From: Thermoprotei archaeon
GTDB taxonomy: Archaea; Thermoproteota; Thermoprotei; Thermoproteales; B15-G16
Assembly: GCA_003649205.1 (NCBI GenBank)
Contig: QMRC01000006.1
Span: forward strand, 13,190 to 77,189
Direction of reading: 5' to 3'
DNA: 64,000 bases
In this document: piece after piece, positions 1 to 64,000 of the stretch
How positions within the stretch are numbered: position 1 is the stretch's first letter
Layout of the letters: each line of letters opens with the position of its first letter
The notes under the pieces: model-generated
What the model saw: the letters and a program-made list of their open reading frames with translations, nothing else
Told to the model about the DNA's origin: nothing
Database searches by the model: none
Program-made: the position numbers and the translations under genes

Positions 1-2249
1 ATAGACTAGCTCTATCACTGGGACTAACTGGTTACGTACGTAATTTAGGTGGTTCAGAGGTTGAGATCTGGATTGAGGGTAGTGAGGAGGCAATTAGGAA
101 GTTTATTGAGAGGTTGAGATCTGAGAAACCACCCTCTGCAAAAATTGAGGAGTTACGTATTGAAGAGGTTGAGTGTAGGGGATTTACTGAGTTCAAGATC
201 TTGAGGAGCAGTGAAGAGATCTCAGGTATATCCATGATCCCACCTGACATAGCTATCTGTAGGTACTGTCTTGAGGAGATTCTCAATCCATCATCTAGAT
301 GGTATCGATATCCATTCAACTCATGTGCTTGGTGTGGACCTAGGTTCTCAATGATAGAGAGAGTACCGTACGATAGAGAAAATACGTCTATGAGGGATTT
401 CCCGCTATGCGATGAGTGTTTGAGAGAGTATAGTGATGTGGGTAATGTCAGGAGATACCACGCACAAGGCATATCCTGTCCCAAATGCGGTCCCAAGGTA
501 ACTCTACTCGATAAGCATGGTGAAGTAGTTGATGTCAAGGACCCCATATCTGTAGCAGCTAGGTTAATAGATGAGGGCTACATCATTGCTGTCAAGGGCT
601 TAGGTGGTTACCACATAGCGTGTCTAGCGACTGATGACGATGTTGTGTTGAGATTGAGGATGAGAAAGAAGAGAACGAGGAAACCATTTGCACTAATGGT
701 ACTTGACGTGAGTGTTGGTATGAGACTTTGCTACCTAACTAGTAAACATGTTGAGTTACTAACATCACCTGAAGCACCTATAGTCATTGCACCTAGGAGA
801 GAGGATGCACCTGTATCACCCTACGTTGCGCCCAATATGAGTACCCTAGGCATAATGCTTCCATACACCGGTCTACACTACCTACTACTTAGTGAGCTGA
901 GAGATAAATTCGCTATCATGACTAGTGGTAACATACATGGCAAGCCAACGATAATTAGTGACGATGTTGCACTGAAGGAGCTTGGGAATGTAGTTGATTA
1001 CCTCCTAGTACACAACCGCAGAATAGTTAATCGAGTTGATGATAGTGTTGTGAGGTTAACCGATGGTGAACCAACTATTCTGAGAAGAAGTAGAGGATAT
1101 GCACCAACTTGGCTGAAACTACCCTTTAAACTACCTAGACCGGTTATTGCCTTTGGTGCTGAGTTGAGTAGTTGTGGTGCTATTGGTATTGATAGGTACG
1201 TAATACCGACACAGTATGTTGGTGATGTGGATGAGTATGAGAACTTAGTATTTCTAGAGCAAGCACTGAGGTTCCTGATTAGGAACTATAGGGTAGATCT
1301 AGGGAGATCGGTTCTGGTATCTGACCTACATCCAAGGTATACAAGTACGTACTTAGCTAGGAAGTGGAGTGAAGAAAATAAGGTACCCTTAATGCAGGTT
1401 CAACACCATCACTCTCACATCGTTGCTGTTTTGGTTGATCACGGTATTGATCCTGACGAGGAGGTTATAGGTATTGCAATCGATGGTTTAGGGTATGGGA
1501 TAGATGGTAACGCATGGGGTGGCGAGGTCCTTAGGGTGACATACCGTGGATTTAGGAGAGTTGGTCACCTTCGTTACCAGGTAATGCCTGGTGGTGACCT
1601 AGCGGTTAAGTACCCAATAAGGATGTTAATCAGTATACTCGCTAGTAAGCTGGAAGAAGATGAGGTAAAGAAGTTCATTAAGGAGCTAGGCTACAGGAAC
1701 TACCTTGAGTCGTTGGAGTTTGAAACTATTCTGAAGCAGGTTAAGATGGGAAGTCCAGTGACATCTAGTATGGGGAGAGTGCTCGATGCGATATCAGTAG
1801 CTCTCGGTATTTGTTGGGAGAGAACATACGAAGGTGAACCGGCTATCTTATTGGAGGAACATGCTAGGGGTGGGAAGCTACTTGATGGCATCCGCGTACC
1901 GATACATTACATGGATGATAGCTACATCATTGATACGACAGAACTGCTCTATCAGGTCATAGAGCATGCTATTGAAGGATACGATACTAAGTCTATTGCA
2001 TTAACAGCTCAGTACGAGCTAGGTAGAGCACTTGGTGATGTTGCTAAGAGGTGTAGCACAAGAGGTATAACTTACGTGGTCGTCTCCGGTGGGTGTGCTG
2101 TTAACGACTACATAGTTAAAGGTATTAGAGAAGCCCTCACCAGTACATCCCTCAAATTGCTCAGAGCGCGAAGGATACCACCTAATGATGGTTCCATAGC
2201 TGTGGGTCAAGTAGCTATTGTAGGTGCTGAATTGCTTAACGAGAACTAG
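1..2249 (+). CDS. hypF: [NiFe]-hydrogenase maturation carbamoyltransferase HypF (5' end upstream of window)
   Basis: The frame stays open back to position 3 (..GYVRNLGGSEVEIWIEGSEEAIRKFIERL, acylphosphatase-like domain). It has two zinc-finger pairs (CRYC..CAWCGPRFS and CDEC..CPKCGPK), a YrdC-like block (KGLGGYHIAC) and a Kae1-like C-terminal half. It is adjacent to hypC/D/E. Confidence 0.9.
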   Translation, partial: RLALSLGLTGYVRNLGGSEVEIWIEGSEEAIRKFIERLRSEKPPSAKIEELRIEEVECRGFTEFKILRSSEEISGISMIPPDIAICRYCLEEILNPSSRWYRYPFNSCAWCGPRFSMIERVPYDRENTSMRDFPLCDECLREYSDVGNVRRYHAQGISCPKCGPKVTLLDKHGEVVDVKDPISVAARLIDEGYIIAVKGLGGYHIACLATDDDVVLRLRMRKKRTRKPFALMVLDVSVGMRLCYLTSKHVELLTSPEAPIVIAPRREDAPVSPYVAPNMSTLGIMLPYTGLHYLLLSELRDKFAIMTSGNIHGKPTIISDDVALKELGNVVDYLLVHNRRIVNRVDDSVVRLTDGEPTILRRSRGYAPTWLKLPFKLPRPVIAFGAELSSCGAIGIDRYVIPTQYVGDVDEYENLVFLEQALRFLIRNYRVDLGRSVLVSDLHPRYTSTYLARKWSEENKVPLMQVQHHHSHIVAVLVDHGIDPDEEVIGIAIDGLGYGIDGNAWGGEVLRVTYRGFRRVGHLRYQVMPGGDLAVKYPIRMLISILASKLEEDEVKKFIKELGYRNYLESLEFETILKQVKMGSPVTSSMGRVLDAISVALGICWERTYEGEPAILLEEHARGGKLLDGIRVPIHYMDDSYIIDTTELLYQVIEHAIEGYDTKSIALTAQYELGRALGDVAKRCSTRGITYVVVSGGCAVNDYIVKGIREALTSTSLKLLRARRIPPNDGSIAVGQVAIVGAELLNEN

Positions 2250-2478
2250 TTTTAGGAACCTTAATTGAGTTAACTACCTCACTGAGCAACTTCAGCATCT
2301 CAAGAGCCTCTTCCCTACTGATCTTTGATATTGCGAAACCTGCATGAACAATTACGTAATCACCTGGTTGAACATCTGGAGTCAACACTATGGATACCTC
2401 CTTCCGTAGACCACCGAAGTCAACTATAGCTGTATCTCCTCTAACCTCGAGGACTTTACCTGGAATACCCAGACACAT
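2236..2478 (-). CDS. hypC: hydrogenase maturation chaperone HypC
   Basis: 80 aa. It starts MCLGIPGKV (the hallmark N-terminal Cys) and has HypC/HupF-like length and context. Confidence 0.85.
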   Translation of the reverse strand: MCLGIPGKVLEVRGDTAIVDFGGLRKEVSIVLTPDVQPGDYVIVHAGFAISKISREEALEMLKLLSEVVNSIKVPKTSSR

Positions 2479-2482
2479 GAAA

Positions 2483-3364
2483 TTACATCACCAGTACTAA
2501 ATCAGGTACATAGCCCGGATTAAATTTAACTGCCTTTACATCAACATACTCTGATAAGGTCTCTGGCACATCACCATGGCACCTGAGGTATCTTAGTACC
2601 AATTCCGGGTCATAGCATATAGCACTCAATTTAGCTCTACGTGAAGTCGTAGACTCGTTATGTCTTAGGGAAAGGAGACAGAGGCTACTTGCTAACTCAT
2701 CCATGTCAGTGGATATGAGGAGGAATGGAGGAATAACAGGTAGAGTTAGGTACTTCCCAGCTCTCTTATCAAAATACATACCGTACTCCCTGCCAAGTAC
2801 CTGTGGCGTATTGTTGAGTATTAGGGTCGGTATACAGAGTGCGAGTAGTGCAAGTACTTCACTTAGCTCAAAGTCGTCCTTAATGACCGTAATCGGTATG
2901 TTGAGTAGTATTAAGTGAATTGCTCTTGAGAGATCTAGGTACGTACTATAGCTCCAGAGACAGCAGAGGTACAGTACAAGAGCAAGAAGCTCGATGATGC
3001 TTTCGCACCTTATCACAACCACTCTACTGGCTAACCTACCTAGGTCAATTGAGGGATCTTCAGTAAATAAAAAGGTAGTGAACTTACCAAGTAGTACGTG
3101 AGGTGTGTACTTCCTCAGTAATCTTCTCTTACATAGAACCTCTTCGCCAAAGTTAGTACGCTCGCAACATCTCAACATTGATATCAGGGTGTTGATGTCT
3201 ATAGCATAAACCTCGTGCTTCGCAAGCTTGCAGAAGACCTTGACACCCATGACCTTGAATTTCGCATGCTGAACAGGAGGTGCATTCTGTAGACAGTACC
3301 TAATCTCTGGCTCAACCTCGTAGTACTGTGTGTACACTGCCCTCAACACATCGTCTAAGTACAT
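2483..3364 (-). CDS. hypothetical protein embedded in the hyp cluster
   Basis: 293-aa ORF packed tightly between hypC and the hypD-like gene on the same strand. Cys/Leu-rich, with no motif I recognise. Confidence 0.5.
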   Translation of the reverse strand: MYLDDVLRAVYTQYYEVEPEIRYCLQNAPPVQHAKFKVMGVKVFCKLAKHEVYAIDINTLISMLRCCERTNFGEEVLCKRRLLRKYTPHVLLGKFTTFLFTEDPSIDLGRLASRVVVIRCESIIELLALVLYLCCLWSYSTYLDLSRAIHLILLNIPITVIKDDFELSEVLALLALCIPTLILNNTPQVLGREYGMYFDKRAGKYLTLPVIPPFLLISTDMDELASSLCLLSLRHNESTTSRRAKLSAICYDPELVLRYLRCHGDVPETLSEYVDVKAVKFNPGYVPDLVLVM

Positions 3365-3375
3365 GAGAGCTTCCT

Positions 3376-4389
3376 CTAGCTACCCTTAAGCCACCAGTAC
3401 CAGATGCTACAAGTGCCGTCTGGAATGGCCATAGGTAGCCCTAGAGGGTTATGTGGATTACATCTCACATTGAAGTGAGGACAAGATATAGGGAGCTCCC
3501 TACCCTCAATAACACCCCTACAGTGGGTGAGATGGGGGAAATCTTCGAGATCAAGTTCATCGCGTAGATGTAGGTATTGATGAACATCATAGATTGAGAA
3601 CTCATCCCTGAATGAGAAACCACTCAGCGGTATCTCTCCTATAGCAAACCAAGGTATATCACAACGTTTAAACACCTCATTAATTACGGCATCTAGAGAA
3701 CGTGGCGTGGAGGTACTAGGGGTGAGGGAACTCAATTCCTCTAATACACTTGATATAGCTAGTAACACATCAGTACAGCAAGTAAGTGAGGATATCACGT
3801 ACTTACATCTATACACGGAGATCAACCTTGAGAAGTCACTTAGATTCTCAAGAATGTTGAAAGTTCTTGGAAAAATAAGTCCTCTAATGGTGGAACCCTC
3901 ACGAGCTATCAAGTACTCTAGGAATGTGATGAGAGATCTACAGGAAAGATAGAACTTCACATTGCTAGGAACTTCACCTCTCAATATCGAGTAAGCTAAC
4001 TCAATTACTTCTGGTTCAAATCCGGGATAAAATATAACGACTAACTTATGACTAAATCTCTTAGCTAATTCAAGCGCTTCTGCTAGATTACTGAAGGAGA
4101 CTACGTTACCGAGCTCTCTCAGGAGATTAACAGTACCTAACCTTGAGGGGTACAAAAGTACAGTGCCTGACCTACATAATGTAGCTACGTTACGTAACTC
4201 ACTTATTGTGCAACACGTGTACGGTGACGTTGGCCCTGGCATTATGGTTAAATTCTGTGGTAAATATGCTCTGAGGTAATGCTTAAGGAGTTGGTACTCA
4301 CAACTGCTTGAGAAGTGAAGTATCTTCACCTCACTCTCTGAATATAGACCATGTATCTTCCTGAGTAGCTCATCAACTTTACCAGCCAT
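3376..4389 (-). CDS. HypD-like hydrogenase maturation protein (divergent)
   Basis: Sits in the hypD position between hypC and hypE. The C-terminal Cys pattern C-x12-C-x6-C-x16-C (HCRG..SCPHFNVRCNPHNPLGLPMAIPDGTC) resembles the HypD [4Fe-4S] motif, and there is a GFEPE block where GFETT is expected. The N-terminal CGHT and GPGCPVC motifs are not conserved (SSSCEYQ, PGPTSPYTCC). Confidence 0.6.
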   Translation of the reverse strand: MAGKVDELLRKIHGLYSESEVKILHFSSSCEYQLLKHYLRAYLPQNLTIMPGPTSPYTCCTISELRNVATLCRSGTVLLYPSRLGTVNLLRELGNVVSFSNLAEALELAKRFSHKLVVIFYPGFEPEVIELAYSILRGEVPSNVKFYLSCRSLITFLEYLIAREGSTIRGLIFPRTFNILENLSDFSRLISVYRCKYVISSLTCCTDVLLAISSVLEELSSLTPSTSTPRSLDAVINEVFKRCDIPWFAIGEIPLSGFSFRDEFSIYDVHQYLHLRDELDLEDFPHLTHCRGVIEGRELPISCPHFNVRCNPHNPLGLPMAIPDGTCSIWYWWLKGS

Positions 4390-4401
4390 GGTATAACCTA
4401 G

Positions 4402-5421
4402 CTAGCAAATTCTAGGTATAGGTGCGCCAATTGGAGGTTGAAGAATTCTGGCGCTACCAATACTTGTTCTAAGCAGTACAGTCCCTCTAGGCTCCTCCCT
4501 TACCTCACCTATCACCGAAGCTTCACTAAATCCATATCTCTTAAGCTCCTCAATCAATTCATCAGCAAATTCCGCATCAACAGACATCACCATCTGACCT
4601 TCACATGCTAACTCAAGGTAATCTACACCAGTTAACTCAGCTAACGAACGTACGGACTCCCTCACAGGTATATACTCCTCATAAATCACTATGCACACAT
4701 TAGATTTCCTAGCAAACTCATTGAGAGCCATAGCCAAGCCACCTCTAGTAGGGTCCTTACATGCATGTACGCCACCAACTCTCTTCATAACATCAATTAG
4801 CTCATACAGTGGTCTACAGTCACTACTGATACTGACCTCACTAAGCATGTTGAGTTGATGGGCTAGTACCATAGCACCGTGATCACCAACAGGACCAGTG
4901 ATAACAATCTTATCACCTACCTTAACATTGGAGTCAGATAGAGGACCAACCTCACATACACCAAGACCAACCATAGTCACAACAACTCCATCAAGAGAGC
5001 CCTTAGGCATAACCTTGAAGTCACCGCCGAGCAAAGCTATGTTGTACCTATTGGCTATATCCTGGATAGACTTCGCAATCCTAGCTAAATCACCTAGGGG
5101 AAACCCCTCTTCAACAACAATAGAGTCTAAAACAGCTACTGGACGAGCACCAACAGCAACTAAGTCATTTATCGTACCGGAGATAGCTAACTTACCGATA
5201 TCACCACCTGGAAAGAATACTGGCTTTATGGTGTAGCTATCGACTGTGATGGCTACCTTAAACTCACCAAACTCAACCACAGCAGAGTCATCAAAGTCAT
5301 CGAGACCTAGAGGACCTAGTCTCCTCTTAACAACATCACTAATAAGTGAGGTAACTAGCTTCTGAGTCTCCACACCACCAGCACCCATTACTAACGTAAT
5401 GACATCACCTAACTCACTCAT
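4402..5421 (-). CDS. hypE: hydrogenase maturation protein HypE
   Basis: 339 aa with a PurM/AIR-synthase-like fold signature (GGDIGKLA, GGDFKV). It ends in the HypE hallmark ..PRIC. Confidence 0.9.
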   Translation of the reverse strand: MSELGDVITLVMGAGGVETQKLVTSLISDVVKRRLGPLGLDDFDDSAVVEFGEFKVAITVDSYTIKPVFFPGGDIGKLAISGTINDLVAVGARPVAVLDSIVVEEGFPLGDLARIAKSIQDIANRYNIALLGGDFKVMPKGSLDGVVVTMVGLGVCEVGPLSDSNVKVGDKIVITGPVGDHGAMVLAHQLNMLSEVSISSDCRPLYELIDVMKRVGGVHACKDPTRGGLAMALNEFARKSNVCIVIYEEYIPVRESVRSLAELTGVDYLELACEGQMVMSVDAEFADELIEELKRYGFSEASVIGEVREEPRGTVLLRTSIGSARILQPPIGAPIPRIC

Positions 5422-5470
5422 CGCAGATCCCAGAAAATGAGAAATAACTCTTCTGAATTAAGTAATTCCC

Positions 5471-5626
5471 ATGAAGGAGCTGAAGAAGAGAGCTATATCA
5501 CTCGTCATAGCATCCATAGCACTCTCCACACTCGCACTAGCATACACACTGAGCGAACAGTACCTAGTATCAACCATTACACTTGCATTACTATTACTAC
5601 TCCTCACATTGCTCCTCCTCAGGTAA
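5471..5626 (+). CDS. small hydrophobic protein (51 aa), not in the ORF track
   Basis: ATG at 5471. MKELKKRAISLVIASIALSTLALAYTLSEQYLVSTITLALLLLLLTLLLLR has two hydrophobic stretches. It looks more protein-like than the overlapping low-complexity track ORF 5437..5631. Confidence 0.3.
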   Translation: MKELKKRAISLVIASIALSTLALAYTLSEQYLVSTITLALLLLLLTLLLLR

Positions 5627-5672
5627 CTTAATTAACGTAGTTAGGTAACTAAGAGTAATGAGGGTTTAGTAC

Positions 5673-6581
5673 ATGGATGAGATTAGTTGGTTAATCGGTT
5701 TCCTCTTTTGGTTCCTACTAATAGCTCTAGTCTTCACACCATCACTACAGCATAGAGCACTAAAAGCCGCGAGATTGAGGTTAATTAGCGAGATAGAGCG
5801 TAAGTACGGTATTAGAGTGATAACACTAATACATAGACAGGAGAGAGTTAGCTTCTTCGGTATACCTGTCTACAGGTACATAGATATAGAGGATTCAGAG
5901 GAAATCATTAGAGCAATTAAGACAACACCACCAGACAAGACAATTGCTCTTATACTACACACACCAGGTGGCCTAGTACTAGCAGCCGCGCAAATAGCAA
6001 TGGCCCTTAAACGTCATCCAGGTAGAAAAATAGTGGTTATTCCACACTATGCAATGAGCGGTGGGACCCTAATCGCACTAGCAGCTGATGAGATATGGAT
6101 GGATCCAGATGCCGTACTGGGACCCCTTGATCCACAACTAACGCTAGGTCAAGGACTAGCTGTACCAGCTCCATCAGTTATCAAGGTAGCTAAGATGAAG
6201 GGTAAAGATGCAAGTGACCAATTACTAGTGATGGCTGACATAGCTGAGAAGGCAATAAATGAAGTTAGAGAACTAATCATTAGACTACTTAGCGATAAGC
6301 TACCAAGGGAAAGAGCAGAGGAAATAGCTAGAGCACTAACAGAGGGTAAATGGACACATGACTATCCACTAACAGTTGAAGAAGCGAAGAAACTCGGGTT
6401 ACCGATAAGGGAGTACATACCACCTGAAGTCTATGAATTAATGAAGTTATATCCACAAGCACAACCAAGTAGACCAGGTATCGAGTACATACCGTACCCC
6501 ATGCCAACACCTCAGGTACCTAGGAGAGTAGAGAGGAGGGGAGAGACAAGTAGCGTAACAGTACTAGGTTGGGTACTCTAG
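5673..6581 (+). CDS. membrane-anchored SDH-family (ClpP-fold) serine protease
   Basis: N-terminal TM helix followed by ..ALILHTPGGLVLAAAQIAMALKRHPGRKIVVIPHYAMSGGTLIALAADEIWMD.., which is typical of the serine dehydrogenase proteinase / SppA-like family. Confidence 0.7.
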   Translation: MDEISWLIGFLFWFLLIALVFTPSLQHRALKAARLRLISEIERKYGIRVITLIHRQERVSFFGIPVYRYIDIEDSEEIIRAIKTTPPDKTIALILHTPGGLVLAAAQIAMALKRHPGRKIVVIPHYAMSGGTLIALAADEIWMDPDAVLGPLDPQLTLGQGLAVPAPSVIKVAKMKGKDASDQLLVMADIAEKAINEVRELIIRLLSDKLPRERAEEIARALTEGKWTHDYPLTVEEAKKLGLPIREYIPPEVYELMKLYPQAQPSRPGIEYIPYPMPTPQVPRRVERRGETSSVTVLGWVL

Positions 6582-7304
6582 AACACCCTCTATCTCAAAT
6601 CCTCGATCTGTTTGTCTGTACACATACCTATCCTTCGAGTACACTGTCTTAACACACTTCTCAATCCACATAACTCTATATGCTCTACCCTTCTTCCAAA
6701 ATCTCTTCAACCTAATAACTACGTCAGGTAGCTGCCTTAGGAATACCTCAGTATTCTCATCCAAGACCCCTTCAGTATAAACTAAAAGGTAGATAGCATT
6801 GTACTTCCTAGCTTCAGCATGTAGCTTAGCCATTAGGTGGTATATTCGTTCTCTATCCATTGTAAAGAGAAGCGTAGAGAGATGCGATAGCACTAATCGA
6901 CCGTAAGAACCATCACTATAGACCTCAGCTTGAGCCAGTGATAGAGTCTCTAACAGCTCATCTACATTAAATGGATTTTCCACGACGTACTGAGCCTTAC
7001 TCTCGTGACCTACCCTAGGAGAGAAACAGTCAACAAATATCAGGTGCTCACGTTCAAAGTACTCTCTAACATTCCAACCAAATCTCTCCATACTCTCTAG
7101 AACATCTTCGGGAAACATATCAATAGTCACGTAGATACACTTCTCACCAGACATTAAACCATACCACAGTATTTGCTGTGCTAGTAAGTTCTTTCCAACA
7201 CCTACATCACCACTGATCATCACAACAGCAGGTCTAGGCAGACCACCTTCAAGAATATTGTCAAGTAAGTTAACTCCTGTAGCTGCTCTCAAGTACCTCA
7301 CCAA
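6564..7304 (-). CDS. KaiC/RecA-superfamily ATPase
   Basis: Walker A ISGDVGVGKNLLAQQ, a Walker B-like LIFVDCF, and about 245 aa, like single-domain archaeal KaiC/RadA paralogs. Confidence 0.6.
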   Translation of the reverse strand: MVRYLRAATGVNLLDNILEGGLPRPAVVMISGDVGVGKNLLAQQILWYGLMSGEKCIYVTIDMFPEDVLESMERFGWNVREYFEREHLIFVDCFSPRVGHESKAQYVVENPFNVDELLETLSLAQAEVYSDGSYGRLVLSHLSTLLFTMDRERIYHLMAKLHAEARKYNAIYLLVYTEGVLDENTEVFLRQLPDVVIRLKRFWKKGRAYRVMWIEKCVKTVYSKDRYVYRQTDRGFEIEGVLEYPT

Positions 7305-7391
7305 TTAAATACCTTAGGAATACAGGTAAATTAAGTTAGTAGTTTGGTGGAACTGATATACAGAATTTGTGACTAAAGCACGTGAAACATC

Positions 7392-7886
7392 ATGTTCTCA
7401 AATCTTAGCCTACTCACGTCAATACTCACTGTGTTGCTGCTATCTCTAGTACCTAGCTTTGAAGGTAGGTACGCGCTAGTGATTGGAATTGCTATGGGAT
7501 TGCACCCACTACTATCCTTCACTATAGCTAGTCTAGGTATCGTGATTCTCTCCCTCCTCGTACCCAGGTTGATAGAGTACATAGACCAACTCATTAGGAA
7601 GCTAGGTAAGAGATCCTCACTTAAATCCATAGCGTCGATGTACTTCAACTACTTAAACCGTGTTAGGAGAAAGGTAAAACCCTATGTAGATAGGTATGGA
7701 TTCATTGGACTCGTAATATTTGTTGCTTTACCTATCCCAGGTTCAGGTATTTGGACCGGGTCTATTGCTGGTTATGTACTTGGATTTGAAAAGAAGAAAG
7801 AAGTACCAGCCTTGATACTTGGTGGAATGCTATCTAATCTGATAACACTACTTACTGCACTCGGTTCTGCAGTTATCTTAGATTGA
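7392..7886 (+). CDS. small multi-drug-export-like membrane protein
   Basis: 164 aa with 4 TM segments. The N-terminal LVPSFEGRYALVIGIAMGL resembles the COG2426 / Sm_multidrug_ex family. Confidence 0.45.
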   Translation: MFSNLSLLTSILTVLLLSLVPSFEGRYALVIGIAMGLHPLLSFTIASLGIVILSLLVPRLIEYIDQLIRKLGKRSSLKSIASMYFNYLNRVRRKVKPYVDRYGFIGLVIFVALPIPGSGIWTGSIAGYVLGFEKKKEVPALILGGMLSNLITLLTALGSAVILD

Positions 7887-7917
7887 AAGGGATTAGAGGT
7901 TGGATGAAAGCTTAATT

Positions 7918-8832
7918 TCAAGCTAGTCCAACTAGTTGCTTTGCTATCTTAAATGCCTCGTCGTAGCCATAGAAGCCTCTCTCGCCCTTTATGAGCGCTC
8001 TCACTATTAGCTCCTTTTCAACTTCATTCCTCAACTTACCTATAGCTAGTGCACCATAGACGAAGGTCCCAGGTTTCTCAGGATACTCCTTACAGTCCCA
8101 AGATGGTTTAATACCTTCAATACCTAGTGGTGGAACTGCATTCACATCAGCTAGTACCTTACACTTCTCAGCTTTCTTCACGACGTCCTTAGGTACTAGC
8201 TGTAGTCCTGGTGGTCCTGTTGTCAATACTATATCGGCGTCCTTACAGATTTCTGCGAGCTTTTCTGGATACTCCTCGGCAACCCTCACTCTTTCAGCTC
8301 CAACCATCTTATTTATCTCTTCAGCTCTCTTCCTAGCTACATCCTTAAGTACATCAGCTATCACCACATTGGCCCCTTCCTTAGCCAGTAACCTACATGC
8401 TACAGTACCAACTCTACCAGCGCCACCAACCACAACAACCTTGAGACCTTCTATACCCATGTTAAACTTAGTCTTCAGACCATGCTCAACCTTAGCCACT
8501 AACGCAGCAGCTGTCGTATATGCACCAGCTGGATCAGCAATAACACTCATTACAAATGGCTCAAACATAGTCTTCTTAGCTAGTTCAAACATCTGCTCGA
8601 CTAAGTCCATATTTCTACCACCTATGAATAGTAGTGTGTGCTTAACACCTTCAGGTCCTCTGGGAAACATAGCATCGAGAATCAGTGACTTAGCCTTATT
8701 CAGCGCGTTCACATTTCCGTAGTAGAGAACCGCGTCAACACCAATATCGTACATGAACAGTATGTCAAAGGGACTAGGGTGCTCGTCCGTACTTAGGACT
8801 ATTGCTATCTTCTTAAAGCCCTTCTCACTCAT
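7918..8832 (-). CDS. MtdA-like NAD(P)-dependent methylene-tetrahydromethanopterin/tetrahydrofolate dehydrogenase
   Basis: Blocks STDEHPSPFDILFMYDIGVDAVLYYGNV, LFIGGRNM, DPAGAYTTAAA, a Rossmann VVVVGGAGRVG, ADVNAVPPLGIEGI and YGALAIGKL match the MtdA sequence pattern as I recall it. I prefer the internal start MSEKGFKK (8832) to the track start at 8880. Confidence 0.7.
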   Translation of the reverse strand: MSEKGFKKIAIVLSTDEHPSPFDILFMYDIGVDAVLYYGNVNALNKAKSLILDAMFPRGPEGVKHTLLFIGGRNMDLVEQMFELAKKTMFEPFVMSVIADPAGAYTTAAALVAKVEHGLKTKFNMGIEGLKVVVVGGAGRVGTVACRLLAKEGANVVIADVLKDVARKRAEEINKMVGAERVRVAEEYPEKLAEICKDADIVLTTGPPGLQLVPKDVVKKAEKCKVLADVNAVPPLGIEGIKPSWDCKEYPEKPGTFVYGALAIGKLRNEVEKELIVRALIKGERGFYGYDEAFKIAKQLVGLA

Positions 8833-9147
8833 ATAGATCCCTAGGGTAGGTATGGAATGACACGATATATCAATTTCCACATAGTATTCACTTCATAGAT
8901 CTTTAAACTTTGAAATTAGTGTGAGTATAATTCGTAGAGGGTCATTAAGCTCGGAAAATCATACCCATCAATTCTGCAGTAATCTCAATGCTGATATAGG
9001 TTAGTTCTCGCTTCACTTTAGTAATGTACCTTAGTTAATGCTGATTCCAACTTAATGGTGCACGAGATCTAGGTTGAGAATTTGGAATTAGAGTAAGTAT
9101 AACTGATATTAGCACCTGTGCTTTTTTCCTTCAGTTGGTGGGTCTCC

Positions 9148-10491
9148 ATGAGAGTTGATGTTGTGGTAGTTGGTGGTGGGCCTGGTGGTTACACAAGTGC
9201 TCTAGTGACTAAGAGACTCTATCCCGAGATGAGTGTTTTGCTGATTAGAAGGGATGAGAAAGCTATCGTTCCTTGTGGTTCACCATATATCTTCGCTACA
9301 CTTGGTACTGTTGACAAGAACCTCCTACCTGATGATCCATTGAAGAAAGCTGGTGTTGAGATACTGATTGATGAGGTTACTGACATTGATAGGAGTGGCA
9401 AGAGAGTGAAGCTGAAGGGTGGACGTGAAATCGAGTATGGTAAGTTGATACTGGCTACTGGTTCAGTACCTAAGGGACTTAAGGTACCAGGTGCTGAACT
9501 CGATGGTGTATTTTACGTGTATAAGAGCTATGATTATCTGAGGAAGTTGAGGGGGGCTATTGAGGAAGCTAGTAAAATAGTTATCATTGGTGGTGGGTTT
9601 GTCGGCGTTGAGTTTGCTGATGACATAGCTGCTATGGGTAAGGAGGTTACTATTGTTGAGTTGCTACCACATTGCCTATTGCTGAATTTCGATGAGGAAT
9701 TCGCTGTATTAGCTGAGGAGGAGTTGAAGAAGCGTGGAGTAAATATCGTGACAGGTGTTAGGGTTAAGGAATTGAGAGGAGACAAGAGAGTTAAGGCTGT
9801 TGTTCTTGAGGATGGTAGAGAGATACCCTGTGATCTCGTCATTATTTCGGTAGGTACTAGACCAAATGTCGAGCTAGCTCAGAAGTGTGGTCTTAAGATT
9901 CATGAGTTAGGTGCTATAGATGTTGACGAGTATCTGAGAACTAGTGATCCAAACATATTCGCTGTCGGTGATTGTAGCATTAAGAGAGATTTCCTCACAG
10001 GCAAGCCGATGATAGCTATGTTAGCATCCATAGCGGCTATGGAGGGTAGAGTTGTCGCGAGTAACATACTTGGGCTAACTAAAGCTCGTAGAATGCCAGG
10101 TGTAGTCTTTGTCTGTAGTACTCAAGTTGGTGAGCTATGCCTAGGTGCTGCTGGCTACACCGAGAGGAGAGCTAAGGAGGAAGGTCTAGATTACTTAGCT
10201 GTGACATACACTACGGTTAACAGACATCCAGGTGCTATACCTGACGCTAGGAAGATAACTATGAAGTTACTATTCCTGAAGAGAAGTGGGCAACTAATAG
10301 GTGCAGAGGTAGCAGGTGGTAAGGAGGTAGGTGAGTTGATTAACTTACTGGCGCTAGCTATACAGGACAAGGCTACTGTTGCTAACTTACTTGATCTACA
10401 GTTCGGAACACATCCAAAGCTCACACCATCACCAATAGCATACCACGTGGTTAACGCTGCTGAGGAAGCAATTAGGAAATTAAGAACTTAA
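9148..10491 (+). CDS. FAD-dependent pyridine nucleotide-disulfide oxidoreductase (NADH oxidase / CoA-disulfide reductase family)
   Basis: FAD-binding VVVVGGGPGG at the N-terminus (start MRVDVVVV at 9148). There is a single redox Cys in VPCGSPY, a second dinucleotide motif IIGGGFVGVE, and GDC later. Confidence 0.8.
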   Translation: MRVDVVVVGGGPGGYTSALVTKRLYPEMSVLLIRRDEKAIVPCGSPYIFATLGTVDKNLLPDDPLKKAGVEILIDEVTDIDRSGKRVKLKGGREIEYGKLILATGSVPKGLKVPGAELDGVFYVYKSYDYLRKLRGAIEEASKIVIIGGGFVGVEFADDIAAMGKEVTIVELLPHCLLLNFDEEFAVLAEEELKKRGVNIVTGVRVKELRGDKRVKAVVLEDGREIPCDLVIISVGTRPNVELAQKCGLKIHELGAIDVDEYLRTSDPNIFAVGDCSIKRDFLTGKPMIAMLASIAAMEGRVVASNILGLTKARRMPGVVFVCSTQVGELCLGAAGYTERRAKEEGLDYLAVTYTTVNRHPGAIPDARKITMKLLFLKRSGQLIGAEVAGGKEVGELINLLALAIQDKATVANLLDLQFGTHPKLTPSPIAYHVVNAAEEAIRKLRT

Positions 10492-10613
10492 ACCACCCCT
10501 ACCTCTATTCCATCCCTCACTTCAATTCTAAGTTACGTAGTTTAGTGACTAATCTATAGGTTGACTTAAAACATATAACCTACTAGCTACTTATCAATTG
10601 ATTGAGGGAGAGG

Positions 10614-10901
10614 ATGAGGATTAAGGTAGTTAAGAGGGATGGTCGTGAGGAAGAGTTCATACCTGAGAAAGTTGTTGTAAGCTGTCTCAAGGCCGGTGCT
10701 CCTGTTGATGTTGCTAGGAAGATAGCTAAGATTATTGAGGGTAGGTTACTTGAGTCAGGTAGAGATACCGTAACTGCAAAGGAATTAACTAAGTGGATTC
10801 TTGAGCTTTTGAGAAAGGAGAATGAGGAGTGGTATAGGAACTGGATCTTATTTGATAGAGCTGTAAAGAGGAGGAGGACTGAGGAAGAACTGAAGGAGTA
10901 G
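10614..10901 (+). CDS. stand-alone ATP-cone domain protein
   Basis: MRIKVVKRDGREEEFIPEKV.. is a typical ATP-cone opening. About 95 aa with a basic tail. Confidence 0.6.
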   Translation: MRIKVVKRDGREEEFIPEKVVVSCLKAGAPVDVARKIAKIIEGRLLESGRDTVTAKELTKWILELLRKENEEWYRNWILFDRAVKRRRTEEELKE

Positions 10902-10904
10902 CTA

Positions 10905-11969
10905 CTAGATGTAACCTAGCTTAACCATTGCTTCAGCTATGAGGACTGCTATTCCAGCAGCACCTCTAGCCAGATTATGACCAAGTAATACGAATTTTAC
11001 TCCCTTTTTAAAAGCGCTTTCCTTTCTAATTCGTCCAACGACAACTGCCATACCTTCGTAGATCCACCTGTCTAGTCTTGGTTGTGGTCTATTCACCTCG
11101 TACCTTACAACTATGGGTTTTTCAGGAGCTGTTGGTAACTTCATCTCTTGTGGAGGTCCACGGAATTCCTCAAGTACCTTAGTTATCTCCTCAATGGAAC
11201 AGTCTTTCTCGGTCTCAACAAACACTGTCTCTAGATGACCCTCAAGAACTGGAACGCGCGTACAGGTTGCTGAGATCCTTATGTTAGCCCACTCAATACC
11301 TTCACCAGTTAGCTTACCAAGTATCTTCCTACTTTCATTCTCTACCTTCTCCTCCTCATTCGGTATGTAAGGTACTACGTTGTCTATTATATCTAGACTA
11401 GATACTCCAGGGTATCCAGCACCTGAAACTGATTGCATGGTTGCAACTATGACTTTCTTAATACCGAAGTTATCTAGTATTGGTTTGAGTGCTAGGGTTA
11501 GGATTGCTGCTGTGCAGTTTGGATTCTTCACTAACTTACCTCTCCAACCTCTATTCCTCTCTTGTAGCTTCAGCAATTCTAAGTGATCGAGATTGACTTC
11601 AGGATTTATTAGTGGTACATCTGAGTCAAGTCTGTAGGGACTAGCGTTTGATACCACGGTAAATCCTCTTTTAACTAGCTCTATCTCTATGTCCTTAGCA
11701 ATGTTGGGTGGTAGTGCGGAGAACACGATATCCAGTTCCTTAGGTATCTTCTCAGGAACAATCTCCTCAACTACTAGGTCACCCACCTCATCAGGTATTG
11801 GTTTTGGTACGTACTTCTCCTGTACTACTTCACGGAGTTTTTTCCCAGCTGATGCCTTCGATGCGCCTAGGTACATGACCTCAAACCATGGATGCCTAGA
11901 TAGGTAGTACGTCATTAGTTGACCTACAAGACCTGTAGCACCTAGGATACCAACCTTGAGCTTACTCAT
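10905..11969 (-). CDS. asd: aspartate-semialdehyde dehydrogenase
   Basis: VGILGATGLVGQ NAD(P) motif and active-site NPNCTAA. It lies in an operon with aspartate kinase and homoserine dehydrogenase. Confidence 0.9.
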   Translation of the reverse strand: MSKLKVGILGATGLVGQLMTYYLSRHPWFEVMYLGASKASAGKKLREVVQEKYVPKPIPDEVGDLVVEEIVPEKIPKELDIVFSALPPNIAKDIEIELVKRGFTVVSNASPYRLDSDVPLINPEVNLDHLELLKLQERNRGWRGKLVKNPNCTAAILTLALKPILDNFGIKKVIVATMQSVSGAGYPGVSSLDIIDNVVPYIPNEEEKVENESRKILGKLTGEGIEWANIRISATCTRVPVLEGHLETVFVETEKDCSIEEITKVLEEFRGPPQEMKLPTAPEKPIVVRYEVNRPQPRLDRWIYEGMAVVVGRIRKESAFKKGVKFVLLGHNLARGAAGIAVLIAEAMVKLGYI

Positions 11970-13126
11970 TCAATCACCTCCTCTACAATACTGAGAACGT
12001 CCCTCACATGGGTATCATTAGTCACTAGCTTCAAGCTAAATCTGGTTATCGATACGTGGTACACCTTACCCTCATATAGTAGGTCTCGAATTCTCTCAAG
12101 AAGACTACACACCTTACTATATGTCAGGTTACTGACAATAACTAGGGAGCAGTTCTCGATAATTCTGAGGAGCTTTGCAAGACCTCTCTCCAAAATTTCA
12201 CTCACTAGCTCTCTACTTGGACTACACTTCAGCAAAGTCACCACTGACTCGTGTTCTAGGATCACATCTACAATATCTCTAGCTCCTCTCACTATCGTAG
12301 CTAGAAGTGTACCCACATCGAGAACACCGATACAGAGTAGTAAGCTCAGGTTACTGTACGTGAGTACTCTCGGTTTCTCATGGATCTCTACGTAGCTACC
12401 TTTAAGTTCAGGTAACTTATCTGGTGATGTCACAACTAACTTCATACTAGAGGATACGTAGTCTAGAGTAGCTGGGTGTACTACCCTTGAACCATAGTTA
12501 ACCATTACCTTAAGGTACTCTACAGGCACCTTCTCAAGACATGCACTACTACCTACGTTATGGACATGTATCTCACCATCCTTAGTCAGTACTAAGTACT
12601 CAGCCCCTAATGCATACGCTATGAGCGCAGCAGTTACGTCCGATGTATTCCTCCCTAGTGTCGTTACCTTAAAGTCACTGTGGCTCACCCCAATGAACCC
12701 CGGTACTATGACAACACTCCTCTCTAGAAGTTTGGGAACGACCTCCTTTACCCTAGATACAGTCACCTCAAGAATTGGCTTCGCTCTAAGATGCTCACCA
12801 GTAGTTACTATAGGCCACGTACCGGTATCAGCTGGATCCAAGATCACTGCTGGCACACCTCTAGATTTGAGAGCAAGTGCAAGCAATCTAGCGCTCAATC
12901 TCTCACCAAAGCTAAGTACTTCATCGAGTAGTTCAGCATCTGGACTACCACCACTAACCTCGTGAGAGAGCTTTAGAAGTTCATCAGTACTACCCTTCAT
13001 AGCTGATACCACAACAACTAGCTTGTAACCACCTTCGTATAGCTTTTTGATTGATTCAGCAATCCTACAGTAGTCACTGGGAGATCTCAGAGGAGACCCG
13101 CCAATCTTAACAACTAGGATGCTCAC
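11966..13126 (-). CDS. aspartate kinase
   Basis: Amino-acid-kinase N-terminus ILVVKIGGSPL and VVVVSAMKGSTDELL, with an ACT-like C-terminal region. 4-bp overlaps with the neighbouring genes. Confidence 0.8.
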   Translation of the reverse strand: MSILVVKIGGSPLRSPSDYCRIAESIKKLYEGGYKLVVVVSAMKGSTDELLKLSHEVSGGSPDAELLDEVLSFGERLSARLLALALKSRGVPAVILDPADTGTWPIVTTGEHLRAKPILEVTVSRVKEVVPKLLERSVVIVPGFIGVSHSDFKVTTLGRNTSDVTAALIAYALGAEYLVLTKDGEIHVHNVGSSACLEKVPVEYLKVMVNYGSRVVHPATLDYVSSSMKLVVTSPDKLPELKGSYVEIHEKPRVLTYSNLSLLLCIGVLDVGTLLATIVRGARDIVDVILEHESVVTLLKCSPSRELVSEILERGLAKLLRIIENCSLVIVSNLTYSKVCSLLERIRDLLYEGKVYHVSITRFSLKLVTNDTHVRDVLSIVEEVIE

Positions 13127-14217
13127 TCATCATCACCTCCAAGACAGGGGTACCAGTTCCCTAGTAGTACCTGAACAAGATCACTAAGTATGGTAGATGC
13201 GGTGGGTAAACCACCAGCTCCAATACCCTTCAGGAAAACCCTATTCCCAATACCAGTCTCAATCAACACAGCATTGTACTCCCAATCAACACTAGCTAGT
13301 GGATCATCACAGGACACGACAGTAGGCTTAACACACAGCTCCTTAACTCCACTCTTCTCGAGTGCAGCACTTGCTAAGTACTTCACAACCTTACCTTTAC
13401 TCTTAAGCTCCTCAACATCTAGCTTACTAACTTCCCTCAAACTAATCCTCTCAACATCGTGAACCCTGTAATCTGTACCGAGAAGAGTATTGACTAAGAT
13501 CACTAGCTTAGCTGCAGGATCCCAACCATCTACATCAAGAGATGGATCAGCTTCTGCAAAACCCCTCTCCTGTGCAACCTTAAGAGCTTCTTCAAAGCTT
13601 CTCCTCTCAACAAACATTGAGGTCAAGATGTAGTTAGTAGTACCATTGAGTATACCCTTAATTAGCTTGATGCCCTGAACCCACAGAGTATGACCTAGCA
13701 AATCGAGTACCGGTGTACCAGCCATGACAGTTGCTGAGTACCTGAGTAGTGCACCGTGTTTCTTAGCTAGATTAATCAAGTATCTAAACCTCAGTGCTAG
13801 AGGTGCTTTATTTGAGGTAACTACGTGAATACCCCTAGACAGCGCAGCTTCAATATGCCTTAAACCTGGTTCACCAGTTACATAGTTTGCCGGTGTAATC
13901 TCGATAACTACATCGGGTTGAGTTACATCAATGACATCAAGTGTAGTTGCTCCCGGCTTACCATAGGTAGGGTATGTAGATACAGCACTTCGAGACAATT
14001 TGAGTATCTCAGAGAGTTCACTATAGGTGAATCCACTCTCTTTTATAACAGCACCTCTCGAATCAACGATACCAACGATAGATATTTCAGCACCAGTACA
14101 CCTCTTAACTGTGTTAAAACCTACATCAATCAGTAACCTAATAAATGCCCTACCCACTGTACCGAAACCCGAGACTGCAACCTTCACTACCTTACCCTTG
14201 ACATCAATGGTAATCAC
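13123..14217 (-). CDS. hom: homoserine dehydrogenase
   Basis: VAVSGFGTVGRAF NAD-binding motif and the catalytic-domain block KGILNGTTNYILT. Confidence 0.85.
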   Translation of the reverse strand: MITIDVKGKVVKVAVSGFGTVGRAFIRLLIDVGFNTVKRCTGAEISIVGIVDSRGAVIKESGFTYSELSEILKLSRSAVSTYPTYGKPGATTLDVIDVTQPDVVIEITPANYVTGEPGLRHIEAALSRGIHVVTSNKAPLALRFRYLINLAKKHGALLRYSATVMAGTPVLDLLGHTLWVQGIKLIKGILNGTTNYILTSMFVERRSFEEALKVAQERGFAEADPSLDVDGWDPAAKLVILVNTLLGTDYRVHDVERISLREVSKLDVEELKSKGKVVKYLASAALEKSGVKELCVKPTVVSCDDPLASVDWEYNAVLIETGIGNRVFLKGIGAGGLPTASTILSDLVQVLLGNWYPCLGGDDE

Positions 14218-14302
14218 CTAAACACTAAGAGTGGAAACCCTATATAACCTTATTCCTACTACTCATAATTAAGCAGTTAAAGAGATGAGTCTTAGTAATC
14301 AA

Positions 14303-15283
14303 TTACTTCCTAGCATAGAGCCAGCAGGCTACGTAGTGATCACGTTCTATCTCAATGAGTGGTGGTTCCTCTCTTGCACAGAGAGAGCATGCTTGCGGGC
14401 ATCTTGGGTGGAATCTACAACCAGGCGGTGGATTTATTGGACTTGGTGGTTCGCCTTTTGGTCTTAGCTTCATTCTTGACCTAGCTATCTTGGGGTCTGG
14501 TATGGGTATTGATGAGAGAAGGACTTGAGTATAGGGGTGTAGAGGTGCTTCGAAGATCTCATCTGATGGAGCTATCTCAACAATCTTACCTAGGTACATG
14601 ACAGCTATTCTGTGGCTCATGTACTTGACAACAGCTAGGTCGTGAGATATGAAGAGATATGTGAAGTTGTGTTCCTTTTGCAAGTCCTTCAGCATGTTCA
14701 GTATCTGCGCCTGTACTGAGACATCTAGTGATGATGTTGGTTCATCTAGGACTATGAACTTAGGTCTTACAGCAAGGACTCTAGCTATTGCAATCCTCTG
14801 TCTTTGACCACCACTGAACTCATGTGGATACCTATAGAGGTGTTCTCTAGAGAGACCTACCTTCTCGAGGATAGAAGCAACGTAGTCTTCCATATCTTCA
14901 GGAATTTCCTGCTGTGTAGCCTTAATAGCTTCAGCAACTATGTCAAAGACCATCATCCTGGGGTTAAGTGAGCTATAGGGGTCTTGAAACACTATCTGCA
15001 CCTTCCTTCTAAATTCCTTCAACTCCCTACCCCTTAACCTAAATACATCCTTACCCTCGAAGTACACAGTACCACTTGTCGGTTCAAGTAACCTAACAAT
15101 CAACCTACCTAGAGTTGACTTACCACAACCCGATTCACCAACTAGACCAAAGGTCTCTCCCTCACGTATGATGAACGATACACCATCAACAGCTCTAACC
15201 CAACCCTTTGTGAAGAAGAGCTTCTTTATCGGGAACCACTTCCTGAGATTATCAACAACAACTATTGGATCCACATACCTCAC
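14303..15283 (-). CDS. oligopeptide/dipeptide ABC transporter ATP-binding protein (OppF/DppF type)
   Basis: Walker [10 protein letters not shown], signature FSGGQRQR, Walker B VLDEPTS, and the C-terminal oligopeptide-transporter extension [11 protein letters not shown]. Confidence 0.9.
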
Positions 15284-16257
15284 CTCTTAGCATACATCCA
15301 ACAAGCAACATAGTGATTAGGTTCGACCTCAATCATTGGTGGTTCCTCCCTTGCACAGATATCCTTCGCAAATTGACACCTAGGTCTAAACCTACAACCT
15401 GGAGGTAGATTCACTGGACTAGGTATCATACCAGGTATCGAGTATAGTCGCTCTACCCTCTTTAGTGGATTAGGTATTGCCTTGAGTAGGCCCTGAGTGT
15501 AGGGATGTAGGGGTTTCTCGAATAGTGTATATACATCAGCTACCTCAACAATCTTACCTAGGTACATGACAGCAACTCTATCGCAGTACTCAGCTACTAG
15601 ACCTAGGTTATGTGTTATGAGTAGTAGCGTTGTGTTGTAGAGCTTCTTTAACTCCATTATGAGGTCCATGATCTGGGCTTGTATGGTTACGTCAAGAGCT
15701 GTTGTTGGTTCATCAGCTATGAGTAGCTTAGGTCTATTAGCTATAGACATAGAGATTACGACTCTCTGCTTCATACCACCAGATAGCTCATGAGGGTAGT
15801 TCTTAATTCGCTTCTCCGCTTCAGGAATAGCTACTTGCTTTAATAGCTTAAGTGCGTACATCCACGCATCTCTCCACTTAACAACACCTTGGTGCGATAC
15901 TATGGTCTCAGAAATCTGGTAACCACATGTGTATAGAGGATCAAGTGCACTACTCGGATCTTGACAGATATACGCTATATCAGCTCCTCTAATAGCTCTC
16001 AACTCCTTCTCAGGAAGTGACAGGAGATCTCTACCCTCGAAGAAAACTCTACCTGACACTATCCTACCTGGTGGTGGTATCAATCTGAGAACTGCTCTAG
16101 CTACCGTAGATTTGCCACAACCAGTCTCACCAACAAGGGCAAAACTCTCACCACGATACACCTCTAGGTCAATACCATCGACAGCCTTCACTACACCAGC
16201 ATAGGTGTAGAAGTAGACTCGTAGATCCTCAACTCTTAAGAGAACCTCACCACTCAC
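15280..16257 (-). CDS. oligopeptide/dipeptide ABC transporter ATP-binding protein (OppD/DppD type)
   Basis: Walker [10 protein letters not shown], signature LSGGMKQR, Walker B IADEPTT, and C-terminal [10 protein letters not shown]. Confidence 0.9.
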
Positions 16258-17189
16258 TACCTACCCCTCCTCTCTTTGAACTCTAATCTCCTCCTATAAC
16301 GAGGATCAAGTACATCACGAAGCGCATCACCAAGGAGATTCCAACCAAGTGCTGTAAGGAATATAGCTAGACCAGGGAAGAACACATACCACCACTTCTC
16401 AGGAAAGTAAGCTCTACCATCAGCAACTAACCTACCCCACTCAGGAGTTGGTGGTTGAGCACCCAAACCAATGAAGGACAGTGCTGCAGCTACCAGTATC
16501 ACACTACCGAAATCCAACGTAGCTAACACTATGACAGGAGTAAGAGCATTTGGAAGAATGTGCCTGAACATTATCTTCAGCGGATTGAGACCAAGAGCCT
16601 TAGCAGCTTCAACGAATAGAGATTCCTTAATCTGTAGCACTTGACCACGAACAACTCTGACATAGGGTGGCCACCAGACCAATGCTATAGCAGCCATAGC
16701 GGACCAAATACTTGCACCAAATGCAGCACTGAAGGCAATAGCCAGTATGAGTCCTGGAAATGACAGGAATACATCGGTTACCCTCATAATTACCTCATCA
16801 ACTACACCACCGAAGTAACCAGCTATGAGACCCAGTACAATACCTAGGGGAATAGCTATACTCAACACAACTATAGCCACCATGAGAGATATCCTAGCAC
16901 CACACAGCACTCTACTGAATAGATCTCTACCGAACTCATCTGTACCAAATGGATGCTCCCACGAAGGTGGTTGGAGTCTAAGTTCATGCATCTTCTCGAA
17001 GTCTATCTCGATGGGGTTGTACGGTGCTATGTAGGGGCCTACGATCCCGAGTATGATAAACGACATCGAGAGCACTAGACCAGCGATAGCTGTAGGTGAT
17101 CTAGTTAGTGCTGTGAACATTAGCTTATACTCACGTAATCTAGCTCTATTCCTCTTCCTCCAATTGTGAAGGATATGAAGCAGCCTCAT
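16257..17189 (-). CDS. peptide ABC transporter permease (OppC/DppC type)
   Basis: Polytopic protein with an N-terminal OppC-like segment, a BPD-transporter EAA-like loop (EAAKALGLNPLKIMFRHILPN), and operon context. Confidence 0.85.
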   Translation of the reverse strand: MRLLHILHNWRKRNRARLREYKLMFTALTRSPTAIAGLVLSMSFIILGIVGPYIAPYNPIEIDFEKMHELRLQPPSWEHPFGTDEFGRDLFSRVLCGARISLMVAIVVLSIAIPLGIVLGLIAGYFGGVVDEVIMRVTDVFLSFPGLILAIAFSAAFGASIWSAMAAIALVWWPPYVRVVRGQVLQIKESLFVEAAKALGLNPLKIMFRHILPNALTPVIVLATLDFGSVILVAAALSFIGLGAQPPTPEWGRLVADGRAYFPEKWWYVFFPGLAIFLTALGWNLLGDALRDVLDPRYRRRLEFKERRGR

Positions 17190-18190
17190 AGTCTAATCCT
17201 CGGATCGATAATTGCGTACAGGATATCAACAATTAGATTTACCGTAACGTAAACTAGCCCAATTATCAAGGTAACACCCATTATAGCTGGGTAATCTATG
17301 TTCGATATAGCGGCGACAGTGTACGTACCTAGACCAGGCCAAGAGAATACGGTCTCAGTAATTACAGCACCACAGAGGAGTGAACCGAAGAGAAGACCAA
17401 GTATTGTTATTATTGGTATAGATGCGTTCCTGAATACATGTCTAAATACGAAACTAGGCTTGAGACCACGTATGCGTGCGTAATCTATGAAGTCAGCTGA
17501 TAACACATCGAGGACACTACTTCTGGTAATCCTAGCAACAAGACCAATACATGGATATGCAAGTGTGAATCCGGGGAGTATTATGTGCTGTAGATTACTC
17601 CGAAAAGCCTCGAAGTCACCACATAGCAAGCTATCTAGTAGGTATAGACCTGTGTAGGTTATCCTTGGTGGAATCCCTCGACCTGTAGCTGGTAGTAGAC
17701 CTAGACTGTAGTAGAAGATCCACTGAAGTATTATACCGAGCCAGAATACCGGCATGGAGGCGCCGCTTATAGCTATGATCCTGACCACGTGATCAATCCA
17801 GGTATCTTTCTTAAGCGCAGATATCACACCGAGAGGTATACCAATGAAGATTGTGACAAATAGTGAGAAGAGTGCTAGTTCAGCTGTTGCAGGAAAGTAC
17901 GTAGCTATATCGGCTATGACTGGTCTATGTGTTACAGGTGAGATACCCCAGTGACCAGTAAATATGTCCTTAAGGTAGTAAAAGTACTGAATGTGTGGTG
18001 GCTTATCTAGATGGTACTTCTTAATGAGCAGCTGGACAACTTCTGGTTTCGCCTTTATACCACCAGCCCAGAGAACAGCTGGGTTAGCTGGTATGACTCT
18101 AGCTATGAGGAATGTGAGAAGAGTAACTCCAATGATCGTGGGTATAAATGTGAGCAACCTCCTGATTAGGTAGTACTTCAATTCACCCAT
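17186..18190 (-). CDS. peptide ABC transporter permease (OppB/DppB type)
   Basis: Starts ..YLIRRLLTFIPTIIGVTLLTFLI.., typical of OppB/DppB. It has the loop DYARIRGLKPSFVFRHVFRNA. Confidence 0.85.
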   Translation of the reverse strand: MGELKYYLIRRLLTFIPTIIGVTLLTFLIARVIPANPAVLWAGGIKAKPEVVQLLIKKYHLDKPPHIQYFYYLKDIFTGHWGISPVTHRPVIADIATYFPATAELALFSLFVTIFIGIPLGVISALKKDTWIDHVVRIIAISGASMPVFWLGIILQWIFYYSLGLLPATGRGIPPRITYTGLYLLDSLLCGDFEAFRSNLQHIILPGFTLAYPCIGLVARITRSSVLDVLSADFIDYARIRGLKPSFVFRHVFRNASIPIITILGLLFGSLLCGAVITETVFSWPGLGTYTVAAISNIDYPAIMGVTLIIGLVYVTVNLIVDILYAIIDPRIRL

Positions 18191-18284
18191 GGATTATCAC
18201 CAAATCCATCATTAGCTAAACATACAATTGTGAATAGTATAAAAGAGTTTCGCAAAAATTTAATTAGTAAAGAGGTTAGGAGGG

Positions 18285-20354
18285 TTACCCTCTTGCTTCA
18301 CCTACTATTACGAGCCAATCATGGTACGTTAACTTCTTAGCCGTCTCTAGCTTTATGTACTTAGCAGCTTCCTCAAGACTCTTGACTTCGTACACCTTCA
18401 CTTCAGTAAACCGGTAACCACCATATGAGAGAGGCCCTGCGTAGTCGTCTGGATCTATGTAGTCTGGACCCCATCCTAGTAAGTTAATGTCGAAGTCTCC
18501 AGTCATTATCTTCTGGTTGAACACTGGTCTCGATAGTACCTGTATCTTCACCTTGAAACCTAGCTGTGACCATGCTGCCTGTAGTATTGTTGCCATGTCT
18601 TGGAACTCCTTATAGCCTTCACAGATCAGTATCGTGATCGTGTACTTTGTTGGGTCTATTCCTGCCTTCTTCAGCAATTCCTTAGCCTTCTCAATATCGT
18701 ACTTGTAGTCAATGACGTCATCACACTGGAATCCAAACATACCCTTTGGTATTACTCCATATGCCTTGAATGCTAGTCCGCCATGTGCGACCTTTATGAT
18801 CTGATCATATGGTGTTGCGAATGCTAGTGCTTGTCTCACCTCAAGTATGTTGATTGGTTCTCTCTCACAATTTGGTACTATGTAGTCTATGACGAGTGTT
18901 TCCTGCTCCTTAATCACTAGCTTCCATGTCTTACCACCGTACTTCAGTGTGACACCCTTGACCTTGAATAGCAGCGATGGTGGTACTGCTGCATAGTCTA
19001 GGTCACCCTTCTTCAACAACATTATTCTAGTCTCATCCTCTGGAATTAGCTTGATAATCACCTTCTTGATCTTTGGCTTGTCCTTACCCCAGTAGTATGG
19101 GTTAGCTCTGAGCTCTAGGTACTGCTTGTGTACCCACTTAACTAGGTAGTACGGTCCTGTACCCACTGGGTGCTCATACACCCATGGATTGATCTCACCA
19201 GGTTTGATACCACCGTGAGCTTCAACAACGTCCTTACATACTATACTTGCTGGTGATGTAGCTAGTATATTGAGTATTGCTGGGTATGGTGACTTCAGTA
19301 CCAACTTCACAACACCAGCTATCTTACCTTCATAACCGAAGAACTTCAGTAACTCGTCTAGGGACTTAACGGTAGCTACCTTATCTTTGAACTCAGTTAC
19401 CAAACCTTTAGCTATGATCTTCTCAAATTTCTCGAGTGGTACAACAGCACACTTATTTACATCAATGAACGTCTCTATTAACCAGCATGGATCCTGATGC
19501 ATTATGACTACTCTCCTCAGTGAGTAAACTACGTCCTCTGGTTCAAGTGGATAAGTCTTGTTCTCCCATGGATCGTAGAATACTACACCACCTCTGATAA
19601 CGAAGAACCACACTGTAGCATTCTCTGTATGAGCCCATGCAGCAGCTAGACAGGGTACTACGTACTTCGTCTCCTCCTTCTCATAGGTCACTAACTTGTC
19701 ATATATCTGGTGCATTATCCACCAGTCAAAGCCCCAGTAGCTAACTGCTGGGTCTAGGCTATGTGGTTCCTCCGTTGCACCTACTCTGAAGATACCTGGT
19801 TCTGGTGCTGTTGGGTCTTTCTCTAGGTGATTGATCCTGAATACCAGTGTTGGGTGGAAGTAAATTCCCTTAACCCACTCCCAGTACACTCTAGGTCTCT
19901 TAAGCTGTGCTACCCATATCAGTGGTAGCTCGTAGTTCGTTACCTTCTGAATGACCTTGTAGATGACCTCTCTCCACTCAGGATTTGTCGTGTATCTACC
20001 AGCCCAAATCAATGCATCTAGTGTTAGATTGCTGTAGAAGCTAGGTGATATCGTTGAGTATGGCACTAACTTGTCCTTGGGCAGCTTCGTAGCGTTCTTG
20101 TAAGCTATGACGAGGATTCTCTTAGCTACGGTAGGTTTTGCTGGTGGCTTCTTTGGTGGTGTTACAGCAGGTTTTTCCTCTTCAGGCTTAGCTGCTGGCT
20201 TTTTAGCTGCAGGTGGTGCTGGTGGTGTCTTTGGTGTTAGCAGTATCAATGCTACTGCAGCAATGACTATGATCACCGCTACTGCTACAGCAATCAGTAC
20301 TTTAGACAAGGCGATATTTTTCCTACTTCTCATGAATGATTTACCTCCTCTCAT
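18285..20354 (-). CDS. ABC transporter substrate-binding protein, family 5 (peptide/nickel type), membrane-anchored
   Basis: An N-terminal TM anchor is followed by a Pro/Ala/Lys-rich linker and a large SBP_bac_5-like domain. It is the first gene of the opp-like operon. Confidence 0.8.
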   Translation of the reverse strand: MRGGKSFMRSRKNIALSKVLIAVAVAVIIVIAAVALILLTPKTPPAPPAAKKPAAKPEEEKPAVTPPKKPPAKPTVAKRILVIAYKNATKLPKDKLVPYSTISPSFYSNLTLDALIWAGRYTTNPEWREVIYKVIQKVTNYELPLIWVAQLKRPRVYWEWVKGIYFHPTLVFRINHLEKDPTAPEPGIFRVGATEEPHSLDPAVSYWGFDWWIMHQIYDKLVTYEKEETKYVVPCLAAAWAHTENATVWFFVIRGGVVFYDPWENKTYPLEPEDVVYSLRRVVIMHQDPCWLIETFIDVNKCAVVPLEKFEKIIAKGLVTEFKDKVATVKSLDELLKFFGYEGKIAGVVKLVLKSPYPAILNILATSPASIVCKDVVEAHGGIKPGEINPWVYEHPVGTGPYYLVKWVHKQYLELRANPYYWGKDKPKIKKVIIKLIPEDETRIMLLKKGDLDYAAVPPSLLFKVKGVTLKYGGKTWKLVIKEQETLVIDYIVPNCEREPINILEVRQALAFATPYDQIIKVAHGGLAFKAYGVIPKGMFGFQCDDVIDYKYDIEKAKELLKKAGIDPTKYTITILICEGYKEFQDMATILQAAWSQLGFKVKIQVLSRPVFNQKIMTGDFDINLLGWGPDYIDPDDYAGPLSYGGYRFTEVKVYEVKSLEEAAKYIKLETAKKLTYHDWLVIVGEARG

Positions 20355-20381
20355 TGACTTTTTAGTTCCATGACAAAAGGA

Positions 20382-20391
20382 TTATATAAAA
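20382..20391 (-). promoter_or_regulatory. candidate TATA box for the peptide-transporter operon
   Basis: On the minus strand this reads TTTTATATAA, centred about 30 nt upstream of the start codon at 20354. That spacing fits a leaderless or short-leader archaeal transcript. Confidence 0.35.
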
Positions 20392-20476
20392 GTTCTCTAA
20401 ATTACATACGTTACAGTGACATGGTACAGTAGTAAATATTAGATATAGGGATCTATGTGTTGGTGCTGGTGGTTGT

Positions 20477-21214
20477 ATGGACTTAGTTATCAGGGTTGAT
20501 GAGGACTCAATACGTAGCTTATTTACGAGGTATGGTATTCGTGTTGTTAAGCACGTTGTGTTGCTACATAGGTTGCTTCGTGTTAAGTATGTTGTTGGGT
20601 GTGGGAATTCTGCTAGGTTCTGTGACTTGGTGTTTGATACATCTCTTCTTGAGGTGTTGAGAAATGGGTGGTATGTCCTTTTCTGTCTTCGTAGAGGGGT
20701 TGATGTTGAGGGTATTGTTTGTAAGATTGATGAGAATGTCCCGTATATTGTCTTTGGTGGTAAGTTACGGGGTGTTGATGTTCTTTCATTGATTAAGGGT
20801 CTCTATGTTGATTTAGTTGAGGAGTTTGGGTGCTATAGGTCGAAGGTGTTTAGATTTCTTAGGTCTATATCGCTTTCCTCAATTCTTAGAATGTTCATGA
20901 TACCACATCTATCACCTGTTAGGAGGGTTGATGTTGTTCGTAAGGAGGTAGTTGATAAGCTAGGTGCTGATAAGCTTCATGCAATCTCCATCATTGAGGA
21001 GGTAGTTGGTTTCTCTAGGGATGCTCTCGAGTTTAGAGTTCTTGAAGAGAGCGAGATTAGTTACCCAATGCTCTATGCTCTAGAGCGAAGTGGGAGAATT
21101 ACTGTATTTGACTTAGTTCGAGGTATTGAGGATCGTAGGTATGTAGTAATCCTCGAGAGAGATCAAGGGTATAGGGACTTCGTAGTTAATGCACTACGTG
21201 CTCAGAGGACCTAG
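20477..21214 (+). CDS. hypothetical protein
   Basis: 245-aa ORF, Val/Arg-rich, with no recognisable motif. Confidence 0.5.
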   Translation: MDLVIRVDEDSIRSLFTRYGIRVVKHVVLLHRLLRVKYVVGCGNSARFCDLVFDTSLLEVLRNGWYVLFCLRRGVDVEGIVCKIDENVPYIVFGGKLRGVDVLSLIKGLYVDLVEEFGCYRSKVFRFLRSISLSSILRMFMIPHLSPVRRVDVVRKEVVDKLGADKLHAISIIEEVVGFSRDALEFRVLEESEISYPMLYALERSGRITVFDLVRGIEDRRYVVILERDQGYRDFVVNALRAQRT

Positions 21215-21255
21215 CACACATCACCTATCAGCGTTGACTGCGTTCATCACTACTA
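21198..21255 (-). ncRNA. C/D box sRNA (dual guide)
   Basis: The minus strand reads GUGAUGA(C)-ACGCAGUCAACG(12)-CUGA(D')-UAG-GUGAUGU(C')-GUGCUAGGUCCU(12)-CUGA(D). In plus-strand coordinates the boxes are C 21244-21250, D' 21228-21231, C' 21218-21224 and D 21202-21205. It overlaps the 3' end of ORF 20477..21214 in antisense. Confidence 0.8.
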
Positions 21256-21347
21256 TGCTGTAGTTTAGGAGAAGAGTTTTTCTCTATACCTCTATCTGAC
21301 GCTATGGATAAGTACTTCCTAGTTGAGTTAGATTTTGGTGAACTGTA

Positions 21348-23135
21348 TTGAAATCTAGCTCACTACTCACTCTAGCTCTTTTATGTCTTTTCCTTGTACT
21401 TAATGTAGGTGTTGTTGAGCCGATTATCTGTAACGGGGAGGAGTCACCTGGTGCTGTAATGAGTACCTACGTCTCTAGTATTGACTTGGGTCCTGGTATT
21501 GTAGTCATGTATAGTGCTAATGAGTACGTACTTGTGTTGATTACTGAGCAACCGCCTAGGTACTTCTCTGAACCACTCCTCTATGTGTTGATCTATCTCG
21601 TGAATGCACGTACAGGTCGTGTAATTGAGAGTTACTCAGGAGTTCTAAATTTGAGGTCGCGTACATTTAGTTCCTTTTCAGGTAAGTTATTCTGGTACTT
21701 CTATCCTCTAGCTATACCGAAGGGATTGAATATAGGGGACACGATTGCTTTGTACAATGGGACTAGGTTTAGAGTCTATGGTGTGGTTACTAAGGTCTTG
21801 CGAATTGGTGAAGTGAGTTACCCTGTCAAGGGTATTCCGAGGATTAAGGGTAAGCGAGTGATGCTTCTTAGGTGCTTGATGTTGAGTAATGGTAGTGATG
21901 TCATGTATTTTGACGAGTTTTCAGGTATCTTCGTGGAAGGTACACTTAGACTTCATGGTAGAGTACTGAGGCTAAAGCTCATTGCGACTAATGTAAAGTG
22001 GAGAATTAGTGAGTACTCCATACTAATTGATTGGTATAGGTTGAGAGATTTCGTACTGGAGCTAGAGCGTAGGTATCGAGATTTAGTTCACGTTAACGTA
22101 ATAGGTCACTCAGTTCTTGGACGTGAAATCTACGTAGTTGAGCTAAATCCTGGGGCACGTTATACGATACTGATTACTGCGTGCATTCACGGTGATGAAG
22201 TTATCACAGCAGTTACCTGTCTACACACGCTCAAGAAACTATGCTCTCTAGTTCTGAACAATACAAGCTTTCGAGAAGAATTAATTAGATGCAATGTAGC
22301 TATAGCATTCATACCAATGCTAAATCCTGATGGTGTTGAACGTGCGAAAATTCAACCACCAAACTTCCTCTTCCTATACTCTAGATGTAATGCTAGGTAC
22401 GTAGATCTCAACAGAAACTTCCCACAGTACTGGTTAACAAAGTATACAGAGAAATGTGTATATGGTACGGTAACGTACAGAGGACCTAAACCAGCATCTG
22501 AACCCGAGACTAGAGCATTGATGAGGTATGTTGAGAGTAGAGATGTGGTGCTCCATATTGATCTCCATTCAGGTATTAAGCTTATACTAGTACCATATGA
22601 GAATAGTGTACGTGACAAAGTACTTAAGGAATTGATTCATGAAGTAGCTTCATCACTAAGTATAAAGGTAGTGCTAACAGCTCCTTCTGGAGAAGCTATT
22701 TGGTGGACCTACCTAGGCGTAGAACCCACTAAAAGAGCACTATCGCTAATATATGAGATCTATCATGGTGAAGGTAAGGAAGACTACTTCCAAATATACA
22801 ATCCAGTATCTAAAGAGGAAATAGAGAAAGTATGCGAGGAAACTTCTCAAGTACTCATCACAATAATTAGAAAGACCTTGAGAAATCTAGATGAAATAAT
22901 TAAGATCAGAAAAGAGATCTCAACAAAGACAAAATATAGAGGTACTGCATTAGAGAGCCACAAAGTAGAGGAGACGAAGCAAATAACCTACATAGCAGCT
23001 TTAACCTTAGCACCAATCCTCACAGTGATAATAGCTGTAGTGATTATGAAGTACGTAAAATCGTCACGAAACAACAAGGTATTTAAGGAGTACCTCAGTA
23101 GTGTGGAGGGGGGCCGAGGGCTAAGGTACCCCTAA
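21348..23135 (+). CDS. secreted/membrane-anchored M14 zinc carboxypeptidase
   Basis: Signal-like N-terminus. The M14 motifs are present: CIHGDEVIT (HxxE), NRNF and DLHSG. There is a C-terminal TM anchor (LAPILTVIIAVVIMKYV). Confidence 0.75.
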   Translation: MKSSSLLTLALLCLFLVLNVGVVEPIICNGEESPGAVMSTYVSSIDLGPGIVVMYSANEYVLVLITEQPPRYFSEPLLYVLIYLVNARTGRVIESYSGVLNLRSRTFSSFSGKLFWYFYPLAIPKGLNIGDTIALYNGTRFRVYGVVTKVLRIGEVSYPVKGIPRIKGKRVMLLRCLMLSNGSDVMYFDEFSGIFVEGTLRLHGRVLRLKLIATNVKWRISEYSILIDWYRLRDFVLELERRYRDLVHVNVIGHSVLGREIYVVELNPGARYTILITACIHGDEVITAVTCLHTLKKLCSLVLNNTSFREELIRCNVAIAFIPMLNPDGVERAKIQPPNFLFLYSRCNARYVDLNRNFPQYWLTKYTEKCVYGTVTYRGPKPASEPETRALMRYVESRDVVLHIDLHSGIKLILVPYENSVRDKVLKELIHEVASSLSIKVVLTAPSGEAIWWTYLGVEPTKRALSLIYEIYHGEGKEDYFQIYNPVSKEEIEKVCEETSQVLITIIRKTLRNLDEIIKIRKEISTKTKYRGTALESHKVEETKQITYIAALTLAPILTVIIAVVIMKYVKSSRNNKVFKEYLSSVEGGRGLRYP

Positions 23136-23166
23136 CCAGGGGGTTGCCTCTACGCCCTCGGCTCCC
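23109..23166. other. GC-rich 13-bp stem / internal hairpin structure (possible structured RNA)
   Basis: GGGGGCCGAGGGC (23109-23121) pairs with GCCCUCGGCUCCC (23154-23166), with one G-U pair. An inner CCCC-UAACCA-GGGG hairpin lies within. This is one of only two strongly GC-rich islands I saw in the window. Confidence 0.35.
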
Positions 23167-23188
23167 TACACAAGTTCTCACAAGTTCT

Positions 23189-23785
23189 CTATGATGAAAG
23201 TACGTAGAGTAGGTATATCAGATCTGTGAGTATTAACATGTCCCCCGCTCTTTTCCCTAGACCTAAATCCTCTACCTGTTTGACTAGGTCTTCTAGTTCT
23301 GTTTCTAGTGGTATTGACCACTTGCTAATGAATTTACAGAGTTTAATTGCTAGTTCTGATGTGTATCTACTACTTAGCTTAAGTACGTGCTCTAGCTGCC
23401 ATACATAGAACTCTAGCTTTTTGCTCTTCTCCATAATTGTTATCTTAGCTAGTGGTTTGTAGCCTCTCTGTAGTAGGATTACGAGTGATAGTAGGAGTAA
23501 GGGAGTTAGTATGCCTGGTGTGCACAGTATATCGAGTACTGGGTTTTGCTCTATTGCTGACTTCACTATCGCTAGAACATCCGCTAGTAATTTGATGAAG
23601 CCTCTATCTAGTGAGAGTATGTGGATGCAGATCCTATGTTGTAGGGAGCTTGTGCTTAGCGTGCTCTCTGTCTTCTCTTGCTGTAGTGTTATGACTATTG
23701 TTCTCGGTAGATGTCTCTCCTCTATCTGTTTAATTAACTTCTCTGCGTCTGCTATGTGATCGCTGACTACGAGGTATGAGAACAC
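23189..23785 (-). CDS. hypothetical protein
   Basis: 198-aa ORF with no recognisable motif. Confidence 0.45.
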   Translation of the reverse strand: MFSYLVVSDHIADAEKLIKQIEERHLPRTIVITLQQEKTESTLSTSSLQHRICIHILSLDRGFIKLLADVLAIVKSAIEQNPVLDILCTPGILTPLLLLSLVILLQRGYKPLAKITIMEKSKKLEFYVWQLEHVLKLSSRYTSELAIKLCKFISKWSIPLETELEDLVKQVEDLGLGKRAGDMLILTDLIYLLYVLSS

Positions 23786-23788
23786 GTA

Positions 23789-24001
23789 CTACACCTTTTG
23801 TATTTGTTTCTCCTGTGATTGTGGTCTAAAACCTCTTATATATGGACACCAGTCTAACGTCCATGGGTGTACAGGTCTCAGCTTGATTGGTCTTCTACCG
23901 TATTTCTCCTCTATTCTCCTAATGCATTCCGAAGGTCCTATTGGACAGATCTCACATCTCTTATCTATCTTCTTTGGTCTCTTCATGGTGTTTATCACCA
24001 T
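23789..24001 (-). CDS. small Cys-containing hypothetical protein
   Basis: 70 aa, basic (KRCEICPIGPSECIRRIE..). It is immediately upstream of 23189..23785 on the same strand. Confidence 0.4.
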   Translation of the reverse strand: MVINTMKRPKKIDKRCEICPIGPSECIRRIEEKYGRRPIKLRPVHPWTLDWCPYIRGFRPQSQEKQIQKV

Positions 24002-24058
24002 TCTCTTGGCTTTACCTATATATTGAGCACTTGATTTATTTAGTTTCTCGGTGTTACT

Positions 24059-24391
24059 ATGGTTCTTGAGTTACTTAGCTCTGTACTCACCAATCCTCGT
24101 GTAGTGATTGTTGCTCTCATTCAGTTTGCTCTTGGTTTTGCTCTTGGGTACCTAATGGTTAGGGTTGCTAAGTACTTACTCGCTTTAATTGCTATTTTTG
24201 TTCTTGGTACTGTTCTCAATGTTTGGTCTCTTGGTGGTAGTGTTGAGCAGGTGTTGAAAGAGCTTGGTCTTTATGCTGTGAAGGTCAAGGATGTTGTGCT
24301 TAGGTTCCTTCATGTATTGGGTCTCTTGGTTGTAGGTCCTCTAACTCTTGGTTTTTTAGTTGGTTTGTTAGTTGGTGTCTTGAGGAGGTAG
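24059..24391 (+). CDS. small membrane protein
   Basis: 110 aa with 3-4 hydrophobic helices. It directly precedes the moaB-moaE-like gene. Confidence 0.5.
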   Translation: MVLELLSSVLTNPRVVIVALIQFALGFALGYLMVRVAKYLLALIAIFVLGTVLNVWSLGGSVEQVLKELGLYAVKVKDVVLRFLHVLGLLVVGPLTLGFLVGLLVGVLRR

Positions 24392-24395
24392 TTCG

Positions 24396-25259
24396 ATGAA
24401 GTTAGTCTTGGTTGTTGTTAGTGATGTTGTTTATCTAGATCGTTCAAGGGATAGGGTTGCTGATTGTGTTCGTGAAGTGCTGAGGGATTTTCCTGATGTT
24501 GTGCTGACTGAAGTGCTCTATGTGCCTAATGATGTTGCTGAGATTAGGAGGGCTGTTGTTGAGGGTTGTCGTTTAGGTGATGTTGTTGTTGTTTGTGGTG
24601 GTACTGGTGTTGGTGTTTGGGATGTGAGTGTTGAGGCTGTTAAGCCACTCTTTGATAGGGAGTTAAGTGGTTTTGGTGAGTACTTTCGATATGTATCGCT
24701 TAGGCAGGTTGGTGCTAGGGCTGTTCTCTCTCGGGCTGTAGCTGGTGTTGTTGGTAATTCTATTGTGTACGTGATTCCAGGTAGTCCTGAAGCTGTGTCA
24801 TTAGCTCTTCGTGAGATAATCATTGAGATTTCTAGACATATCCTTGATTTACTTCGTGGTGTTAAACATTGGGAGATAGGTAATTGCATTGTATTTGTTA
24901 GAGATAGGTTGAGGGTACAGGATTTGCTTGCAGTCAATAGGGTTGTCTACTCATTGACTAGAGGTTCGGGTTGTGTTGTTTCGTTTACAGGTGTTGTCAA
25001 GGAGAGAGTTGGTGAAAGGATCGTTAAGTCTCTTCGTGTGGAGATTGATGTGAAAGAATTTGAGAATTTTTGTAGAAAGTTAGCTAGTGAACGTAGGTGC
25101 TCTATTGTAGCTGCTCTCTCACTTGGTGAGTTGATGCCTGGTGACTTCATTATTCACGTTGCTGTTATAGCTGAGAGCAGGCAGGTTGGTTTTTCTGTCT
25201 TAAGGGAAATTGTCGAGTTTTATAAGTCGAAGGGTATTAAGAAGGAGATAGTGGTCTAG
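24396..25259 (+). CDS. MoaB/MogA-domain protein fused to a MoaE-like domain
   Basis: The N-terminal half has CGGTGVGVWDVSVEAV, SGFGEYFRYVS, LSRAVAG and VIPGSPEA (MoaB/Mog family). The C-terminal half is FTGVVKER..SLRVEIDVKEF..LGELMPGDFIIHVAVIAESRQVGF..YKSKGIKKEI, which follows MoaE block order but has the usual HR/HR/WKKE residues substituted. Confidence 0.7.
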   Translation: MKLVLVVVSDVVYLDRSRDRVADCVREVLRDFPDVVLTEVLYVPNDVAEIRRAVVEGCRLGDVVVVCGGTGVGVWDVSVEAVKPLFDRELSGFGEYFRYVSLRQVGARAVLSRAVAGVVGNSIVYVIPGSPEAVSLALREIIIEISRHILDLLRGVKHWEIGNCIVFVRDRLRVQDLLAVNRVVYSLTRGSGCVVSFTGVVKERVGERIVKSLRVEIDVKEFENFCRKLASERRCSIVAALSLGELMPGDFIIHVAVIAESRQVGFSVLREIVEFYKSKGIKKEIVV

Positions 25260-25729
25260 GCCGTATTCTGTACGTTCATGAATTTCTTCTGCTTTTCCAG
25301 TACTCTGATACTCGTGATCTCAGTATAGGGGTATTGTCCGCTCTCATCCTTCTCATACTTCTTGACCATATCCCAAATCGCTATTAACGCCATTGCTGTC
25401 GCTACAAGCGCTTCCATTTCAACACCTGTCTTAGCAATAGCCTTGACCCTACACCTAACCACTACTTCACAGGTCTCCTCTCGTATCTCAATATCGGTAT
25501 CAACACTCGTTATAGGTATTGGGTGACAGAGGGGTACTAGCTCCGAAGTCTTCTTAGCAGCGAGGATAGCTGCTATCTTTGCCACTGAGATAACGTCACC
25601 TTTCTCTACCTGTCCCTTCTTGATAAGCTCCAGTGTGCTTGGTCTAAGTCTTATCCTACCTTCTGCAATAGCTTCTCGGTAAGTAACCTCCTTAGAACTA
25701 ATATCAACCATCTTGACACACATACGCAT
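25256..25729 (-). CDS. moaC: cyclic pyranopterin monophosphate synthase MoaC
   Basis: MVDISSKEVTYREAIAEGRI.., LVPLCHPIP and GVEMEALVA are typical MoaC blocks. Confidence 0.9.
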   Translation of the reverse strand: MRMCVKMVDISSKEVTYREAIAEGRIRLRPSTLELIKKGQVEKGDVISVAKIAAILAAKKTSELVPLCHPIPITSVDTDIEIREETCEVVVRCRVKAIAKTGVEMEALVATAMALIAIWDMVKKYEKDESGQYPYTEITSIRVLEKQKKFMNVQNTA

Positions 25730-26671
25730 TCACCTCGTGAAGTATGGTCTTCTCAACTTATTAGCTACCTCTATCCTCTTCATAACCTCAAGAACCTTCT
25801 CCTCAGGAGAAAGATTTGAGTAGAGTACGGGTGCTAGATCAACTTCAGGTTCTCGAAAGAGACAAGTCTTTAGCTTAGCATCGTGAGTCACCCTTATCCT
25901 TGTACAACGTGAACAGAACTCCGGATTCCTGTAAGACATTATCAATTCAACTCTTGTCCCTGTAGGGAGTATGTATACAGGTCTATTGTGAAGTTCTCTT
26001 CTAAGGACTTTAGTAGCTACCTTCTCGAGGTAAAGTGCTAGATCTCTTAAGCTCACATAGTACCTACTGAAGACTGTAGGGTTGAGATTTAGAGGTATTA
26101 ACTCTATGATAGCTACATTAATACCTCTCTCACTGAAGTAGTTAATCATATGTTTTAACTCGTTATCGTTAATCCCTCGTAAAGCAACTACATTAACCTT
26201 AACCCTCAATCCATGGTCAAGAGCTAATTCTATACCGTGGAGTACTCTATTCAAGGCATCGACACCTGTAGCAACTCTGTACTTCTCTCTACTTAGCGAG
26301 TGAATACTAACATTGACTCTATCTAGACCAGCATCAACTAAGCTACGAACGTAGTTAGGTAGGTAGTACCCATTTGTTACCAGCGATACCTCACCAAGAC
26401 CTCTAACCTTGAAGATCCTCACAATATCTACTACATCAGGTCTAATAAGTGGTTCACCACCAGTTAACTTGAAGTACTTAATACCCAACCTCTTAGCAGC
26501 TTCAGCAAGGATCTCAAAATCAGTAACTCTTAGTAAGTCAGTACCATAGCTCTCACCTTCTCTATGGCAGAAGAAACACCTGTAGTTGCACCTAGAGGTA
26601 ATGGAGATCCTCATATGAGTTAGAGGTCTACCATATACATCGATGAGTACCATGGTGCTGTCCTCCTTCAA
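25730..26671 (-). CDS. moaA: GTP 3',8-cyclase MoaA (radical SAM)
   Basis: CNYRCFFC radical-SAM triad, LTGGEPL, and a C-terminal CSRCTRIRVTHDAKLKTCLF second cluster. Confidence 0.9.
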   Translation of the reverse strand: MKEDSTMVLIDVYGRPLTHMRISITSRCNYRCFFCHREGESYGTDLLRVTDFEILAEAAKRLGIKYFKLTGGEPLIRPDVVDIVRIFKVRGLGEVSLVTNGYYLPNYVRSLVDAGLDRVNVSIHSLSREKYRVATGVDALNRVLHGIELALDHGLRVKVNVVALRGINDNELKHMINYFSERGINVAIIELIPLNLNPTVFSRYYVSLRDLALYLEKVATKVLRRELHNRPVYILPTGTRVELIMSYRNPEFCSRCTRIRVTHDAKLKTCLFREPEVDLAPVLYSNLSPEEKVLEVMKRIEVANKLRRPYFTR

Positions 26672-26725
26672 GCACTCACAACATAGACCAAGCTACAATG
26701 TAAAAAATAAGTATTAACGCAATTG

Positions 26726-28702
26726 CTAGGCTTCAAAGATCACGGTACCAGTATCCCTATGCACCTTGTAACCCGAGTACTCCCTTATTAATTCTTTAAA
26801 TGCGGAACTACCCATGAACTCTACCACATTCCTAATGTATTTCTCGCTCATAGCTGATCTACTGATGACTAAGTCAAAAACCTCATCTGCTACGTACTTG
26901 AAGCCTAGACCATACTTCTCAGCTACGTACCTTATACCGAATCCAACATCTGCTCTACCCTGTGCTATCGCAATTGCAACAGCTTCATGAGTAGTGAACT
27001 CTACGTGGAATCCCTTAATCCTAGAAGCTAGTTCCTTAGGCTCCATACCTAGTTCCTCAGCTTCTTTACGTAGGATCTCCTCGATCAGTACTCTAGTACC
27101 GGAACCTCGATTCCTATTTACAAATCTCAAACCCAAATCCACTATATCTCTGAATGAGCTCACCTTACCCGCCAGATCCCTTCTAAATATGAAACCTTGC
27201 TCCCTAACGTAACCTCTAACGACAACGACATCACGTAGACCTAACCTACGTACGTACGGTACATTGAACTCCATAGTCTCCGGATCTAGGAGATGTGAAC
27301 CAGCCACATCACAGCCACCATGGAGAAGTGCTCTAAGACCTCCTAAACTACCTACGTAAATCAGCTTTACATTAGGACCTAGGACCTTTCTAAGGATCCT
27401 CTCAGCTAACGGACAGTGACTACCGATGTACAGTACGTCACTTATGCTAAGTTGCTGATTTATGAGAATTACGTCAACCAACGTACCGCGTTTAATGACT
27501 TCAGTACTCGGTTCAGTAAGGATAAAACCATCACAAGAGAGAAAGTGAGCTATCGAGCTACTCTTGATCGGTATTGGGTACGCAAGTAATTCATTTCCAC
27601 GTCTACTCACTACTACTGGCACTACACGTCTAAAACCAATTATTCCCCTCACTTCTGTTAGTAACCTAGCTCTCACAGTAGGTCCTTCTGAAGAGAATCT
27701 CGCACCAGCAAGCTTCATGAGAACTGGCTCAACAACTAGCCTATAGGCTATGTAGCATGATACTGGGAAACCTGGTAGACCAAAAACTACCTTATCACCT
27801 ACCACAGCTACAATAGTTGGCTTACCAGGTCTAAGCTTAACACCGTGAGCTACTATGCCTGGTTCATACTGACTTAGTACTCTGTAGGTTATGTCATCTA
27901 CCCCTGCTGAAGTACCAGCAATGATGAGAACTGCATCCACTTCATCAAGTACTTCGTCTAAAACTGCTTTGAGCTTACTAACCTCATCAGGGACAATACC
28001 TTTGAGTACGTAAGTGAAACACCTCCTGCTAGTGAGTAATGAAGCTAGTAGGTAAGTATCTACATCGTATATACACCAAGATTCCAGCTCTGTTCCTGGA
28101 GGTCGAATTTCCCTACCTGTTGCTATGATAGCAACACGAACGCGCTGAAATACCTTAACCTTCCTGATACCTGTTGCAGCAAATAACGCTACATGTGCTG
28201 GAGTAATAACCGTACCTCTCTCAGCAAGTAGCTGCCCTCTGACAACGTCTGAAGCGGCAAAATCAATGTTCTCACCAGGTGCCACTCTACGGCGAATGAA
28301 TACAGTATCGTTACTCACTTCATCACAATACTCAACAGGTACTACAGCATCTGCTGGGTACGGTATAGGTGCACCAGTTGCTACTTCAACACATTCACCT
28401 CTACTGAAGGTAGGTGGTTGAGAAGCAACACCAATACGAGCGATAACCCTCAGAGGTACAGGTCTATCCTCCTGCGCTCTCGCAACGTCAAGAGCACACA
28501 CAGCATAACCATCAACTAAACTCCTATCGAAGGGAGGTACATCAGAAGGGGCGTAGACATCTTCAGCTAGGACCCTACCAATGGCATCCTCAATAGGTAC
28601 CTCCTCAATACCCTTTGGAGATAACCTAACATACCTCTCCACTATATCGAGTACCTCTCTGTAATCAACTAACCTGTGGAAGACCTTCCTCGACATGACC
28701 AT
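26726..28702 (-). CDS. moeA: molybdopterin molybdenumtransferase MoeA fused to a C-terminal periplasmic-binding-protein-like domain
   Basis: MoeA N-terminal and MPT-binding domains (..FDRSLVDGYAV.., IIAGTSAG) are followed by about 230 extra residues resembling the PBP-like domain found on archaeal MoeA proteins. Confidence 0.85.
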   Translation of the reverse strand: MVMSRKVFHRLVDYREVLDIVERYVRLSPKGIEEVPIEDAIGRVLAEDVYAPSDVPPFDRSLVDGYAVCALDVARAQEDRPVPLRVIARIGVASQPPTFSRGECVEVATGAPIPYPADAVVPVEYCDEVSNDTVFIRRRVAPGENIDFAASDVVRGQLLAERGTVITPAHVALFAATGIRKVKVFQRVRVAIIATGREIRPPGTELESWCIYDVDTYLLASLLTSRRCFTYVLKGIVPDEVSKLKAVLDEVLDEVDAVLIIAGTSAGVDDITYRVLSQYEPGIVAHGVKLRPGKPTIVAVVGDKVVFGLPGFPVSCYIAYRLVVEPVLMKLAGARFSSEGPTVRARLLTEVRGIIGFRRVVPVVVSRRGNELLAYPIPIKSSSIAHFLSCDGFILTEPSTEVIKRGTLVDVILINQQLSISDVLYIGSHCPLAERILRKVLGPNVKLIYVGSLGGLRALLHGGCDVAGSHLLDPETMEFNVPYVRRLGLRDVVVVRGYVREQGFIFRRDLAGKVSSFRDIVDLGLRFVNRNRGSGTRVLIEEILRKEAEELGMEPKELASRIKGFHVEFTTHEAVAIAIAQGRADVGFGIRYVAEKYGLGFKYVADEVFDLVISRSAMSEKYIRNVVEFMGSSAFKELIREYSGYKVHRDTGTVIFEA

Positions 28703-29927
28703 AGAGAGTCACCTCAACAACATCACCAACATCATAACCCTCAACATCTTCAGGAACAACGAGGTACCCATTACCTAGGACCAAGCTACGTAGTGACCCA
28801 GAACCACCGACCATGATGGGCTCAATAAAGTACTCACTACTAATACGACGAACAATAACGCGAACAAAGCACCTATAACCAACAACACCAGCAACCTTCT
28901 TAACCAACTTACCACGAACAACAGCTCTAGGAGGAGCTCTAACACCTAACCACTTGATTAAGATACTCCTCAAAATAAGCTCTAGAACAGCTAACGCAGC
29001 AACAGGTAGACCACTCATAGCAATAACCAACCTACCATCAACAGAGCTGACACAGGTAGTCCTTCCAGGTCTAATAGCTAGTCCATGCACCATGTACTCA
29101 GGTTCAAGCAACTTAATAGCCTTAACGCTGTAGTCCTTCCTACCTAGAGCAGTACCACCCACAATCAGCACCACGGAGTAATCACGAGAAATAAACTCTT
29201 TGACCTTACTAACAATTATACTCGTGTCATCAGGTACTACACAGGTAGTAACCTCAGTAAACCAGTTCTCACGTAGCCAACCAACGATCAGCCACATGGT
29301 GTAAGGTATTGCTAGACTTCGAACAAACTCGTCACCAGTAATGACAACACCGCACTTAAGGTCGTAGACCTCAATTGAGGAAAGACCTTGTGAGGAGAGA
29401 GCAGCTAGGTGCCAAGGCCTAATGACATCACCTACACTTACTATGGTATCCCCAGTACTAAGCTCCTCCCCAACCAGAGACACATTACCGTACTTCGGAA
29501 CACTGCGGTACACAGCAACAGTACCATCAGCAACCTCAACATCCTCAAGCCTAACAACAGCATCTGCACCACGAGGAAGGTAACCACCAGTCTCTATCAA
29601 GACACACTCACCTTCACGAAGCTCAAAATTAGGAAGTTCACATGCGTGAACTACCTCATTACTCCTTAACTTAAGGTAGATGGGATTCACCTCACTAGCA
29701 TGAGCAACATCACTAGACCTAACAGCAACACCATCCATAGTAGCCTTTAGGTGGGGCGGTATAGGTTTGCTACAGGTAATCGTACAGCTAGACACCTTAC
29801 CCAATGCATGTAGTAGATCTAGAGTACATGAAGGAGGTAAATGTAGATACTTCACAACTTCACTAACCACCTCATCAACTCTAGCGAATCTACCTAGTAC
29901 CTCCACACCAACCCCCCTACCTAACAA
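28665..29927 (-). CDS. MoeA paralog (molybdopterin molybdenumtransferase family)
   Basis: ..MDGVAVRS.., VVITGDE, IVGGTALGRKDY and GLAIRPGRTT follow MoeA domain order. It overlaps the downstream moeA gene. Confidence 0.8.
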   Translation of the reverse strand: MLGRGVGVEVLGRFARVDEVVSEVVKYLHLPPSCTLDLLHALGKVSSCTITCSKPIPPHLKATMDGVAVRSSDVAHASEVNPIYLKLRSNEVVHACELPNFELREGECVLIETGGYLPRGADAVVRLEDVEVADGTVAVYRSVPKYGNVSLVGEELSTGDTIVSVGDVIRPWHLAALSSQGLSSIEVYDLKCGVVITGDEFVRSLAIPYTMWLIVGWLRENWFTEVTTCVVPDDTSIIVSKVKEFISRDYSVVLIVGGTALGRKDYSVKAIKLLEPEYMVHGLAIRPGRTTCVSSVDGRLVIAMSGLPVAALAVLELILRSILIKWLGVRAPPRAVVRGKLVKKVAGVVGYRCFVRVIVRRISSEYFIEPIMVGGSGSLRSLVLGNGYLVVPEDVEGYDVGDVVEVTLYGHVEEGLPQVS

Positions 29928-30487
29928 TCCTCAATCCTCACACTACCTACAGGTCTCAACTCTAAAGCCTTTGGATTAGCTGGACATGAACGTACACAGT
30001 GACCACAGCCAACACAACGACTCTGATCAATTACAGGACCTGAAGAACCTTTGGAAAAAGCGTTGAGAGGACAAACCTCAACACAGACAAAGCATTCACC
30101 ACCTCTAAAGGCAATACACCTCTCTGGAAACCACACAACACTACCCAACTTAACTCTCGAGCTAATCTGCTTGAGAGCACCAGTTGGGCATGCAGAAGTA
30201 CAGGGATATGGAGGAGAACAAACACCAATCGATATACCACAGAAACCTCTAGCTACATCGAGTTTGGGTGTCCTCCATATTTTCAAACCATCTCGTAATG
30301 ACGTGAAGGTCAGGACCCCAGTTCCATACACCTTACAGGCCTCAATGCAGTGGCCACAGCCAATACATAACTTGAGAAATTTATCCTCTACAACAGCGCC
30401 TGGAGGTCTAATGACCGGTTTGCAGGGAAATAGCTTACCAATTGCTCGAACAATCCTGATGAGAACTCTCATAGCTATGGAAGACAT
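29921..30487 (-). CDS. 4Fe-4S ferredoxin-domain protein
   Basis: CIGCGHCIEAC and CVGCGHCVRSCP motifs plus additional Cys clusters. It is translationally coupled to the upstream DUF362 gene. Confidence 0.7.
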   Translation of the reverse strand: MSSIAMRVLIRIVRAIGKLFPCKPVIRPPGAVVEDKFLKLCIGCGHCIEACKVYGTGVLTFTSLRDGLKIWRTPKLDVARGFCGISIGVCSPPYPCTSACPTGALKQISSRVKLGSVVWFPERCIAFRGGECFVCVEVCPLNAFSKGSSGPVIDQSRCVGCGHCVRSCPANPKALELRPVGSVRIEDC

Positions 30488-31413
30488 AGGTCAATTACCT
30501 CGATCTCATCTACATTACATGTACCCACTCCTCTCTCAGCAGCATACTTAATGTGCTTAACCTCTAATGCCTTCTCTAGCGGGTTGGCACATCCCTCTAA
30601 TTCGAAGAGATACGTAGCAGCTATCAAATCTGCCGCAACAGGATCACCAGACACAAAGATAGTATTCGCTTTGACGAGATTACCGTGCTGTGGTCCGTGA
30701 CGTATCATGACTTCAGTAGCATCAATGACGACTAGATCAGGTCTAATAGCTGTATTCAGATCTGCAATGCAGCTACTGAGACCAGCTAAGTGGAAGAGAG
30801 ATTTCTCACTATCCGGTATAGCCCCCATCATGTTCTTCAGCGATATTGTGACTGTTGCCTCGACATGTCTCTTGAGCTTTGGTACTGATATCAGTACGTC
30901 ACAGTCGTAGACCTCCTTATACACTTTAACACTCCTCAACGCACCCCCTCTCGTAGACACCTTAATTGGGTGACCAGATCTCTTCAGGTCAATTAGCTCA
31001 ACACCTAACTCCTTAGCTAGCTCATGGTAACCACATAGCTTGAAACAAAGTGAAGTATCTAGACCACTTACAGCGCTCTCTGCAATGACTATATTAACAT
31101 CGCTAACCTCGCTCTTTATCAACTCAATCAAAGCCCTAACAACTGCTGGATTAGTCACAGCATCCAACTTAGCGAAACCAACATTTGGTTTAATGACAAC
31201 TCTATCACCAGACCTAATTAACTTAGATAAACCACCAAGAACCTCAAAACAGGACCTCAAACCGCTTCTGATATCAGTACTACGGACCTTAGCAACTAGA
31301 ACCCTTCCATCCCTAATGTAGGGATTTAACCTACCTACTCTCGGTGGAAGAACAGTAGACCCACTAACCCTAACGTAATTCAGTACCTTTCTCAGAAAGT
31401 AACCACAACACAC
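30475..31413 (-). CDS. DUF362 domain protein
   Basis: DRVVIKPNVGF.. and a downstream block typical of DUF362. The classic pairing with a ferredoxin gene is present. Confidence 0.65.
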   Translation of the reverse strand: MCCGYFLRKVLNYVRVSGSTVLPPRVGRLNPYIRDGRVLVAKVRSTDIRSGLRSCFEVLGGLSKLIRSGDRVVIKPNVGFAKLDAVTNPAVVRALIELIKSEVSDVNIVIAESAVSGLDTSLCFKLCGYHELAKELGVELIDLKRSGHPIKVSTRGGALRSVKVYKEVYDCDVLISVPKLKRHVEATVTISLKNMMGAIPDSEKSLFHLAGLSSCIADLNTAIRPDLVVIDATEVMIRHGPQHGNLVKANTIFVSGDPVAADLIAATYLFELEGCANPLEKALEVKHIKYAAERGVGTCNVDEIEVIDLCLP

Positions 31414-32233
31414 AACAAAACACCACTCAAAAATGATACAGCACTAACAACTCAATAACTTATCGACTTAGTAAATCAGTAATCAGAGCCCCATATCGAG
31501 AGTAAAACTCAACATACTCATCGAGAGTACGGCAGAATGGCAGCAGTGGCTTCTCAACATAACAGCTATTAAAGCTGTAGACGATACTTAAGGGCATCCA
31601 GATTTAGGACGCAATTCAGACTTAAGGCCGTGAATAAATCCATCAATGACCTTAACACATTCCGTATATGTAGTACATACGCCAAGGCCTTGTCACTACG
31701 TACCCAACCCTCCAATAGTCAGTACCGAAGAACAGAACCCTACCATCAACACCACGAAGCACAGTAACAACAGGAATACCCAACGTAAATTCTTCTGTAA
31801 TCTTGGATGAGGTTCAAGTACTAAGAAAACAGCACAACACCACCAATGTAGGTACCTTAAGCGATTTCAGAATAGACCTTGATTAACGGCACTTACACTA
31901 CGTGAAGACCACGTAATGAGGTCTACACCAAGTTCTTTAGCAATTTTCATAGCACCTAACTCAATAAACTTTAGATACACTCACGTGAAGTACTGATTTG
32001 ACAAGTGGTGACAAGTCTCTACTCTCTGCTAATGTGCTTGAGAATTTTGAGGAGCACTATGAGTAGGATCACTGATCATTAATGTAGTTGGTTTTAGTTT
32101 CCTCATGTACCCTCAATCCGCGAAGGTACGTACTATCGTGCCTATCCTTAGCGTTGCACCATTACCCAATATGAGCGATAACTTAATTTGTAGGATCTCT
32201 AGAGCACGTGTTTTCGTCTATTTAGGGTAGGTA

Positions 32234-33574
32234 GTGCACTTTATGAGATTTGGAGAGAAGCTAGGTGCGCTCTTAATGGTTGAAGCTGCATTTGCTGGAG
32301 CATACGTTAGCATTACTCGTGGTTTCTTCTACTTGATGATGGTTGAACGTGGTTATAGTGTTAGGGATCTAGCTGTAGTTAGCCTAGTGGCTTCACTATC
32401 TATGGTGCTTGTGAGCTACCTACTGTACAGGAGACCTGAGCTACTTGAGAGAAGCGTCAAGGTTAAACTCCTCACCATGCACATACTCGAGAGAATTTTC
32501 TGGTGCATTCTACCATTCATAGTGTTTAGATTTAGCTACATGTTTATCCTCCTAGCTTACTCACTAGCACAGGTCATTACTGTACCTGTGTGCGTGCTGC
32601 TGAATACTGTGTTACTCTCTCAGCTAAGTGAGGACGAGTTCAAGAGCGTTACTGGGTGGAGGAATTCCCTTGGCCTAATCTCGTCATTAAGTGCTCAGCT
32701 ATTGGCGGTCCACGTGTTAGCATCTATGAGGAGTCCAGTACGGTACTACTACCTTTACACAATTGCTCTACTCCTTGGCTTCCTCTCATGGATTCCACTT
32801 ACTATTGCTAGAGTTAGGGACTATGTGAGGAAGGTTAGTGGTTACTCTAGTGAGGAGGTTGAGGTTATTGCTGGTACTACGTTCATATACTTGGTCCTTC
32901 TACTTGGATCAGCTAACATGCTCAGCATCCTCTGGGTACCATATCTGGTGAATGACCTAGGTGCACCGAGCTACCTAGTAGCTATCATGAACGCTGCTGG
33001 TACGATCTCTGGTTCCATATCGTCAGTTCTCTGGATTAGAGTTGTGTACAGGTACTATCTCTGTGGACTAGTTATTGACTCAGCTGTACCAACCTTAGTC
33101 ATGACATTACCACCAATATTCCATCCAGCTCTAGCTGGGCTCTCAGCTTTTGGCTTTACAGCAGGTAACTTCATTGGCTACTTCATGTACTCGAAGATAG
33201 CGGAGAAAAGCGACCCCATAAAGAACTCCACTAGGTTAGCTGCTGCTAATGCACTGGGTCTCCTAATATCATTGATACCAGTTGCTATCTTGAATTTGAG
33301 CGCTAGGGATGGACTAATTCTCTGTAGTTGCTTGAAGGTACTAGCTCTCGTAATTGCTCTGCTGAGTATTAAGGAAGTATCGCCACTTCCTGATCCACGT
33401 ATCAGGACTTATAGTAAGGTAATCTTCGAGACAGGTATGTTCTCATACAGGTTAACGCTCGAATTCACTACTCACTACGTACTATATACCTTGAAGATAG
33501 TAGCTGTTGTCCTTATAATGCTCTTCATGTACTTCATCTACAGGACAGTTACCATACTGATTAGTGGTGCGTAG
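32234..33574 (+). CDS. polytopic membrane protein (MFS-like transporter)
   Basis: 446 aa with about 12 hydrophobic segments in two halves. No strong signature motif. Confidence 0.5.
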   Translation: MHFMRFGEKLGALLMVEAAFAGAYVSITRGFFYLMMVERGYSVRDLAVVSLVASLSMVLVSYLLYRRPELLERSVKVKLLTMHILERIFWCILPFIVFRFSYMFILLAYSLAQVITVPVCVLLNTVLLSQLSEDEFKSVTGWRNSLGLISSLSAQLLAVHVLASMRSPVRYYYLYTIALLLGFLSWIPLTIARVRDYVRKVSGYSSEEVEVIAGTTFIYLVLLLGSANMLSILWVPYLVNDLGAPSYLVAIMNAAGTISGSISSVLWIRVVYRYYLCGLVIDSAVPTLVMTLPPIFHPALAGLSAFGFTAGNFIGYFMYSKIAEKSDPIKNSTRLAAANALGLLISLIPVAILNLSARDGLILCSCLKVLALVIALLSIKEVSPLPDPRIRTYSKVIFETGMFSYRLTLEFTTHYVLYTLKIVAVVLIMLFMYFIYRTVTILISGA

Positions 33575-34235
33575 TATGGAGTTATTGAACATGAGCAATG
33601 GCGAGGTAGCATTTGAGAGAATAATTCAAGCATTTAAGTTGGCACTAAATGAATTGATAGCACTGGTACCTGTAGTACTAGCATCTGTCCTCATAGTTGC
33701 ACTCATGCTAGTAATTGCTAAGTACGTAGGTTCTCTTGTCAAGAGGATACTGAAGGTAGTTGGTCTAGATAGGATACTTGAGAGGTACGTAGGTACACCA
33801 CCGATATCTGTCGAGAACTTCATCGTCGTATTCATACAGCTGGGCTTCGTAATACTTGGCGTAACAATATCCGTGACAGTATTCGCACCTGAGTACCTAG
33901 CTACCTACAACATGTACCTATCCTATATACTGAGGTTGATGTCGGCTGTAGCACTCATAATAATAACGCTCTTCTGGATAGAGGTACTAGTGAATAAGAT
34001 TCGTGGTGAGAGCAAGGTAAAGGCATTTGCCTCACTAATAGCCTTCCTCCTAATACTCACCTTCATAATCGACGTAACAGCACTATCTGAAAGCGTTAAG
34101 TCATCACTCGTATTCGGAATATCCCTTGGACTTGGATTGACAATAGGAGTATTCTCCATATGGTACTTCATGCATGAATACCTTGAGCACTACATCAGCA
34201 GAAAGCATGGAGAGAAAGAGGTCAGACAAGGCTGA
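33564..34235 (+). CDS. membrane protein; its last 5 codons plus stop form attL
   Basis: 223 aa with several TM helices. The 3' end GAG GTC AGA CAA GGC TGA coincides with the 17-bp direct repeat. Confidence 0.5.
   Translation: MVRSMELLNMSNGEVAFERIIQAFKLALNELIALVPVVLASVLIVALMLVIAKYVGSLVKRILKVVGLDRILERYVGTPPISVENFIVVFIQLGFVILGVTISVTVFAPEYLATYNMYLSYILRLMSAVALIIITLFWIEVLVNKIRGESKVKAFASLIAFLLILTFIIDVTALSESVKSSLVFGISLGLGLTIGVFSIWYFMHEYLEHYISRKHGEKEVRQG
34219..34235. repeat. attL: 17-bp direct repeat AGGTCAGACAAGGCTGA
   Basis: An exact copy occurs at 45006-45022. It lies 10 bp upstream of the integrase gene. Confidence 0.75.
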
Positions 34236-34245
34236 TTGAGTTCTC

Positions 34246-35409
34246 ATGGAAGAAATCACACCTGATAGCCCTATCTATCAGGTGAGAATAGGTCTCAATT
34301 CGATGGAGTTGCTGAAGCACTTTGAGAGTTGGTTAATTGCTCAGAACCTGTCCGTGGCTACGGTTAGGTCTCATGTTAGACAGGTTAGGTCTTTCCTCAC
34401 GTGGTTTGGTAGGTCTATCGAGGATTTGAGTAGTTTCGATATTGCGTGTTACCTAGCTGAGTGCCGTAAGCGTGGTCTATCTGAGGCTAGTGTGAATCGC
34501 TATGCTTCTGCTCTCAAGAAATTCCTGAGGTTCCTAGCTAGTTACTTCAGAGCTAGGAGAAGGGTTGAGTTAGCTAATTACTTTGAGCAGGTGTACCGTG
34601 AGGTCAAGGTACCTAAGTACGACCTAGTTGAGGTCAGCATTAAGCGACACATGGAGCCTGATACAGCGAGGAAAGTCATAGACTTAATTCATGACCCCTA
34701 CTGGAAGTGCTTTTTCGCTGTGCTGTATGAGACAGGTCTGAGGTTGAGGGAGCTTAGACAGGTCAAGGTAAGTGATGTTCACGAGAACAAGCACGGGTTC
34801 GAGATAGTTGTCAGAGATAGCAAGACACCTGAGGGAGTTAGGAAAGTGTACGTGGTTGAGTACTATCAGCTACTGAGGTACTACCTAGAGCATGTACGTC
34901 CGAGAGATAGCGAGTGGTTGTTCCCTGCTAGGAGAGACCCAAGGCAACCAATCTCCGAGAAAGCAATCTACAGCTTTCTAAACCGCTTCAGAAAGCGGAC
35001 AGGTATCGTGATTAGTCCACACCGCTTTAGACACGCTAGAGCTACTGAGCTTTACCGCAAGGGAGTATCTGAGCAGTCGTTAATGAGGTTGTTTGGTTGG
35101 AGGACAAGGACAATGATTGATGTCTACAGTAAGCTTTCACAGCGAGATGTGGAGTCTGAGCTACTGAGCAAGGTCTACGGGCTATCCCCTGTAGAGAGTG
35201 AGAGGTCTCAGACTCGTAAGTGCCCGAGGTGTGGTGCTGAGGTAATACCCACAGCTAGGTACTGTCCATACTGTGGTCTAGCCCTAGATATTGCGTCAGT
35301 ATTAGGCAAAGAGGAACAGGTACGGAAATACGCAGAGCTCATTGAAGCACTGCTGAGGTACCTAGAGGAACACCCAGAGTACCTGTCGAAACTATTCTCA
35401 AGGACTTAA
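34246..35409 (+). CDS. int: tyrosine recombinase/integrase with C-terminal zinc ribbon
   Basis: N-terminal SAM-like core-binding domain. Catalytic blocks are ETGLRLRELRQVKVSDV (Arg), HRFRHARATELY (H-x-x-R) and LFGWRTRTMIDVYS (Tyr). The C-terminal tail carries CPRCGAEV..YCPYCG. Confidence 0.9.
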   Translation: MEEITPDSPIYQVRIGLNSMELLKHFESWLIAQNLSVATVRSHVRQVRSFLTWFGRSIEDLSSFDIACYLAECRKRGLSEASVNRYASALKKFLRFLASYFRARRRVELANYFEQVYREVKVPKYDLVEVSIKRHMEPDTARKVIDLIHDPYWKCFFAVLYETGLRLRELRQVKVSDVHENKHGFEIVVRDSKTPEGVRKVYVVEYYQLLRYYLEHVRPRDSEWLFPARRDPRQPISEKAIYSFLNRFRKRTGIVISPHRFRHARATELYRKGVSEQSLMRLFGWRTRTMIDVYSKLSQRDVESELLSKVYGLSPVESERSQTRKCPRCGAEVIPTARYCPYCGLALDIASVLGKEEQVRKYAELIEALLRYLEEHPEYLSKLFSRT

Positions 35410-35562
35410 AAGCGGACATGAAACACAGGCAGAGAACACCAAGACCCGCCCTATAGTCCAGAGGAAATGTTGCCTGAATTCAACAATAGTCTAATATGCG
35501 TATACGTGTGAGTGAACAGCGAGCGAGGTAATACACCACTTGAGGATGAATAGGGGCTCCTC

Positions 35563-35631
35563 GGGGGATGATGAAGGGCTTAGCGGAGCGACCCCGCAAG
35601 GGGGTATGGCTGGACCAGGCTAGCTGACCCC
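35563..35631 (+). ncRNA. GC-rich structured RNA candidate with external C/D-box-like K-turn (element-borne)
   Basis: GGGG-AUGAUGA (C box 35568-35574) ... CUGA (35624-35627)-CCCC terminal stem, with an internal CCCC-GCAA-GGGG tetraloop hairpin (35592-35603). The internal D'/C' boxes are not recognisable. Confidence 0.35.
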
Positions 35632-35753
35632 TACCCCCTCGCCCCGTGATAATGGGTTATTATCACCAATATTTAAGTTTCTATGCAATTACAGTGAAAT
35701 TACCATGGTTACTTTCTCGTGAGGGGGTTTAAGAACCCTTGATACGTCTTTGC

Positions 35754-36101
35754 TTAGCCTTTCTTTCTGATTAGTCCTCCTATTGCTCCTCCTATCATTG
35801 ATAGGAATGCTGAGGCTAGCATCATGAATATTATTGCTAACCCTGCTAACCCACCTGCCCATGCTCCTAGGAATCCAGCTACTGAGAAGCCTAGTACTGT
35901 CAGCACTATTGCTGCTAGTATTCCTCCAATGATTCCACTGAGGAACCCTGCTGCTGCTCCTCTACCTGCTCCTCCTCCAGCTACTAGACCTGCTATGAAG
36001 CCTCCAAGTACTGGTGCGAAGATGTGTAGTATGGGTGAGAGTACGGCTGTAGCTAACATACCTGCAAAGACACCAGCTATGAAACTCAGTACACGACCCA
36101 T
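35754..36101 (-). CDS. Gly/Ala-rich small membrane protein
   Basis: 115 aa with 3-4 TM helices made of G/A/I/L repeats and a basic C-terminus. The opposite-strand ORF is a Pro/Ala shadow. Confidence 0.5.
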   Translation of the reverse strand: MGRVLSFIAGVFAGMLATAVLSPILHIFAPVLGGFIAGLVAGGGAGRGAAAGFLSGIIGGILAAIVLTVLGFSVAGFLGAWAGGLAGLAIIFMMLASAFLSMIGGAIGGLIRKKG

Positions 36102-36371
36102 GTAGGGAAAACCCCGAGGAAACCAGATACAGAGAGGACATAAAGCAGTTCAGAACATAGAGAGCAATGAACCTAGCAACCTCAGAGGACAGAAAACAAG
36201 AACGCTCCTCCGGTCGGTGATGAATACTTGTACTTTTCTCTCGGTGACTTTCCTCAAGGCACTAAATAAGAAATTGCTCTACTCTACAGTGGTATGGATT
36301 CTGAGGATTTTTGGATTGGTTTTCTCCTTGGTTACAGTACTGGTCTTATTCATGCGAAAAACTTAACAACT

Positions 36372-36755
36372 TCAGAACTTGTCTTCAGGCTCATTTCCTG
36401 TTCCTTCATGCTCAGTGAGTTGTTGGGTACTAGACTTAATGAGTTCTTCAGCTCTTTGGAGAAGTTCAGCGACTTCACGACCCTTCTCAGTGAGCTCAAT
36501 GTACCTAAGACCGTGCTTGGTATACGTCCTAACAAGACCGTACTGAAGACAGGTACTGAGGGCTCTGTAAGTACTGACAGGTGAGATACCGTATCTCTGA
36601 AGTTCTCTAATGTGCATAGCTCTACCTGTTTTGTGAAGAATTAGCAGCAATTTAATTCCCGGTCTACCTAAGTCATCAGCTAGAGCTGACATTTTCCTCT
36701 GTCGTTTTCTGGTGATAAACCTAATAACGATATCTTCGAGCATTCGTAACCTCAT
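36372..36755 (-). CDS. winged-helix transcriptional regulator
   Basis: LLLILHKTGRAMHIRELQRYGISPVSTYRALSTCLQYGLVRTY..YIELTEKGREV is a wHTH (ArsR/MarR-like) pattern. It is transcribed divergently from the RHH-led operon. Confidence 0.65.
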   Translation of the reverse strand: MRLRMLEDIVIRFITRKRQRKMSALADDLGRPGIKLLLILHKTGRAMHIRELQRYGISPVSTYRALSTCLQYGLVRTYTKHGLRYIELTEKGREVAELLQRAEELIKSSTQQLTEHEGTGNEPEDKF

Positions 36756-36786
36756 TCTCAGTCTATACCCGATTTAGAGGTATCAC

Positions 36787-36850
36787 GTAATAATATTACA
36801 ACGCTATATCTCGAAACTGATAAATTGTTATAACGTTACAGAGTTGTAAC
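36787..36850. promoter_or_regulatory. divergent promoter/operator region with inverted repeats
   Basis: GTAATAATATTAC (36787-36799), palindrome GTTATAAC (36827-36834) and GTTACA-gagt-TGTAAC (36835-36850). All lie between the wHTH gene and the RHH gene. Confidence 0.4.
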
Positions 36851-36853
36851 AGG

Positions 36854-37051
36854 GTGAGAGAGGTGCCTAAGAGTAAGGTGCCTATGGTCTTGGTTACCTT
36901 CCATATCCCGATACCACTCCTTAGAGAACTTGACAGGTTGGTGGAGGAGGGTAAGTTCCCGAGCAGGAGCGAGGCGATAAGGCACGCAATAATCCAACTC
37001 CTAGCTCGTGAGCGTCAAAGAACACAAATACACGAGGTGTTGGTAGCGTGA
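36854..37051 (+). CDS. ribbon-helix-helix (CopG/Arc-type) DNA-binding protein
   Basis: MVLVTFHIPIPLLRELDRLVEEGKFPSRSEAIRHAI is a textbook RHH pattern. The true start may be the ATG at 36884. Confidence 0.7.
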   Translation: MREVPKSKVPMVLVTFHIPIPLLRELDRLVEEGKFPSRSEAIRHAIIQLLARERQRTQIHEVLVA

Positions 37052-37296
37052 CCATTGTCAACTATGTCGAGGTAATTAGGAACATCATACTCAATGCTTT
37101 GAAGGAGCATGGCTACATTAGTGACCTAGAGCTTGTTAGGGCTGTCAAAGAGGCTACGGGACTCAGCTACGTAGACTTTGCTCCCATTCTTGAGCAGGTA
37201 CTGAGTGAGCTAATGAGGTCTGGCGCAATTAGACGTGTAATGTCAGCAAGCAACCCGAGAAAGGTCGAGCATGGGTGGGAGCTGTGTACACAATAA
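37048..37296 (+). CDS. hypothetical protein (element)
   Basis: 82-aa ORF coupled to the upstream RHH gene by a GTGA overlap. Confidence 0.5.
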   Translation: MTIVNYVEVIRNIILNALKEHGYISDLELVRAVKEATGLSYVDFAPILEQVLSELMRSGAIRRVMSASNPRKVEHGWELCTQ

Positions 37297-37640
37297 AGCC
37301 GAATGGATTCTACCTCAGGTTGGTTTTGGATGCACTGAAGTACTGTGCTAGGACTGAAAGAGGCTCTATTGTGTCTATTTACCCAAAGAAAGTCGCTAAG
37401 TTAAATGGGTACAGTGTTCGTGCATGTGGGAGGTATAGAGATGACAGTGAGGTAGAGAGGTCGCTATCCCCTGCCGAGCTATCTATCATTAGGTACTGGC
37501 TGGATTACCTCTGGGTCAATGGGCTGTGTAGCCGTGAGAAGACTAGTCGTGACAGGTGGAACTACGTATTCCCGAGGGAGAACTTGCCTAAGGCTATCAA
37601 GCTACTTGAGGAGGTGCTCAATGGTGAAGTACAAGATTGA
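37275..37640 (+). CDS. hypothetical protein (element)
   Basis: 121-aa ORF in the co-directional early-gene string. Confidence 0.5.
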   Translation: MGAVYTIKPNGFYLRLVLDALKYCARTERGSIVSIYPKKVAKLNGYSVRACGRYRDDSEVERSLSPAELSIIRYWLDYLWVNGLCSREKTSRDRWNYVFPRENLPKAIKLLEEVLNGEVQD

Positions 37641-37761
37641 GGAGATAGTCAAGGAGTTGAAGGTTGCTCTCAGGGATAGAGAACTCAGAGAAGCATTGCT
37701 GAAGCACTTCTCCAACAACCCAAAGGCTCAAGCAATCATACTACTCCTGTCAGGTGAGTGA
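37621..37761 (+). CDS. small hypothetical protein (element)
   Basis: The ATG at 37621 (MVKYKIEEIVKELKVALRD..) overlaps the previous stop. The longer track ORF from 37519 overlaps the preceding gene extensively. Confidence 0.35.
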   Translation: MVKYKIEEIVKELKVALRDRELREALLKHFSNNPKAQAIILLLSGE

Positions 37762-38000
37762 GCATGATTGAGCTGAGTTTCAAGACGAAGCGGGACTTCG
37801 ATAACTGGGTTAAGGCGCTGTATGACTTCGGTTCGAATCACTGTGTTGAGCCTGTCGTCATCAAGCTAGATGGTAATGACCTCTACGACAGGTACATGGT
37901 CTGCATTGTGTACCATGCTTGGACTGAGGAAGGTGCTTACGCAGTGACCTGTCTAGCCCGCATAGTAGCGATAGTGTACAGGGAAGGTGAGCAGAAGTGA
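37758..38000 (+). CDS. hypothetical protein (element)
   Basis: 80-aa ORF with a 4-bp overlap with each neighbour. Confidence 0.5.
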   Translation: MSMIELSFKTKRDFDNWVKALYDFGSNHCVEPVVIKLDGNDLYDRYMVCIVYHAWTEEGAYAVTCLARIVAIVYREGEQK

Positions 38001-38179
38001 GTCGCTACCACGGGCACAAGGTAACTATCACGATTATTGCGACAACAGGTTCTGGACTACCGACAGGTGAGCGAAAGAGCGATTTCATTAGATTCATGGT
38101 CGAGCAGGTACTGGAACGTGAGCTTTCTAAGAGGCTCCGTGATTTCCGTGTCCTCAAAGTCATGGTGAAGGTGATGTAG
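37997..38179 (+). CDS. hypothetical protein (element)
   Basis: 60-aa ORF with a GTG start overlapping the previous stop. Confidence 0.4.
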   Translation: MSRYHGHKVTITIIATTGSGLPTGERKSDFIRFMVEQVLERELSKRLRDFRVLKVMVKVM

Positions 38180-38258
38180 ATGGTTCCTGCTACTACTACC
38201 TATTCTATTTCTAGTAATTCGTTTAGACAAAATACGCGGGACATTAAACGCGGTTCAG

Positions 38259-38383
38259 ATTGGAACCAATGTTCCCTCTCAGAGGAATCATTGAAACCAA
38301 TCATTGGAATCAATGTCAGTGGTATGATTGGAACCAATGATTGGAACCAATCATTCCACTCGCTTAGTCTCATTGGTTCCAAA
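38259..38383. repeat. iteron-like array of ATTGGAACCAAT half-palindromic 12-mers
   Basis: Copies lie at 38259-38270, 38290-38301 (ATTGAAACCAAT), 38303-38314 (ATTGGAATCAAT), 38327-38338, 38340-38351 and, inverted, 38372-38383 (ATTGGTTCCAAa). The region has no convincing ORF. Confidence 0.7.
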
Positions 38384-38394
38384 AACGGAGAGAG

Positions 38395-38718
38395 GTGTTG
38401 AGTATCCCCCGAATAACTATCTACATCCATGAGAGCGATTGGGAAAAGCTGACGAAAATAGCTGAGCAGAGAGGACAATCAATGTACAGCATAGTGAAGC
38501 AAGTAGTACTTGAGTTCCTGAAGCTAAGTAACCCAATTGTTGCTCATGGTAAGCTTTCTAGGGATTTAGCTACCTGTCGGAGCATTATCAAGCGATTTGG
38601 TTGGTGTGCTCTCTGCATACATGCTGAGGTTGTTGGTGATAGGTTAGTCTGCAGAAAGACAGGCAAAGTCATAGAAAAACCCATATGGCAATGCCCACAC
38701 CCCATACCCAAGGTGTAA
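38395..38718 (+). CDS. RHH-like N-terminal domain protein with Cys-rich C-terminal region
   Basis: ITIYIHESDWEKLTKIAEQRGQSMYSIVKQVVLEFL has a beta-strand/helix/helix pattern. The C-terminal region is CALCIHAE..CRKTG..CPH. It lies directly downstream of the iteron array. Confidence 0.5.
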   Translation: MLSIPRITIYIHESDWEKLTKIAEQRGQSMYSIVKQVVLEFLKLSNPIVAHGKLSRDLATCRSIIKRFGWCALCIHAEVVGDRLVCRKTGKVIEKPIWQCPHPIPKV

Positions 38719-38727
38719 ATCATGCTT

Positions 38728-38751
38728 TTTACACAGCTGCAGCTGTGTAAA
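38728..38751. promoter_or_regulatory. perfect 24-bp palindrome TTTACACAGCTGCAGCTGTGTAAA
   Basis: Read directly from the sequence. It is flanked by an AAATCAT / ATGATTT inverted pair and GTAAAT repeats, in the 76-bp gap upstream of ORF 38795. Confidence 0.5.
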
Positions 38752-38794
38752 TGATTTTTACTCACTGACAGGTGCGTAAATTTGGTGAGAATTC

Positions 38795-39163
38795 ATGTCC
38801 GAGATGGAGAAGTTAATTAGGAACCTGAACATACTGCGAAACTACTTCAGCAAGGTACCACCTGAAGTCATTGAGGCTCTCATGTACTTTGAGGATAGGT
38901 TCTTCACTGAGAAATACCATGTTGTTCGCTCTAAGACAGGTAGGGAGTATCGCTACAGGTACCTCTACATCAGGTTGAATGACTACAGGACACTAGGTTA
39001 CTTCAGGATAAATGATAGCAATGATGAATTGCTGCTACACGAAATTAGGCAGGTCAAGGCATTTTCACAAGCACTACTACAGTACATAGCAATGCTCAGA
39101 CACAGCAAACTAGCAAACCTCACCAAAATTTACTCAAGGACCTTGAGTAAAAACAACCAATAA
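38795..39163 (+). CDS. hypothetical protein (element)
   Basis: 122-aa ORF with no recognisable motif. Confidence 0.5.
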   Translation: MSEMEKLIRNLNILRNYFSKVPPEVIEALMYFEDRFFTEKYHVVRSKTGREYRYRYLYIRLNDYRTLGYFRINDSNDELLLHEIRQVKAFSQALLQYIAMLRHSKLANLTKIYSRTLSKNNQ

Positions 39164-39224
39164 CACATCAGCAATTGGGGAAATTGAATTGGGGTGATGC
39201 CCCCTGAACCTCAAGGTCTATTTC

Positions 39225-40211
39225 GTGAAGAAAACTAGGCAATACGAGGTCTATGAGGGCTCTAGGAGAATCCTCAGGACTAAGGTACATGCAAAAGCTC
39301 ACGAGTACCTATCGAAACAAATCAATTCAAGTTTTGAGTTCTACTTTGTTTGTTGCAATAGGGAGCACCTGTTAGCATGTTCACGTTTCTTTGAACTCAC
39401 AGGTCGCAGGCTCAATGTGTTGATTAGTTACAACTTCATACGTGACAGGTACCTCACACAGGTGCTTCAGCAAGTTAGACCACACCTAAGCAAAGTCATG
39501 ATTGATTCAGGTGCTTTCCATGTACTTATCCGCAAGGTACCCCTGGAAAAGTTCCAGAGCTACATAGGTGAGTACGTGAATTGGCTCAACAACCACACAG
39601 AGCTTTACGACTACTGTGTCGCACCTGACGTACCCTGTGATGAACGACCCGCAGAAAAAATCCAGAAACTACCAAACAGGTACAAGATAGAGCTAACCAT
39701 AGCTAACACAGTTCACTGGATAGATAGGTTGACAGACCCTCGCAAGGCTGTGGCTGTAGTTCAGGGTTATTTCGTGAATGAGTACCTGCTCTGTGCTGAG
39801 AAGCTGAAAGAACTCGGGCTCACAACAGCAAAGACAGGTGTCGGCTCTTTATGTGTCAGGAAATACAGTAGACAACAAGCACGTGAAGTACCACAGATAC
39901 TAGCTAGCATAAGACAGGTCTTACCGTCATGGGTGAAACTTCACGCATTCGGTCTTCAGCTAGATTTCTTACCGACCTGTCTCAAGTACCTACACAGCTC
40001 AGACAGTGCCTCATGGCAATTAAGTTACTCAAAGTTCAATAGGATACGAATAGCGAACCTGTCGACAGGTCAAACAGTTGAGCTTGATTTAGTTAGTCAT
40101 GGCGGAGCGAGGAAAAAGAACCTAGACCAAGTCACGATATACACATACAACCTCTTAGCCTACTGGAATAGAGTTCAGCAACTAACGAGACAGGCAGCAC
40201 AGACAAAATAA
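39225..40211 (+). CDS. TGT-fold transglycosylase, DpdA-like (candidate DNA or tRNA 7-deazaguanine transglycosylase)
   Basis: The order of blocks matches tRNA-guanine transglycosylases. These are MIDSGAFHV (Asp94, cf. DSGGFQ), AVVQGY (cf. VQGG), GVGSLC, KLHAFGL (cf. xLxGxG) and HSSDSASW (Asp260, cf. FDS/FDC). There is no PUA domain and no Cys-Cys-Cys-His zinc site, as in the short phage/island DpdA proteins. Confidence 0.6.
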   Translation: MKKTRQYEVYEGSRRILRTKVHAKAHEYLSKQINSSFEFYFVCCNREHLLACSRFFELTGRRLNVLISYNFIRDRYLTQVLQQVRPHLSKVMIDSGAFHVLIRKVPLEKFQSYIGEYVNWLNNHTELYDYCVAPDVPCDERPAEKIQKLPNRYKIELTIANTVHWIDRLTDPRKAVAVVQGYFVNEYLLCAEKLKELGLTTAKTGVGSLCVRKYSRQQAREVPQILASIRQVLPSWVKLHAFGLQLDFLPTCLKYLHSSDSASWQLSYSKFNRIRIANLSTGQTVELDLVSHGGARKKNLDQVTIYTYNLLAYWNRVQQLTRQAAQTK

Positions 40212-40230
40212 AGTAAGTGTTGAAAACTGC

Positions 40231-40995
40231 TCAAGTCCCCATGTTCTCTATCTCATGTCCTGTAGGGTATAGGTTCAGTTTCTTTATGTACTTGTACACT
40301 GTTTGACGTGAAACACCGAGTGCTCTAGCTATATCACTTATACTGTAACCTTTCTTCAACATATCCTCAATAGTCTTCTCCCTATTAGCAGTCTGGATAG
40401 CTACCTGTAAGTCCATGAACACCTTCTCAACAAAGAGCCTCCTCATTTCCTGATACTTCACATAGATGTCGTGGTCTAGCTTAGGCACGAAGGTATCTAC
40501 ACCAATTTCCTTCACCACGAACTTACCCGTAGGAGTCCACGTAAACCTGTAGATGTGTGCCTCTCTCTCACCTTGCTTACTCTTCCTAATGTGTACATGT
40601 ATCCAACACATCTCACGTAGTGCTCTTAAGAGCAGGCGATAGGTAGGTACCGTGAATATGACAGCACCTGTCACAGTCCTAGCAACCTCAAGGAACTTTA
40701 CAAATAGCTGACGGTCTTCTTTAAGAAAGTCATATTTGCTTATCCACACACCAGCATCATCATAGCACAGACACTTAACACGCTTACGATACCTAAGACA
40801 CTCCCTAATAATTGGGAAAGACTGCTTAACATCGAAGAATACGTAGTTGAGAGCAGTCTCCCTACAATACAGCTCACTCAAGACCTTGATAGCGTAGGTA
40901 GTCTTACCAACCCCTTGCTGACCCTGAATAACAATAACCTCAAATCCATTGTTCCTGAAAGCACGCTCAATTATCTTAGTTAGGACAAACGGCAT
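40231..40995 (-). CDS. P-loop NTPase with C-terminal helix-turn-helix
   Basis: Walker A QGQQGVGKTTYA, Walker B-like CLCYDDAG, and a C-terminal GYSISDIARALGVSRQTVYKYIKKL (resolvase/HTH_7-like). Confidence 0.7.
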   Translation of the reverse strand: MPFVLTKIIERAFRNNGFEVIVIQGQQGVGKTTYAIKVLSELYCRETALNYVFFDVKQSFPIIRECLRYRKRVKCLCYDDAGVWISKYDFLKEDRQLFVKFLEVARTVTGAVIFTVPTYRLLLRALREMCWIHVHIRKSKQGEREAHIYRFTWTPTGKFVVKEIGVDTFVPKLDHDIYVKYQEMRRLFVEKVFMDLQVAIQTANREKTIEDMLKKGYSISDIARALGVSRQTVYKYIKKLNLYPTGHEIENMGT

Positions 40996-40998
40996 ACC

Positions 40999-41301
40999 TC
41001 ACTCCTCCTCAATCTCCTCCTCACGACCAACAGGTATGAACCTCTTACGACCCATTACATGCGTTATAGTCCTGAAGAACTTAGCAAACGATAGCAGAGC
41101 TGAGTAACCACGACCGCCCTCAGCTAACCTCAACTCAAGGTAAGGTATGATGAATGAGTCTCTCAAGTCCTGAAGGTTGTACCTGTCGCATATGAAGAGC
41201 AACGTAGCTATCTTACGAGCCTCACCATACTGCAACCTAGTTAAGCGAAGTATGTTCCCCGAGGTAAGAGCCTCAATTAGTTCCTCTGACATGAGCCTCA
41301 C
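40999..41301 (-). CDS. hypothetical protein (element)
   Basis: 100-aa ORF with an acidic tail, coupled to the neighbouring genes. Confidence 0.5.
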   Translation of the reverse strand: MRLMSEELIEALTSGNILRLTRLQYGEARKIATLLFICDRYNLQDLRDSFIIPYLELRLAEGGRGYSALLSFAKFFRTITHVMGRKRFIPVGREEEIEEE

Positions 41302-41302
41302 C

Positions 41303-41758
41303 TCACAGGTGAATGATACCGAACTTCACGAGCATGAACATGATGTACGCACCTATGATTAACCCACAAATCAGAGCAATGATGACAGGAGTAGCCCTAA
41401 CAGGTACCTTCTCCGTTAGCAGAGCCCTCAGTACCTGTCCCTTGATAATCTGCGATATAGTGTCACTATCAATGTAGGGGTCTTGATATTGACCACAGAA
41501 GTACACTATCTTTCTGACAGGTGCCCACACCTTCACGTCTCTAAACACCCTAACCCTACCCCCAGCAAGCACCAGCTTCCTCTCCGGATTGAGCAATTTA
41601 GCAGGCGTAATCTCGACATGCTTATCGTTCACGATAATAGCTATGTGCTTTGACCTGAAGATACGTCCTTCAGGTCTCGCTAGGAACATCATGATGAATG
41701 TGACAGGTATAGCTACGCAGTATATTGCGACTAGGATAGGGCTCAACATAGGGCTCAC
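41303..41758 (-). CDS. membrane protein (element)
   Basis: 151 aa with N- and C-terminal TM helices. Confidence 0.5.
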   Translation of the reverse strand: MSPMLSPILVAIYCVAIPVTFIMMFLARPEGRIFRSKHIAIIVNDKHVEITPAKLLNPERKLVLAGGRVRVFRDVKVWAPVRKIVYFCGQYQDPYIDSDTISQIIKGQVLRALLTEKVPVRATPVIIALICGLIIGAYIMFMLVKFGIIHL

Positions 41759-42280
41759 CTACAGAGTCTTCTCAGCTTCAGCAATGAGCTTGTTCAGGAC
41801 CTGCTCAACCCTCTCAATTCGCTTAGCTAACTCACTGAGCCTATCCTCACTATGATTTGAGCCTAGCTTACTCACGTCGATAGCGTCTAGGAATATCGAG
41901 AGCGGAACAGCAATAGCGTACTCAAACCTCTCAACCTTACCACTCTGCTCGACAGGTATCGTAACTTGCTGAGCCTCCCTCTCCCTCACCAAAATCAGAA
42001 CACGGTCAGGATTCCTAACCGCAGAGACAGGTAGCTTAGACAGGTACGGTCTCCTACCTGTCTCACTTTCGGACGTGTACGGTCTACCTCTCTGAAAGTG
42101 AAGTACTAAGCACAGAGCACCGAGACTAGCTAGAGCAATGAAACCAACCCACTTCAGCGTAAAGACCGCTCCAGAGGATATCTTAGCAGTCAGTGGTGAC
42201 AGGTATGGGTCATACCAAATCAAGTACATGACTGCACCTGTGAGCAGTGCTGTGCTCAGGTAAAGGAAACGAGTACTCAC
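41759..42280 (-). CDS. membrane protein (element)
   Basis: 173 aa with three N-terminal TM helices and a C-terminal coiled segment. Confidence 0.5.
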   Translation of the reverse strand: MSTRFLYLSTALLTGAVMYLIWYDPYLSPLTAKISSGAVFTLKWVGFIALASLGALCLVLHFQRGRPYTSESETGRRPYLSKLPVSAVRNPDRVLILVREREAQQVTIPVEQSGKVERFEYAIAVPLSIFLDAIDVSKLGSNHSEDRLSELAKRIERVEQVLNKLIAEAEKTL

Positions 42281-42405
42281 TTACAACCCACCTCACTTAT
42301 GTAAACTTTTTCACAAAAACCATAAGGTCAACTTGCGAGATATCCTGAATAATCACTGAACACGGAGCAAACCTGAGACAGGTCGAAAAGTAGGAGGTGA
42401 AGTAG

Positions 42406-42765
42406 GTGGACATAGACCTAGGGAACATCCTGAGAGCTGTCCTGTTTGTAGCCCTAATACCCACGCTATTCGGAGCTATAGCTGGATTCGTTGACCCTTC
42501 ACTACAACCAATGATACAGCCCCTACTCAGCCTAGTACCAATGCTCATAATCCTCAACCTAATCAAAGACCTGTTCTCAGAAGCTGGAGCAAAGGGATTC
42601 GTCAAGATATTCGATATCCTACTGCTCGTAATGATGTTACCTGTCCTAATCAACATGTTCGGAGCAGCCACAGGACAAAACGAAGCACTAGCACAAGTCT
42701 CAGGACTCCTACAGCAACTCCTACCAATCCTACTATTCATCAAGCTCATCGAAGAGATGGTTTAG
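42406..42765 (+). CDS. small membrane protein (element)
   Basis: 119 aa with 3-4 TM helices. It is immediately upstream of the large glycoprotein gene. I prefer it to the antisense track ORF 42297..42749. Confidence 0.5.
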   Translation: MDIDLGNILRAVLFVALIPTLFGAIAGFVDPSLQPMIQPLLSLVPMLIILNLIKDLFSEAGAKGFVKIFDILLLVMMLPVLINMFGAATGQNEALAQVSGLLQQLLPILLFIKLIEEMV

Positions 42766-42786
42766 TTCCTTCGAGGTGATTAAGCT

Positions 42787-44541
42787 ATGAAACCCAAGCC
42801 CCTTTTTGCAATCTTAACAGTACTCACTCTAGTGCTCATAGTGGCGGTTGTTAATGCTGGTGAGTACACGCTATACGATGTACTTCAGTACGCTCATGAG
42901 GTACATGTCTTCGGAAAGACATACAACACAGCAAGTTATGGCACCACAACTTACTCTGGGACATGGAATCTAACTGATGTTGTGTCGGGGAGGAAAGTTA
43001 CATTTGGCTACAGGCAATACCTACAAGACCCAGATAGCTCCGACACAATCGTTATTGTGTTTCAGAAGAATACAGCTATCGAGGTCGGTACTGGTAGCGG
43101 GAAGTGTGTCTACGGTAAACCTGTCGTAATTACGTATGATACTGAAACAGGAAGGAGGACTATGTACTACATTGATGGCGGTGAACTGAAGAAAGTAGGT
43201 GAATTCACTGGTGGTACCTACGTCTACTGGAACGGTACAAAGTTATGTCAAGCACTACGTTTCAAGGACTGGTTAGATTTCCACAAGTTCTTTAACAACA
43301 CATGCATGTTAATACTCCCAGACATCACGACATACGACTACAGGATAATTGATGGGTCTTCCGAGCTATTAAAGGATAAGTGTGGTGGAAATGGTTTCCA
43401 CACCCTCATTATCTTCGGTGGTGAGTACCTAAACAAATCGATAATTGTTGAAGTTGCTGGAGCCTACGGAATCAAGAACATAACGCTCACTACAGAACTC
43501 AACACAGTCTACACGATTGACCCAAAGCACTTGAAGTTAGCTGTGTTCACAGGTAACCTAACGGAGACGCTATCGAGGGCGAGCCAGAGCACAGAGGAAA
43601 GTACACAGGAAAGTACAACTAACACGACAAACGAGACCTCAACACCAACCACAGCACCAGAGACGAAGGTGTACAAGGTCACGATACATGTCTACGATGT
43701 GGATACCAATGAGGAAATCACATCAGCAATGGTTAAGGCGGGTTGGTTCACGAAGACAGGTTCACCTGTTACCTTTGAGTTCAAGTGGAAGGAACCACAG
43801 TGGTTACCTATCTCAGCTAGTGCTACAGGTTACAAGTCCTTCAGCACAACTATCTGGGTCGATACCAACATGACGCTGTGGGTAGGGCTAGTCAAGGAAA
43901 CCTCGAACAGCACCGAGCAATACAGTAAATTACTGAGGCTCGGTGTCTCAATTGCGGGTGTTGGTTCAACTCCATATTGGGCTCAGGAAAACAAGACATT
44001 CACAGAGTGGGCTAATGAGGTTGAGCAGTTACTATCCTCATCACAGGCTCCTGAGGTTAAGTATGAGACTACGTGGTATGGTTTGAAGATAGTCGCTGTG
44101 AAGGTACCTTCAGGTAGACCAGCATACGGAGTAGCGACTATTGTCGCTGTTAAGAAAGGATTTCTCGGTACCCTAACATGGGAAGAAGAACTCGGTACTG
44201 TGCAAATAGTGAATGGTACGGGTTATTTCCATGTTGACTACGAGACAATCAAGAACAAGCTACAACTCAAAGAGTGGGGAGGGGAGTACTTCTACGGTTT
44301 CAAGATTGTATGGAAGGTCGGTGACCTAGACCCAGAGGTCGAGGTTGTACCTGTCAAGAATACATGGACGCCTGTCTACATTCAGGTGAATGAGCAGACA
44401 GGAACCTACTCAGCAACAACACTACCACAGACAGCATTAACGAATGTCGGAACATCACTAACACAGATGCTCATAACCCTACTACCACTGTTCATCATAT
44501 TCGCACTCATTGGAGCTATTACAGGTCGTAGAAGGCGATAG
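42787..44541 (+). CDS. large secreted, C-terminally anchored glycoprotein-like protein (candidate virion/envelope or surface protein)
   Basis: Signal peptide MKPKPLFAILTVLTLVLIVAVVNA. Many N-x-S/T sequons. Thr/Ser-rich linker ESTQESTTNTTNETSTPTTAPETK. C-terminal TM helix plus RRRR stop-transfer. Confidence 0.6.
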   Translation: MKPKPLFAILTVLTLVLIVAVVNAGEYTLYDVLQYAHEVHVFGKTYNTASYGTTTYSGTWNLTDVVSGRKVTFGYRQYLQDPDSSDTIVIVFQKNTAIEVGTGSGKCVYGKPVVITYDTETGRRTMYYIDGGELKKVGEFTGGTYVYWNGTKLCQALRFKDWLDFHKFFNNTCMLILPDITTYDYRIIDGSSELLKDKCGGNGFHTLIIFGGEYLNKSIIVEVAGAYGIKNITLTTELNTVYTIDPKHLKLAVFTGNLTETLSRASQSTEESTQESTTNTTNETSTPTTAPETKVYKVTIHVYDVDTNEEITSAMVKAGWFTKTGSPVTFEFKWKEPQWLPISASATGYKSFSTTIWVDTNMTLWVGLVKETSNSTEQYSKLLRLGVSIAGVGSTPYWAQENKTFTEWANEVEQLLSSSQAPEVKYETTWYGLKIVAVKVPSGRPAYGVATIVAVKKGFLGTLTWEEELGTVQIVNGTGYFHVDYETIKNKLQLKEWGGEYFYGFKIVWKVGDLDPEVEVVPVKNTWTPVYIQVNEQTGTYSATTLPQTALTNVGTSLTQMLITLLPLFIIFALIGAITGRRRR

Positions 44542-44544
44542 AGC

Positions 44545-44847
44545 ATGACTAACCGCTACGTCTACCTTGGAAAGAAAGTGAAGGACATAGGCAAGAAAGG
44601 ACTAGACCGACCAAGCGAGTACCTAGCAATAGCGAGAGCTATAGCACAAGACTACAAGGCTGGTAGGATAAGTAAAAAGACTGCTCACGGACGCTTTTTA
44701 CTACTTTACAGGCTCGTGGATAAGAATAGCAAGCTGAAGGTACCTAAGTCAGTTAAGGAACGTCTCAAACGCAAGATTAAGGAAATCTGGATGAAGACCA
44801 TTGGAGGTGGGAAGGTGGCTCGAAAGAGGAAAAGAAAGAAAAGGTAG
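44545..44847 (+). CDS. small basic protein (possible nucleic-acid-binding)
   Basis: 100 aa, Lys/Arg-rich, with the C-terminal tail ARKRKRKKR. Confidence 0.5.
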   Translation: MTNRYVYLGKKVKDIGKKGLDRPSEYLAIARAIAQDYKAGRISKKTAHGRFLLLYRLVDKNSKLKVPKSVKERLKRKIKEIWMKTIGGGKVARKRKRKKR

Positions 44848-45003
44848 GCTCAAGTCACATCACCTGTATGTCGCTCTAACTACCTAATTTCTTGAGCTTG
44901 CTCTAGTCCTCAAGAATTCTTTACACATGTCTCATGTCCTGCGACCTGTCACCTAGACCTGAACTAGCTCAAGACAGAAGGTGGGTGACTTCTCTCAACT
45001 TAT

Positions 45004-45060
45004 TTAGGTCAGACAAGGCTGAATTCTTCACGGATCTGCCTCGCCTGGGCTCATCATAAA
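45004..45060 (-). ncRNA. C/D box sRNA (dual guide) whose 3' end is the att core
   Basis: The minus strand reads AUGAUGA(C, 45051-45057)-GCCCAGGCGAGG(12)-CAGA(D', 45035-45038)-UCC-GUGAAGA(C', 45025-45031)-AUUCAGCCUUGU(12)-CUGA(D, 45009-45012)-CCU. Confidence 0.75.
45006..45022. repeat. attR: 17-bp direct repeat AGGTCAGACAAGGCTGA
   Basis: Exact copy of 34219-34235. It lies inside the 3' part of the minus-strand C/D box sRNA. Confidence 0.75.
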
Positions 45061-45101
45061 GCAGCCAATTACCTACTCTCGAGACCCTCTAATAAAGATC
45101 A

Positions 45102-45860
45102 CTAATCAGCAATCACATACCTAACCTCACCAGTGAAGCACCACTCACTCTCATCACTACGTTTGAGATCCACATCTACACACTTCTGCTGAAGATACAG
45201 TATTAGTTCTCGACTCGGGATTGCCTCACTAGGTAGTGAATCAAGAACACGTCTATACTGTACAGCTATGATTCCATCGAAGTACTTACTTAGCTCCTCA
45301 ACTGACTCAACAACCTTACTCTCTGGAATTAACTCAATACCGAAGAGGATGTAAGCAATGAAGCTAACCTCATCACCATAAACTTCACGACATTTCTCCC
45401 TAAGAGCATTCAACCTCACAATCTCACTCTGAGGAATACCCTTACACAACACAGCATTTCTCAGGTACTCATCCCAAACCTCAATACCAACCCTAATAAC
45501 GAGCCTACTAGGTTTAAGCAGCTCAAGCACCTGTCTCACAGAGTCAAAACTTAGGTACTCAGGTCTAGACTCAATATCCACAATTCTACCACAGGTAAAT
45601 CTAGAGAGCTTGAGCACGGTATCCAGAGGTAGCTCAAAGAATGAACCACCATTAAATACAGTAATTCTCTCAATACTAAACCTCAGGGTAGCATCTTCCA
45701 GAAGCGACAATATCTTGTCATTTGTCTGAATTACATCGGATAGTGAGTTACCTGCCTCAAGGAAGAAGGGACAGAAGACACATCTACCCCAACGACATCT
45801 AAATCCCTTGAGTATCACGATAGCTCTCTTCCTAGATCTCTCAATCACAACACCTAGCAC
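45102..45860 (-). CDS. RaSEA-like radical SAM protein (archaeosine formation partner of ArcS)
   Basis: Cys triad CRWGRCVFC (C-x4-C-x2-C, Elp3-like spacing) near the N-terminus, about 250 aa. It overlaps and is co-directional with the ArcS-like gene, the arrangement known for ArcS/RaSEA. Confidence 0.55.
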   Translation of the reverse strand: MLGVVIERSRKRAIVILKGFRCRWGRCVFCPFFLEAGNSLSDVIQTNDKILSLLEDATLRFSIERITVFNGGSFFELPLDTVLKLSRFTCGRIVDIESRPEYLSFDSVRQVLELLKPSRLVIRVGIEVWDEYLRNAVLCKGIPQSEIVRLNALREKCREVYGDEVSFIAYILFGIELIPESKVVESVEELSKYFDGIIAVQYRRVLDSLPSEAIPSRELILYLQQKCVDVDLKRSDESEWCFTGEVRYVIAD

Positions 45861-46557
45861 TGAGAATCTCCCTCAAACCACTAATTAACTTACTCAAACT
45901 AGTTGGAGTTATGAGTATGAGATCTGGATCATCGTAGTAACCACCTAGAGATACCTCATCAAGCTCATGAGGAGGTACCTCATTAACTCTCGCAGCTAAG
46001 TTCTTAACCTCAATACCTAGCATGGAACAAGCACGCTCTAGAGCAGCATAGCTATCTGAATCCCACCTTAGATACGACACAAAGCACTCATAATAACTCC
46101 TAAATCTACTCAGGAACAATCTCAATCTCTCACAGGTAACCTCCCTATAGAGTACCTTCACTTCACTAGTTTCATACTTAGGATTCCAGTCATACGCACA
46201 ATAGGGGTAGTACTCTTCAAGCTCTCTCGGTACGATACCGGCATTCGTTATAATGACTTGATGAATATCCTCGTAGTACCTACCTAACGACTTCAAAGCC
46301 CTAATTATGAAGTAGTGTATGTAGGATTGAGAGTACGGCTTACCGTAAGCACATGGTAGGAAGAGACAGACTCTATACCTCTTCCTTGGCTTCCACTCAG
46401 TTAGTAATCTCTTAAAACCCTCTTCAAAGAATGGGTGCTTAAGGTACCTAAGACCTACACCTCTGAGGAATTCCCTACCATCACCAGACCAGATAAGTTC
46501 GTGACCATCCCAAATAACGTACAAGCTAGATCCCTCAAGAAGTTCTCCACAAACCAA
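45841..46557 (-). CDS. ArcS-like protein (stand-alone DUF5591/ArcS catalytic-type domain)
   Basis: LPCAYGKPYSQSYIHY is an exact match to the ArcS signature PC-x3-KPY-x2-S-x2-H. At 238 aa it has no PUA domain. Confidence 0.75.
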   Translation of the reverse strand: MVCGELLEGSSLYVIWDGHELIWSGDGREFLRGVGLRYLKHPFFEEGFKRLLTEWKPRKRYRVCLFLPCAYGKPYSQSYIHYFIIRALKSLGRYYEDIHQVIITNAGIVPRELEEYYPYCAYDWNPKYETSEVKVLYREVTCERLRLFLSRFRSYYECFVSYLRWDSDSYAALERACSMLGIEVKNLAARVNEVPPHELDEVSLGGYYDDPDLILITPTSLSKLISGLREILSARCCD

Positions 46558-46610
46558 TACACTCTAATAATTCTTAGCAATTCTTCCCCTAAAGAATAGG
46601 TCAAGACGAG

Positions 46611-46808
46611 GTGATGTATTTGTCAACTAAGAAACGTGAAGAGAGATGGGGTACGTGCCCGAAGTGTGGTGGAGGATTGAGAAGGAGAAATCACCCAGAG
46701 ATATTCCAGTGTAGGAAGTGTGGTACGTACTTCTGTGGTAGGTGTTGGAAGGCAGAATTCATGTCCTATGCAGAAGCTTTAGAGCACTTAAAGGACTGTA
46801 CTGGTTAA
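46611..46808 (+). CDS. small zinc-ribbon protein
   Basis: CPKCGG..x13..CRKCGTYFCGRC, 65 aa. Confidence 0.5.
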   Translation: MMYLSTKKREERWGTCPKCGGGLRRRNHPEIFQCRKCGTYFCGRCWKAEFMSYAEALEHLKDCTG

Positions 46809-46837
46809 GGTGATGTACTCTGAATAACTTATCCTAT

Positions 46838-48589
46838 GTGCTTGGCAGTGTATTTAGGGATTCTGGTGTCCAAGTACTTGCTGTTGAGGGTAGAGCACTA
46901 CAGAGTAAGATCGTTAGTGCAATTATCCAAAGTTGTAGGGAGATGAACATCAATGTCATTGTGCTACCTAGTGGTAGAGACGTGGTCCTATCATCAGTCG
47001 CTACTTCAAGTACTTTCCTGCGTACTCTAGCAGTGATATCTCATGAAGGTTTTGCAGAGTCTCTCGATGTACTTGAGAAAGTGAGTAGAGTAGGTTGCAG
47101 AGGTGCTTTAGTGATAACAGTTGTCGATGAATTTAGACAAGATATCCGTGTACTGGCTTCAGCCCTAAAGCTTCCAGTACTAGAGCTATCAACAGCTAGC
47201 TACATCCCGTTGATCTACAGTAATTGCTTTGAGTGGAGTGAAGCAGCAGAGCTACCATACGTAGTTAGGTTGTTATGTCCCTTAGTGTGGTCTAAGGTTG
47301 AGTACCGTGGTGAAGGTATTGAGAGGTTACCTAGAACACCTGTCTTCAACAAGCACTGGCACAGAGTGTATAGGTGGGTACCTGAGCTACATGATAGGTA
47401 CTCTGTGAATCTGCAGGAGGTTGATAGGTGTCGCGATGTTGCTAGAGCTTTTGCAGAGTTGGGTACTCTATGTAGGGAGTGGGGTAGTGGTGATACCTGT
47501 GTTATTAGTAGTGGCTTTGCTAGGTTCTGTATTGAGTTAGGTGGTGTCTGTTTCCTAGATGTACCTTACGTGTATCCTTTTCCTCGGGAACTTCTTAGGA
47601 AGCAACTTCATGAGTATCGTAGAGCTATTGTTGTTGAGATTGGTGTTGCTTCCTACCTCAGTGATTTGGTTAAGTCTATTTTACCGAGTGGAGTTGATGT
47701 AGTGACTATTATTGGCAATGATATTGTTGATGCTGTGAATAAGTTGTCAGCTGTACTTAGGTGTACCGTGAAGGGTGTTGAGTTGATTAATGGTCTCGAG
47801 AGGTATAGTGAGGCAAGGAGTACAGTTAGTGAGGAGTGTTGTGGTTGCGGTTTAGTTGCTCTTGCTTATGCTCTGTACCGAGTACTTAGGGATAGGGGTG
47901 ATGTACCTGTTATCGTATTTGATAGGGGGTGCCTCGGTAGGCTGTTAATGAGATTTAGAGGGGATTTGAAGCCAAATTACTCAATACTTTCAACATCGTA
48001 CTCGATTGATGATGTAGGGGATATAGGGGATATTTCTCTAGCACCTAGGTCAGCAATTACGACATCTATTGGGTATGCAGTAGCTAGGTATCGTGATGGT
48101 CCTATCCTCTGTGTATCTGATGGTCTTAACTTCCTCACTCAAATCCATAGTATTAAGGTGTTGAGGAGGGTTGGTGATGTTAAGTTACTTATTGTGGTCA
48201 CTAGAGGGTACAGTGGATCTGAGCTGTTTGAGGATCTTGACGCTGTGAAGTTGCTTGAGGTCCTTGGGTATTCTCGTGAGGAGGTTCTGGTTACTGATTC
48301 AGGTAGTGTTAATGAGCTAGTTGAGTTCTTGAGTAAGTTACTTAGTAGGCCTGAGGTTAGAGCTATGGTGTATCTAGTCAATTGTCGTAAGGGTAGAGAA
48401 GTTGTTTGTAGAGGAGTTGTCGAGTTTATTGCTGAGAACTGTGATGCTTGTGGTGAGTGCCTTAAGGTCCCTTGTCCTGCTATCGAAATTTCTGAAACAG
48501 GGACACCAGTAATTAAGCGTGAGCTCTGTATTGGTTGTGGTATATGTTGTGAGGTCTGTACTAGAGGTGCTTTGAAACTTGCGCAGTAG
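46838..48589 (+). CDS. indolepyruvate:ferredoxin oxidoreductase alpha-like protein (degenerate TPP region) with 2x[4Fe-4S] C-terminus
   Basis: The C-terminal CDACGECLKVPCPAI...CIGCGICCEVC is as in IorA, and overall size fits. The usual GDS TPP-binding motif is not evident (CVSDGLNF). Confidence 0.4.
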   Translation: MLGSVFRDSGVQVLAVEGRALQSKIVSAIIQSCREMNINVIVLPSGRDVVLSSVATSSTFLRTLAVISHEGFAESLDVLEKVSRVGCRGALVITVVDEFRQDIRVLASALKLPVLELSTASYIPLIYSNCFEWSEAAELPYVVRLLCPLVWSKVEYRGEGIERLPRTPVFNKHWHRVYRWVPELHDRYSVNLQEVDRCRDVARAFAELGTLCREWGSGDTCVISSGFARFCIELGGVCFLDVPYVYPFPRELLRKQLHEYRRAIVVEIGVASYLSDLVKSILPSGVDVVTIIGNDIVDAVNKLSAVLRCTVKGVELINGLERYSEARSTVSEECCGCGLVALAYALYRVLRDRGDVPVIVFDRGCLGRLLMRFRGDLKPNYSILSTSYSIDDVGDIGDISLAPRSAITTSIGYAVARYRDGPILCVSDGLNFLTQIHSIKVLRRVGDVKLLIVVTRGYSGSELFEDLDAVKLLEVLGYSREEVLVTDSGSVNELVEFLSKLLSRPEVRAMVYLVNCRKGREVVCRGVVEFIAENCDACGECLKVPCPAIEISETGTPVIKRELCIGCGICCEVCTRGALKLAQ

Positions 48590-49388
48590 GTACCTGTATG
48601 GCTATCCTGTGATTGCTGTTCTTGGCTACAAGAATTCCGGTAAGACAACCCTGATATCTCTACTAGTTAATTCACTACAGAGACGTGGGGTTAAGGTTGG
48701 TGTCATAAAGCACATTGCTGATAAGTACTTCACTATTGATACACCCGGTACTGATACATGGAAGTTTAGGGGATGCGGTAGCAGTGTTGTTGGGTATGTT
48801 GCAGATAGTGGTGAGGCTGGTCTCTATGGTGATCTTGGTGATCTAGGTATGTTACTTAGGTTCTTCCTTGAGCTAGGTTGTGAGGTTGTTTTTCTTGAGG
48901 GGTTCAGTAGGTGGGTTAGGGATAGGGGTGATGTTGCTAAGATAGTGTGTGTAAGAGGTTATTCTGAGGTTTCAGAGCTTACTGAAGGTGTTGTGAATGT
49001 AATTGCGGTGTGTAGTCCATACGTTTCTGGTGATGGTATTGTTAAGCTACCTGAACAATTTAATGAGGTTTTAACGAGAGTTCTAAAGTACGTAGAGCTT
49101 CAACGTAAGGTACGTGAGGTACTAACTCAGCTACCAGGTCTGGACTGTGGGAAATGCGGTTTACGATGTTGCGGTGAGTTTGCTCTTGCTGTGGTTAGGG
49201 GTTTAAGGAAGTTAGAGGAGTGTAGAGCTAGAGGCGGAAGTTTATCTAGGGTCACTGTTAGGGGTCGTGAAGTTGCTCTTAATAGGTTTGTATCTAAGCT
49301 ACTTCACGATATTGTGCTTGCTATCTTGAAGAATTTGAAAGGTGTTGAGGTAACAGGTGCTGAACACATTGAGGTGATTGTAGAGTGA
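48579..49388 (+). CDS. mobB: MobB (molybdopterin-guanine dinucleotide biosynthesis adaptor) with C-terminal putative Fe-S domain
   Basis: VIAVLGYKNSGKTTLISLLVNSLQRRGVKVGVIKH is the MobB P-loop block. The C-terminal LPGLDCGKCGLRCCGEFALAV resembles the RnfB-type Fe-S domain. Confidence 0.75.
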   Translation: MRSRYLYGYPVIAVLGYKNSGKTTLISLLVNSLQRRGVKVGVIKHIADKYFTIDTPGTDTWKFRGCGSSVVGYVADSGEAGLYGDLGDLGMLLRFFLELGCEVVFLEGFSRWVRDRGDVAKIVCVRGYSEVSELTEGVVNVIAVCSPYVSGDGIVKLPEQFNEVLTRVLKYVELQRKVREVLTQLPGLDCGKCGLRCCGEFALAVVRGLRKLEECRARGGSLSRVTVRGREVALNRFVSKLLHDIVLAILKNLKGVEVTGAEHIEVIVE

Positions 49389-49393
49389 TGTAG

Positions 49394-50161
49394 TTAGAAC
49401 AGTGGAGCTAGTACGTAGCATGCCGCAGAGACCACTAGTGGAAGTGTTAAGTTATCTTCTGGACTGTATGCTTCTGTCACTACGGCTATTGAAGCTACGA
49501 TTACCGATACTGTTGGTTCCAGACCAAGTGCTACTAATATCACAGCGAATACGAATGCTGTTATGAACATCGCTGGTAAGCTAGTCTTCGAGTGGGGTAT
49601 GGTGTACCCATTTAGCACCCTTGTGAGTATTGGTGAGAGAGCATCCACTATAGCTAGGGATAGAATTCCGTACATGACATATTCATTAAACAGTATATAG
49701 GAGATGAGAACTGAAAGAGAGCCAAAGGTCGCTCCAATATAACCTGTTTTCTTCTCGTAATCACGCTCTATACTCGAAATAATTGATGTAACTGTGGTCT
49801 CGAACTTAACTATGTGCATCTCCACGTCACGAATTAACTTACTCAATTCCTTAATCGGTACTGGAGTTCTCTGAAGACTCACTTGAAGACCTTCAAAGAT
49901 CTTTCTACGTGCTTCCACAATTCTCCTTCTCAATTCCTCTGTGAGTAAGGGTGCTCTTACCTGGAAACTATTTACGAAAGCACATGAGAAGCAAACTAAT
50001 GAATAGATGAGGGTTGTTACCTCATGTGGTGAGGACCCATACTGCGCAAGTACTCCAGCATACAGCTTCGGAGCTATGAGTGCTACAAGTAGTAGGAGAC
50101 ACAATGTTGTGTGAATGCTCTTTCTAATAATTAGCGTCTTAAGCGAGTCCGACATGACCAC
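49394..50161 (-). CDS. polytopic membrane protein (possibly polyprenol/dolichol kinase-like)
   Basis: 255 aa with 6-7 TM segments and an RKSIHT motif near the N-terminus. The family assignment is weak. Confidence 0.4.
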   Translation of the reverse strand: MVMSDSLKTLIIRKSIHTTLCLLLLVALIAPKLYAGVLAQYGSSPHEVTTLIYSLVCFSCAFVNSFQVRAPLLTEELRRRIVEARRKIFEGLQVSLQRTPVPIKELSKLIRDVEMHIVKFETTVTSIISSIERDYEKKTGYIGATFGSLSVLISYILFNEYVMYGILSLAIVDALSPILTRVLNGYTIPHSKTSLPAMFITAFVFAVILVALGLEPTVSVIVASIAVVTEAYSPEDNLTLPLVVSAACYVLAPLF

Positions 50162-50227
50162 TAGTCAGTATCACTACAGCAAGGTACTATTAAATGTGAC
50201 CTACCTTAGACCTAGCTTTGCTGAACT

Positions 50228-50285
50228 GAATCAGACAATAGCCCCCAGCTCCTCATCGCTCAGTGGTAGGTCTCTTCATCACCTA
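50228..50285 (-). ncRNA. candidate C/D box sRNA overlapping the 3' end of the glycosyltransferase gene in sense
   Basis: The minus strand reads GUGAUGA(C, 50276-50282)-AGAGACCUACCA(12)-CUGA(D', 50260-50263, contains the stop codon)-GCG-AUGAGGA(C')-15 nt-CUGA(D, 50231-50234). The second spacer is longer than canonical. Confidence 0.4.
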
Positions 50286-51453
50286 CTAGAACTAACTTCC
50301 TGAGGTACTTAATGTACATATCGCGGAGTTGCATAATAACCTCCCTAACCCGTGTAGCACTAGATCTAGCTCTCTGAACTAGTGATTCATCACTCGAGAG
50401 CACAAGTAGAAGGCTCAACAACTCACCAATATTACTCGCTACCAGTAGAGCACCATTACCCAGGAGCTTGAGGTATGGATCGGGTACTGCTCTAGCTAAA
50501 GCAACTACAGGAAGACCTAGATAGAGAGACTTAACGATCTTAGACCTAGAACCAAATAAACCCTTAACCTGAGGAATGACGACAATACTACCCCCAACAA
50601 CATCCTCTAAACTAGGAACCTCACCAACTAATTCACAGAACTTAACAAACTTAGAAACCAACCTAGTAACCCTACCAACAACTCTACATCTCAACGCAAC
50701 ACCAACACGCTTCAAAGCACCTACAACACGATCCAACACAAAAACAGCCTCAACATTAGGCTCAAAATCACTACCAAAGAAAACAAAAGTAGGTTCAGCA
50801 AATCTAGGACCCTCCACAGCTCGTCTAGGTAATTTAAGTAGAAGGGGACCAAAGAAAACCCTCACACCAAAGCTGCATAGGAAAATTGTCTCGATTAGAG
50901 AGAAGGAAAGTACTAGAAGGCATTTCCTTAAGCAATTCACCTCAATGCAACCAAGAATCCTCACTAAGTGATCAACGACTACACTAGGACCACTACTAAG
51001 CTCAAGATATCTTAAGTACGTTAACTCACCACATATACCAATGACCTTCTGACCAAGAACCCTACATATGAGTAGTAGAACTGGGTAGTCCGTGTAGTGG
51101 ATCATGACGTACTTAGGCTTAACCTCTCTAAATACATTCATGAGAGAGACATAAAGCGAGAGATCGATTAGTAGAAGGAAGTTCAGGATTATGAAACCAA
51201 GCAGTCTTACAAGACCATAGCTACCACGCTCTAACGAACGAATAGTACTCCTAACACCTGACCTGTAGTACTGCATCAACACCATGGTGGAGAGAGAAGG
51301 TAAGTCCTTAAAACTAGTAATCGATATGTACCTCACAGTACATATAGGACGAAGTTCATCAATCAGTGATGCTAGTAACTCGCAACCACCACTCCTAGGT
51401 TCAAGTACCTCCTCAATACTATGAACAGACAGCACAACAATACTCAGCGCCAC
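50260..51453 (-). CDS. GT-B fold glycosyltransferase (group 1-like)
   Basis: The C-terminal half has ..IVVIPQVKGLFGSRSKIVKSLYLGLPVVA.., which resembles the GT1/GT4 nucleotide-sugar binding region. The N-terminal half is divergent. Confidence 0.5.
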   Translation of the reverse strand: MALSIVVLSVHSIEEVLEPRSGGCELLASLIDELRPICTVRYISITSFKDLPSLSTMVLMQYYRSGVRSTIRSLERGSYGLVRLLGFIILNFLLLIDLSLYVSLMNVFREVKPKYVMIHYTDYPVLLLICRVLGQKVIGICGELTYLRYLELSSGPSVVVDHLVRILGCIEVNCLRKCLLVLSFSLIETIFLCSFGVRVFFGPLLLKLPRRAVEGPRFAEPTFVFFGSDFEPNVEAVFVLDRVVGALKRVGVALRCRVVGRVTRLVSKFVKFCELVGEVPSLEDVVGGSIVVIPQVKGLFGSRSKIVKSLYLGLPVVALARAVPDPYLKLLGNGALLVASNIGELLSLLLVLSSDESLVQRARSSATRVREVIMQLRDMYIKYLRKLVLVGDEETYH

Positions 51454-54400
51454 AATCTAGACCTCACTAAATACATTAACTGAGAACCTAGACGTGTACA
51501 GGTGATAACCCAGAGAACTAAGGTCAATACCGAAGTCACTACAGCACAGGTACACACAACGTGATTAACTACGGGAGTAAAAGCGATATGAGTACAATCA
51601 CTAGTTACTCGTACTAAGGAGGTAGTAGTGAAGCAAACACCAGTAAACCTAGCACACTCTCTACAACCCACTACACACCAGATATCACGTGGGTAGTACT
51701 TAACCTTCCACTCAACTACGTAAGTACCTCTATCGAGATTTAGACTTAAATCACGAAAGTTCACCCCAACAACACTACTCCGTAGGTACTTCACCAATTC
51801 ACGAAGAGACGTAAACTTAGTGCTAAAAAGCACGAGAACATAGTCAACACACATACCACATTCAGCTCCACCCCTAACGGAAAAAATGACATTACTACCA
51901 CAATGCTCACCGAGAAACACTAGATGAGGAAAATTAGGTAGCGATATGGAGTACGTACCCCGTACAGACTTTACACAGAGAGCACAACCCTCATCCCCCC
52001 AAGCTAGAGCATAGACCCAGTACGGAATACTCAAGTTAGGTACCTCAAGATGGAGGGTATCACCATCACGAAGCTTCAGAGCAAGACCACGAACTCTACT
52101 ACACTTCACGAAATCACCACTCCTCAACCACAACTCAGGTTCCCATACGTATAGTAGAGAGAGGTAACCACGTTCAATCAAACCCCTTAAAAGGTCGTTA
52201 ATTCGTTCTACTTCATCAGATTTAACAAACAATAACACATCTATAACATTAAGACCACAGACATTAACTACCTCAACCTCGTGAAGACCATTAGAAAGGT
52301 AGAGAATACCTACAGGAATAAACCTCAGAGACACGACACTGGATCTAGTACTAACGGAGAACACCCTACCATCGATAACTACCTCGATCTCACCCCCACG
52401 ATCGTGCTTTAGAGCACGAATTAACAACAAATACACACCAGACTTCTCAACTCTAAACACCACCTTGAGATTGCAACCACTCTTCTCACAAGCAACAACA
52501 CTCGAAAAAGCATATCCCAGCCTCGCTAACCAGAGGTAAATCTCAGGTGAGAGTGCTGCCCATGAAACTGTGTAGTTCTTCCTTGGTTCACAGTACCTAC
52601 TTAAGTCAATCACTATAGCGTCTTGAGTAAGGTAGGGAAGAATATCGTAGATAGTACTGGAGCTAAGTACCAGAATCACATGATCTAGCTCACCACCGAG
52701 TAGAGTAGTGAGATTCTGCTGAAAGAAATCCCCCAGGAGGTGAGCAGTAGGTACCTCAGCAACATCTACTCCAAGATCTTGAAGCAAATCCAGAGTGAAG
52801 AGGTCACCAACAATGACAAGACAAGTTCTTGAAGCAGCTACCTTAGGTGATGGAGGAACCGCTGTAACGAAAGGTAACTTCCTAACACCCCAATAGTGCT
52901 TAATCGCCTTAAAGAACTTTAGCGGATTGGCCATGAACTCACCACTAACATCATCAACAACAATGTACTTCACACCTAAGCACCTAGGTACTGTACTCCA
53001 ATTAAGTACCTTGAAATTAGCTAGATTAAGCTCATAGAAGTAGTATGTGTGAGCTACCAAGTCCTGCAGACAACCAGGTAAGTACACAACACCTCTCCTA
53101 TACCATACCCCAATGAGAGGTAGTGGAGAGAGCTCTTGAGCAATATCCTTGACAAATGTCTTAGTAGGTAGGTAACGAGGGTAAACACTTGCTGAATCTG
53201 GAAACCACATCACCCTATCGAGAACTAGACCAGATAACCTACTAACTACATCATGAGTCATCGTAGGTGGTTTAGCTAATTTGAAGAACTCTATAGAAGC
53301 TAGTGAGTGGAGCAGGAAGTGTGGAGTAGATCCCACAGCAACGATAGAAATAAACATCATAACCACTGCAATGAGTACCTTAATACTCAAGCTGTGTACC
53401 GTCCTAAATCTCAATCGTGTAGAGAGCACCATACGCAGAGCATCAATAGAGGTAGCAATGAGTAACGTAAGACCAACAGCACTAAGGTACAGAAACTTCG
53501 TACTCTCCCTAAATAGTGAAAGCGCTGGAACTACACGGTAAAGAGCTATGTACTGCTCAGTAGCTAGATACGGTAAGAAAGCCAGAACAATACCAATCAC
53601 GTAAAGTACGAAACCAACCTGAACAATCCTACATCTAATCCTACTGAGTGCTATTGTGAGAATACACGCTAACCACAGCACTAGAACATACTCGAAGTAC
53701 GGTACTAAAGCACCAGCACTTGAAACAGATACGAAGGGGGCATATAGGAGAGCTGTAGAGAGGGAAGTAACCTCAGCTTCACCCCACCTCGTTACCAATT
53801 CCTCAATCGGTACCAAGCCGTACCCTGGTATGGTAGTGATGGTGTAGTAGAGAGATAGTAACCAAGGTAGGAGTGGGAGTGCACATGCTATAGCTGTGTA
53901 AGGTACATACCTAATTACCTTCCTCAAGTTCTTCCTCTTAACTAATACGTAGAGGACTACGAGAAGAGGAGTGAGGACTACTAGGTGGAGCTGAGTCATC
54001 GATACTAGAGCTAGTGCTAGACCTAGGTAAATCGCGTAGTCCCTACGTGGTTTCTCAGTAAGTAAATCAGCTAGCAATACAGTGAGCGGAGTTAGTGAGT
54101 AACCTATACAGAAGAGTACCTGACCTATAGCTAGTCTATTCAGTAGGAATGGTGATGTCGCGTAGAATACTGCAGCTATAGCTGAAGTTGCTTTGCTGAA
54201 TCCTAGGTGTCTGAGGAGCATATAGGTAAGTACGTAGGATAGCAGTATGGATGTGCTATACCATACCTTAACGTAGTTTGTAGGGCCAAATATCATCGAT
54301 ATGAGGTAGGTGATTACATAGTACAGACTCAACCTAATGTTTTCTGGGTCGAGAGTACCCATGTTCCAGGTCAAGTCACATAGCTTCAATACCTTCTCCT

Positions 54401-54581
54401 TAACTAATCTCATATTGAAGAACTCAAAGGTATCCACAGACACCACTATACCATCTCCTAGAAAGAGCTGAGAGGATGCCCAGATACAGATGGCTAAACC
54501 CATAACTGAGGGAAGTTCTTTGCGAAGCGATGATCGTAATGTGTATAGACTCCTCCTCACTGTCTTCTCCTCGGTGTCCAC
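51444..54581 (-). CDS. very large polytopic membrane protein with extracytoplasmic C-terminal domain (GT-C-like candidate)
   Basis: 1045 aa, with about 13 TM helices in the first 420 residues, a roughly 600-aa soluble region and a terminal TM. It lies in a glycosylation-type neighbourhood. Confidence 0.5.
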   Translation of the reverse strand: MDTEEKTVRRSLYTLRSSLRKELPSVMGLAICIWASSQLFLGDGIVVSVDTFEFFNMRLVKEKVLKLCDLTWNMGTLDPENIRLSLYYVITYLISMIFGPTNYVKVWYSTSILLSYVLTYMLLRHLGFSKATSAIAAVFYATSPFLLNRLAIGQVLFCIGYSLTPLTVLLADLLTEKPRRDYAIYLGLALALVSMTQLHLVVLTPLLVVLYVLVKRKNLRKVIRYVPYTAIACALPLLPWLLSLYYTITTIPGYGLVPIEELVTRWGEAEVTSLSTALLYAPFVSVSSAGALVPYFEYVLVLWLACILTIALSRIRCRIVQVGFVLYVIGIVLAFLPYLATEQYIALYRVVPALSLFRESTKFLYLSAVGLTLLIATSIDALRMVLSTRLRFRTVHSLSIKVLIAVVMMFISIVAVGSTPHFLLHSLASIEFFKLAKPPTMTHDVVSRLSGLVLDRVMWFPDSASVYPRYLPTKTFVKDIAQELSPLPLIGVWYRRGVVYLPGCLQDLVAHTYYFYELNLANFKVLNWSTVPRCLGVKYIVVDDVSGEFMANPLKFFKAIKHYWGVRKLPFVTAVPPSPKVAASRTCLVIVGDLFTLDLLQDLGVDVAEVPTAHLLGDFFQQNLTTLLGGELDHVILVLSSSTIYDILPYLTQDAIVIDLSRYCEPRKNYTVSWAALSPEIYLWLARLGYAFSSVVACEKSGCNLKVVFRVEKSGVYLLLIRALKHDRGGEIEVVIDGRVFSVSTRSSVVSLRFIPVGILYLSNGLHEVEVVNVCGLNVIDVLLFVKSDEVERINDLLRGLIERGYLSLLYVWEPELWLRSGDFVKCSRVRGLALKLRDGDTLHLEVPNLSIPYWVYALAWGDEGCALCVKSVRGTYSISLPNFPHLVFLGEHCGSNVIFSVRGGAECGMCVDYVLVLFSTKFTSLRELVKYLRSSVVGVNFRDLSLNLDRGTYVVEWKVKYYPRDIWCVVGCRECARFTGVCFTTTSLVRVTSDCTHIAFTPVVNHVVCTCAVVTSVLTLVLWVITCTRLGSQLMYLVRSRLWR

Positions 54582-55694
54582 ATGGGCGTTAACCTACTTG
54601 AGTTACTACGTAGATACGATAAGACAGGTATTTATAATGTATACTTGAGGTGGCATGAGCTGCTTAGCGATACGTACAGAGTGGTCAGAGAGAGCTTTAG
54701 TGTGCCTAGGGAGATTAATGTCCATGGTAAGGTCATTAGGTATGGAGATATCAATAAGGTTGTTATCTGTGGCATGGGTGGTTCAGGTATTGTCGGTGAT
54801 CTAGTGTACGACATGTACCAGGACGTAGCTGAGGTACCTATCGTCGTGATTAAGGACTATCACCTACCTAGGTTCTGTGATGAGAGAACTCTGGTCATAG
54901 CTATTAGCTACTCAGGTAATACCGAGGAGACAATTAGTGCCTTTGTTGAGGGTATTGAGAGAGGTTGTCAAGTTGTCTCGGTGTCGTCTGGTGGTGTATT
55001 AGAGGAGTTTGCGAAGAAGTTAGGTACTCCACATGTTGCTGTACCTAGGGGAACTCAGCCTAGAGCCGCTCTCCCATGTTTAGTTGCTGCTACCTTAGCT
55101 ATCCTAGAGAAATTTAATGTGATTGGTGATACCGGGGGTGATGTTAAGGAGTGTAGTGCTGTCCTTAGGGATGTGATTGAGGAGAATAGACCTGAGGTAG
55201 GTGGTAGAGCACTTGAGCTAGCAAACGCTATTGGAGATAAGGTACCGTTCATCTGTGGTCACACATTCTACAGGGGTGTAGCTATTAGGCTGAAGAATGA
55301 GTTCAATGAGAATAGTAAGGTGGTTGCAGTAGCATCTACATTACCTGAATTTGATCACAACGATATTGTTGGTTGGGAGCTTAAGCCAAGTAATGTAGTA
55401 CCAGTATTCATTAGGGATAGGGATGAGGATGAGGTTACTAGAGCTAGAGTTACCTGTACGGAGGATGTATTGAGGTCGCTGGGTCTACGTATTGAGGAGA
55501 TTTGGGCTAGAGGGAGATCTAGATTAGCTAAAGTACTATCCCTGTGCCTACTCGGTGGATTAGCTAGTGTGTACTTAGCTGTACTCCGTGGTCTTGACCC
55601 AGGTGAGGTAGTAACTATATCTTTACTCAAGAGGTACATGAGTGAGAAGCTACGTGTTGTCGAGAGTTTGAGGAAGAGATTGTGCATCGAGTAA
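54582..55694 (+). CDS. bifunctional phosphoglucose/phosphomannose isomerase family (SIS domain)
   Basis: CGMGGSGIVGD and ISYSGNTEET SIS motifs, with a C-terminal PGI/PMI-type domain. Confidence 0.7.
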   Translation: MGVNLLELLRRYDKTGIYNVYLRWHELLSDTYRVVRESFSVPREINVHGKVIRYGDINKVVICGMGGSGIVGDLVYDMYQDVAEVPIVVIKDYHLPRFCDERTLVIAISYSGNTEETISAFVEGIERGCQVVSVSSGGVLEEFAKKLGTPHVAVPRGTQPRAALPCLVAATLAILEKFNVIGDTGGDVKECSAVLRDVIEENRPEVGGRALELANAIGDKVPFICGHTFYRGVAIRLKNEFNENSKVVAVASTLPEFDHNDIVGWELKPSNVVPVFIRDRDEDEVTRARVTCTEDVLRSLGLRIEEIWARGRSRLAKVLSLCLLGGLASVYLAVLRGLDPGEVVTISLLKRYMSEKLRVVESLRKRLCIE

Positions 55695-55759
55695 ATGTGA
55701 GTTACTTTGGTATATGTGGTGCTCATGGATTCGATACCTGCGTCCATGTAGTTTACATG

Positions 55760-56524
55760 ATGTGCTCCATACTCCAAGCTCACGGTATCGGTAATGATGC
55801 TGTCGGCATAGCATCTATCAGGAGGGGGGAAGTAAAGATTGTTAAGTGTTTAACGCCGAGAGGATTACTCATTGACCTACCTCTAACTCCTAAGTTAGTG
55901 GAGGAATTAAGTGGTCGAACTGTGCTCGCATCCACTGGTTCATATACAGTAGCTGAGGAGAGTAGCTATAGGTATATTCAACCATTTGTTGACTGTAGAG
56001 AGGAGTTACTTCTACTACATGATGGGTATGTCGAGAACTATGTGAAGTATTACCACGAGTTGAAGAAACGTGGACACAGATTCGTAACAGAGGTAAATGG
56101 TAACGTCATTAGTAGTGAGGTTGTGGTACATATGCTTGAGGAGTGTCTTGAAGATGCGGTTAACCTACTTGATGCATTGCTTATGGTATGCTCAAAGCTG
56201 AGCAATGACCTAAGAGGTGTCGTAGTTGCTGTACACAGAGATATTGAAGATATCTGTGCTGTTGCCGTGTGCAGAGACGTGAGTAGAGTACGTAAAGTAG
56301 CTGTAGCAGTTGATGAGAATAGTTGGGCATTCGCATCCTTCAGAGATCGTGTTCTAGGTCAAGAGATAGCACTAGGAATGAAGGCATTAGCACCAGTGCT
56401 CTCCCTCATGAACAAACCAACAACTGAAATACTTAGGTACGGTGAAGCCGCATTACTTACGCCTGGAAAGTTAGTGAAGAGGTGTATTAATCAGGATAGG
56501 AAAAGGGTACTTATTGAATGGTAG
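55760..56524 (+). CDS. class-II (Ntn) glutamine amidotransferase-like protein
   Basis: The internal start gives MCSILQAHG.., a Met-Cys N-terminus typical of Ntn amidotransferases. The track ORF starts at 55682. The family call is weak. Confidence 0.4.
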   Translation: MCSILQAHGIGNDAVGIASIRRGEVKIVKCLTPRGLLIDLPLTPKLVEELSGRTVLASTGSYTVAEESSYRYIQPFVDCREELLLLHDGYVENYVKYYHELKKRGHRFVTEVNGNVISSEVVVHMLEECLEDAVNLLDALLMVCSKLSNDLRGVVVAVHRDIEDICAVAVCRDVSRVRKVAVAVDENSWAFASFRDRVLGQEIALGMKALAPVLSLMNKPTTEILRYGEAALLTPGKLVKRCINQDRKRVLIEW

Positions 56525-56611
56525 GTGAAGTGGTAAGGATTTAGGGAATTAAGCAAAAAAGATTTAAGCAAGTGCTAGCACAGAGGTACACAGCAAGAGA
56601 GGGAGGGCACT

Positions 56612-56827
56612 ATGAGCCTAGAAGAGGAGAAGATTAAGATACTAAAGGCCATTGAGGAGCTAGGTGGAATCGCAAAGTGCAAGGACATCGCTGAGAGAAT
56701 CGGAATGAGCGTACAGAAGGTAGCAGCACACATTAGAGCACTAAAGAACAAAGGCTACGTGGAGCAGATCAAGAAGGGCGAGTATAGACTGACAGAAGCA
56801 GGTAAGAAAGTACTAGCAGGTGAGTAA
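56612..56827 (+). CDS. small winged-helix DNA-binding protein
   Basis: 71 aa: KILKAIEELGGIAKCKDIAERIGMSVQKVAAHIRALKNKGYVEQIKKGEYRLTEAG. Confidence 0.6.
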   Translation: MSLEEEKIKILKAIEELGGIAKCKDIAERIGMSVQKVAAHIRALKNKGYVEQIKKGEYRLTEAGKKVLAGE

Positions 56828-57181
56828 AAGCAAATATAGTACTCAATCCCTGGTATTAAGAAATTATCCACTTCTCTTTTTCTCACTTAATACCCTGCTC
56901 CTTAAATCCTCTAATCAACTCATCAATTACTTAGAAGTACCTGAGTACCTACCTAGCTCAGCACGGAAACCCACAACTGCATACTTCTCCTAGCCTCAAT
57001 TGATGCATCATGTACGTACCATGAGGCAAAGCACATACATGCCCCTTCTACTGAAGCTTTTATTAACCTGAGAGACATGTCTTTCGAGCAAGTAGAAAGT
57101 AGGAAAGAACTAAATCTACGTAGTAGTGATTAAGAAGGGTAGAGACATAACACTCCTCTACTCTACTTCTGTTGTATTCGT

Positions 57182-57238
57182 TCAATGATGAGTACCCTGG
57201 GGTCTGTACTGGTGATGAGCCGAGATTGTACTGAGAGT
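57182..57238 (+). ncRNA. C/D box sRNA (dual guide)
   Basis: AUGAUGA(C, 57185-57191)-GUACCCUGGGGU(12)-CUGU(D', 57204-57207)-ACUG-GUGAUGA(C', 57212-57218)-GCCGAGAUUGUA(12)-CUGA(D, 57231-57234). It ends 13 nt before the start codon of the m5C methyltransferase gene. Confidence 0.75.
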
Positions 57239-57246
57239 GAGCATGT

Positions 57247-58533
57247 ATGGGGCTCATTGATGATGTACTGAAATTCACCTCTAGAGTACTGTACTACGTC
57301 GATAGGTACTCACTATCACTCGATAAGGCGTATCAATACGCTAAACACAGCTTGGGATTGAGTAGTGTAGAGAGAGCACCAAAGTTCTTCTATGAGATTT
57401 CTCGTGATGTTGTGTCTAAGTTTATTCAGCTTGATCTCTTATGTAGGCGCTATAACATTGCCCCAACGTATAAGAACATTGTTAGGCTATGGTTACTGCT
57501 CTATGGTGAAGACGTCATTAGGTTGAATGCCGTAAGACATTACGTTAAGAGGTTGAGGAAGAGGTTTAGGGATCTTGATCTTAGCTCAGTAATCGAAGAG
57601 GTAAAGGGTGTGGAGAGACTTGCTATTGAGTATTCCTTTCCTCTTCAGTTCGTTAAGAGGTTAAGTTCGGTACTACCATTAGAGGAAGTAGAGAGGTTAC
57701 TGAAGTCACTTAATTCAAATATTTTGTGGTTGCGTGTGAATACGCTCAAGTTTGATGTCGATAGAGCTATCAAGGTTCTTGAGGAAGAAGGTGTTCTCGT
57801 TGAGGTTGATCATGACTTTGAGTTCATGCTTCGTGTTGTGAAGTATGATAAGCCTCTGCATAAGCTCTCAGTTGTAAGAGAGGGTAAGGTAATTATTCAG
57901 GATAAGGCTTCTGCTTTTGCCGTTAGAGCGTTAGACCCAAAACCAGGGGATGTAATACTTGACCTCTGTGCAGCGCCTGGTGTTAAGACGTCGCTCATTA
58001 TGCAGCTTACTGAGAATAGGGCTAAGGTGATCGCATTTGATAAGTCAAGGAAGAGATTGAGATCGATGATTCGCCTATTGAAGCTATATGGCGTTGATGT
58101 GAGTAGAGTGGATATTGTTTTGACAGATTCTAGGGTTATTAGGTGGGTAGCTAATGTAGATAGTATCCTAGTCGATGCTCCCTGTACTTCTAGTGGAGTT
58201 GTGTGTAGGGATCCAGCAGTAAAGGTTCACTTACGTAGACTAACTAAGGTTGAGCACTACTCTCAAATCCAGTTAGAGTTACTTAGGAATGCTCTCAGGT
58301 GGATTCCTGTGGGTACTCCAGTAATCTTCACTACCTGCTCGTTATTACCTGATGAAGGCGAGGAGGTTGTGAAGAGAGTTATTAGTGGTGAAGTGCTTGC
58401 CGAAGTAGCTCCTCTAGATCTACCTGTTGCAACTGGTTACCCTGGATATCTATTTAGTAGTAGTGTGAGGAGGACCTTTCCACATATACATCACTGTGGT
58501 GGTTTCTTCTACTGCAAGTTAGTGAGGATCTAG
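57247..58533 (+). CDS. NOL1/NOP2/Sun-family RNA cytosine-C5 methyltransferase (RsmB/Trm4-like)
   Basis: SAM motif DLCAAPGVKT and catalytic DAPCTSSG and TCS motifs, with a NusB-like N-terminal region. Confidence 0.85.
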   Translation: MGLIDDVLKFTSRVLYYVDRYSLSLDKAYQYAKHSLGLSSVERAPKFFYEISRDVVSKFIQLDLLCRRYNIAPTYKNIVRLWLLLYGEDVIRLNAVRHYVKRLRKRFRDLDLSSVIEEVKGVERLAIEYSFPLQFVKRLSSVLPLEEVERLLKSLNSNILWLRVNTLKFDVDRAIKVLEEEGVLVEVDHDFEFMLRVVKYDKPLHKLSVVREGKVIIQDKASAFAVRALDPKPGDVILDLCAAPGVKTSLIMQLTENRAKVIAFDKSRKRLRSMIRLLKLYGVDVSRVDIVLTDSRVIRWVANVDSILVDAPCTSSGVVCRDPAVKVHLRRLTKVEHYSQIQLELLRNALRWIPVGTPVIFTTCSLLPDEGEEVVKRVISGEVLAEVAPLDLPVATGYPGYLFSSSVRRTFPHIHHCGGFFYCKLVRI

Positions 58534-58587
58534 TCAGTGTGGTGTAGCTCAATCATCTGGTCATTGCCCGGACTACTCATCATCGTG
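58531..58587 (-). ncRNA. candidate C/D box sRNA convergent on the methyltransferase gene 3' end
   Basis: The minus strand reads AUGAUGA(C, 58577-58583)-GUAGUCCGGGCA(12)-AUGA(D')-CCA-GAUGAUU(C'-like)-13 nt-CUGA(D, 58534-58537). The internal boxes are degenerate. Confidence 0.5.
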
Positions 58588-58620
58588 ACAGAGCTAGTGT
58601 TTAATACCTCTAGTTGAGTT

Positions 58621-60669
58621 TTAGGTGTTGCGGAGTTTTCTCATGATGAAATGGCCGTGAACTCGCAGATTTGGTGACGAGTGACCCCCTACTGATCTCA
58701 CAGTTTTTCTTGTAGTGAGAGCTACAGTAACTACCACTATAAATGCTATAATCAAGGTCACAAGTATAGCTAGTGCTAGCTTATTGATCATTGCTCTACT
58801 CGTTGAAGGCACTTCCTTTTGTTTTCCACCTGGTGTTTTAGGTACATTAGCTGGCTTAGGTACTTCCGGTATAGGTGCCTTAGGTAATGTGATGTTGAGC
58901 GTGCTTAAGCGCAATAGAAGTGCTAGCGAGTACGAGTATATGCTGGCTTGTCTATAGAGTACGAGTTTAAGTGTTGAGTCTCTGGTCTCATTAGCTAACT
59001 CGATGTACGATATTGATACTATTGGTACTATTCCTCTCTTAAGACACTTCTCAGTATTGTAGAGTGCCATCTTCTTAGCGTACTCGATCAAGTACTCCAT
59101 AACCTCTTCTCTCTGTGCTGACAGTATGTTCATTGCTGCACTCGAGCAAGTTATTGACCTAATGCTCAGCGCTATAGTCATGAGAAAGTCACCTGAATGG
59201 AGGTAATACTCCGCCTTCTTCAGACACCACTCAGCTTCAGCTATGAACCTCTCAAGTGCTTCCGCTAAACCAACCTCTCTCACTATCTCACTCGTGTACG
59301 AGTATATTGATCTAGCTTGGTCAAAGAGGATGTACGCTAGGTTGTCTATGGGTAGGTGTTTAGTCGCTACTCCACTAGATACCTTACCGAGTAACCTCAT
59401 CCACAACATGGCAGTTTCAAGCCTAGCCTGTAGGTATGCTAGATCGCTAACTATGTCACGTATTACTCCGTACATACCTTCCTTAGCTTCCTGGAGCAAT
59501 CCTTTAATCCTCTCAATTAGGGTTTCAGCAACAGAGAGACGCTCAGCAACGGCAATCAACACCGATACATCACTAACAGAACTAACCTCTTGATGTGAAC
59601 GTAGATCACTAATACAGTTCCTAAACTCATTGCTTAATTCCCTAAACTTTTCCTCAAGAACCTCAATAGCTTTGTCTGGACTTAGGTCACGTACCTCGCT
59701 CAGTAGCTTGAGTTCGAGCGCATCAATGTATGTACGAAATGCCATAGATGCAGCAACGTAGTAGAGACCCCTATCAAGGTAGCTCTCTGTCTTACGCACC
59801 TCATCCTCTACCCTCTTAACTTCACTACCATACACCTCTCTAAGCTTCTTCTCCTCTAAAATTGAGCTAACCCTACTAAGCAGGTACTCAGCAACATCTC
59901 TAAAATGCATAGCCACTGTGGGAGGTAGCTTTAGCTTACGAGGGTACGTTAACTCCATCTCAATGCCTGTGAAGTACTGCAACGCCTCCTCAACACTACC
60001 AACCTCAATAACCTTAAGACCCCACTTCTTCCGTGCATACTCAACAACGTCAACAACCTTAGGCTTCCTCACAATCCTAGTTATCGGACCTATTACCTGC
60101 TTAATAGTCTCATAGGTAACGACATACCTCTGGCCAAGAGGAATTAGAAATACCTTACCACCTGCACGTGCAACAGCTTCGGCTTTCTCCAAGATACCAC
60201 CTACGGGACCTATGCTACCATCTGGATTCACCATACCCGTCATGTAGACTGTTGTGTTCAGTGTCAAGTTCTTCAACAGAGCGTACATAGCAACCGCCAT
60301 CAATGCGCTTGCTGAGGGACCACCAACAATTACTGTTGGCGCTCTGACATTGATTAGGAAATCATACTTCACATATGGCACATCAGCTAGTTCAGATGCC
60401 ACTATAGCTGCGACCTTAGCTGCTGCCTGCATATCTAGCTCAGTCAACGGAGTTGTGGATATGTAGACAGTTCCATTGCCGGGCTTGAGCACAGCTATCT
60501 CAATTGTCGTAATGGTACCAACCAACTTACCCTCCTCAGTTCTCGAAACAGCAACAGCTCTTACGGAAACTTTCTTAACCTCAGCACTGTAGCACAACGC
60601 AGATGAGGTGAAGGTAGGGCTCAGTAACAGGATTATCAACACAAACAAGGTCAATTTACTGTACTTCAT
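58621..60669 (-). CDS. membrane-anchored Lon-type S16 serine protease domain protein (no ATPase module)
   Basis: An N-terminal signal/anchor is followed by GGPSASALMAVAMYALL..TGMVNPDGSIGPVGGILEKAEAVARAGGKVFLIP (Lon proteolytic domain Ser/Lys dyad context), a long helical region and a C-terminal TM. Confidence 0.7.
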   Translation of the reverse strand: MKYSKLTLFVLIILLLSPTFTSSALCYSAEVKKVSVRAVAVSRTEEGKLVGTITTIEIAVLKPGNGTVYISTTPLTELDMQAAAKVAAIVASELADVPYVKYDFLINVRAPTVIVGGPSASALMAVAMYALLKNLTLNTTVYMTGMVNPDGSIGPVGGILEKAEAVARAGGKVFLIPLGQRYVVTYETIKQVIGPITRIVRKPKVVDVVEYARKKWGLKVIEVGSVEEALQYFTGIEMELTYPRKLKLPPTVAMHFRDVAEYLLSRVSSILEEKKLREVYGSEVKRVEDEVRKTESYLDRGLYYVAASMAFRTYIDALELKLLSEVRDLSPDKAIEVLEEKFRELSNEFRNCISDLRSHQEVSSVSDVSVLIAVAERLSVAETLIERIKGLLQEAKEGMYGVIRDIVSDLAYLQARLETAMLWMRLLGKVSSGVATKHLPIDNLAYILFDQARSIYSYTSEIVREVGLAEALERFIAEAEWCLKKAEYYLHSGDFLMTIALSIRSITCSSAAMNILSAQREEVMEYLIEYAKKMALYNTEKCLKRGIVPIVSISYIELANETRDSTLKLVLYRQASIYSYSLALLLRLSTLNITLPKAPIPEVPKPANVPKTPGGKQKEVPSTSRAMINKLALAILVTLIIAFIVVVTVALTTRKTVRSVGGHSSPNLRVHGHFIMRKLRNT

Positions 60670-61546
60670 AAACTACAACACCTCCCGCAACAACCCTAAA
60701 TACAAGGATCTCAGGTAACTTGAGACAATACCTGTCCCTAATCTCAGAAACCATGTCGAGAACCTCATTTAATTTCTTACCGTGAACCAAGATCATCAGT
60801 GATCTAGGTGTTGGTAGCGGATACACAAAATTGCAACTCCTCAACTCAGCTACAATTGCTGAAGCAGGGGGTGTTAGTCTCGGTACCTCAACTACATACC
60901 TACGGGCAACTTCACCTAGAGTAGATAGGCATGGCTTGAGCACGAGTTTCTTGAAGTAAGATAGTACTTTACCATCTTCAGGTACCGGTAGCTCTAAGCA
61001 ATTTGGAATGTAGATTACGTACATGCCATCTGGTACTGGAAATACATCGAAGAGGGCAAATGAGGGAGCACCAGGTACATGAACAATCGTAGGTGATAGC
61101 GTTAGTAAGCAATTTACAAAACCGTATCCCACCTCATACCTTAGCTCAAGCTCGTGAATGAACTGAAGAAGGGATATGTAGCTAAGTCCTAGATACTGAC
61201 ATAGCGTGTATCCGATACCAACGAGTAGAGACGTTATGGCACTCAAGTCATTACACAGCTTTAGGAACTCACCATGAAGTACCTTGACCTTGAGACCAAT
61301 ACCTCTACCCCCTAGAACCATGTACGTGAATTCGTTGAGTACCCTCTCAAGTACTTGACCGTACTCGTGATCTAGCTCCAGTACAATTCCCGATCTAGTA
61401 CTCTTCACACACTCGATAACTAACTCAAGTCCAGGTTCGAGGGGTATGTAAAGACCACGAAAACCAGCTCTCAGTGGATTGCGAGCGTGTACACGAGTTA
61501 GTAGAGTAGCAGCTACGAGTGGTACAGTACACACCACCCTATGCAC
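60656..61546 (-). CDS. hypothetical protein (possibly a GHMP-kinase-like fold, motif degenerate)
   Basis: 296-aa ORF. Size and secondary-structure-like pattern are only weakly reminiscent of GHMP kinases, and there is no intact PxGSGLGSS motif. Confidence 0.4.
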   Translation of the reverse strand: MHRVVCTVPLVAATLLTRVHARNPLRAGFRGLYIPLEPGLELVIECVKSTRSGIVLELDHEYGQVLERVLNEFTYMVLGGRGIGLKVKVLHGEFLKLCNDLSAITSLLVGIGYTLCQYLGLSYISLLQFIHELELRYEVGYGFVNCLLTLSPTIVHVPGAPSFALFDVFPVPDGMYVIYIPNCLELPVPEDGKVLSYFKKLVLKPCLSTLGEVARRYVVEVPRLTPPASAIVAELRSCNFVYPLPTPRSLMILVHGKKLNEVLDMVSEIRDRYCLKLPEILVFRVVAGGVVVYEVQ

Positions 61547-61561
61547 GAGTACCTAAACCCC

Positions 61562-61990
61562 TCACCTACCTAGATACCATCTCCTAACCTTCTTAAGTTT
61601 GAGCTTTGTCGATGAGAAGCATAGTTTACGAAAACAGCAGTAACTACACTTAACCCCTTTCTCACTACATATCTGACTGAGTTCAGAGGCTAGGACTATT
61701 GCCTCTCTAAGTAATCTCGCTCTGGCGCTACGAATCTCAGCTATCCTCCTATAGAGAGCTTTACGAGCTTCCTTCTGAAGTACTTGTGGAATTGAGGTGA
61801 TAGCTAGCTCAAATTGCTCGATTTCTTTTCTCTCTCTTTCCTGTAACTCGTCAACTAATCTAAGTACCCTAGCTAACTCAGCACGTAGTAGGTACTCACG
61901 TGAGTATGCTAGGTTCTGATCAGGTTCCTTACTCATGTACTTGGAGATTAGTTCTCTAGCTAGGTCACTCATCGAAATACTAATTCTCAA
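61562..61990 (-). CDS. hypothetical coiled-coil protein
   Basis: 142-aa ORF, rich in Glu/Arg/Leu heptad-like sequence, with C-terminal Cys residues. Confidence 0.4.
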   Translation of the reverse strand: MRISISMSDLARELISKYMSKEPDQNLAYSREYLLRAELARVLRLVDELQERERKEIEQFELAITSIPQVLQKEARKALYRRIAEIRSARARLLREAIVLASELSQICSEKGVKCSYCCFRKLCFSSTKLKLKKVRRWYLGR

Positions 61991-62025
61991 ATACTTAATA
62001 GGGGTGACATACAGTTTCTAATTCT

Positions 62026-62076
62026 CAGATGAAGAGAGGGTCACGGACTGAGAGGTGACGAACTAGGCTCCGCTGA
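62026..62076 (+). ncRNA. weak C/D box sRNA candidate convergent on ORF 62063..62638
   Basis: CAGAUGA(C-like)-15 nt-CUGA(62048-62051)-GAG-GUGACGA(C'-like)-11 nt-CUGA(62073-62076). The boxes and spacers are imperfect. Confidence 0.3.
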
Positions 62077-62638
62077 GTATCCTCCTAACAACTCTCTTCG
62101 GTAAAACGACCCTACCTTCATCATTACCTACCGGAGCTGCTAAACCTAGATCGTAGAGGATAGCTGTTAAGACAGCTAGAGTAGCATCGTACTCATGCCT
62201 TGACTTAGGTAGTTCACGTATAGAGATACCTAGTTTCCTGAAGTACGTAACCAACCTCCCAATACCATTGATCAGTAGTATCTTCTCAGTCGATCTCGGG
62301 TGGACTTCAATAACTCTTGAATCAGGAGCTATAGCTAGAATTCTCGAAACTAACTTCATAGCTCTCTCAGTTAACTTCTTCATACCGGGGAAGAGAGGAG
62401 GTAGTACAGGATACCCCAATCTATGCATTAACCTATCTACAAATCGCGTGTACCCTGATGTAGGTAGTGTGAGAGGTGCATCAATAGCCACTATCTTTGG
62501 TCTATACCTGGAAACTACTTCAAGTACTTCGCAATCCCTTTTCACAATATAGGTACTGAGCTGAGAACTGTATACTATGGCTATACCTGTGGGATTCTTC
62601 TCTACACCTGCTAAGTCAATCCCTATGTAGGTACTCAC
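62063..62638 (-). CDS. DUF429-like predicted RNase H-fold protein
   Basis: The N-terminal YIGIDLAGVEKNPTGIAIV and ..IVAIDAPL.. pattern resembles DUF429/COG2410. Confidence 0.5.
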   Translation of the reverse strand: MSTYIGIDLAGVEKNPTGIAIVYSSQLSTYIVKRDCEVLEVVSRYRPKIVAIDAPLTLPTSGYTRFVDRLMHRLGYPVLPPLFPGMKKLTERAMKLVSRILAIAPDSRVIEVHPRSTEKILLINGIGRLVTYFRKLGISIRELPKSRHEYDATLAVLTAILYDLGLAAPVGNDEGRVVLPKRVVRRILSGA

Positions 62639-63168
62639 CAGTAGCTCACTGCATTACCTAATTTAATTACCTTCTCACTCATCTTACCGCTTGGTGATAC
62701 CTTAGCGATAACTATCATAGCCATTCCCTGTCTACTACCTTCACGACTAATTACTCTCGACATTGCACGGTGAAGTAGGTGTATTGCAGCTGATACAGGG
62801 TTAAGCTTCTTACCATGTCTTGTTGGCTGTCTCTTGCTTATGTATCTACTCACGTACTTACTATCAGTCACAGCTGAAAAGAGACATACATCACATCTCA
62901 AGACAATACCCGATACGTTATCGTACACATACTCCTCAAATATGAGGTCAGAACCACATCTAGGACATTTCTTACCGGTTTTGAGGCTTAGCACCTTACT
63001 TAACCCAAATACTTCAGGTGGAGTTGTGTACCCACTGACTAGCCTAGCTAGGTAATCACATACCTTGTCAACTACTATATGCTCATCGTAGCGCTCATCA
63101 TAGTCCATTAGGAAAACCCCAAGCACACACCACGTATTAGATATTAAAGGTTTCCTCTCTACAACCAT
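62635..63168 (-). CDS. hypothetical zinc-ribbon-containing protein
   Basis: 177 aa, with CPRCGSDL..x20..CDVCLF. Confidence 0.45.
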   Translation of the reverse strand: MVVERKPLISNTWCVLGVFLMDYDERYDEHIVVDKVCDYLARLVSGYTTPPEVFGLSKVLSLKTGKKCPRCGSDLIFEEYVYDNVSGIVLRCDVCLFSAVTDSKYVSRYISKRQPTRHGKKLNPVSAAIHLLHRAMSRVISREGSRQGMAMIVIAKVSPSGKMSEKVIKLGNAVSYW

Positions 63169-63210
63169 CTATCGGGAATACTTAAGTTCGTAGCACCTAG
63201 GTACTTAGTC

Positions 63211-63417
63211 TTGGTGTCATGTATGAAGTTTGAACACGTAGTATCATTAGCAATTGTAGTGGTATCGATCGTAGTAACTGCTCTTGTCATAACGTGGTTC
63301 TACACATGGATTACGCCAAATGTGGCAAATCTCACGATGCTCACGTACTCACTACTACTGATCATTATAATCTACATATGCTACATGTGGGTTAAAGAGG
63401 TTAAAGAAAGGGGGTAG
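63211..63417 (+). CDS. small membrane protein
   Basis: 68 aa with two hydrophobic helices. Confidence 0.35.
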   Translation: MVSCMKFEHVVSLAIVVVSIVVTALVITWFYTWITPNVANLTMLTYSLLLIIIIYICYMWVKEVKERG

Positions 63418-63424
63418 TGTCGTT

Positions 63425-64000
63425 TTACATCGGTTGAATTAGTACTTCGTGAGTACTATTGCTCTCTCCAACTTCCTGCGTTAAATCTGCTCCAGTACTT
63501 GACTCGGGTTTCTCTATGTACTTCTCAAACTCTAGCTCGCTTAATACTGAACGAACTTCATCATTTGGAGAGAATACCCTAATCCTAACGATGTCTCCTT
63601 CCCTGAGGATCTGAAGGATTAGGTTATCCATTTCTATGTAGTCCTCACTCAAGCTCATGAGCTTAGGCACATCACCTAACTTCTCGAATAACTTGTTCAG
63701 TAAATCTGCATACAGCTTACTCACATTAATTCTCCACGATGGCTCTAACTTCAGCACCTCCTCACTACACAGCAATACAGTTGTTACAAAGGGACCTAAC
63801 TCCTTACCTATCTCATCTAGGTAGCTCTTCACTACCTCACATACAACTCTATTATCCTCAACCTTAATCCACTGATCATTTGTAAAGGTGAAGAGCACCT
63901 TCGATGGATTGACCTCAGTAAACCTATCACCACCCTTCAGTAAGACCTTGAAGGCTGTTGTAGCTAGTTCCAGTGCTTGTGACTTGTTCTCTGCTCTAAG
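63425..64000 (-). CDS. hypothetical protein (5' end probably beyond the window)
   Basis: The frame stays open upstream of the track start (GTG at 63898) all the way to position 64000 (..LRAENKSQALELATTAFKVLLKGGDRFTEVNPSK-VLFTF..). Confidence 0.5.
   Translation of the reverse strand, partial: LRAENKSQALELATTAFKVLLKGGDRFTEVNPSKVLFTFTNDQWIKVEDNRVVCEVVKSYLDEIGKELGPFVTTVLLCSEEVLKLEPSWRINVSKLYADLLNKLFEKLGDVPKLMSLSEDYIEMDNLILQILREGDIVRIRVFSPNDEVRSVLSELEFEKYIEKPESSTGADLTQEVGESNSTHEVLIQPM

Follow-up and report, generated by a model that had tools for sequence, protein, structure and literature searches.

The locus raises the question of whether a short transglycosylase gene carried by an integrated archaeal element encodes a DNA-modifying enzyme and, if so, from where the inserted base would be drawn. 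The stretch analysed, referred to here as the window, comprises 64,000 nt of the forward strand of a Thermoprotei archaeon MAG (GCA_003649205.1, contig QMRC01000006.1, 13,190-77,189). The gene (39225..40211, plus strand) has a GTG start codon and an intact reading frame of 328 aa; on the basis of its ORF, profile searches, an AF2 model, Foldseek and residue mapping it was annotated as a DpdA-like (TGT-superfamily) transglycosylase of a Gln-type 'singleton' subfamily. The five TGT blocks that the original prediction had read in the protein were all located where it had placed them, in the order MIDSGAFHV (D94), AVVQGY (Q180), GVGSLC (205-210), KLHAFGL (238-244) and HSSDSASW (D260), a succession that is far more than chance would give. 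The zinc site and PUA domain, said to be missing, were indeed absent: a motif check of the whole protein found no CxCxxC and no Cys past residue 252, the Pfam search returned no PUA domain, and only 68 residues follow D260. These absences do not set the protein apart, because CxCxxC is likewise lacking in the validated viral DpdAs of CAjan, Rosebush and nt-1, as well as in those of STSV2 and SIRV1, the zinc site being retained by bacterial DpdA only (PMC10164549).

To place the protein in a family, it was compared with four independent profile libraries, and the models matched in all of them were DpdA or 'queuine tRNA-ribosyltransferase'. Pfam PF23859 (DpdA) was matched at 27.0 bits, which is borderline given its cutoff of 27, phrog_1279 at 4e-11, phrog_887 at 1e-7 (residues 62-154), the NCBIfam bDpdA equivalog model NF041059 at 9.6e-8 (query 88-263 aligned to model 87-258; 31.2 bits, far under its 200-bit cutoff) and the PADLOC DpdA profile at 1e-6. 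PF23859 was present in all 11 close homologues examined, with scores of 38-75 bits for P0010, P0017, P0020 and vir519. No match was found to PF20314 (DUF6610; DpdA4, halovirus HVTV-1 type) at E <= 1 or to phrog_10773 (DpdA2, Vibrio phage nt-1 type), and the family HMM gave the nt-1 DpdA2 6.8 bits. Its E-values for the DpdAs of CAjan and STSV2 were 2e-14 and 1e-13, respectively, and for E. coli Tgt 5e-3. Judged from these profiles, membership in DpdA in the broad sense is supported.

The confident AF2 model (pLDDT 82.8, pTM 0.86) shows a (beta/alpha)8 TGT-like fold, in keeping with a place in the TGT superfamily. In the Foldseek comparison suggested along with the original prediction, structures of TGT (5utj, 4.5e-7), ArcTGT (1iq8_A, TMq 0.59) and DpdA (7ui4, 1.3e-6) ranked first, and the best viral matches were phage queuine tRNA-ribosyltransferases, among them those of SBRV1 and nt-1. 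The predicted fold is not decisive by itself for the TGT superfamily, because generic TIM barrels rank close behind: class II aldolases reached 3e-6 against 4.5e-7 for TGT. Moreover, phmmer and shallow-profile searches of the PDB returned neither TGT nor DpdA, and an hhalign comparison of an 11-sequence profile with E. coli Tgt, a single-Tgt comparison that is statistically weak, gave a weak alignment. For this reason, the profile used for residue mapping was deepened to 148 diverse family representatives. With it, D94, D135, Q180 and D260 corresponded to D89, D143, Q187 and D264 of E. coli Tgt, in agreement with the earlier claim that two aspartates (D94 and D260) are the catalytic ones of TGTs, and D94, D135 and D260 also lined up with the catalytic Asp motifs of the CAjan, STSV2 and SIRV1 DpdAs. 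The three aspartates were found in 144-147 of the 148 representatives, the remainder being gaps; Q180-G181, H240 and F242-G243 were invariant or nearly so, and the base-sandwiching aromatic F98 was conserved. By alignment, D94, D135 and D260 appear to form the active-site set of a TGT (general acid/base, base-binding and nucleophile).

The closeness of the aldolases in Foldseek, together with the empty PDB searches and the weak hhalign result, would suit an inactive relic or a generic aldolase-like TIM barrel mislabelled by fold similarity. This reading is largely refuted, and we regard it as very improbable: four DpdA-specific profiles match, six TGT motifs are collinear in the alignments, the catalytic residues are conserved in the 148 relatives, the ORF is intact, and homologues with 42-47% identity exist. 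The gene is real and, on sequence grounds, its product looks active, and profiles, fold search and residue mapping alike back the earlier description of a minimal TGT-fold, DpdA-like transglycosylase.

The TGT-like Gln180 next to a TGT catalytic triad might instead point to a tRNA-directed enzyme acting on host or viral tRNA, for example by supplementing arcTGT. A predicted N-terminal beta-hairpin (E7-11, E14-19 in the AF2 model) could resemble the N-terminal lid of TGTs, and the host has archaeosine-related genes (see below). Against such a function, the Pfam TGT model PF01702 is not matched, the family HMM favours DNA-modifying DpdAs over Tgt by ~35 bits, and the Zn subdomain and the C1-C3/PUA domains, which bind RNA in tRNA TGTs (PMC10164549), are missing. 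A search for tRNA and Rfam families found none at the att site, in the element or elsewhere in the 64-kb window. We therefore consider a tRNA substrate improbable and favour, as the likelier interpretation, a DpdA-family guanine transglycosylase with a TIM-barrel TGT core that lacks the Zn subdomain and RNA-binding domains and is carried by a 10.8-kb Thermoprotei provirus.

Within the DpdA family, the protein falls into a tight clade of archaeal sequences, 11 clusters at 90% identity (mutual identity 42-47%), that shares an extra conserved N-terminal segment of ~36 aa. Viral relatives were found in a 46-kb filamentous crenarchaeal virus contig, in a Methanofastidiosa virus and in mycobacteriophages, which encode many members of the subfamily. 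All 148 representatives carry Gln at the base-recognition position, and this Gln-type 'singleton' subfamily (phrog_1279) is, by sequence, distinct from the archaeal-virus DpdAs of STSV, rudiviruses and the DpdA4 type. CAjan, STSV2 and SIRV1 fall into phrog_887, Rosebush into phrog_7068 and the nt-1 DpdA2 into phrog_10773, so that Rosebush, nt-1 DpdA2 and CAjan were rejected as validated references of the same subfamily, and none of the three provides an experimentally validated phrog_1279 member. The family HMM found no match among the ORFs of mycobacteriophage Orion (91% of the genome screened). Orion, the one DpdA-only mycobacteriophage for which a test has been published, was reported to contain no 7-deazaguanine in its DNA, and Mycobacterium does not synthesize preQ0 (PMC6884629).

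These observations bear on whether the Gln-type enzymes are transglycosylases or glycosylases with another substrate, which might insert a base besides preQ0 or catalyse base excision or base exchange unrelated to 7-deazaguanines. The invariant Gln replaces the His of bDpdA, DpdA1, STSV and rudivirus DpdAs, the references compared include no validated Gln-type member, many members reside in mycobacteriophages, with hosts that lack preQ0, and the DNA of Orion was reported to be unmodified (PMC6884629). Yet Gln is the state of tRNA TGTs (Q187 in E. coli), enzymes that bind guanine, preQ1 and preQ0; the three aspartates and F98 are retained; and the closest profiles are all DpdA. On balance we find this reading unlikely, albeit clearly less so than a tRNA-directed or an inactive protein.

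The genomic context of the DpdA-like gene is that of an integrated element, as the original prediction had held. Repeat comparison revealed a perfect 17-nt direct repeat, AGGTCAGACAAGGCTGA, that brackets an integrase gene and the remaining element genes; its first copy (attL, 34219..34235) overlaps the host gene 33564..34235 at its final codons and its stop codon, and its second (attR) lies at 45006..45022. By our estimate, ~0.01 exact 17-mer pairs would be expected by chance in 17 kb. From the positions of the repeats, the element spans ~34219..45022 (10.8 kb). The gene for a XerA-like tyrosine integrase with a C-terminal zinc ribbon (34246..35409, plus strand; Phage_integrase 3e-24, XerA 7e-33, with additional Pfam matches to a SAM-like N domain and Zn_Ribbon_1) begins 11 nt past attL. 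Upstream of dpdA, ORF and profile searches delineated a block of small genes (36854..38718, plus strand) with two genes for RHH/CopG-like regulators (36854..37051 and 38395..38718) and, at 38257-38382, an iteron-like gap without coding sequence; dpdA is the final gene of this plus-strand early/regulatory block. On its other side, a putative morphogenesis/membrane module (40999..44847) was recognized from sequence features only: the translations predict small membrane proteins (41303..41758, 41759..42280 and 42406..42765) along with a protein of 584 aa (42787..44541) that has a signal peptide and, at its C-terminus, a membrane anchor. The proteins of this module had no Pfam, PHROG or phage tblastn match, and no capsid protein was identified in the element.

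The convergent neighbour of dpdA (40231..40995, minus strand) had been predicted to be a P-loop ATPase with an HTH, and its product is indeed such an ATPase, with the HTH (HTH_7) at the C-terminus, and is homologous to the 'DnaA-like' protein B251 of the fusellovirus SSV1 (phrog_5484, 5e-41). In tblastn searches it was 30-35% identical to the DnaA-like proteins of SMF1 and SSV1-7, and further matches were found in Archaeoglobi pleomorphic viruses, Aeropyrum viruses and a bicaudavirus. The speculation that this ATPase cooperates with the DpdA-like protein was not upheld, since it is a B251-type core protein that is not conserved beside DpdA homologues. A role as a DpdB-like partner was rejected likewise: PADLOC gave no Dpd match for the ATPase, nor did it find Dpd proteins among the other dpdA neighbours. 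The ATPase is probably the element's replication protein and not a partner of DpdA. Integrase, att repeats and the viral hallmark ATPase identify the element as an integrated archaeal provirus, of an integrative, fusellovirus- or pleomorphic-like kind, in an uncultured Thermoprotei archaeon.

The element was correctly described as devoid of queC/D/E and folE genes: profile searches found no FolE, QueD, QueE or QueC gene in the element, and none was detectable in the 64-kb window. Because the element lacks preQ0-synthesis genes, a 7-deazaguanine base used by its DpdA would have to come from the archaeosine-pathway pool of the host. Beginning 80 bp past attR, two minus-strand genes code for a RaSEA-like small radical-SAM protein (45102..45860; NCBIfam RaSEA 3e-11) and a C1-only ArcS with the motif PCAYGKPYSQSYIH (45841..46557; DUF5591 2e-14, NCBIfam ArcS 1e-14), the NCBIfam ArcS and RaSEA scores both being far under cutoff. 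We rejected the possibility that these are genes of the element, in the fashion of STSV2, because they lie outside attR and form a conserved chromosomal pair in many archaea; we found 159 homologues on chromosomes of Thermoprotei, Desulfurococcales, Pyrolobus and others. The synteny around the ArcS-C1 gene was not conserved in relatives in an empty-site comparison. In one relative, the pair is clustered with a Vut_1/YhhQ-type transporter. The integration-target gene (33564..34235) was considered as a Vut_1/YhhQ preQ0 transporter and rejected (BLASTP E 3.8, no Vut_1 Pfam match). As judged by their sequences, the ArcS-C1 and RaSEA-like genes are markers of 7-deazaguanine/archaeosine metabolism in the host, and use of the host preQ0 pool by the element is plausible.

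[quoted passage not shown] The vacated position would then be filled with a 7-deazaguanine in free-base form, preQ0 being the likeliest, and the modified element DNA may be less sensitive to host restriction. We infer that the enzyme acts on DNA in place of tRNA, that it inserts preQ0 and that it serves against restriction. It is doubtful, though conceivable, that the Gln-type DpdA departs from preQ0 insertion, either by using an undescribed base or by a partnership with the host ArcS-C1 and RaSEA-like proteins that would yield dG+ or a derivative in the provirus DNA. If true, the latter would amount to a virus-host hybrid pathway of DNA hypermodification in a fusellovirus-like element.

Catalogues have listed DpdA genes of archaeal viruses since 2019, and for this reason the original prediction overrated the novelty of the locus. 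The occurrence of DpdA in archaeal viruses, its dependence on host precursors and its anti-restriction role are published concepts, to which the present gene adds and which it does not change.

Among the known systems, bacterial DpdA (Salmonella Montevideo, 7UI4) shares the TIM-barrel TGT fold and has Asp95, Asp130 and Asp256 at the positions of D94, D135 and D260; Asp95 and Asp256 are essential (PMC10164549). That enzyme is larger (~406 aa), with the insertions Ins1, Ins2, Ins3 and a 128-residue Ins8, a CXCX2CX22H Zn site and His181, and needs the ATPase DpdB (PMC10164549), whereas the provirus protein lacks these insertions and the Zn site, has Gln180 instead of His181 and is encoded without DpdB. 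The tRNA TGTs and ArcTGT are its top structural neighbours, alike in fold and catalytic constellation, but the provirus protein is devoid of their Zn site and PUA/C-terminal domains and has 'LHAFG' in place of 'LMGVG'.

The archaeal-virus enzymes STSV1/STSV2 gp15 and rudivirus ORF306 (SIRV1), which group with phage DpdA1 (CAjan, 9g) in PHROG 887, are, like our protein, Zn-less short TGT cores (~290-306 aa), and their three aspartates and their LHxxG and SxD(S/T) motifs align with it. STSV and rudivirus genomes lack preQ0-synthesis genes, as is the case here, and STSV2 DNA contains dCDG at 0.04% of G (PMC6884629, PMC10516641). Like the CAjan enzyme, these proteins have His (the 9g His196 position) where the provirus protein has Gln; the STSV and SIRV1 DpdAs do not match PF23859 and show no BLAST similarity to it. 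Matches to phrog_887 range from 1e-56 to 1e-96 for STSV2, SIRV1 and CAjan against 1e-7 for our protein, which places it outside that group. Moreover, C1-only ArcS is encoded by STSV2 itself, whereas here it is a host gene.

The closest resemblance is to the PHROG 1279/PF23859 phage proteins, such as Mycobacterium phage Fefferhead gp38 and that of Caudoviricetes sp. vir519 of Methanofastidiosa, which match the same profile families and share the motifs DSG(A/G)F, D..PC, (I/V)QGY, G(I/V)GS, KLHAFG and S.DS..W, the invariant Gln, a length of ~250-330 aa, the lack of a Zn motif and viral genomes without preQ0 genes, although identity to our protein is only 25-30%. The Fefferhead gene adjoins an integrase. 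In general, DpdA inserts preQ0 into DNA and shields it from restriction, and DpdA-only viruses may draw on the host pool (PMC6884629), with outcomes that range from no modification to very low levels of 0.02-0.04% of G (0.02% in phage 7-11; PMC6884629, PMC10516641). The provirus protein and its relatives form a compact archaeal branch of this poorly understood 'DpdA-only' subfamily, and the Thermoprotei host, with visible archaeosine-pathway genes that Mycobacterium does not have, offers a cleaner setting for testing the use of a host pool. If the enzyme is active, the crenarchaeal mobile elements with 7-deazaguanine DNA modification would comprise, besides rudiviruses and STSV, a third kind: a small integrative provirus of an uncultured Thermoprotei lineage that carries a B251-type ATPase.

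The original prediction assigned a DpdA-like transglycosylase to the open reading frame at 39225..40211 (forward strand, GTG start, 328 aa), and this identity is supported by the profile matches, the fold and the active-site mapping. All five motif blocks were found in the order and with the residues predicted: MIDSGAFHV (D94), AVVQGY (Q180), GVGSLC (205-210), KLHAFGL (238-244) and HSSDSASW (D260). The protein matched Pfam PF23859 'DpdA' (E = 2.8e-6, its 27 bits just equalling the gathering cutoff), PHROG 1279 'queuine tRNA-ribosyltransferase' (residues 71-272, 4.1e-11) followed by PHROG 887 (1e-7), NCBIfam NF041059 'tRNA-guanine transglycosylase DpdA' (9.6e-8, residues 88-263 against model positions 87-258, at 31 bits, far under the equivalog cutoff of 200 bits) and the PADLOC DpdA profile (1e-6). 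At the sequence level, these four profile libraries, each built independently, indicate the same family. Among 5.8 billion proteins, a word-indexed search returned only 11 clusters with 42-47% identity, all of metagenome origin and all with a precomputed PF23859 match. When 1.84 billion representatives were searched exhaustively with a profile, 736 clusters passed E <= 1e-3 and 216 passed E <= 1e-10, with only about seven clusters in the tight subfamily.

Because direct searches of the protein against PDB sequences had no success and a shallow profile aligned weakly with E. coli Tgt, 148 diverse family representatives were aligned. D94 was present in 144 of them (the remainder having gaps), Q180 and G181 in all 148, and D135, H240, G243 and D260 in 147 each. 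Despite a low hhalign probability, the global profile alignment of the family with E. coli Tgt was collinear across all six motifs, pairing D94 with D89, D135 with D143, Q180 with Q187, GVGS with VGGL, KLHAFG with YLMGVG and D260 with D264, in line with the proposed role of D94 and D260 as the TGT catalytic aspartates. In established TGT enzymology, the aligned positions hold the general acid/base (Asp), the residues that bind the base (Asp and Gln) and the nucleophile (Asp). CAjan DpdA (which is validated genetically), STSV2 gp15 and SIRV1 ORF306 showed the same active-site correspondence when aligned to the family HMM, which scored them (2e-14, 1.3e-13 and 2e-8, respectively) far better than E. 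coli Tgt (5e-3); within the superfamily, the family therefore groups with the DNA-modifying enzymes. The equivalents in Salmonella DpdA are Asp95, Asp130, His181 and Asp256, and D95A and D256A each abolish its activity (PMC10164549). The protein is a minimal enzyme in having no CxCxxC, no Cys after residue 252 and no PUA match, but this is not special to it: CxCxxC and the late Cys are also absent from the CAjan, Rosebush, nt-1, STSV2 and SIRV1 DpdAs and from 148/148 family representatives, the zinc site being kept only in bacterial DpdA and tRNA TGTs (PMC10164549). A Pfam search gave no match to TGT (PF01702), PUA or DUF6610, and the lack of RNA-binding modules and of a Pfam TGT match argues against action on tRNA, which we consider very improbable.

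An AlphaFold2 model computed from an 11-sequence alignment was confident (pLDDT 82.8, pTM 0.86). When it was compared with PDB structures using Foldseek, the TGT, ArcTGT and DpdA folds named in the original prediction were all among the first-ranked matches: bacterial TGT 5utj (4.5e-7), P. horikoshii ArcTGT 1iq8_A (TMq 0.59) and the DNA preQ0 insertase DpdA 7ui4 (1.3e-6). Since class II aldolase TIM barrels ranked closely behind, the fold is not decisive by itself; given the invariant catalytic residues and the four DpdA profile matches, it is nevertheless scarcely credible that the protein is an inactive relic or some other TIM barrel with the wrong label. Among predicted viral structures, phage 'queuine tRNA-ribosyltransferases' led the ranking, including proteins of Sulfolobales Beppu rod-shaped virus 1 and Vibrio phage nt-1.

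The gene lies in a 10.8-kb integrative provirus or virus-like element (34219..45022), bounded by a perfect 17-nt direct repeat, AGGTCAGACAAGGCTGA, at 34219-34235 (attL) and 45006-45022 (attR), for which the estimated chance expectation is about 0.01 in 17 kb. The left copy is the 3' end, stop codon included, of a host membrane-protein gene (33564..34235). The integration target is thus a protein-coding gene, at its 3' end, and not a tRNA gene; searches across the entire window detected neither tRNAs nor Rfam RNAs. Between the repeats are a tyrosine integrase with a C-terminal zinc-ribbon domain (34246..35409, residues about 323-345), RHH/CopG-type regulators and a set of membrane proteins without database matches; no capsid protein was identified in the element. 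A 584-aa protein (42787..44541, forward strand) starts with a signal sequence, has a linker rich in Ser and Thr, and carries at its C terminus a membrane anchor that ends in RRRR; neither Pfam and PHROGs nor the phage collection contained a homologue, and the protein may form a spike or another part of the virion surface. Moreover, a non-coding gap (38257..38382) holds an iteron-like cluster in which TTGGAACCAAT recurs five times or more, with one degenerate copy and with both orientations represented; the cluster is a candidate origin of replication or array of operators. Directly downstream of an RHH gene (38395..38718), a perfect 10-bp-stem palindrome, TTTACACAGCTGCAGCTGTGTAAA (38728..38751), precedes a T-rich run and may act as a terminator or operator.

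The predicted convergent neighbour (40231..40995, reverse strand) is indeed a P-loop ATPase with HTH_7 at its C terminus. It shares 30-35% identity with the fusellovirus B251 'DnaA-like' protein, a type that also occurs in Archaeoglobi pleomorphic viruses, Aeropyrum viruses and one bicaudavirus. Its suggested cooperation with DpdA found no support: the ATPase is a B251 homologue, and DpdA is the only gene common to the element and related contigs, besides a weak ATPase match to one of them (L012). The DpdA gene thus travels among mobile elements of archaea that are unrelated to one another. One related contig (IMGVR_UViG_3300005265_000744; loci L001/L002/L013) is a 46-kb filamentous crenarchaeal virus contig encoding a SIRV-type coat C-terminal domain, Cren7, glycosyltransferases and a SAM methyltransferase; its DpdA homologue is 42% identical, with 40 extra residues inserted past the nucleophile motif. 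In two more related contigs (L003, 10554..11087; L008, 7081..7614), genes for a 177-aa HTH_7 protein and a ~105-aa protein come after the DpdA homologue on the other strand, a layout resembling the ATPase-HTH_7 and 100-aa ORF of the window, although sequence similarity was undetectable.

As predicted, the element lacks preQ0-synthesis genes (FolE, QueD, QueE, QueC), and YhhQ is absent too; with three query sets all five went undetected in the window, a weak negative for the host. At least 80 bp beyond attR, on the reverse strand, lie a gene for a 238-aa stand-alone ArcS C1 domain (45841..46557) with the exact signature PC-X3-KPY-X2-S-X2-H (PMC10516641), PCAYGKPYSQSYIH, its sequence matching a Thermoprotei archaeon MAG protein at 100% identity, and an adjoining gene for a 252-aa RaSEA-like radical-SAM protein (NCBIfam match; the pair spans 45102..46557). 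ArcS-C1 had 159 homologues at 50-74% identity on chromosomes of Thermoprotei, Desulfurococcales, Pyrolobus, Bathyarchaeia and others, and the pair is thus assigned to the host, being outside attR with chromosomal homologues in many archaea. In one related genome (L023, 2989..5045) the pair follows a Vut_1/YhhQ-type queuosine-precursor transporter gene, an arrangement that suggests a salvage-plus-archaeosine operon in Thermoprotei. This linkage is consistent with a preQ0-handling host, as the idea of a host pool requires, but is no proof of a free preQ0 pool. Further into the host region, a 1045-aa ORF (51444..54581, reverse strand) without Pfam or PADLOC match adjoins a weak glycosyltransferase match (50260..51453).

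The analysis establishes the family, the fold, the catalytic constellation, the provirus setting and the lack of pathway genes in the element; as to substrate, inserted base and biological role, we infer by analogy that the protein probably inserts preQ0 or a close derivative into the double-stranded DNA of the element, blunting restriction. The reaction would be a double displacement in which D260 is the nucleophile, D94 serves as acid/base, D135 and Q180 read the base, and F98 stacks on it; the host-derived base would be inserted after replication, and the modified DNA would blunt host restriction. As nt-1 DpdA2 together with a C1-only ArcS yields dG+ in DNA (PMC10516641), a virus-host hybrid route using host ArcS-C1 is conceivable for this provirus, if speculative.

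STSV2 and SIRV1 (catalogued crenarchaeal-virus DpdAs) and DpdA1 (CAjan) belong to PHROG 887, have no PF23859 match and carry His at the position of Salmonella His181, whereas PHROG 1279 and PF23859 take in the protein and its relatives, where an invariant Gln occupies this position, as in tRNA TGTs. Among these relatives are a Methanofastidiosa virus protein (30% identity, 5e-15) and many 'singletons' of mycobacteriophages; one of the latter, Fefferhead gp38 (174 bits by the family HMM), lies ~600 bp from a tyrosine integrase (L021, 2935..5786), echoing the integrative-element placement in the window. Rosebush gp2 falls in PHROG 7068/887 and nt-1 DpdA2 in PHROG 10773 (6.8 bits by the family HMM); with these and CAjan in other PHROGs, no experimentally validated Gln-type member was found. 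That the Gln-type subfamily uses another substrate or inserts another base is unlikely in our view. The subfamily corresponds to what Hutinet et al. describe as the 'DpdA-only' group; in their study mycobacteriophage Orion, whose host has no preQ0 pathway, lacks 7-deazaguanine, and in Salmonella phage 7-11 dADG amounts to 0.02% of G (PMC6884629).

DpdA homologues have been published for 12 Ligamenvirales and 2 Bicaudaviridae, as has the idea of host-precursor supply for DpdA-only viruses (PMC6884629); haloviruses carry DpdA4, and STSV2 DNA contains dCDG (PMC10516641). Relative to these systems the modest novelty is a distinct, tight archaeal clade within the Gln-type subfamily, its carriage by a small provirus with a B251-type ATPase in uncultured Thermoprotei, and archaeosine-related host genes visible beside the integration site.

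Follow-up and report, generated by a model that had tools for sequence, protein, structure and literature searches.

Genes and features at the locus

The window, by which we mean the whole 64-kb stretch of DNA analysed here, contains a gene for a membrane protein, followed by an integrated mobile element of about 10.8 kb, a predicted gene for a C/D box sRNA and, directly upstream of the latter and on its strand, a radical-SAM gene (Table 1), homologs of which carry the name "radical SAM enzyme (TIGR01210 family)". The 17-mer AGGTCAGACAAGGCTGA occurs in two exact copies in the window, at 34219-34235 and 45006-45022, which bracket the element, and 100 shuffles yielded no match to it, even with two mismatches permitted. 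The right copy (attR) covers the 3' part of the sRNA, namely the final 10 nt of its D guide, the D box and the 3-nt tail, exactly as a preliminary description of this DNA had claimed. The left copy (attL) belongs to the membrane-protein ORF and holds two nucleotides of a Glu codon, then Val-Arg-Gln-Gly and the TGA stop; the same description had rightly recognised it as an ORF end, although the five codons plus TGA counted there are actually 4 2/3 codons plus stop, a trivial difference. Of the sRNA, attL retains only a 17-nt 3' fragment, which lies on the opposite strand and adjoins the integrase gene.

Table 1. Features of the locus in window coordinates, and sRNAs beside related integrase genes in the numbering of their own loci (L001, related genome lacking the element).
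Feature	Position	Strand	Basis or remark
Membrane-protein gene	33564..34235	+	att core made up of its last 17 nt; convergent arrangement with sRNA gene before integration; ortholog in L001 at 10839-11483(-)
attL core, 17 bp	34219..34235		end of membrane-protein ORF including TGA; exact repeat; left-flank alignment stops at 34235
Integrated mobile element, ~10.8 kb	34236..45005		no L001 match; integrase and virus-type genes
Tyrosine integrase, intact, 387 aa, C-terminal zinc ribbon	34246..35409	+	Pfam
TATA-like TTATTTA	44999..45005	+	right end of element
C/D box sRNA gene (predicted)	45006..45057	-	sequence, geometry scan, ortholog, guide conservation
attR core, 17 bp	45006..45022		last 10 nt of D guide, D box and 3-nt tail; exact repeat
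3-nt tail CCU	45006-45008	-
D box CUGA	45009-45012	-
D guide AUUCAGCCUUGU	45013-45024	-
C' box GUGAAGA	45025-45031	-
Loop UCC	45032-45034	-
D' box CAGA	45035-45038	-
D' guide GCCCAGGCGAGG	45039-45050	-
C box AUGAUGA	45051-45057	-
TATA-like TTTATTA	45090..45096	-	~36 nt upstream of C box; within L001-conserved block CTTTATTAGAGGG
Radical-SAM gene, RaSEA/TIGR01210-like	45102..45860	-	directly upstream of sRNA, same strand
sRNA of locus L068	9496-9544	same as integrase	integrase at 9589
sRNA of locus L190	4748-4796	same as integrase	integrase at 4847
sRNA of loci L191/L192	91-140	same as integrase	integrase at 209
sRNA of locus L193	92-145	same as integrase	called start codon is actually the C' box
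sRNA of loci L194-196	upstream of integrase	same as integrase

A dual-guide C/D box sRNA gene

Read off the minus strand from 45057 to 45006, the sequence runs AUGAUGA-GCCCAGGCGAGG-CAGA-UCC-GUGAAGA-AUUCAGCCUUGU-CUGA-CCU and thus has the 7-12-4-3-7-12-4 geometry of a dual-guide sRNA that the preliminary description had reported, while the interval of 45004-45060 proposed there turned out to be padded by 3 nt at the 5' side and 2 nt at the 3' side. The outer boxes agree with the RUGAUGA and CUGA consensus both in the window (AUGAUGA/CUGA) and in an ortholog described below (GUGAUGA/CUGA), the two guides are symmetric with 12 nt each, and a short loop separates the D' and C' boxes; these internal boxes (CAGA and GUGAAGA) are degenerate, yet retain the GA and UGA...GA elements. 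A scan for strict C/D geometry, defined as four boxes with guides of 10-13 nt, returned four candidates in the 64-kb window, this sRNA included, compared with 0.03 per Markov shuffle. At gathering thresholds, Rfam gave no match in the whole window. Below them, 11 Pyrococcus C/D families match the interval, in nine cases over the full length of the sRNA from end to end, beginning at 45002-45008 and stopping at 45059-45066, and the best of these matches, sR5, scores 20.7 bits (E=0.014) against a gathering threshold of 40; low scores of this kind are to be expected, because the C/D families of Rfam are guide-specific.

An orthologous sRNA is present in L001 (GCA_964647155.1, a MAG contig of an "uncultured Thermoproteales archaeon"), where it reads GUGAUGA-GCCCAGGCGAGG-CAGA-UCU-AUGAAGA-GUUCAGCCUUGU-CUGA-CCU. 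[quoted passage not shown] The core is therefore part of a conserved sRNA also at an empty site, where the preliminary description had suggested looking for it. Further upstream lies a TATA-like TTTATTA (Table 1) as a possible promoter of the sRNA's own.

To follow the guide beyond close relatives, the guide-plus-box pattern TGANGANNTCAGCCTTGYCTGA was scanned across 185,579 species genomes. It matched in 54 of them, about 38 archaeal and about 16 bacterial, with about nine expected by chance according to an arithmetic estimate; as we take the collection to be mostly bacterial, these numbers amount to an archaeal enrichment. Archaeal carriers include Thermococci, Thermoplasmata, Archaeoglobi, Bathyarchaeia, Caldarchaeum, Ignisphaera, Desulfurococcaceae, Vulcanisaeta, Nitrososphaeria and others, and for most of the archaeal matches the partner boxes can be recognised along with a second guide. 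In Thermococci and Thermoplasmata, the guide matched by the pattern is flanked by the C and D' boxes, with the C' box, another guide and the D box downstream, while five Thermoproteota genomes (L021, L030, L053, L058 and L037) carry it in the D position together with a D' partner, CCCAGGYGGC, that resembles GCCCAGGCGAGG. The two guides are swapped in a Vulcanisaeta MAG. Together, layout, ortholog and conservation support the view that 45006-45057 on the minus strand is a genuine dual-guide C/D sRNA gene.

Predicted rRNA targets

The D guide forms 11 contiguous pairs (10 Watson-Crick and one G-U) with GCAAGGCUGAAA in helix 27 of 16S rRNA, taken from other archaea, and thereby displays the complementarity between guide and rRNA that is typical of this RNA class. 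The sequence GCCUGGGNANUACGNNCGCAAGGCUGAAACUUAAAGGAAUUGGCGG is carried by more than 120 metagenomic contigs, and in the two that were checked with Rfam it lies within complete archaeal SSU rRNA genes. Following the N+5 rule, 2'-O-methylation is predicted at the G immediately 3' of the helix-27 GCAA tetraloop, which is G855 in the 16S of L081 and which, by our own count, we take to correspond to G902 in E. coli numbering. For the other guide, CGCCGCCUGGGG, situated 21 nt upstream in the same 16S, offers 11 pairs to the D' guides of the Thermoproteota orthologs, and two nearby targets in one rRNA are the typical arrangement of a dual guide. At the site used by these orthologs, the D' guide of the window forms 8 contiguous Watson-Crick pairs (CCCAGGCG) with 16S from other archaea, and a metagenome scan for a 16S variant fully complementary to it (CTCGCCTGGG...) found none. 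The prediction of targets that the preliminary description had recommended hence gave a 16S site for the D guide and an uncertain target for the D' guide.

The pairing has to be seen against the 13 of 300 trials in which random 12-mers reached the rRNA complementarity of the D guide; target pairing alone is consequently weak, and the case rests on conservation. Helix 27 is listed as a conserved methylation hotspot (PMC7994747). As the same review summarises the work of Tripp 2017, maturation of archaeal C/D sRNAs is independent of flanking sequence (PMC7994747), so that the sRNA at attR should remain functional.

The empty site and the attachment core

The L001 locus was located via P0002, an 88 % identical homolog of the radical-SAM gene of the window (45102..45860), and shows the order RaSEA-like gene, sRNA and convergent membrane-protein ortholog, the element being absent. 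In BLAST comparisons, the left flank aligns to L001 with 88-93 % identity up to window position 34235 (L001 10839) and the right flank with 89 % identity from window position 45006 (L001 10855) onwards, the two alignments sharing exactly the 17-bp core on L001, and window 34236-45005 has no match there. Flanks that overlap by the core, combined with the absence of the element from L001, are the signature of a site-specific insertion with core duplication: the element has direct repeats at both ends, and its relative a single-copy empty site.

The stop codon of the L001 ORF (10839-10841, TCA on the sRNA strand) lies inside the D guide, and with the 3-nt tail included, the overlap between the two genes amounts there to 17 nt. 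Judged from this empty site, the two convergent genes of the window overlapped by about 17 bp before integration, as the preliminary description had deduced. It had further placed the insertion exactly in the overlap, leaving a complete sRNA at attR and only a 3' fragment of it at attL, and had held that neither gene was damaged; the sequence of both junctions and the flank alignments to L001 bear this out. The C-terminus of the membrane protein (...VRQG*) is identical in the window and L001, and the sRNA is complete; integration leaves the sRNA gene and the membrane-protein ORF both intact.

The convergent overlap as such had been presented as notable, a view that has to be given up. Archaeal C/D sRNA genes that overlap the 3' ends of protein genes in antisense are reportedly also treated by Tripp et al. 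2017. Lui et al. 2018, who give the most detailed account of where C/D sRNA genes lie in genomes, described them as common (PMC6009581), and in Pyrobaculum 40 of the 47 guides that overlap ORF 3' ends keep their rRNA targets (PMC6009581). Our locus resembles the cases of Lui et al. 2018 in that the D guide retains its rRNA target while reaching into the 3' end of a convergently oriented ORF. The terms "integra", "virus" and "viral" each have 0 occurrences in that article (PMC6009581).

The attB core of L001 is an imperfect inverted repeat, GAGTTCAG-CCTTGT-CTGACCTC, in which the arms agree at 7 of 8 positions and enclose a 6-bp spacer. It owes its symmetry to the guide, which has UCAG (mirroring CUGA of the 16S), being followed by the D box CUGA. 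Inverted arms flanking a 6-bp crossover are the usual half-site layout of tyrosine recombinases.

ARAGORN found no tRNA or tmRNA gene in the whole window, and attB is located not inside such a gene but in that of a C/D sRNA. A tRNA target was rejected likewise for five further loci (L062-L066), where tRNA scans found none. Neither attP nor an episomal form or second copy of the element was seen in the collections searched. At more distant RaSEA loci (L002-L007, 52-55 % identity), the downstream neighbour is another one and the sRNA sequence is missing, so that synteny is restricted to close relatives.

Integrase and gene content of the element

The integrase matches Phage_integrase (PF00589, 3.4e-24), an N-terminal SAM-like domain (1.8e-13) and Zn_Ribbon_1 (1e-7) in Pfam. 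An alignment with 13 homologs (A2) shows no variation at R166, H259, R262 and Y294 and hardly any at K193 and W285, which together make up the R, K, H, R, H/W, Y set of tyrosine recombinases. Its ORF is complete and starts with an ATG 10 bp past the attL core; attP does not lie within the gene, nor is the gene split on integration, as it would be in the SSV type. Being intact, it does not encode an SSV-type partitioning integrase. Database relatives comprise one identical entry ("Thermoprotei archaeon") and, as next best, a protein of 36 % identity, and nearly all of them possess the zinc ribbon; the closest viral integrases are those of Geoglobus and Archaeoglobus pleomorphic viruses, with 26 % identity over 95 % of the length.

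The GC content of the element is 44-47 %, compared with about 43 % in the flanks. Apart from the integrase, it encodes a DnaA-like ATPase with a C-terminal HTH (phrog_5484, 5e-41), which is 30-35 % identical in tblastn to proteins of SSV and of some pleomorphic viruses, as well as wHTH and Arc-like regulators, a DpdA/TGT-like protein and small hydrophobic membrane proteins. Furthermore, a protein of 584 aa shows a hydrophobic stretch near either terminus, with RRRR directly after the C-terminal one, and may thus represent a putative secreted, membrane-anchored protein. The putative spike and membrane proteins have no PHROG or Pfam match and no IMG/VR relative, the putative structural proteins show no detectable similarity to VP3/VP4 of GacPV1, and no capsid gene was identified in the element.

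Like Fuselloviridae and thermophilic pleolipovirus-like proviruses (SSV1 B251; GacPV1, BK065156), the element combines a DnaA-like ATPase with a genome size in the range of 10-17 kb, an integrase at the genome end, and a gene order in which a small membrane protein precedes a large, secreted and anchored one; it differs from SSV and GacPV1 in that its integrase is not of the SSV type and its structural proteins lack detectable similarity to VP3/VP4 of GacPV1. We therefore consider it probably a provirus or virus-derived element from the fusello- and pleolipovirus-like world, a plasmid being the alternative.

[quoted passage not shown]

Taken together, we propose that the element was integrated by a non-partitioning tyrosine integrase into the 17-bp 3' end of a host C/D sRNA gene, and estimate the probability of this reading at roughly 85 %. 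According to this model, attP of the element would carry a 17-bp copy of the sRNA 3' end, which the integrase would recombine with the chromosomal attB, thereby duplicating the core, and strand exchange would take place within the CCTTGT spacer. Identity of the core would regenerate both overlapping host genes: attR would retain the complete sRNA with its own upstream region, attL the ORF C-terminus and stop codon, with the 17-nt sRNA fragment placed next to the integrase gene. The sRNA would make a target that is both short and conserved, as invariant rRNA dictates the guide sequence and the D box is a motif to which protein binds. Expression and function of the sRNA, recombination, the position of strand exchange and the present-day mobility of the element are all aspects that we infer from sequence.

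Related integrase loci

The preliminary description had called for a search of related integrases for attachment sites in C/D sRNA genes. Ten distinct loci were retrieved in which the zinc-ribbon integrase is 25-36 % identical to that of the window, and five of them, independently, have on the integrase strand a canonical C/D sRNA whose end lies 45-70 bp before the integrase start (Table 1), with a TATA-like box for the integrase between the sRNA and the start codon. In full-geometry scans of the relatives' loci every strong match was at this integrase-proximal position, and the background of the half-mer motif is 0.019 per 230-bp window. The sRNA of L068, for example, reads GUGAUGA-AACCUGGCCUUU-CAGA-AUA-GUGAAGA-GAACUUACCCGA-CUGA. 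These integrase-proximal sRNAs differ among the loci and have good rRNA targets: the D' guide of L190 forms 11 Watson-Crick pairs with 23S UAGACCGUCGUG, the D guide of L068 likewise 11 with 23S CCGGGUAAGUUC, a target also found for L191, and the D guide of L194 again 11 with 23S. The sRNAs of L068 and L191 have only their 3' half in common, that is, C' box, D guide and D box, with 20 of 23 nt. The other five of the ten loci show no sRNA, and IMG/VR holds a single distant relative of the integrase (L066), which is without an adjacent sRNA.

Searches for a second att copy or an empty site of the relatives (L062, L064, L068, L190 and L191/192) gave nothing significant, and thus the recommended search produced adjacent sRNAs, but no att pair. 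Terminal overlaps indicative of circular contigs were absent from L063, L190, L191, L192 and L193. In several of the relatives, the contig has its start 27-90 nt ahead of the sRNA, which gives the impression of an assembly break at this place. L062 contains a 13-bp repeat (9624 and 18150) that is borderline and for which we have no explanation, and a weak sRNA-like sequence in the same locus (9630-9680, minus strand) was rejected on account of its non-canonical spacing.

These loci raise the question whether C/D sRNA genes are the normal attachment sites of this integrase family and the window merely one instance, which would extend our explanation without conflicting with it. To such a habit, we give about an even chance. 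In its favour are the recurrence of a canonical sRNA at the same short distance from the integrase in half of the loci, the fact that these sRNAs differ from one another while having good 23S targets (L190, L068, L194), and the 3'-half likeness of those of L068 and L191. On the other side, none of the relatives yielded a second att copy or an empty site, five of the loci show no sRNA, and the contigs are short or the element looks decayed (the integrase of L068 is split). Moreover, orientation and completeness of the sRNA beside the integrase are unlike those in the window: a complete sRNA on the same strand adjoins the integrase in the five relatives, whereas only an antisense fragment does so in the window. 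The sRNAs of the relatives could also be element-borne instead of host genes.

Discussion

Tyrosine integrases insert phages, plasmids and islands into the 3' ends of tRNA and tmRNA genes, according to Reiter et al. 1989 and Williams 2002 as cited in a review of archaeal tyrosine recombinases (PMC8371274). The likeness of our locus to this mode of integration, which had already been pointed out in the preliminary description, is in agreement with the repeat, the boundaries and the intact genes: the attP core equals the 3' end of a small, conserved and structured RNA gene, one junction restores this gene while the other holds a 3' fragment of it, the integrase gene adjoins the att site, and the core includes an inverted repeat. 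What sets the locus apart is the target, here a C/D methylation-guide sRNA, and a short core (17 bp) that is at the same time the end of a convergent protein gene, so that two genes are regenerated together. The evidence supports a process that works like tRNA-gene integration but falls outside that class, since its target is a methylation-guide RNA gene.

A C/D sRNA gene described as an att site was not found in the literature searched (8 million papers; subscription-only literature lay outside its scope), in keeping with the preliminary description, whose author was aware of no such case. The aforementioned review lists attB sites in tRNA genes, coding regions and intergenic regions, and the words "sRNA", "snoRNA" and "non-coding RNA" do not occur in it (PMC8371274). 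Among bacteria, the prophage phiEf11 has its att site in ffs, the gene of 4.5S RNA (PMC12540744), and shares with our element an attB in a non-tRNA small RNA gene; the differences are the archaeal host and the RNA class, as a C/D sRNA is conserved by its complementarity to rRNA, not by its own fold. The non-partitioning integrases of the pNOB8 type (PMC8371274) are similar in that the gene stays intact after integration and the att site is outside the gene, a likeness of gene layout, and they differ from the integrase of the window by its C-terminal zinc-ribbon extension. Prophage att sites in small RNA loci are also familiar from Salmonella, where sRNA loci such as ryeA/ryeB serve this purpose.

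Since the core is also coding sequence, the locus alone does not tell which of the two, sRNA or ORF end, was chosen by the integrase, and one may argue that the true target is the membrane-protein gene at its 3' end and that its overlap with the sRNA is incidental. The core does contain the last codons and the stop of ORF 33564..34235, attB sites in archaeal coding regions are documented (PMC8371274), and antisense overlaps of sRNAs and ORFs are frequent in Thermoproteota (PMC6009581). Nevertheless, we regard this as improbable, because guide and D box are conserved in about 38 archaeal genomes in unrelated contexts, while the C-terminus of the membrane protein is poorly conserved, and because related integrases recurrently adjoin other C/D sRNAs, which makes the sRNA the common denominator. 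Still less credible is that the C/D-like sequence is a chance look-alike or dead pseudogene and the att site ordinary ORF-end or intergenic sequence: against the missing Rfam family at gathering threshold, the degenerate internal boxes and the poor pairing of the D' guide stand geometry matches about 100-fold above shuffle expectation, boxes and guides that are kept in L001 despite divergence of the flanks (the A to G change in the C box staying within RUGAUGA), a guide-plus-box unit that different phyla have conserved, with archaea enriched among its carriers (about 38 of 54), and a predicted target in a conserved 16S hotspot.

[quoted passage not shown] Whether there is a whole lineage of archaeal zinc-ribbon tyrosine integrases specialised on C/D sRNA genes as attachment sites is a tentative idea, which we rate at somewhat below an even bet; a family-level association, if confirmed, would raise the weight of the finding considerably. 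In that case, thermophilic archaea would possess a further class of "tRNA-like" landing pads in the genes of their methylation-guide RNAs, and the 3' halves of these would be conserved, multi-copy-class targets across phyla, given that guides mirror invariant rRNA. Our preferred reading of the locus by itself extends the general rule that integrases favour small conserved RNA genes with regenerable 3' ends. In addition, elements may carry or replace sRNA 3' halves and thereby influence guide evolution and the mobility of sRNA genes, which would suggest why some otherwise different sRNAs have 3' halves in common and would relate mobile elements to the mobility and fast turnover that are documented for guide RNA genes. 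Thermophilic archaea possess 50-130 C/D sRNA genes per genome (PMC7994747), most of which are unannotated, so that att sites recorded as "intergenic" or "end of ORF" may often be sRNA genes; their recognition would sharpen the prediction of provirus and island boundaries in archaeal genomes and MAGs. From a practical point of view, short, conserved and rRNA-mirroring attB sites would become available for genetic tools in hyperthermophiles.

A last observation concerns the expression of the integrase. In the circular attP form, the TATA-like TTATTTA at the right end of the element (44999..45005) would come to lie about 30 nt upstream of the integrase ATG, whereas integration would separate the two, and may in this way uncouple the integrase from its promoter.

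Attachment site and possible integrase promoter

The attB region (window 45006-45027; 10834-10855 in L001, the locus with an empty site) carries an imperfect inverted repeat, GAGTTCAG-CCTTGT-CTGACCTC, whose arms agree at 7/8 positions across a 6-bp spacer. This symmetry arises because the guide contains UCAG, mirroring CUGA of the 16S rRNA, together with the D box CUGA; the repeat is a plausible pair of core-type binding sites. A TATA-like TTATTTA occupies the element's right end (44999-45005, plus strand). Only circularisation, which brings it together with 34236-34248 in attP, would place it ~30 nt upstream of the integrase start codon (ATG). In the integrated state, the host membrane-protein gene stands 10 bp ahead of the integrase, with no recognisable TATA box there; thus, integration may switch off the integrase promoter, or else place the integrase under host read-through.

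C/D box sRNAs at related integrases

Predicted sRNA genes of canonical C/D layout were found 45-70 bp upstream of, and on the same strand as, distantly related zinc-ribbon integrase genes (table), and their guides match conserved 23S sites. The L068 and L191 sRNAs have only the 3' half in common, and an att pair was not demonstrated at any of these sRNA-bearing loci. L191, L192, L194, L195, and L196 come from separate assemblies and represent two related elements; in every one of them, the left end of the contig lies 27-90 nt upstream of the sRNA beside the integrase gene. This pattern suggests assembly-graph branch points near that sRNA, as mixed integrated, empty, and episomal forms would generate.

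C/D box sRNA candidates in the window and beside related integrases
Locus	Position	Strand	Description
Window	21202-21250	-	canonical geometry
Window	58534-58583	-	canonical geometry
Window	62029-62076	+	canonical geometry
L068	9496-9544		integrase-adjoining
L190	4748-4796		integrase-adjoining
L191 / L192	91-140 / 28-77		integrase-adjoining
L193	92-145		integrase-adjoining
L194	about 82-130		integrase-adjoining; also in L195, L196

The L068 integrase itself (9589-10744) is called as two ORFs of 140 and 247 aa, probably reflecting a frameshift, and this element may be decaying. Near its presumed far end, at about 20370, lies AGAACCTGACTATGG, which bears a loose resemblance to the sRNA 3' end if an 8-nt deletion is allowed for. 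In L062, which carries another related element, integrase and cargo lie between the two copies of an exact 13-bp repeat, AGCAATAATCCTC (9624-9636 and 18150-18162; ~0.06 expected by chance); ~100 nt upstream of this integrase, a degenerate GTGATGG-ATATCAGCCCTTGT-AAGG (9925-9950) is similar to the part of the window sRNA that comprises its C' box and D guide.

Neighbouring genes and further sRNAs

The element gene at 39225-40211 (plus strand) encodes a DpdA/queuine-tRNA-ribosyltransferase-like product (Pfam DpdA, 2.8e-6; phrog_1279, 4e-11), which suggests that the element could perform 7-deazaguanine DNA modification. The host genes adjoining the insertion (45102-46557, minus strand) encode archaeosine-pathway-like proteins, namely a RaSEA-like radical SAM protein and a DUF5591/ArcS-like protein; this proximity may be coincidental.

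None of the three further window candidates, exemplified by the layout GTGATGA-ACGCAGTCAACG-CTGA-TAG-GTGATGT-GTGCTAGGTCCT-CTGA, was detected by Rfam at gathering score, and their targets were scored roughly, on foreign rRNAs. The sRNA of a Vulcanisaeta MAG (L019, 2-50) combines the same two guides as the window sRNA (45009-45057), the 16S helix-27 guide and GCCCAGGCG..., but in swapped order. This is a case of guide shuffling between D and D' positions across Thermoproteota.

Follow-up and report, generated by a model that had tools for sequence, protein, structure and literature searches.

The window, the 64-kb stretch of a Thermoprotei archaeon contig that was analysed here, carries two overlapping genes beside the right-hand attachment site of an integrated element. 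Reading of the sequence confirmed both open reading frames on the minus strand, with an overlap of 20 nt between 45841..46557 and 45102..45860. In public databases their products are labelled 'DUF5591 domain-containing protein' and 'hypothetical protein'. The features of the locus are as follows.

45841..46557, minus strand: stand-alone ArcS C1 / DUF5591 protein (PF17884, family alignment, structure match, dN/dS)
46315..46356, minus strand: ArcS signature P68-C-AYG-KPY-SQ-S-YI-H81, an exact PC-x3-KPY-x2-S-x2-H read from the sequence
45102..45860, minus strand: short radical SAM protein of the RaSEA/queuine-lyase superfamily, 252 aa (TIGR01210, 6p78, fold, dN/dS)
45771..45797, minus strand: [4Fe-4S] cluster motif C22-x4-C27-x2-C30, invariant in 35 of 35 family members
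about 45007..45061, minus strand: C/D-box sRNA (layout from the sequence; sub-threshold model matches)
34236..45005, no strand: integrated element of about 10.8 kb, absent from the relative L006
34219..34235, no strand: attL core, 17 bp, AGGTCAGACAAGGCTGA, exact direct repeat
45006..45022, no strand: attR core, the same 17-bp AGGTCAGACAAGGCTGA, exact direct repeat
34246..35409, strand not given: tyrosine integrase of the element (Phage_integrase 86 bits)
39225..40211, strand not given: DpdA/TGT-like protein of the element (PF23859, phrog matches)
40231..40995, minus strand: DnaA-like ATPase of the element

The product of 45841..46557 matches PF17884 (DUF5591) at 54.2 bits against a cutoff of 26 (E 1.9e-14), and a Pfam search found no other domain in it, with no TGT, TGT_C2 or PUA match. 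ArcS models align to the protein over residues 49-123 only and leave it below their cutoffs, at 54 bits against 440 for the ArcS equivalog NF040592 and 51.6 against 600 for NF053620. The frame contains LPCAYGKPYSQSYIHY, an exact PC-x3-KPY-x2-S-x2-H, a motif defined in a passage of PMC10516641 that cites Phillips 2010; the stand-alone C1 architecture has likewise been described before (PMC10516641). An alignment of 36 family members has 44 invariant columns, including C69, Y71, G72, K73, P74, Y75, S78 and H81 of the signature. A second motif, VPRE...YP...YDWNP, is invariant in the same 36 sequences, and both motifs are shared with AF0587 of Archaeoglobus fulgidus (PDB 2q07). This entry is the sole significant match of the protein by sequence and by fold (HMM E 3.5e-8 over query residues 48-195; Foldseek E 4.8e-5). 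Homologs number 159, and all 120 among the matches listed are 199-255 aa long. The AF2 model is confident and compact (pLDDT 90). Codon 4 of the frame reads TGA in a 91%-identical ortholog, which makes the TTG at 46524 (227 aa), and not 46557 (238 aa), the probable conserved start.

For the radical SAM protein, TIGR01210 (RaSEA) is the sole curated match, at 43.2 bits against a cutoff of 212 and covering model positions 13-191 of 313, and it is the closest curated family for all the next relatives of the protein as well. Bacterial QueL-like proteins also match TIGR01210 below threshold (34-53 bits), so this match does not discriminate. Comparison of the family profile with queuine lyase (PDB 6p78), the sole solved relative, gives E 2e-22, and hhalign returns E 1.5e-34 over 200 columns for QueL-like proteins and E 1e-23 for RaSEA. 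The best Foldseek match is again 6p78 (E 1.3e-12, TM 0.64/0.69), obtained with an AF2 model of pLDDT 95.6. The C-x4-C-x2-C spacing is also found in 16 of 19 QueL-like proteins, whereas all 14 high-scoring RaSEA relatives have C-x7-11-C-x2-C. A neighbour-joining tree places the family, whose members are all archaeal and have DUF5591 as the partner gene, in a clade of its own apart from bacterial QueL, at about equal mean distances from QueL-like proteins (0.841) and RaSEA (0.843). Some relatives of these clades are fused to TIR or SIR2. Judged by its profile, fold, length and cysteine spacing, the protein is no further from bacterial queuine lyase than from RaSEA. On these grounds we assign it to a separate clade within the RaSEA/queuine-lyase superfamily, not to orthodox RaSEA.

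These results bear directly on the original prediction, made from the letters of the window alone. The exact ArcS signature, the overlapping downstream frame with its cysteine triad and the overall resemblance to an ArcS/RaSEA pair were all correctly seen. The predicted protein of 238 aa lacking C-terminal and PUA domains stands as regards architecture, DUF5591 being the only domain, but its length is probably 227 aa. Calling the partner RaSEA-like was right at the level of the superfamily but too specific: TIGR01210 scores well below its cutoff, the C-terminal third of RaSEA is missing and the cysteines are spaced differently. The prediction had also allowed that the radical SAM gene might cluster with a different family, and this came half true, in that the clade is separate but the superfamily is the same.

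The two genes form a conserved operon of the host that has been kept across many Thermoproteota. DUF5591 and radical SAM genes lie within 1.2 kb of each other in 60 of the 69 loci found, which come from Desulfurococcales, Acidilobaceae, Pyrodictiaceae, Nitrososphaeria and Bathyarchaeia, and 59 of these pairs share a strand. Gene order varies, with the radical SAM gene first in 36 and the DUF5591 gene first in 24. Pairing is near-obligate; at five loci, all with ample flanks, a DUF5591 gene has no radical SAM partner nearby. Both genes are under purifying selection, with dN/dS against a close relative of 0.12 for the ArcS-like gene and 0.20 for the radical SAM gene, values comparable to those of neighbouring genes. 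Both proteins belong to compact families (about 225-255 aa), their pI is near-neutral or acidic (6.0 and 5.3), and a domain profile search recognised no RNA-binding domain in either.

An independent link to 7-deazaguanine metabolism comes from the genes next door. A queuosine-precursor transporter of the QPTR/YhhQ type (TIGR00697, 177 bits against a cutoff of 51) adjoins the pair in 26 of 67 related loci, and among the gene types sought around these loci it is the only one that recurs. Two other candidate neighbours were rejected: a radical SAM gene of 211 aa close to the pair in one locus (L004), considered as QueE, is PA0069/Rv2578c-like, and a PP-loop neighbour in Nitrososphaerales, considered as QueC, is GMP synthase. 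In the window itself, a scan of the 57 larger frames revealed no arcTGT, QueC, QueD, QueE or FolE-type gene, which does not bear out the suggestion that every 7-deazaguanine function might sit in one locus.

We read the pair as a minimal archaeosine synthase of the host, made of two subunits, with a probability of roughly 0.6. In such a system, an arcTGT would first insert preQ0 at tRNA position 15. The alpha subunit, consisting of C1 alone (227-238 aa), would activate the preQ0 nitrile through the invariant Cys69 of its PC-x3-KPY-x2-S-x2-H motif, and an amine donor would then be added, by analogy with Thermococcus ArcS through the epsilon-amino group of lysine. The beta subunit (252 aa), with a [4Fe-4S] cluster on C22, C27 and C30 and with SAM, would cleave the C-N bond to the carbon skeleton of the donor, leaving the formamidine group of archaeosine. 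The subunits, translated from overlapping genes, would act as a complex.

Several observations point to this function. The DUF5591 match lies above the Pfam cutoff and comes with the exact ArcS signature. The closest curated family of the partner is RaSEA, and its solved relative, queuine lyase, reportedly breaks the corresponding C-N bond in the side chain of a 7-deazaguanine. The gene pairing, the adjacent transporter and purifying selection lend further support, as does a canonical ArcS (C1-C2-PUA) fused to a radical SAM protein, P0281 (DUF5591-TGT_C2-PUA). Thermococcus ArcS is active only when complexed with RaSEA (PMC11298593). Canonical ArcS can modify a preQ0 nucleoside 5'-phosphate and does not need tRNA architecture (PMC11298593), so the loss of the PUA, C2 and N-terminal domains is compatible with activity; a viral C1-only protein, ArcS2, yields dG+ in E. 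coli (PMC10516641). Other observations count against a synthase. Both proteins fall well short of the equivalog cutoffs for ArcS and RaSEA, and the partner resembles the free-base enzyme queuine lyase more than RaSEA, whose C-terminal region it lacks and from which it differs in cluster-loop spacing. To these can be added the want of a recognisable RNA-binding domain, the non-basic pI, the failure to find arcTGT in the window and the five DUF5591 loci with no nearby partner.

Comparison with known systems helps to define what is distinctive about the pair. The ArcS-RaSEA system of Euryarchaeota (Thermococcus kodakarensis; NF040592 and TIGR01210) shares the C1/DUF5591 domain and PC-x3-KPY-x2-S-x2-H, likewise has a radical SAM partner from the same superfamily, and has adjacent genes that are fused in some organisms. 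The same chemistry, addition of an amine to the preQ0 nitrile followed by radical C-N cleavage, would be expected of the pair by analogy. However, ArcS has a TGT-like N-terminal domain, C2 and PUA, all three of which are lacking in the alpha subunit of this thermoproteotal pair. The alpha family has instead its own N-terminal extension of about 45 aa, with invariant W16, G18, W23, R32, G33 and G35, and its own helical C-terminal extension of about 40 aa. The gene for the beta subunit resembles that of RaSEA in being encoded with an ArcS-type gene, here overlapping and elsewhere adjacent in both orders, but the beta subunit is missing the last 110 or so residues of RaSEA and has C-x4-C-x2-C in place of C-x7-11-C-x2-C.

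Queuine lyase of Clostridium spiroforme (PDB 6p78), the best profile and fold match of the radical SAM subunit, shares with it a length class (about 235-250 aa), the C-x4-C-x2-C spacing and the motifs GSFFELP and G-x-E...RN..LNKG. It differs in being a bacterial enzyme that converts free queuine base to preQ1 in queuosine salvage and has no DUF5591 partner; the radical SAM subunit aligns with it structurally at 22% identity, and the archaeal proteins make up a separate clade. The split ArcS AF0587 (C1-C2-PUA, 306 aa), the only solved structure that matches the alpha subunit, is about 19-30% identical to it but keeps the PUA RNA-binding module that the alpha subunit lacks. Viral ArcS2 of Vibrio phage nt-1 and Sulfolobus virus STSV2 (Hutinet et al. 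2023) is, like the window protein, a stand-alone DUF5591 protein with the same signature, and viral homologs of this type are 26-41% identical to it (tblastn). ArcS2 is encoded by viruses and acts with DpdA on DNA, with a radical SAM partner in no phage record, whereas the window protein is chromosomal, is present where the element is not and is almost always paired with a radical SAM gene. In Crenarchaeota without full-length ArcS, QueF-like and GAT-QueC give the same presumed end product, G+ in tRNA, but these are single proteins of unrelated folds (T-fold and GATase-QueC) that use ammonia or glutamine and no radical chemistry.

The alternative that survives best keeps the chemistry and changes the substrate. 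Salvaged free preQ0, as base, nucleoside or nucleotide, would be imported by the adjacent QPTR/YhhQ-type transporter and converted to G+ base or nucleotide, which a crenarchaeal arcTGT of relaxed specificity would then insert. Such a route would suit two non-basic proteins without RNA-binding domains, one of them nearest in kind, size and C-x4-C-x2-C spacing to the free-base enzyme queuine lyase, and 26 of 67 loci have the transporter next to the pair; the arcTGT models of Crenarchaeota that lack ArcS have, moreover, been proposed to fit G+ base (PMC5485725). We nevertheless hold it to be unlikely. The preQ0 base is not used by Thermococcus ArcS (PMC11298593), G+ base is not used by canonical arcTGT, and QueF-L, for which the same idea was once put forward, turned out to act on tRNA-preQ0 (PMC5485725). 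The adjacent transporter is predicted equally by a salvage-fed pathway at the tRNA level. In a broader form of the idea, which we also regard as doubtful, the pair would make up an enzyme system in its own right, with its radical SAM subunit as a third branch that connects bacterial queuine lyase with archaeal RaSEA. For want of any RNA-binding module, its substrates would be other than tRNA, namely salvaged free preQ0 base or nucleotide or, opportunistically, dPreQ0 that mobile elements encoding DpdA only, such as the one next door, have put into DNA.

Another possibility, to which we give still less credence, divides the labour. Here the C1 protein alone would be an amidinotransferase using NH4+ or glutamine, and the radical SAM protein would do other work, for instance cleaving an imported N-substituted 7-deazaguanine for salvage in the manner of queuine lyase, in keeping with its resemblance to that enzyme. 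M. jannaschii ArcS makes G+ directly from NH4+, Asn or Gln, according to a summary in PMC11298593, and nt-1 ArcS2 gives some dG+ without a radical SAM partner (PMC10516641). Yet the pairing is near-obligate, with overlapping frames, and has been kept through inversion of gene order, which argues for a single joint function. The existence of an ArcS-RaSEA fusion also speaks against a division, as does the requirement of Thermococcus, Thermoplasma and Methanosarcina ArcS for RaSEA (PMC11298593).

The position of the pair suggests a third alternative, in which it would act on dPreQ0 that a DpdA like that of the element has put into DNA and turn it into dG+, and its proximity to the element would be functional. 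As originally predicted, the attR copy ends about 80 bp (79 nt) from the radical SAM stop codon, and the element encodes a DpdA/TGT-like protein, which matches PF23859 at 27.0 bits, exactly the cutoff, as well as phrog_1279 'queuine tRNA-ribosyltransferase' (4e-11) and phrog_5484 (5e-41). The element has no enzyme to finish preQ0, viral C1-only ArcS2 proteins act with DpdA on DNA (PMC10516641), and DUF5591 homologs occur in the archaeal viruses PhiF1 (41% identity) and STSV1/2/4. Nevertheless, the location has a simpler cause. In the relative L006 the site is empty: window positions 45006 and 34235 are contiguous there and the core occurs once, which confirms the junctions and defines the element exactly. 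The pair and the sRNA are present there at the same place, so the synteny bears out the early caution that the proximity might be coincidental.

What the element targets is the 3' end of the sRNA, which was also rightly placed downstream of the radical SAM gene on the same strand, and it is for this reason that the pair adjoins it. The sRNA reads C box AUGAUGA, a 12-nt guide, CAGA, UCC, GUGAAGA, a second 12-nt guide and D box CUGA, with boxes and guides kept in L006. It matches many archaeal C/D sRNA models over their full length but below threshold (sR5, 20.7 bits, E 0.0077); the 64-kb window holds no tRNA gene and no Rfam family at the gathering threshold. Further afield, the 67 other loci show no DpdA-like gene at a distance of up to 10 kb from the pair, no homolog of the radical SAM partner was found in 50,697 phage records, and a viral contig with a related DpdA-like gene carries neither gene of the pair. 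The proximity to attR is incidental and the pair belongs to the host, not the element; a functional link between the two was rejected, and a role in DNA modification is very improbable. Least credible of all is that the ArcS-like frame is a pseudogene, a decayed piece of a full-length ArcS of about 500-580 aa, as its 227-238 aa might suggest, given the 199-255 aa of all 120 homologs among the matches listed, the 44 invariant columns, the dN/dS of 0.12, the confident and compact AF2 model and the conserved partner gene.

Almost all Archaea carry archaeosine at position 15 of their tRNAs, and the base is important for keeping tRNA stable at high temperature. As a putative minimal two-subunit synthase, the pair is a candidate finishing enzyme for archaeosine in Desulfurococcales, thermophilic Nitrososphaeria and Bathyarchaeia, and a tempting but unsupported link to the neighbouring DpdA-encoding element has been removed. 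At about 230 and 250 aa, it would be the smallest system of the ArcS/RaSEA type. This small size makes it attractive for structural work, since PDB searches found no structure of RaSEA or of full ArcS. Should the pair instead be a distinct system fed by salvaged preQ0, it would represent a free-base route to archaeosine. Finally, the intermediate position of the partner between RaSEA and queuine lyase suggests a single family of radical C-N lyases for the side chains of 7-deazaguanines, which extends from bacterial salvage to archaeal biosynthesis.

The ArcS-like gene and its radical SAM partner lie as a pair on the reverse strand. Their coordinates, the exact ArcS signature and the radical SAM cysteine triad were confirmed from the ORF listing and the sequence.

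45841..46557, minus strand: ArcS-like ORF, 238 aa as called, TTG start (ORF listing)
46315..46356, minus strand: ArcS signature LPCAYGKPYSQSYIHY, an exact PC-x3-KPY-x2-S-x2-H, within the ArcS-like ORF
45102..45860, minus strand: radical SAM ORF, 252 aa, GTG start, 20-nt overlap with the ArcS-like ORF
45771..45797, minus strand: cluster motif C22-RWGR-C27-VF-C30, within the radical SAM ORF

The likeness to ArcS and RaSEA put forward in the original prediction holds at a distance, as profile searches indicate that the family assignments of both ORFs are real but remote. DUF5591 was the sole Pfam match of the ArcS-like ORF (54.2 bits versus a cutoff of 26), and the ArcS equivalog models aligned with it at residues 49-123 only (54 bits versus a cutoff of 440). 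The radical SAM ORF had no match in the Pfam search, and its only NCBIfam match was TIGR01210 (RaSEA; 43 bits versus a cutoff of 212, model positions 13-191 of 313), a match that cannot tell RaSEA from relatives of the bacterial queuine lyase (QueL-like proteins) because these match the model equally sub-threshold. A strict assignment did not stand: both proteins score far under the equivalog cutoffs, and the partner is at least as near to queuine lyase as to RaSEA.

The ArcS-like protein is short by nature. At the locus of the closest relative, which is without the integrated element (L006; 91% nucleotide identity in this gene), codon 4 is TGA and the next start is a TTG matching window position 46524, near which the other short-family members also start in the family alignment. 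A length of 227 aa, counted from the TTG at 46524, is therefore probable, and the 238-aa start at 46557, also used by NCBI, is probably 11 codons too long. A search at E <= 1e-3 recovered 159 homologs, and every one of the 120 listed has 199-255 aa and DUF5591 alone. They belong to Bathyarchaeia, Nitrososphaerales and Thermoprotei (Pyrolobus fumarii, Pyrodictium, Desulfurococcales); the window too is from a 'Thermoprotei archaeon' MAG. Alignment of 36 members revealed 44 invariant columns, among them the full signature and another block, N-A-G-x-x-P-R-E-L-x-E...P...Y-D-W-N-P. Relative to L006, dN/dS was 0.12 for the ArcS-like gene, 0.20 for the radical SAM gene and 0.06-0.18 for six neighbouring genes. 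The family-wide short length, the invariant columns and the dN/dS refute the idea that this ORF is a pseudogene or a fragment of a longer gene. AlphaFold models of the ArcS-like and radical SAM proteins have pLDDT values of 90.1 and 95.6. In sequence-profile and fold comparisons alike, the former has a single significant PDB match, 2q07 (AF0587, a 306-aa C1-PUA 'split ArcS'), which covers residues 48-195; the protein is therefore a complete C1 domain with two family-specific extensions, an N-terminal one of ~45 residues and a C-terminal one of ~40 helical residues. Its best viral match (41% identity, 86% query coverage) is in PhiF1 (Methanobacterium virus, MK994522.1, 72368..72880), an archaeal virus whose host is Methanothermobacter, and is closer than STSV1/2/4 or the ArcS2 of Vibrio phage nt-1.

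RaSEA and queuine lyase, the two characterised relatives of the radical SAM partner, both cut the C-N bond that joins an alkyl substituent to the exocyclic nitrogen on the side chain of a 7-deazaguanine. The partner has 43 homologs (228-268 aa), and the invariant residues of the family include C22, C27 and C30, an FNGGSFFE block, E97/R99/E101, R134 and K140. The family is compact: when its profile was run against 1.84 billion representatives, four clusters (50% identity, full length) scored 262-347 bits and all others <=96 bits. TIGR01210 was the best curated family for 10 of 10 next relatives tested, and P0182, a true RaSEA (337 bits to TIGR01210), reaches 80 bits on the short-family profile. 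Among solved structures the best relative is 6p78, a queuine lyase (E 2e-22 by sequence profile; Foldseek E 1.3e-12, TM 0.64/0.69), with lipoyl synthase second in Foldseek at 2e-7. With the relatives divided into bacterial QueL-like and RaSEA-like sets, hhalign matched the short family to QueL-like proteins at E 1.5e-34 (200 columns), to RaSEA at 1e-23 (179 columns), and the two sets to each other at 1.9e-19. The spacing C-x4-C-x2-C occurs in 35/35 short-family and 16/19 QueL-like proteins, and C-x7-11-C-x2-C in 14/14 RaSEA. The outcome named as refuting the RaSEA-like reading, clustering of the partner with a different family, came about in part: in a neighbour-joining tree without support values it forms its own clade beside QueL-like proteins, yet within the RaSEA/queuine-lyase superfamily, at about equal mean distances (0.841 to QueL-like, 0.843 to RaSEA). 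A third clade of this superfamily with a short, QueL-type architecture is a fair description. Elsewhere in the RaSEA superfamily, P0213, P0218 and P0219 (698-748 aa) and P0234 (616 aa) carry an N-terminal TIR (TIR_2) or SIR2 domain fused to the radical SAM domain, which looks like an effector-sensor fusion of anti-phage defence.

A scan of species-representative genomes found 63 short-family and 17 canonical ArcS loci. When loci were searched with HMMs of both short families (n=69), 60 had a radical SAM gene <=1.2 kb from the DUF5591 gene; in 59 of them both genes share a strand, usually with an overlap. Four of the nine unpaired loci are at contig ends. Gene order varies, with radical SAM first in 36 loci and DUF5591 first in 24, and the persistence of pairing despite this inversion is strong genomic evidence for a joint function of the two proteins. 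For the canonical versions, P0281 (497 aa), in which DUF5591-TGT_C2-PUA is followed by a radical SAM domain in one polypeptide, is a natural ArcS-RaSEA fusion and thus a Rosetta-stone link. Thermococcus ArcS has been reported to be active solely when complexed with RaSEA (PMC11298593).

When every ORF up to 6-10 kb away from the pair was clustered across 67 loci, the sole other recurrent neighbour was a membrane protein (26/67 loci) that belongs to Pfam Vut_1 and passes TIGR00697, 'queuosine precursor transporter' (177-178 bits versus a cutoff of 51), a family that carries preQ0 and preQ1 (PMC11130926). This predicted transporter is an independent 7-deazaguanine link for the pair; it is absent beside the pair in the window lineage. 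The notion that all 7-deazaguanine functions share one locus did not hold, as no arcTGT or preQ0-synthesis genes were found in the scanned part of the 64-kb window; the genes that it does contain include Hyp, aspartate-pathway, Opp and molybdenum-cofactor genes. The last of these surround the pair (24396..31413 and 46838..49388), with no apparent functional link to it, and include a MoaB/MoaE fusion, a MoaA-like radical SAM protein, two MoeA (one with a PBP-like domain) and a MobB-Fe-S fusion; an unusual 583-aa protein there has weak indolepyruvate:ferredoxin oxidoreductase alpha similarity and ends in a 2x[4Fe-4S] ferredoxin domain. Divergent from the pair and 53 nt away, 46611..46808 (plus strand) encodes a 65-aa four-cysteine zinc-ribbon protein (97% amino acid identity to L006, dN/dS 0.06).

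The pair also lies 79 nt outside attR of an integrated element, with these features:

34219-34235 and 45006-45022: att cores, a 17-bp exact direct repeat
34246..35409: tyrosine integrase with C-terminal zinc ribbon
39225..40211: DpdA/TGT-like protein (PF23859, 27.0 bits, equal to the cutoff; phrog_1279, 4e-11)
40231..40995, minus strand: DnaA-like ATPase-HTH protein
42787..44541: Ser/Thr-rich protein, 584 aa, N-terminal signal-like segment, no family match
~45007..45061, minus strand: C/D-box sRNA, matched sub-threshold but along its full length by many archaeal C/D models

L006 matches the window from 56553 down to 45006 and then from 34235 down to 31655 with a single core; because of this jump it is the empty site, and the element comprises 34236..45005 plus one core copy (~10.8 kb). 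The core spans the D guide and D box at the 3' end of the sRNA, whose boxes and two 12-nt guides (GCCCAGGCGAGG and AUUCAGCCUUGU) are conserved in L006, and also overlaps the stop codon of a convergent membrane-protein gene (33564..34235). The integration target is thus the 3' end of a C/D-box sRNA, not a tRNA gene, and integration restores an intact sRNA at attR. The pair is near attR because this sRNA is located there, and L006 has the same arrangement without the element, in keeping with the caution that the proximity may be coincidental. Genes for preQ0 synthesis are absent from the element itself. A functional tie between pair and element was rejected given the L006 arrangement, the lack of a DpdA-like gene near the pair in any of the 67 other loci, the lack of a radical SAM homolog in any phage record searched, and a viral contig whose DpdA-like gene is 42% identical and which carries neither gene of the pair.

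The stand-alone architecture is not new, since Hutinet et al. already noted C1/DUF5591 alone (PMC10516641). A search of the accessible literature returned no description of a short QueL-like radical SAM protein as its near-obligate partner, of the partner's intermediate position between RaSEA and queuine lyase, or of the transporter association; databases label the pair 'DUF5591 domain-containing' and 'hypothetical'.

What, then, does the pair act on? Its use of salvaged free preQ0 is the main alternative to a substrate in tRNA. The QueL affinity of the radical SAM protein, the transporter neighbour, the non-basic pI of both proteins and their lack of any RNA-binding module all fit such a role, but it is unlikely given that the free base is not a substrate of canonical ArcS (PMC11298593) and that QueF-L was found to act on tRNA (PMC5485725). 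Service in DNA modification, or independent functions of the two proteins, are minor alternatives. In the best-supported reading, to which we assign a probability of roughly 0.6, the pair forms a minimal alpha/beta archaeosine synthase whose substrate is preQ0 in tRNA. The absence of PUA, C2 and Nt domains fits a synthase because canonical ArcS, which acts on the preQ0 nucleoside 5'-phosphate, can do without tRNA architecture (PMC11298593). In such a synthase, the C1 protein would add an amine donor, by analogy lysine, to the preQ0 nitrile, perhaps with its invariant Cys69 as nucleophile, and the radical SAM protein would next strip off the donor's carbon skeleton.
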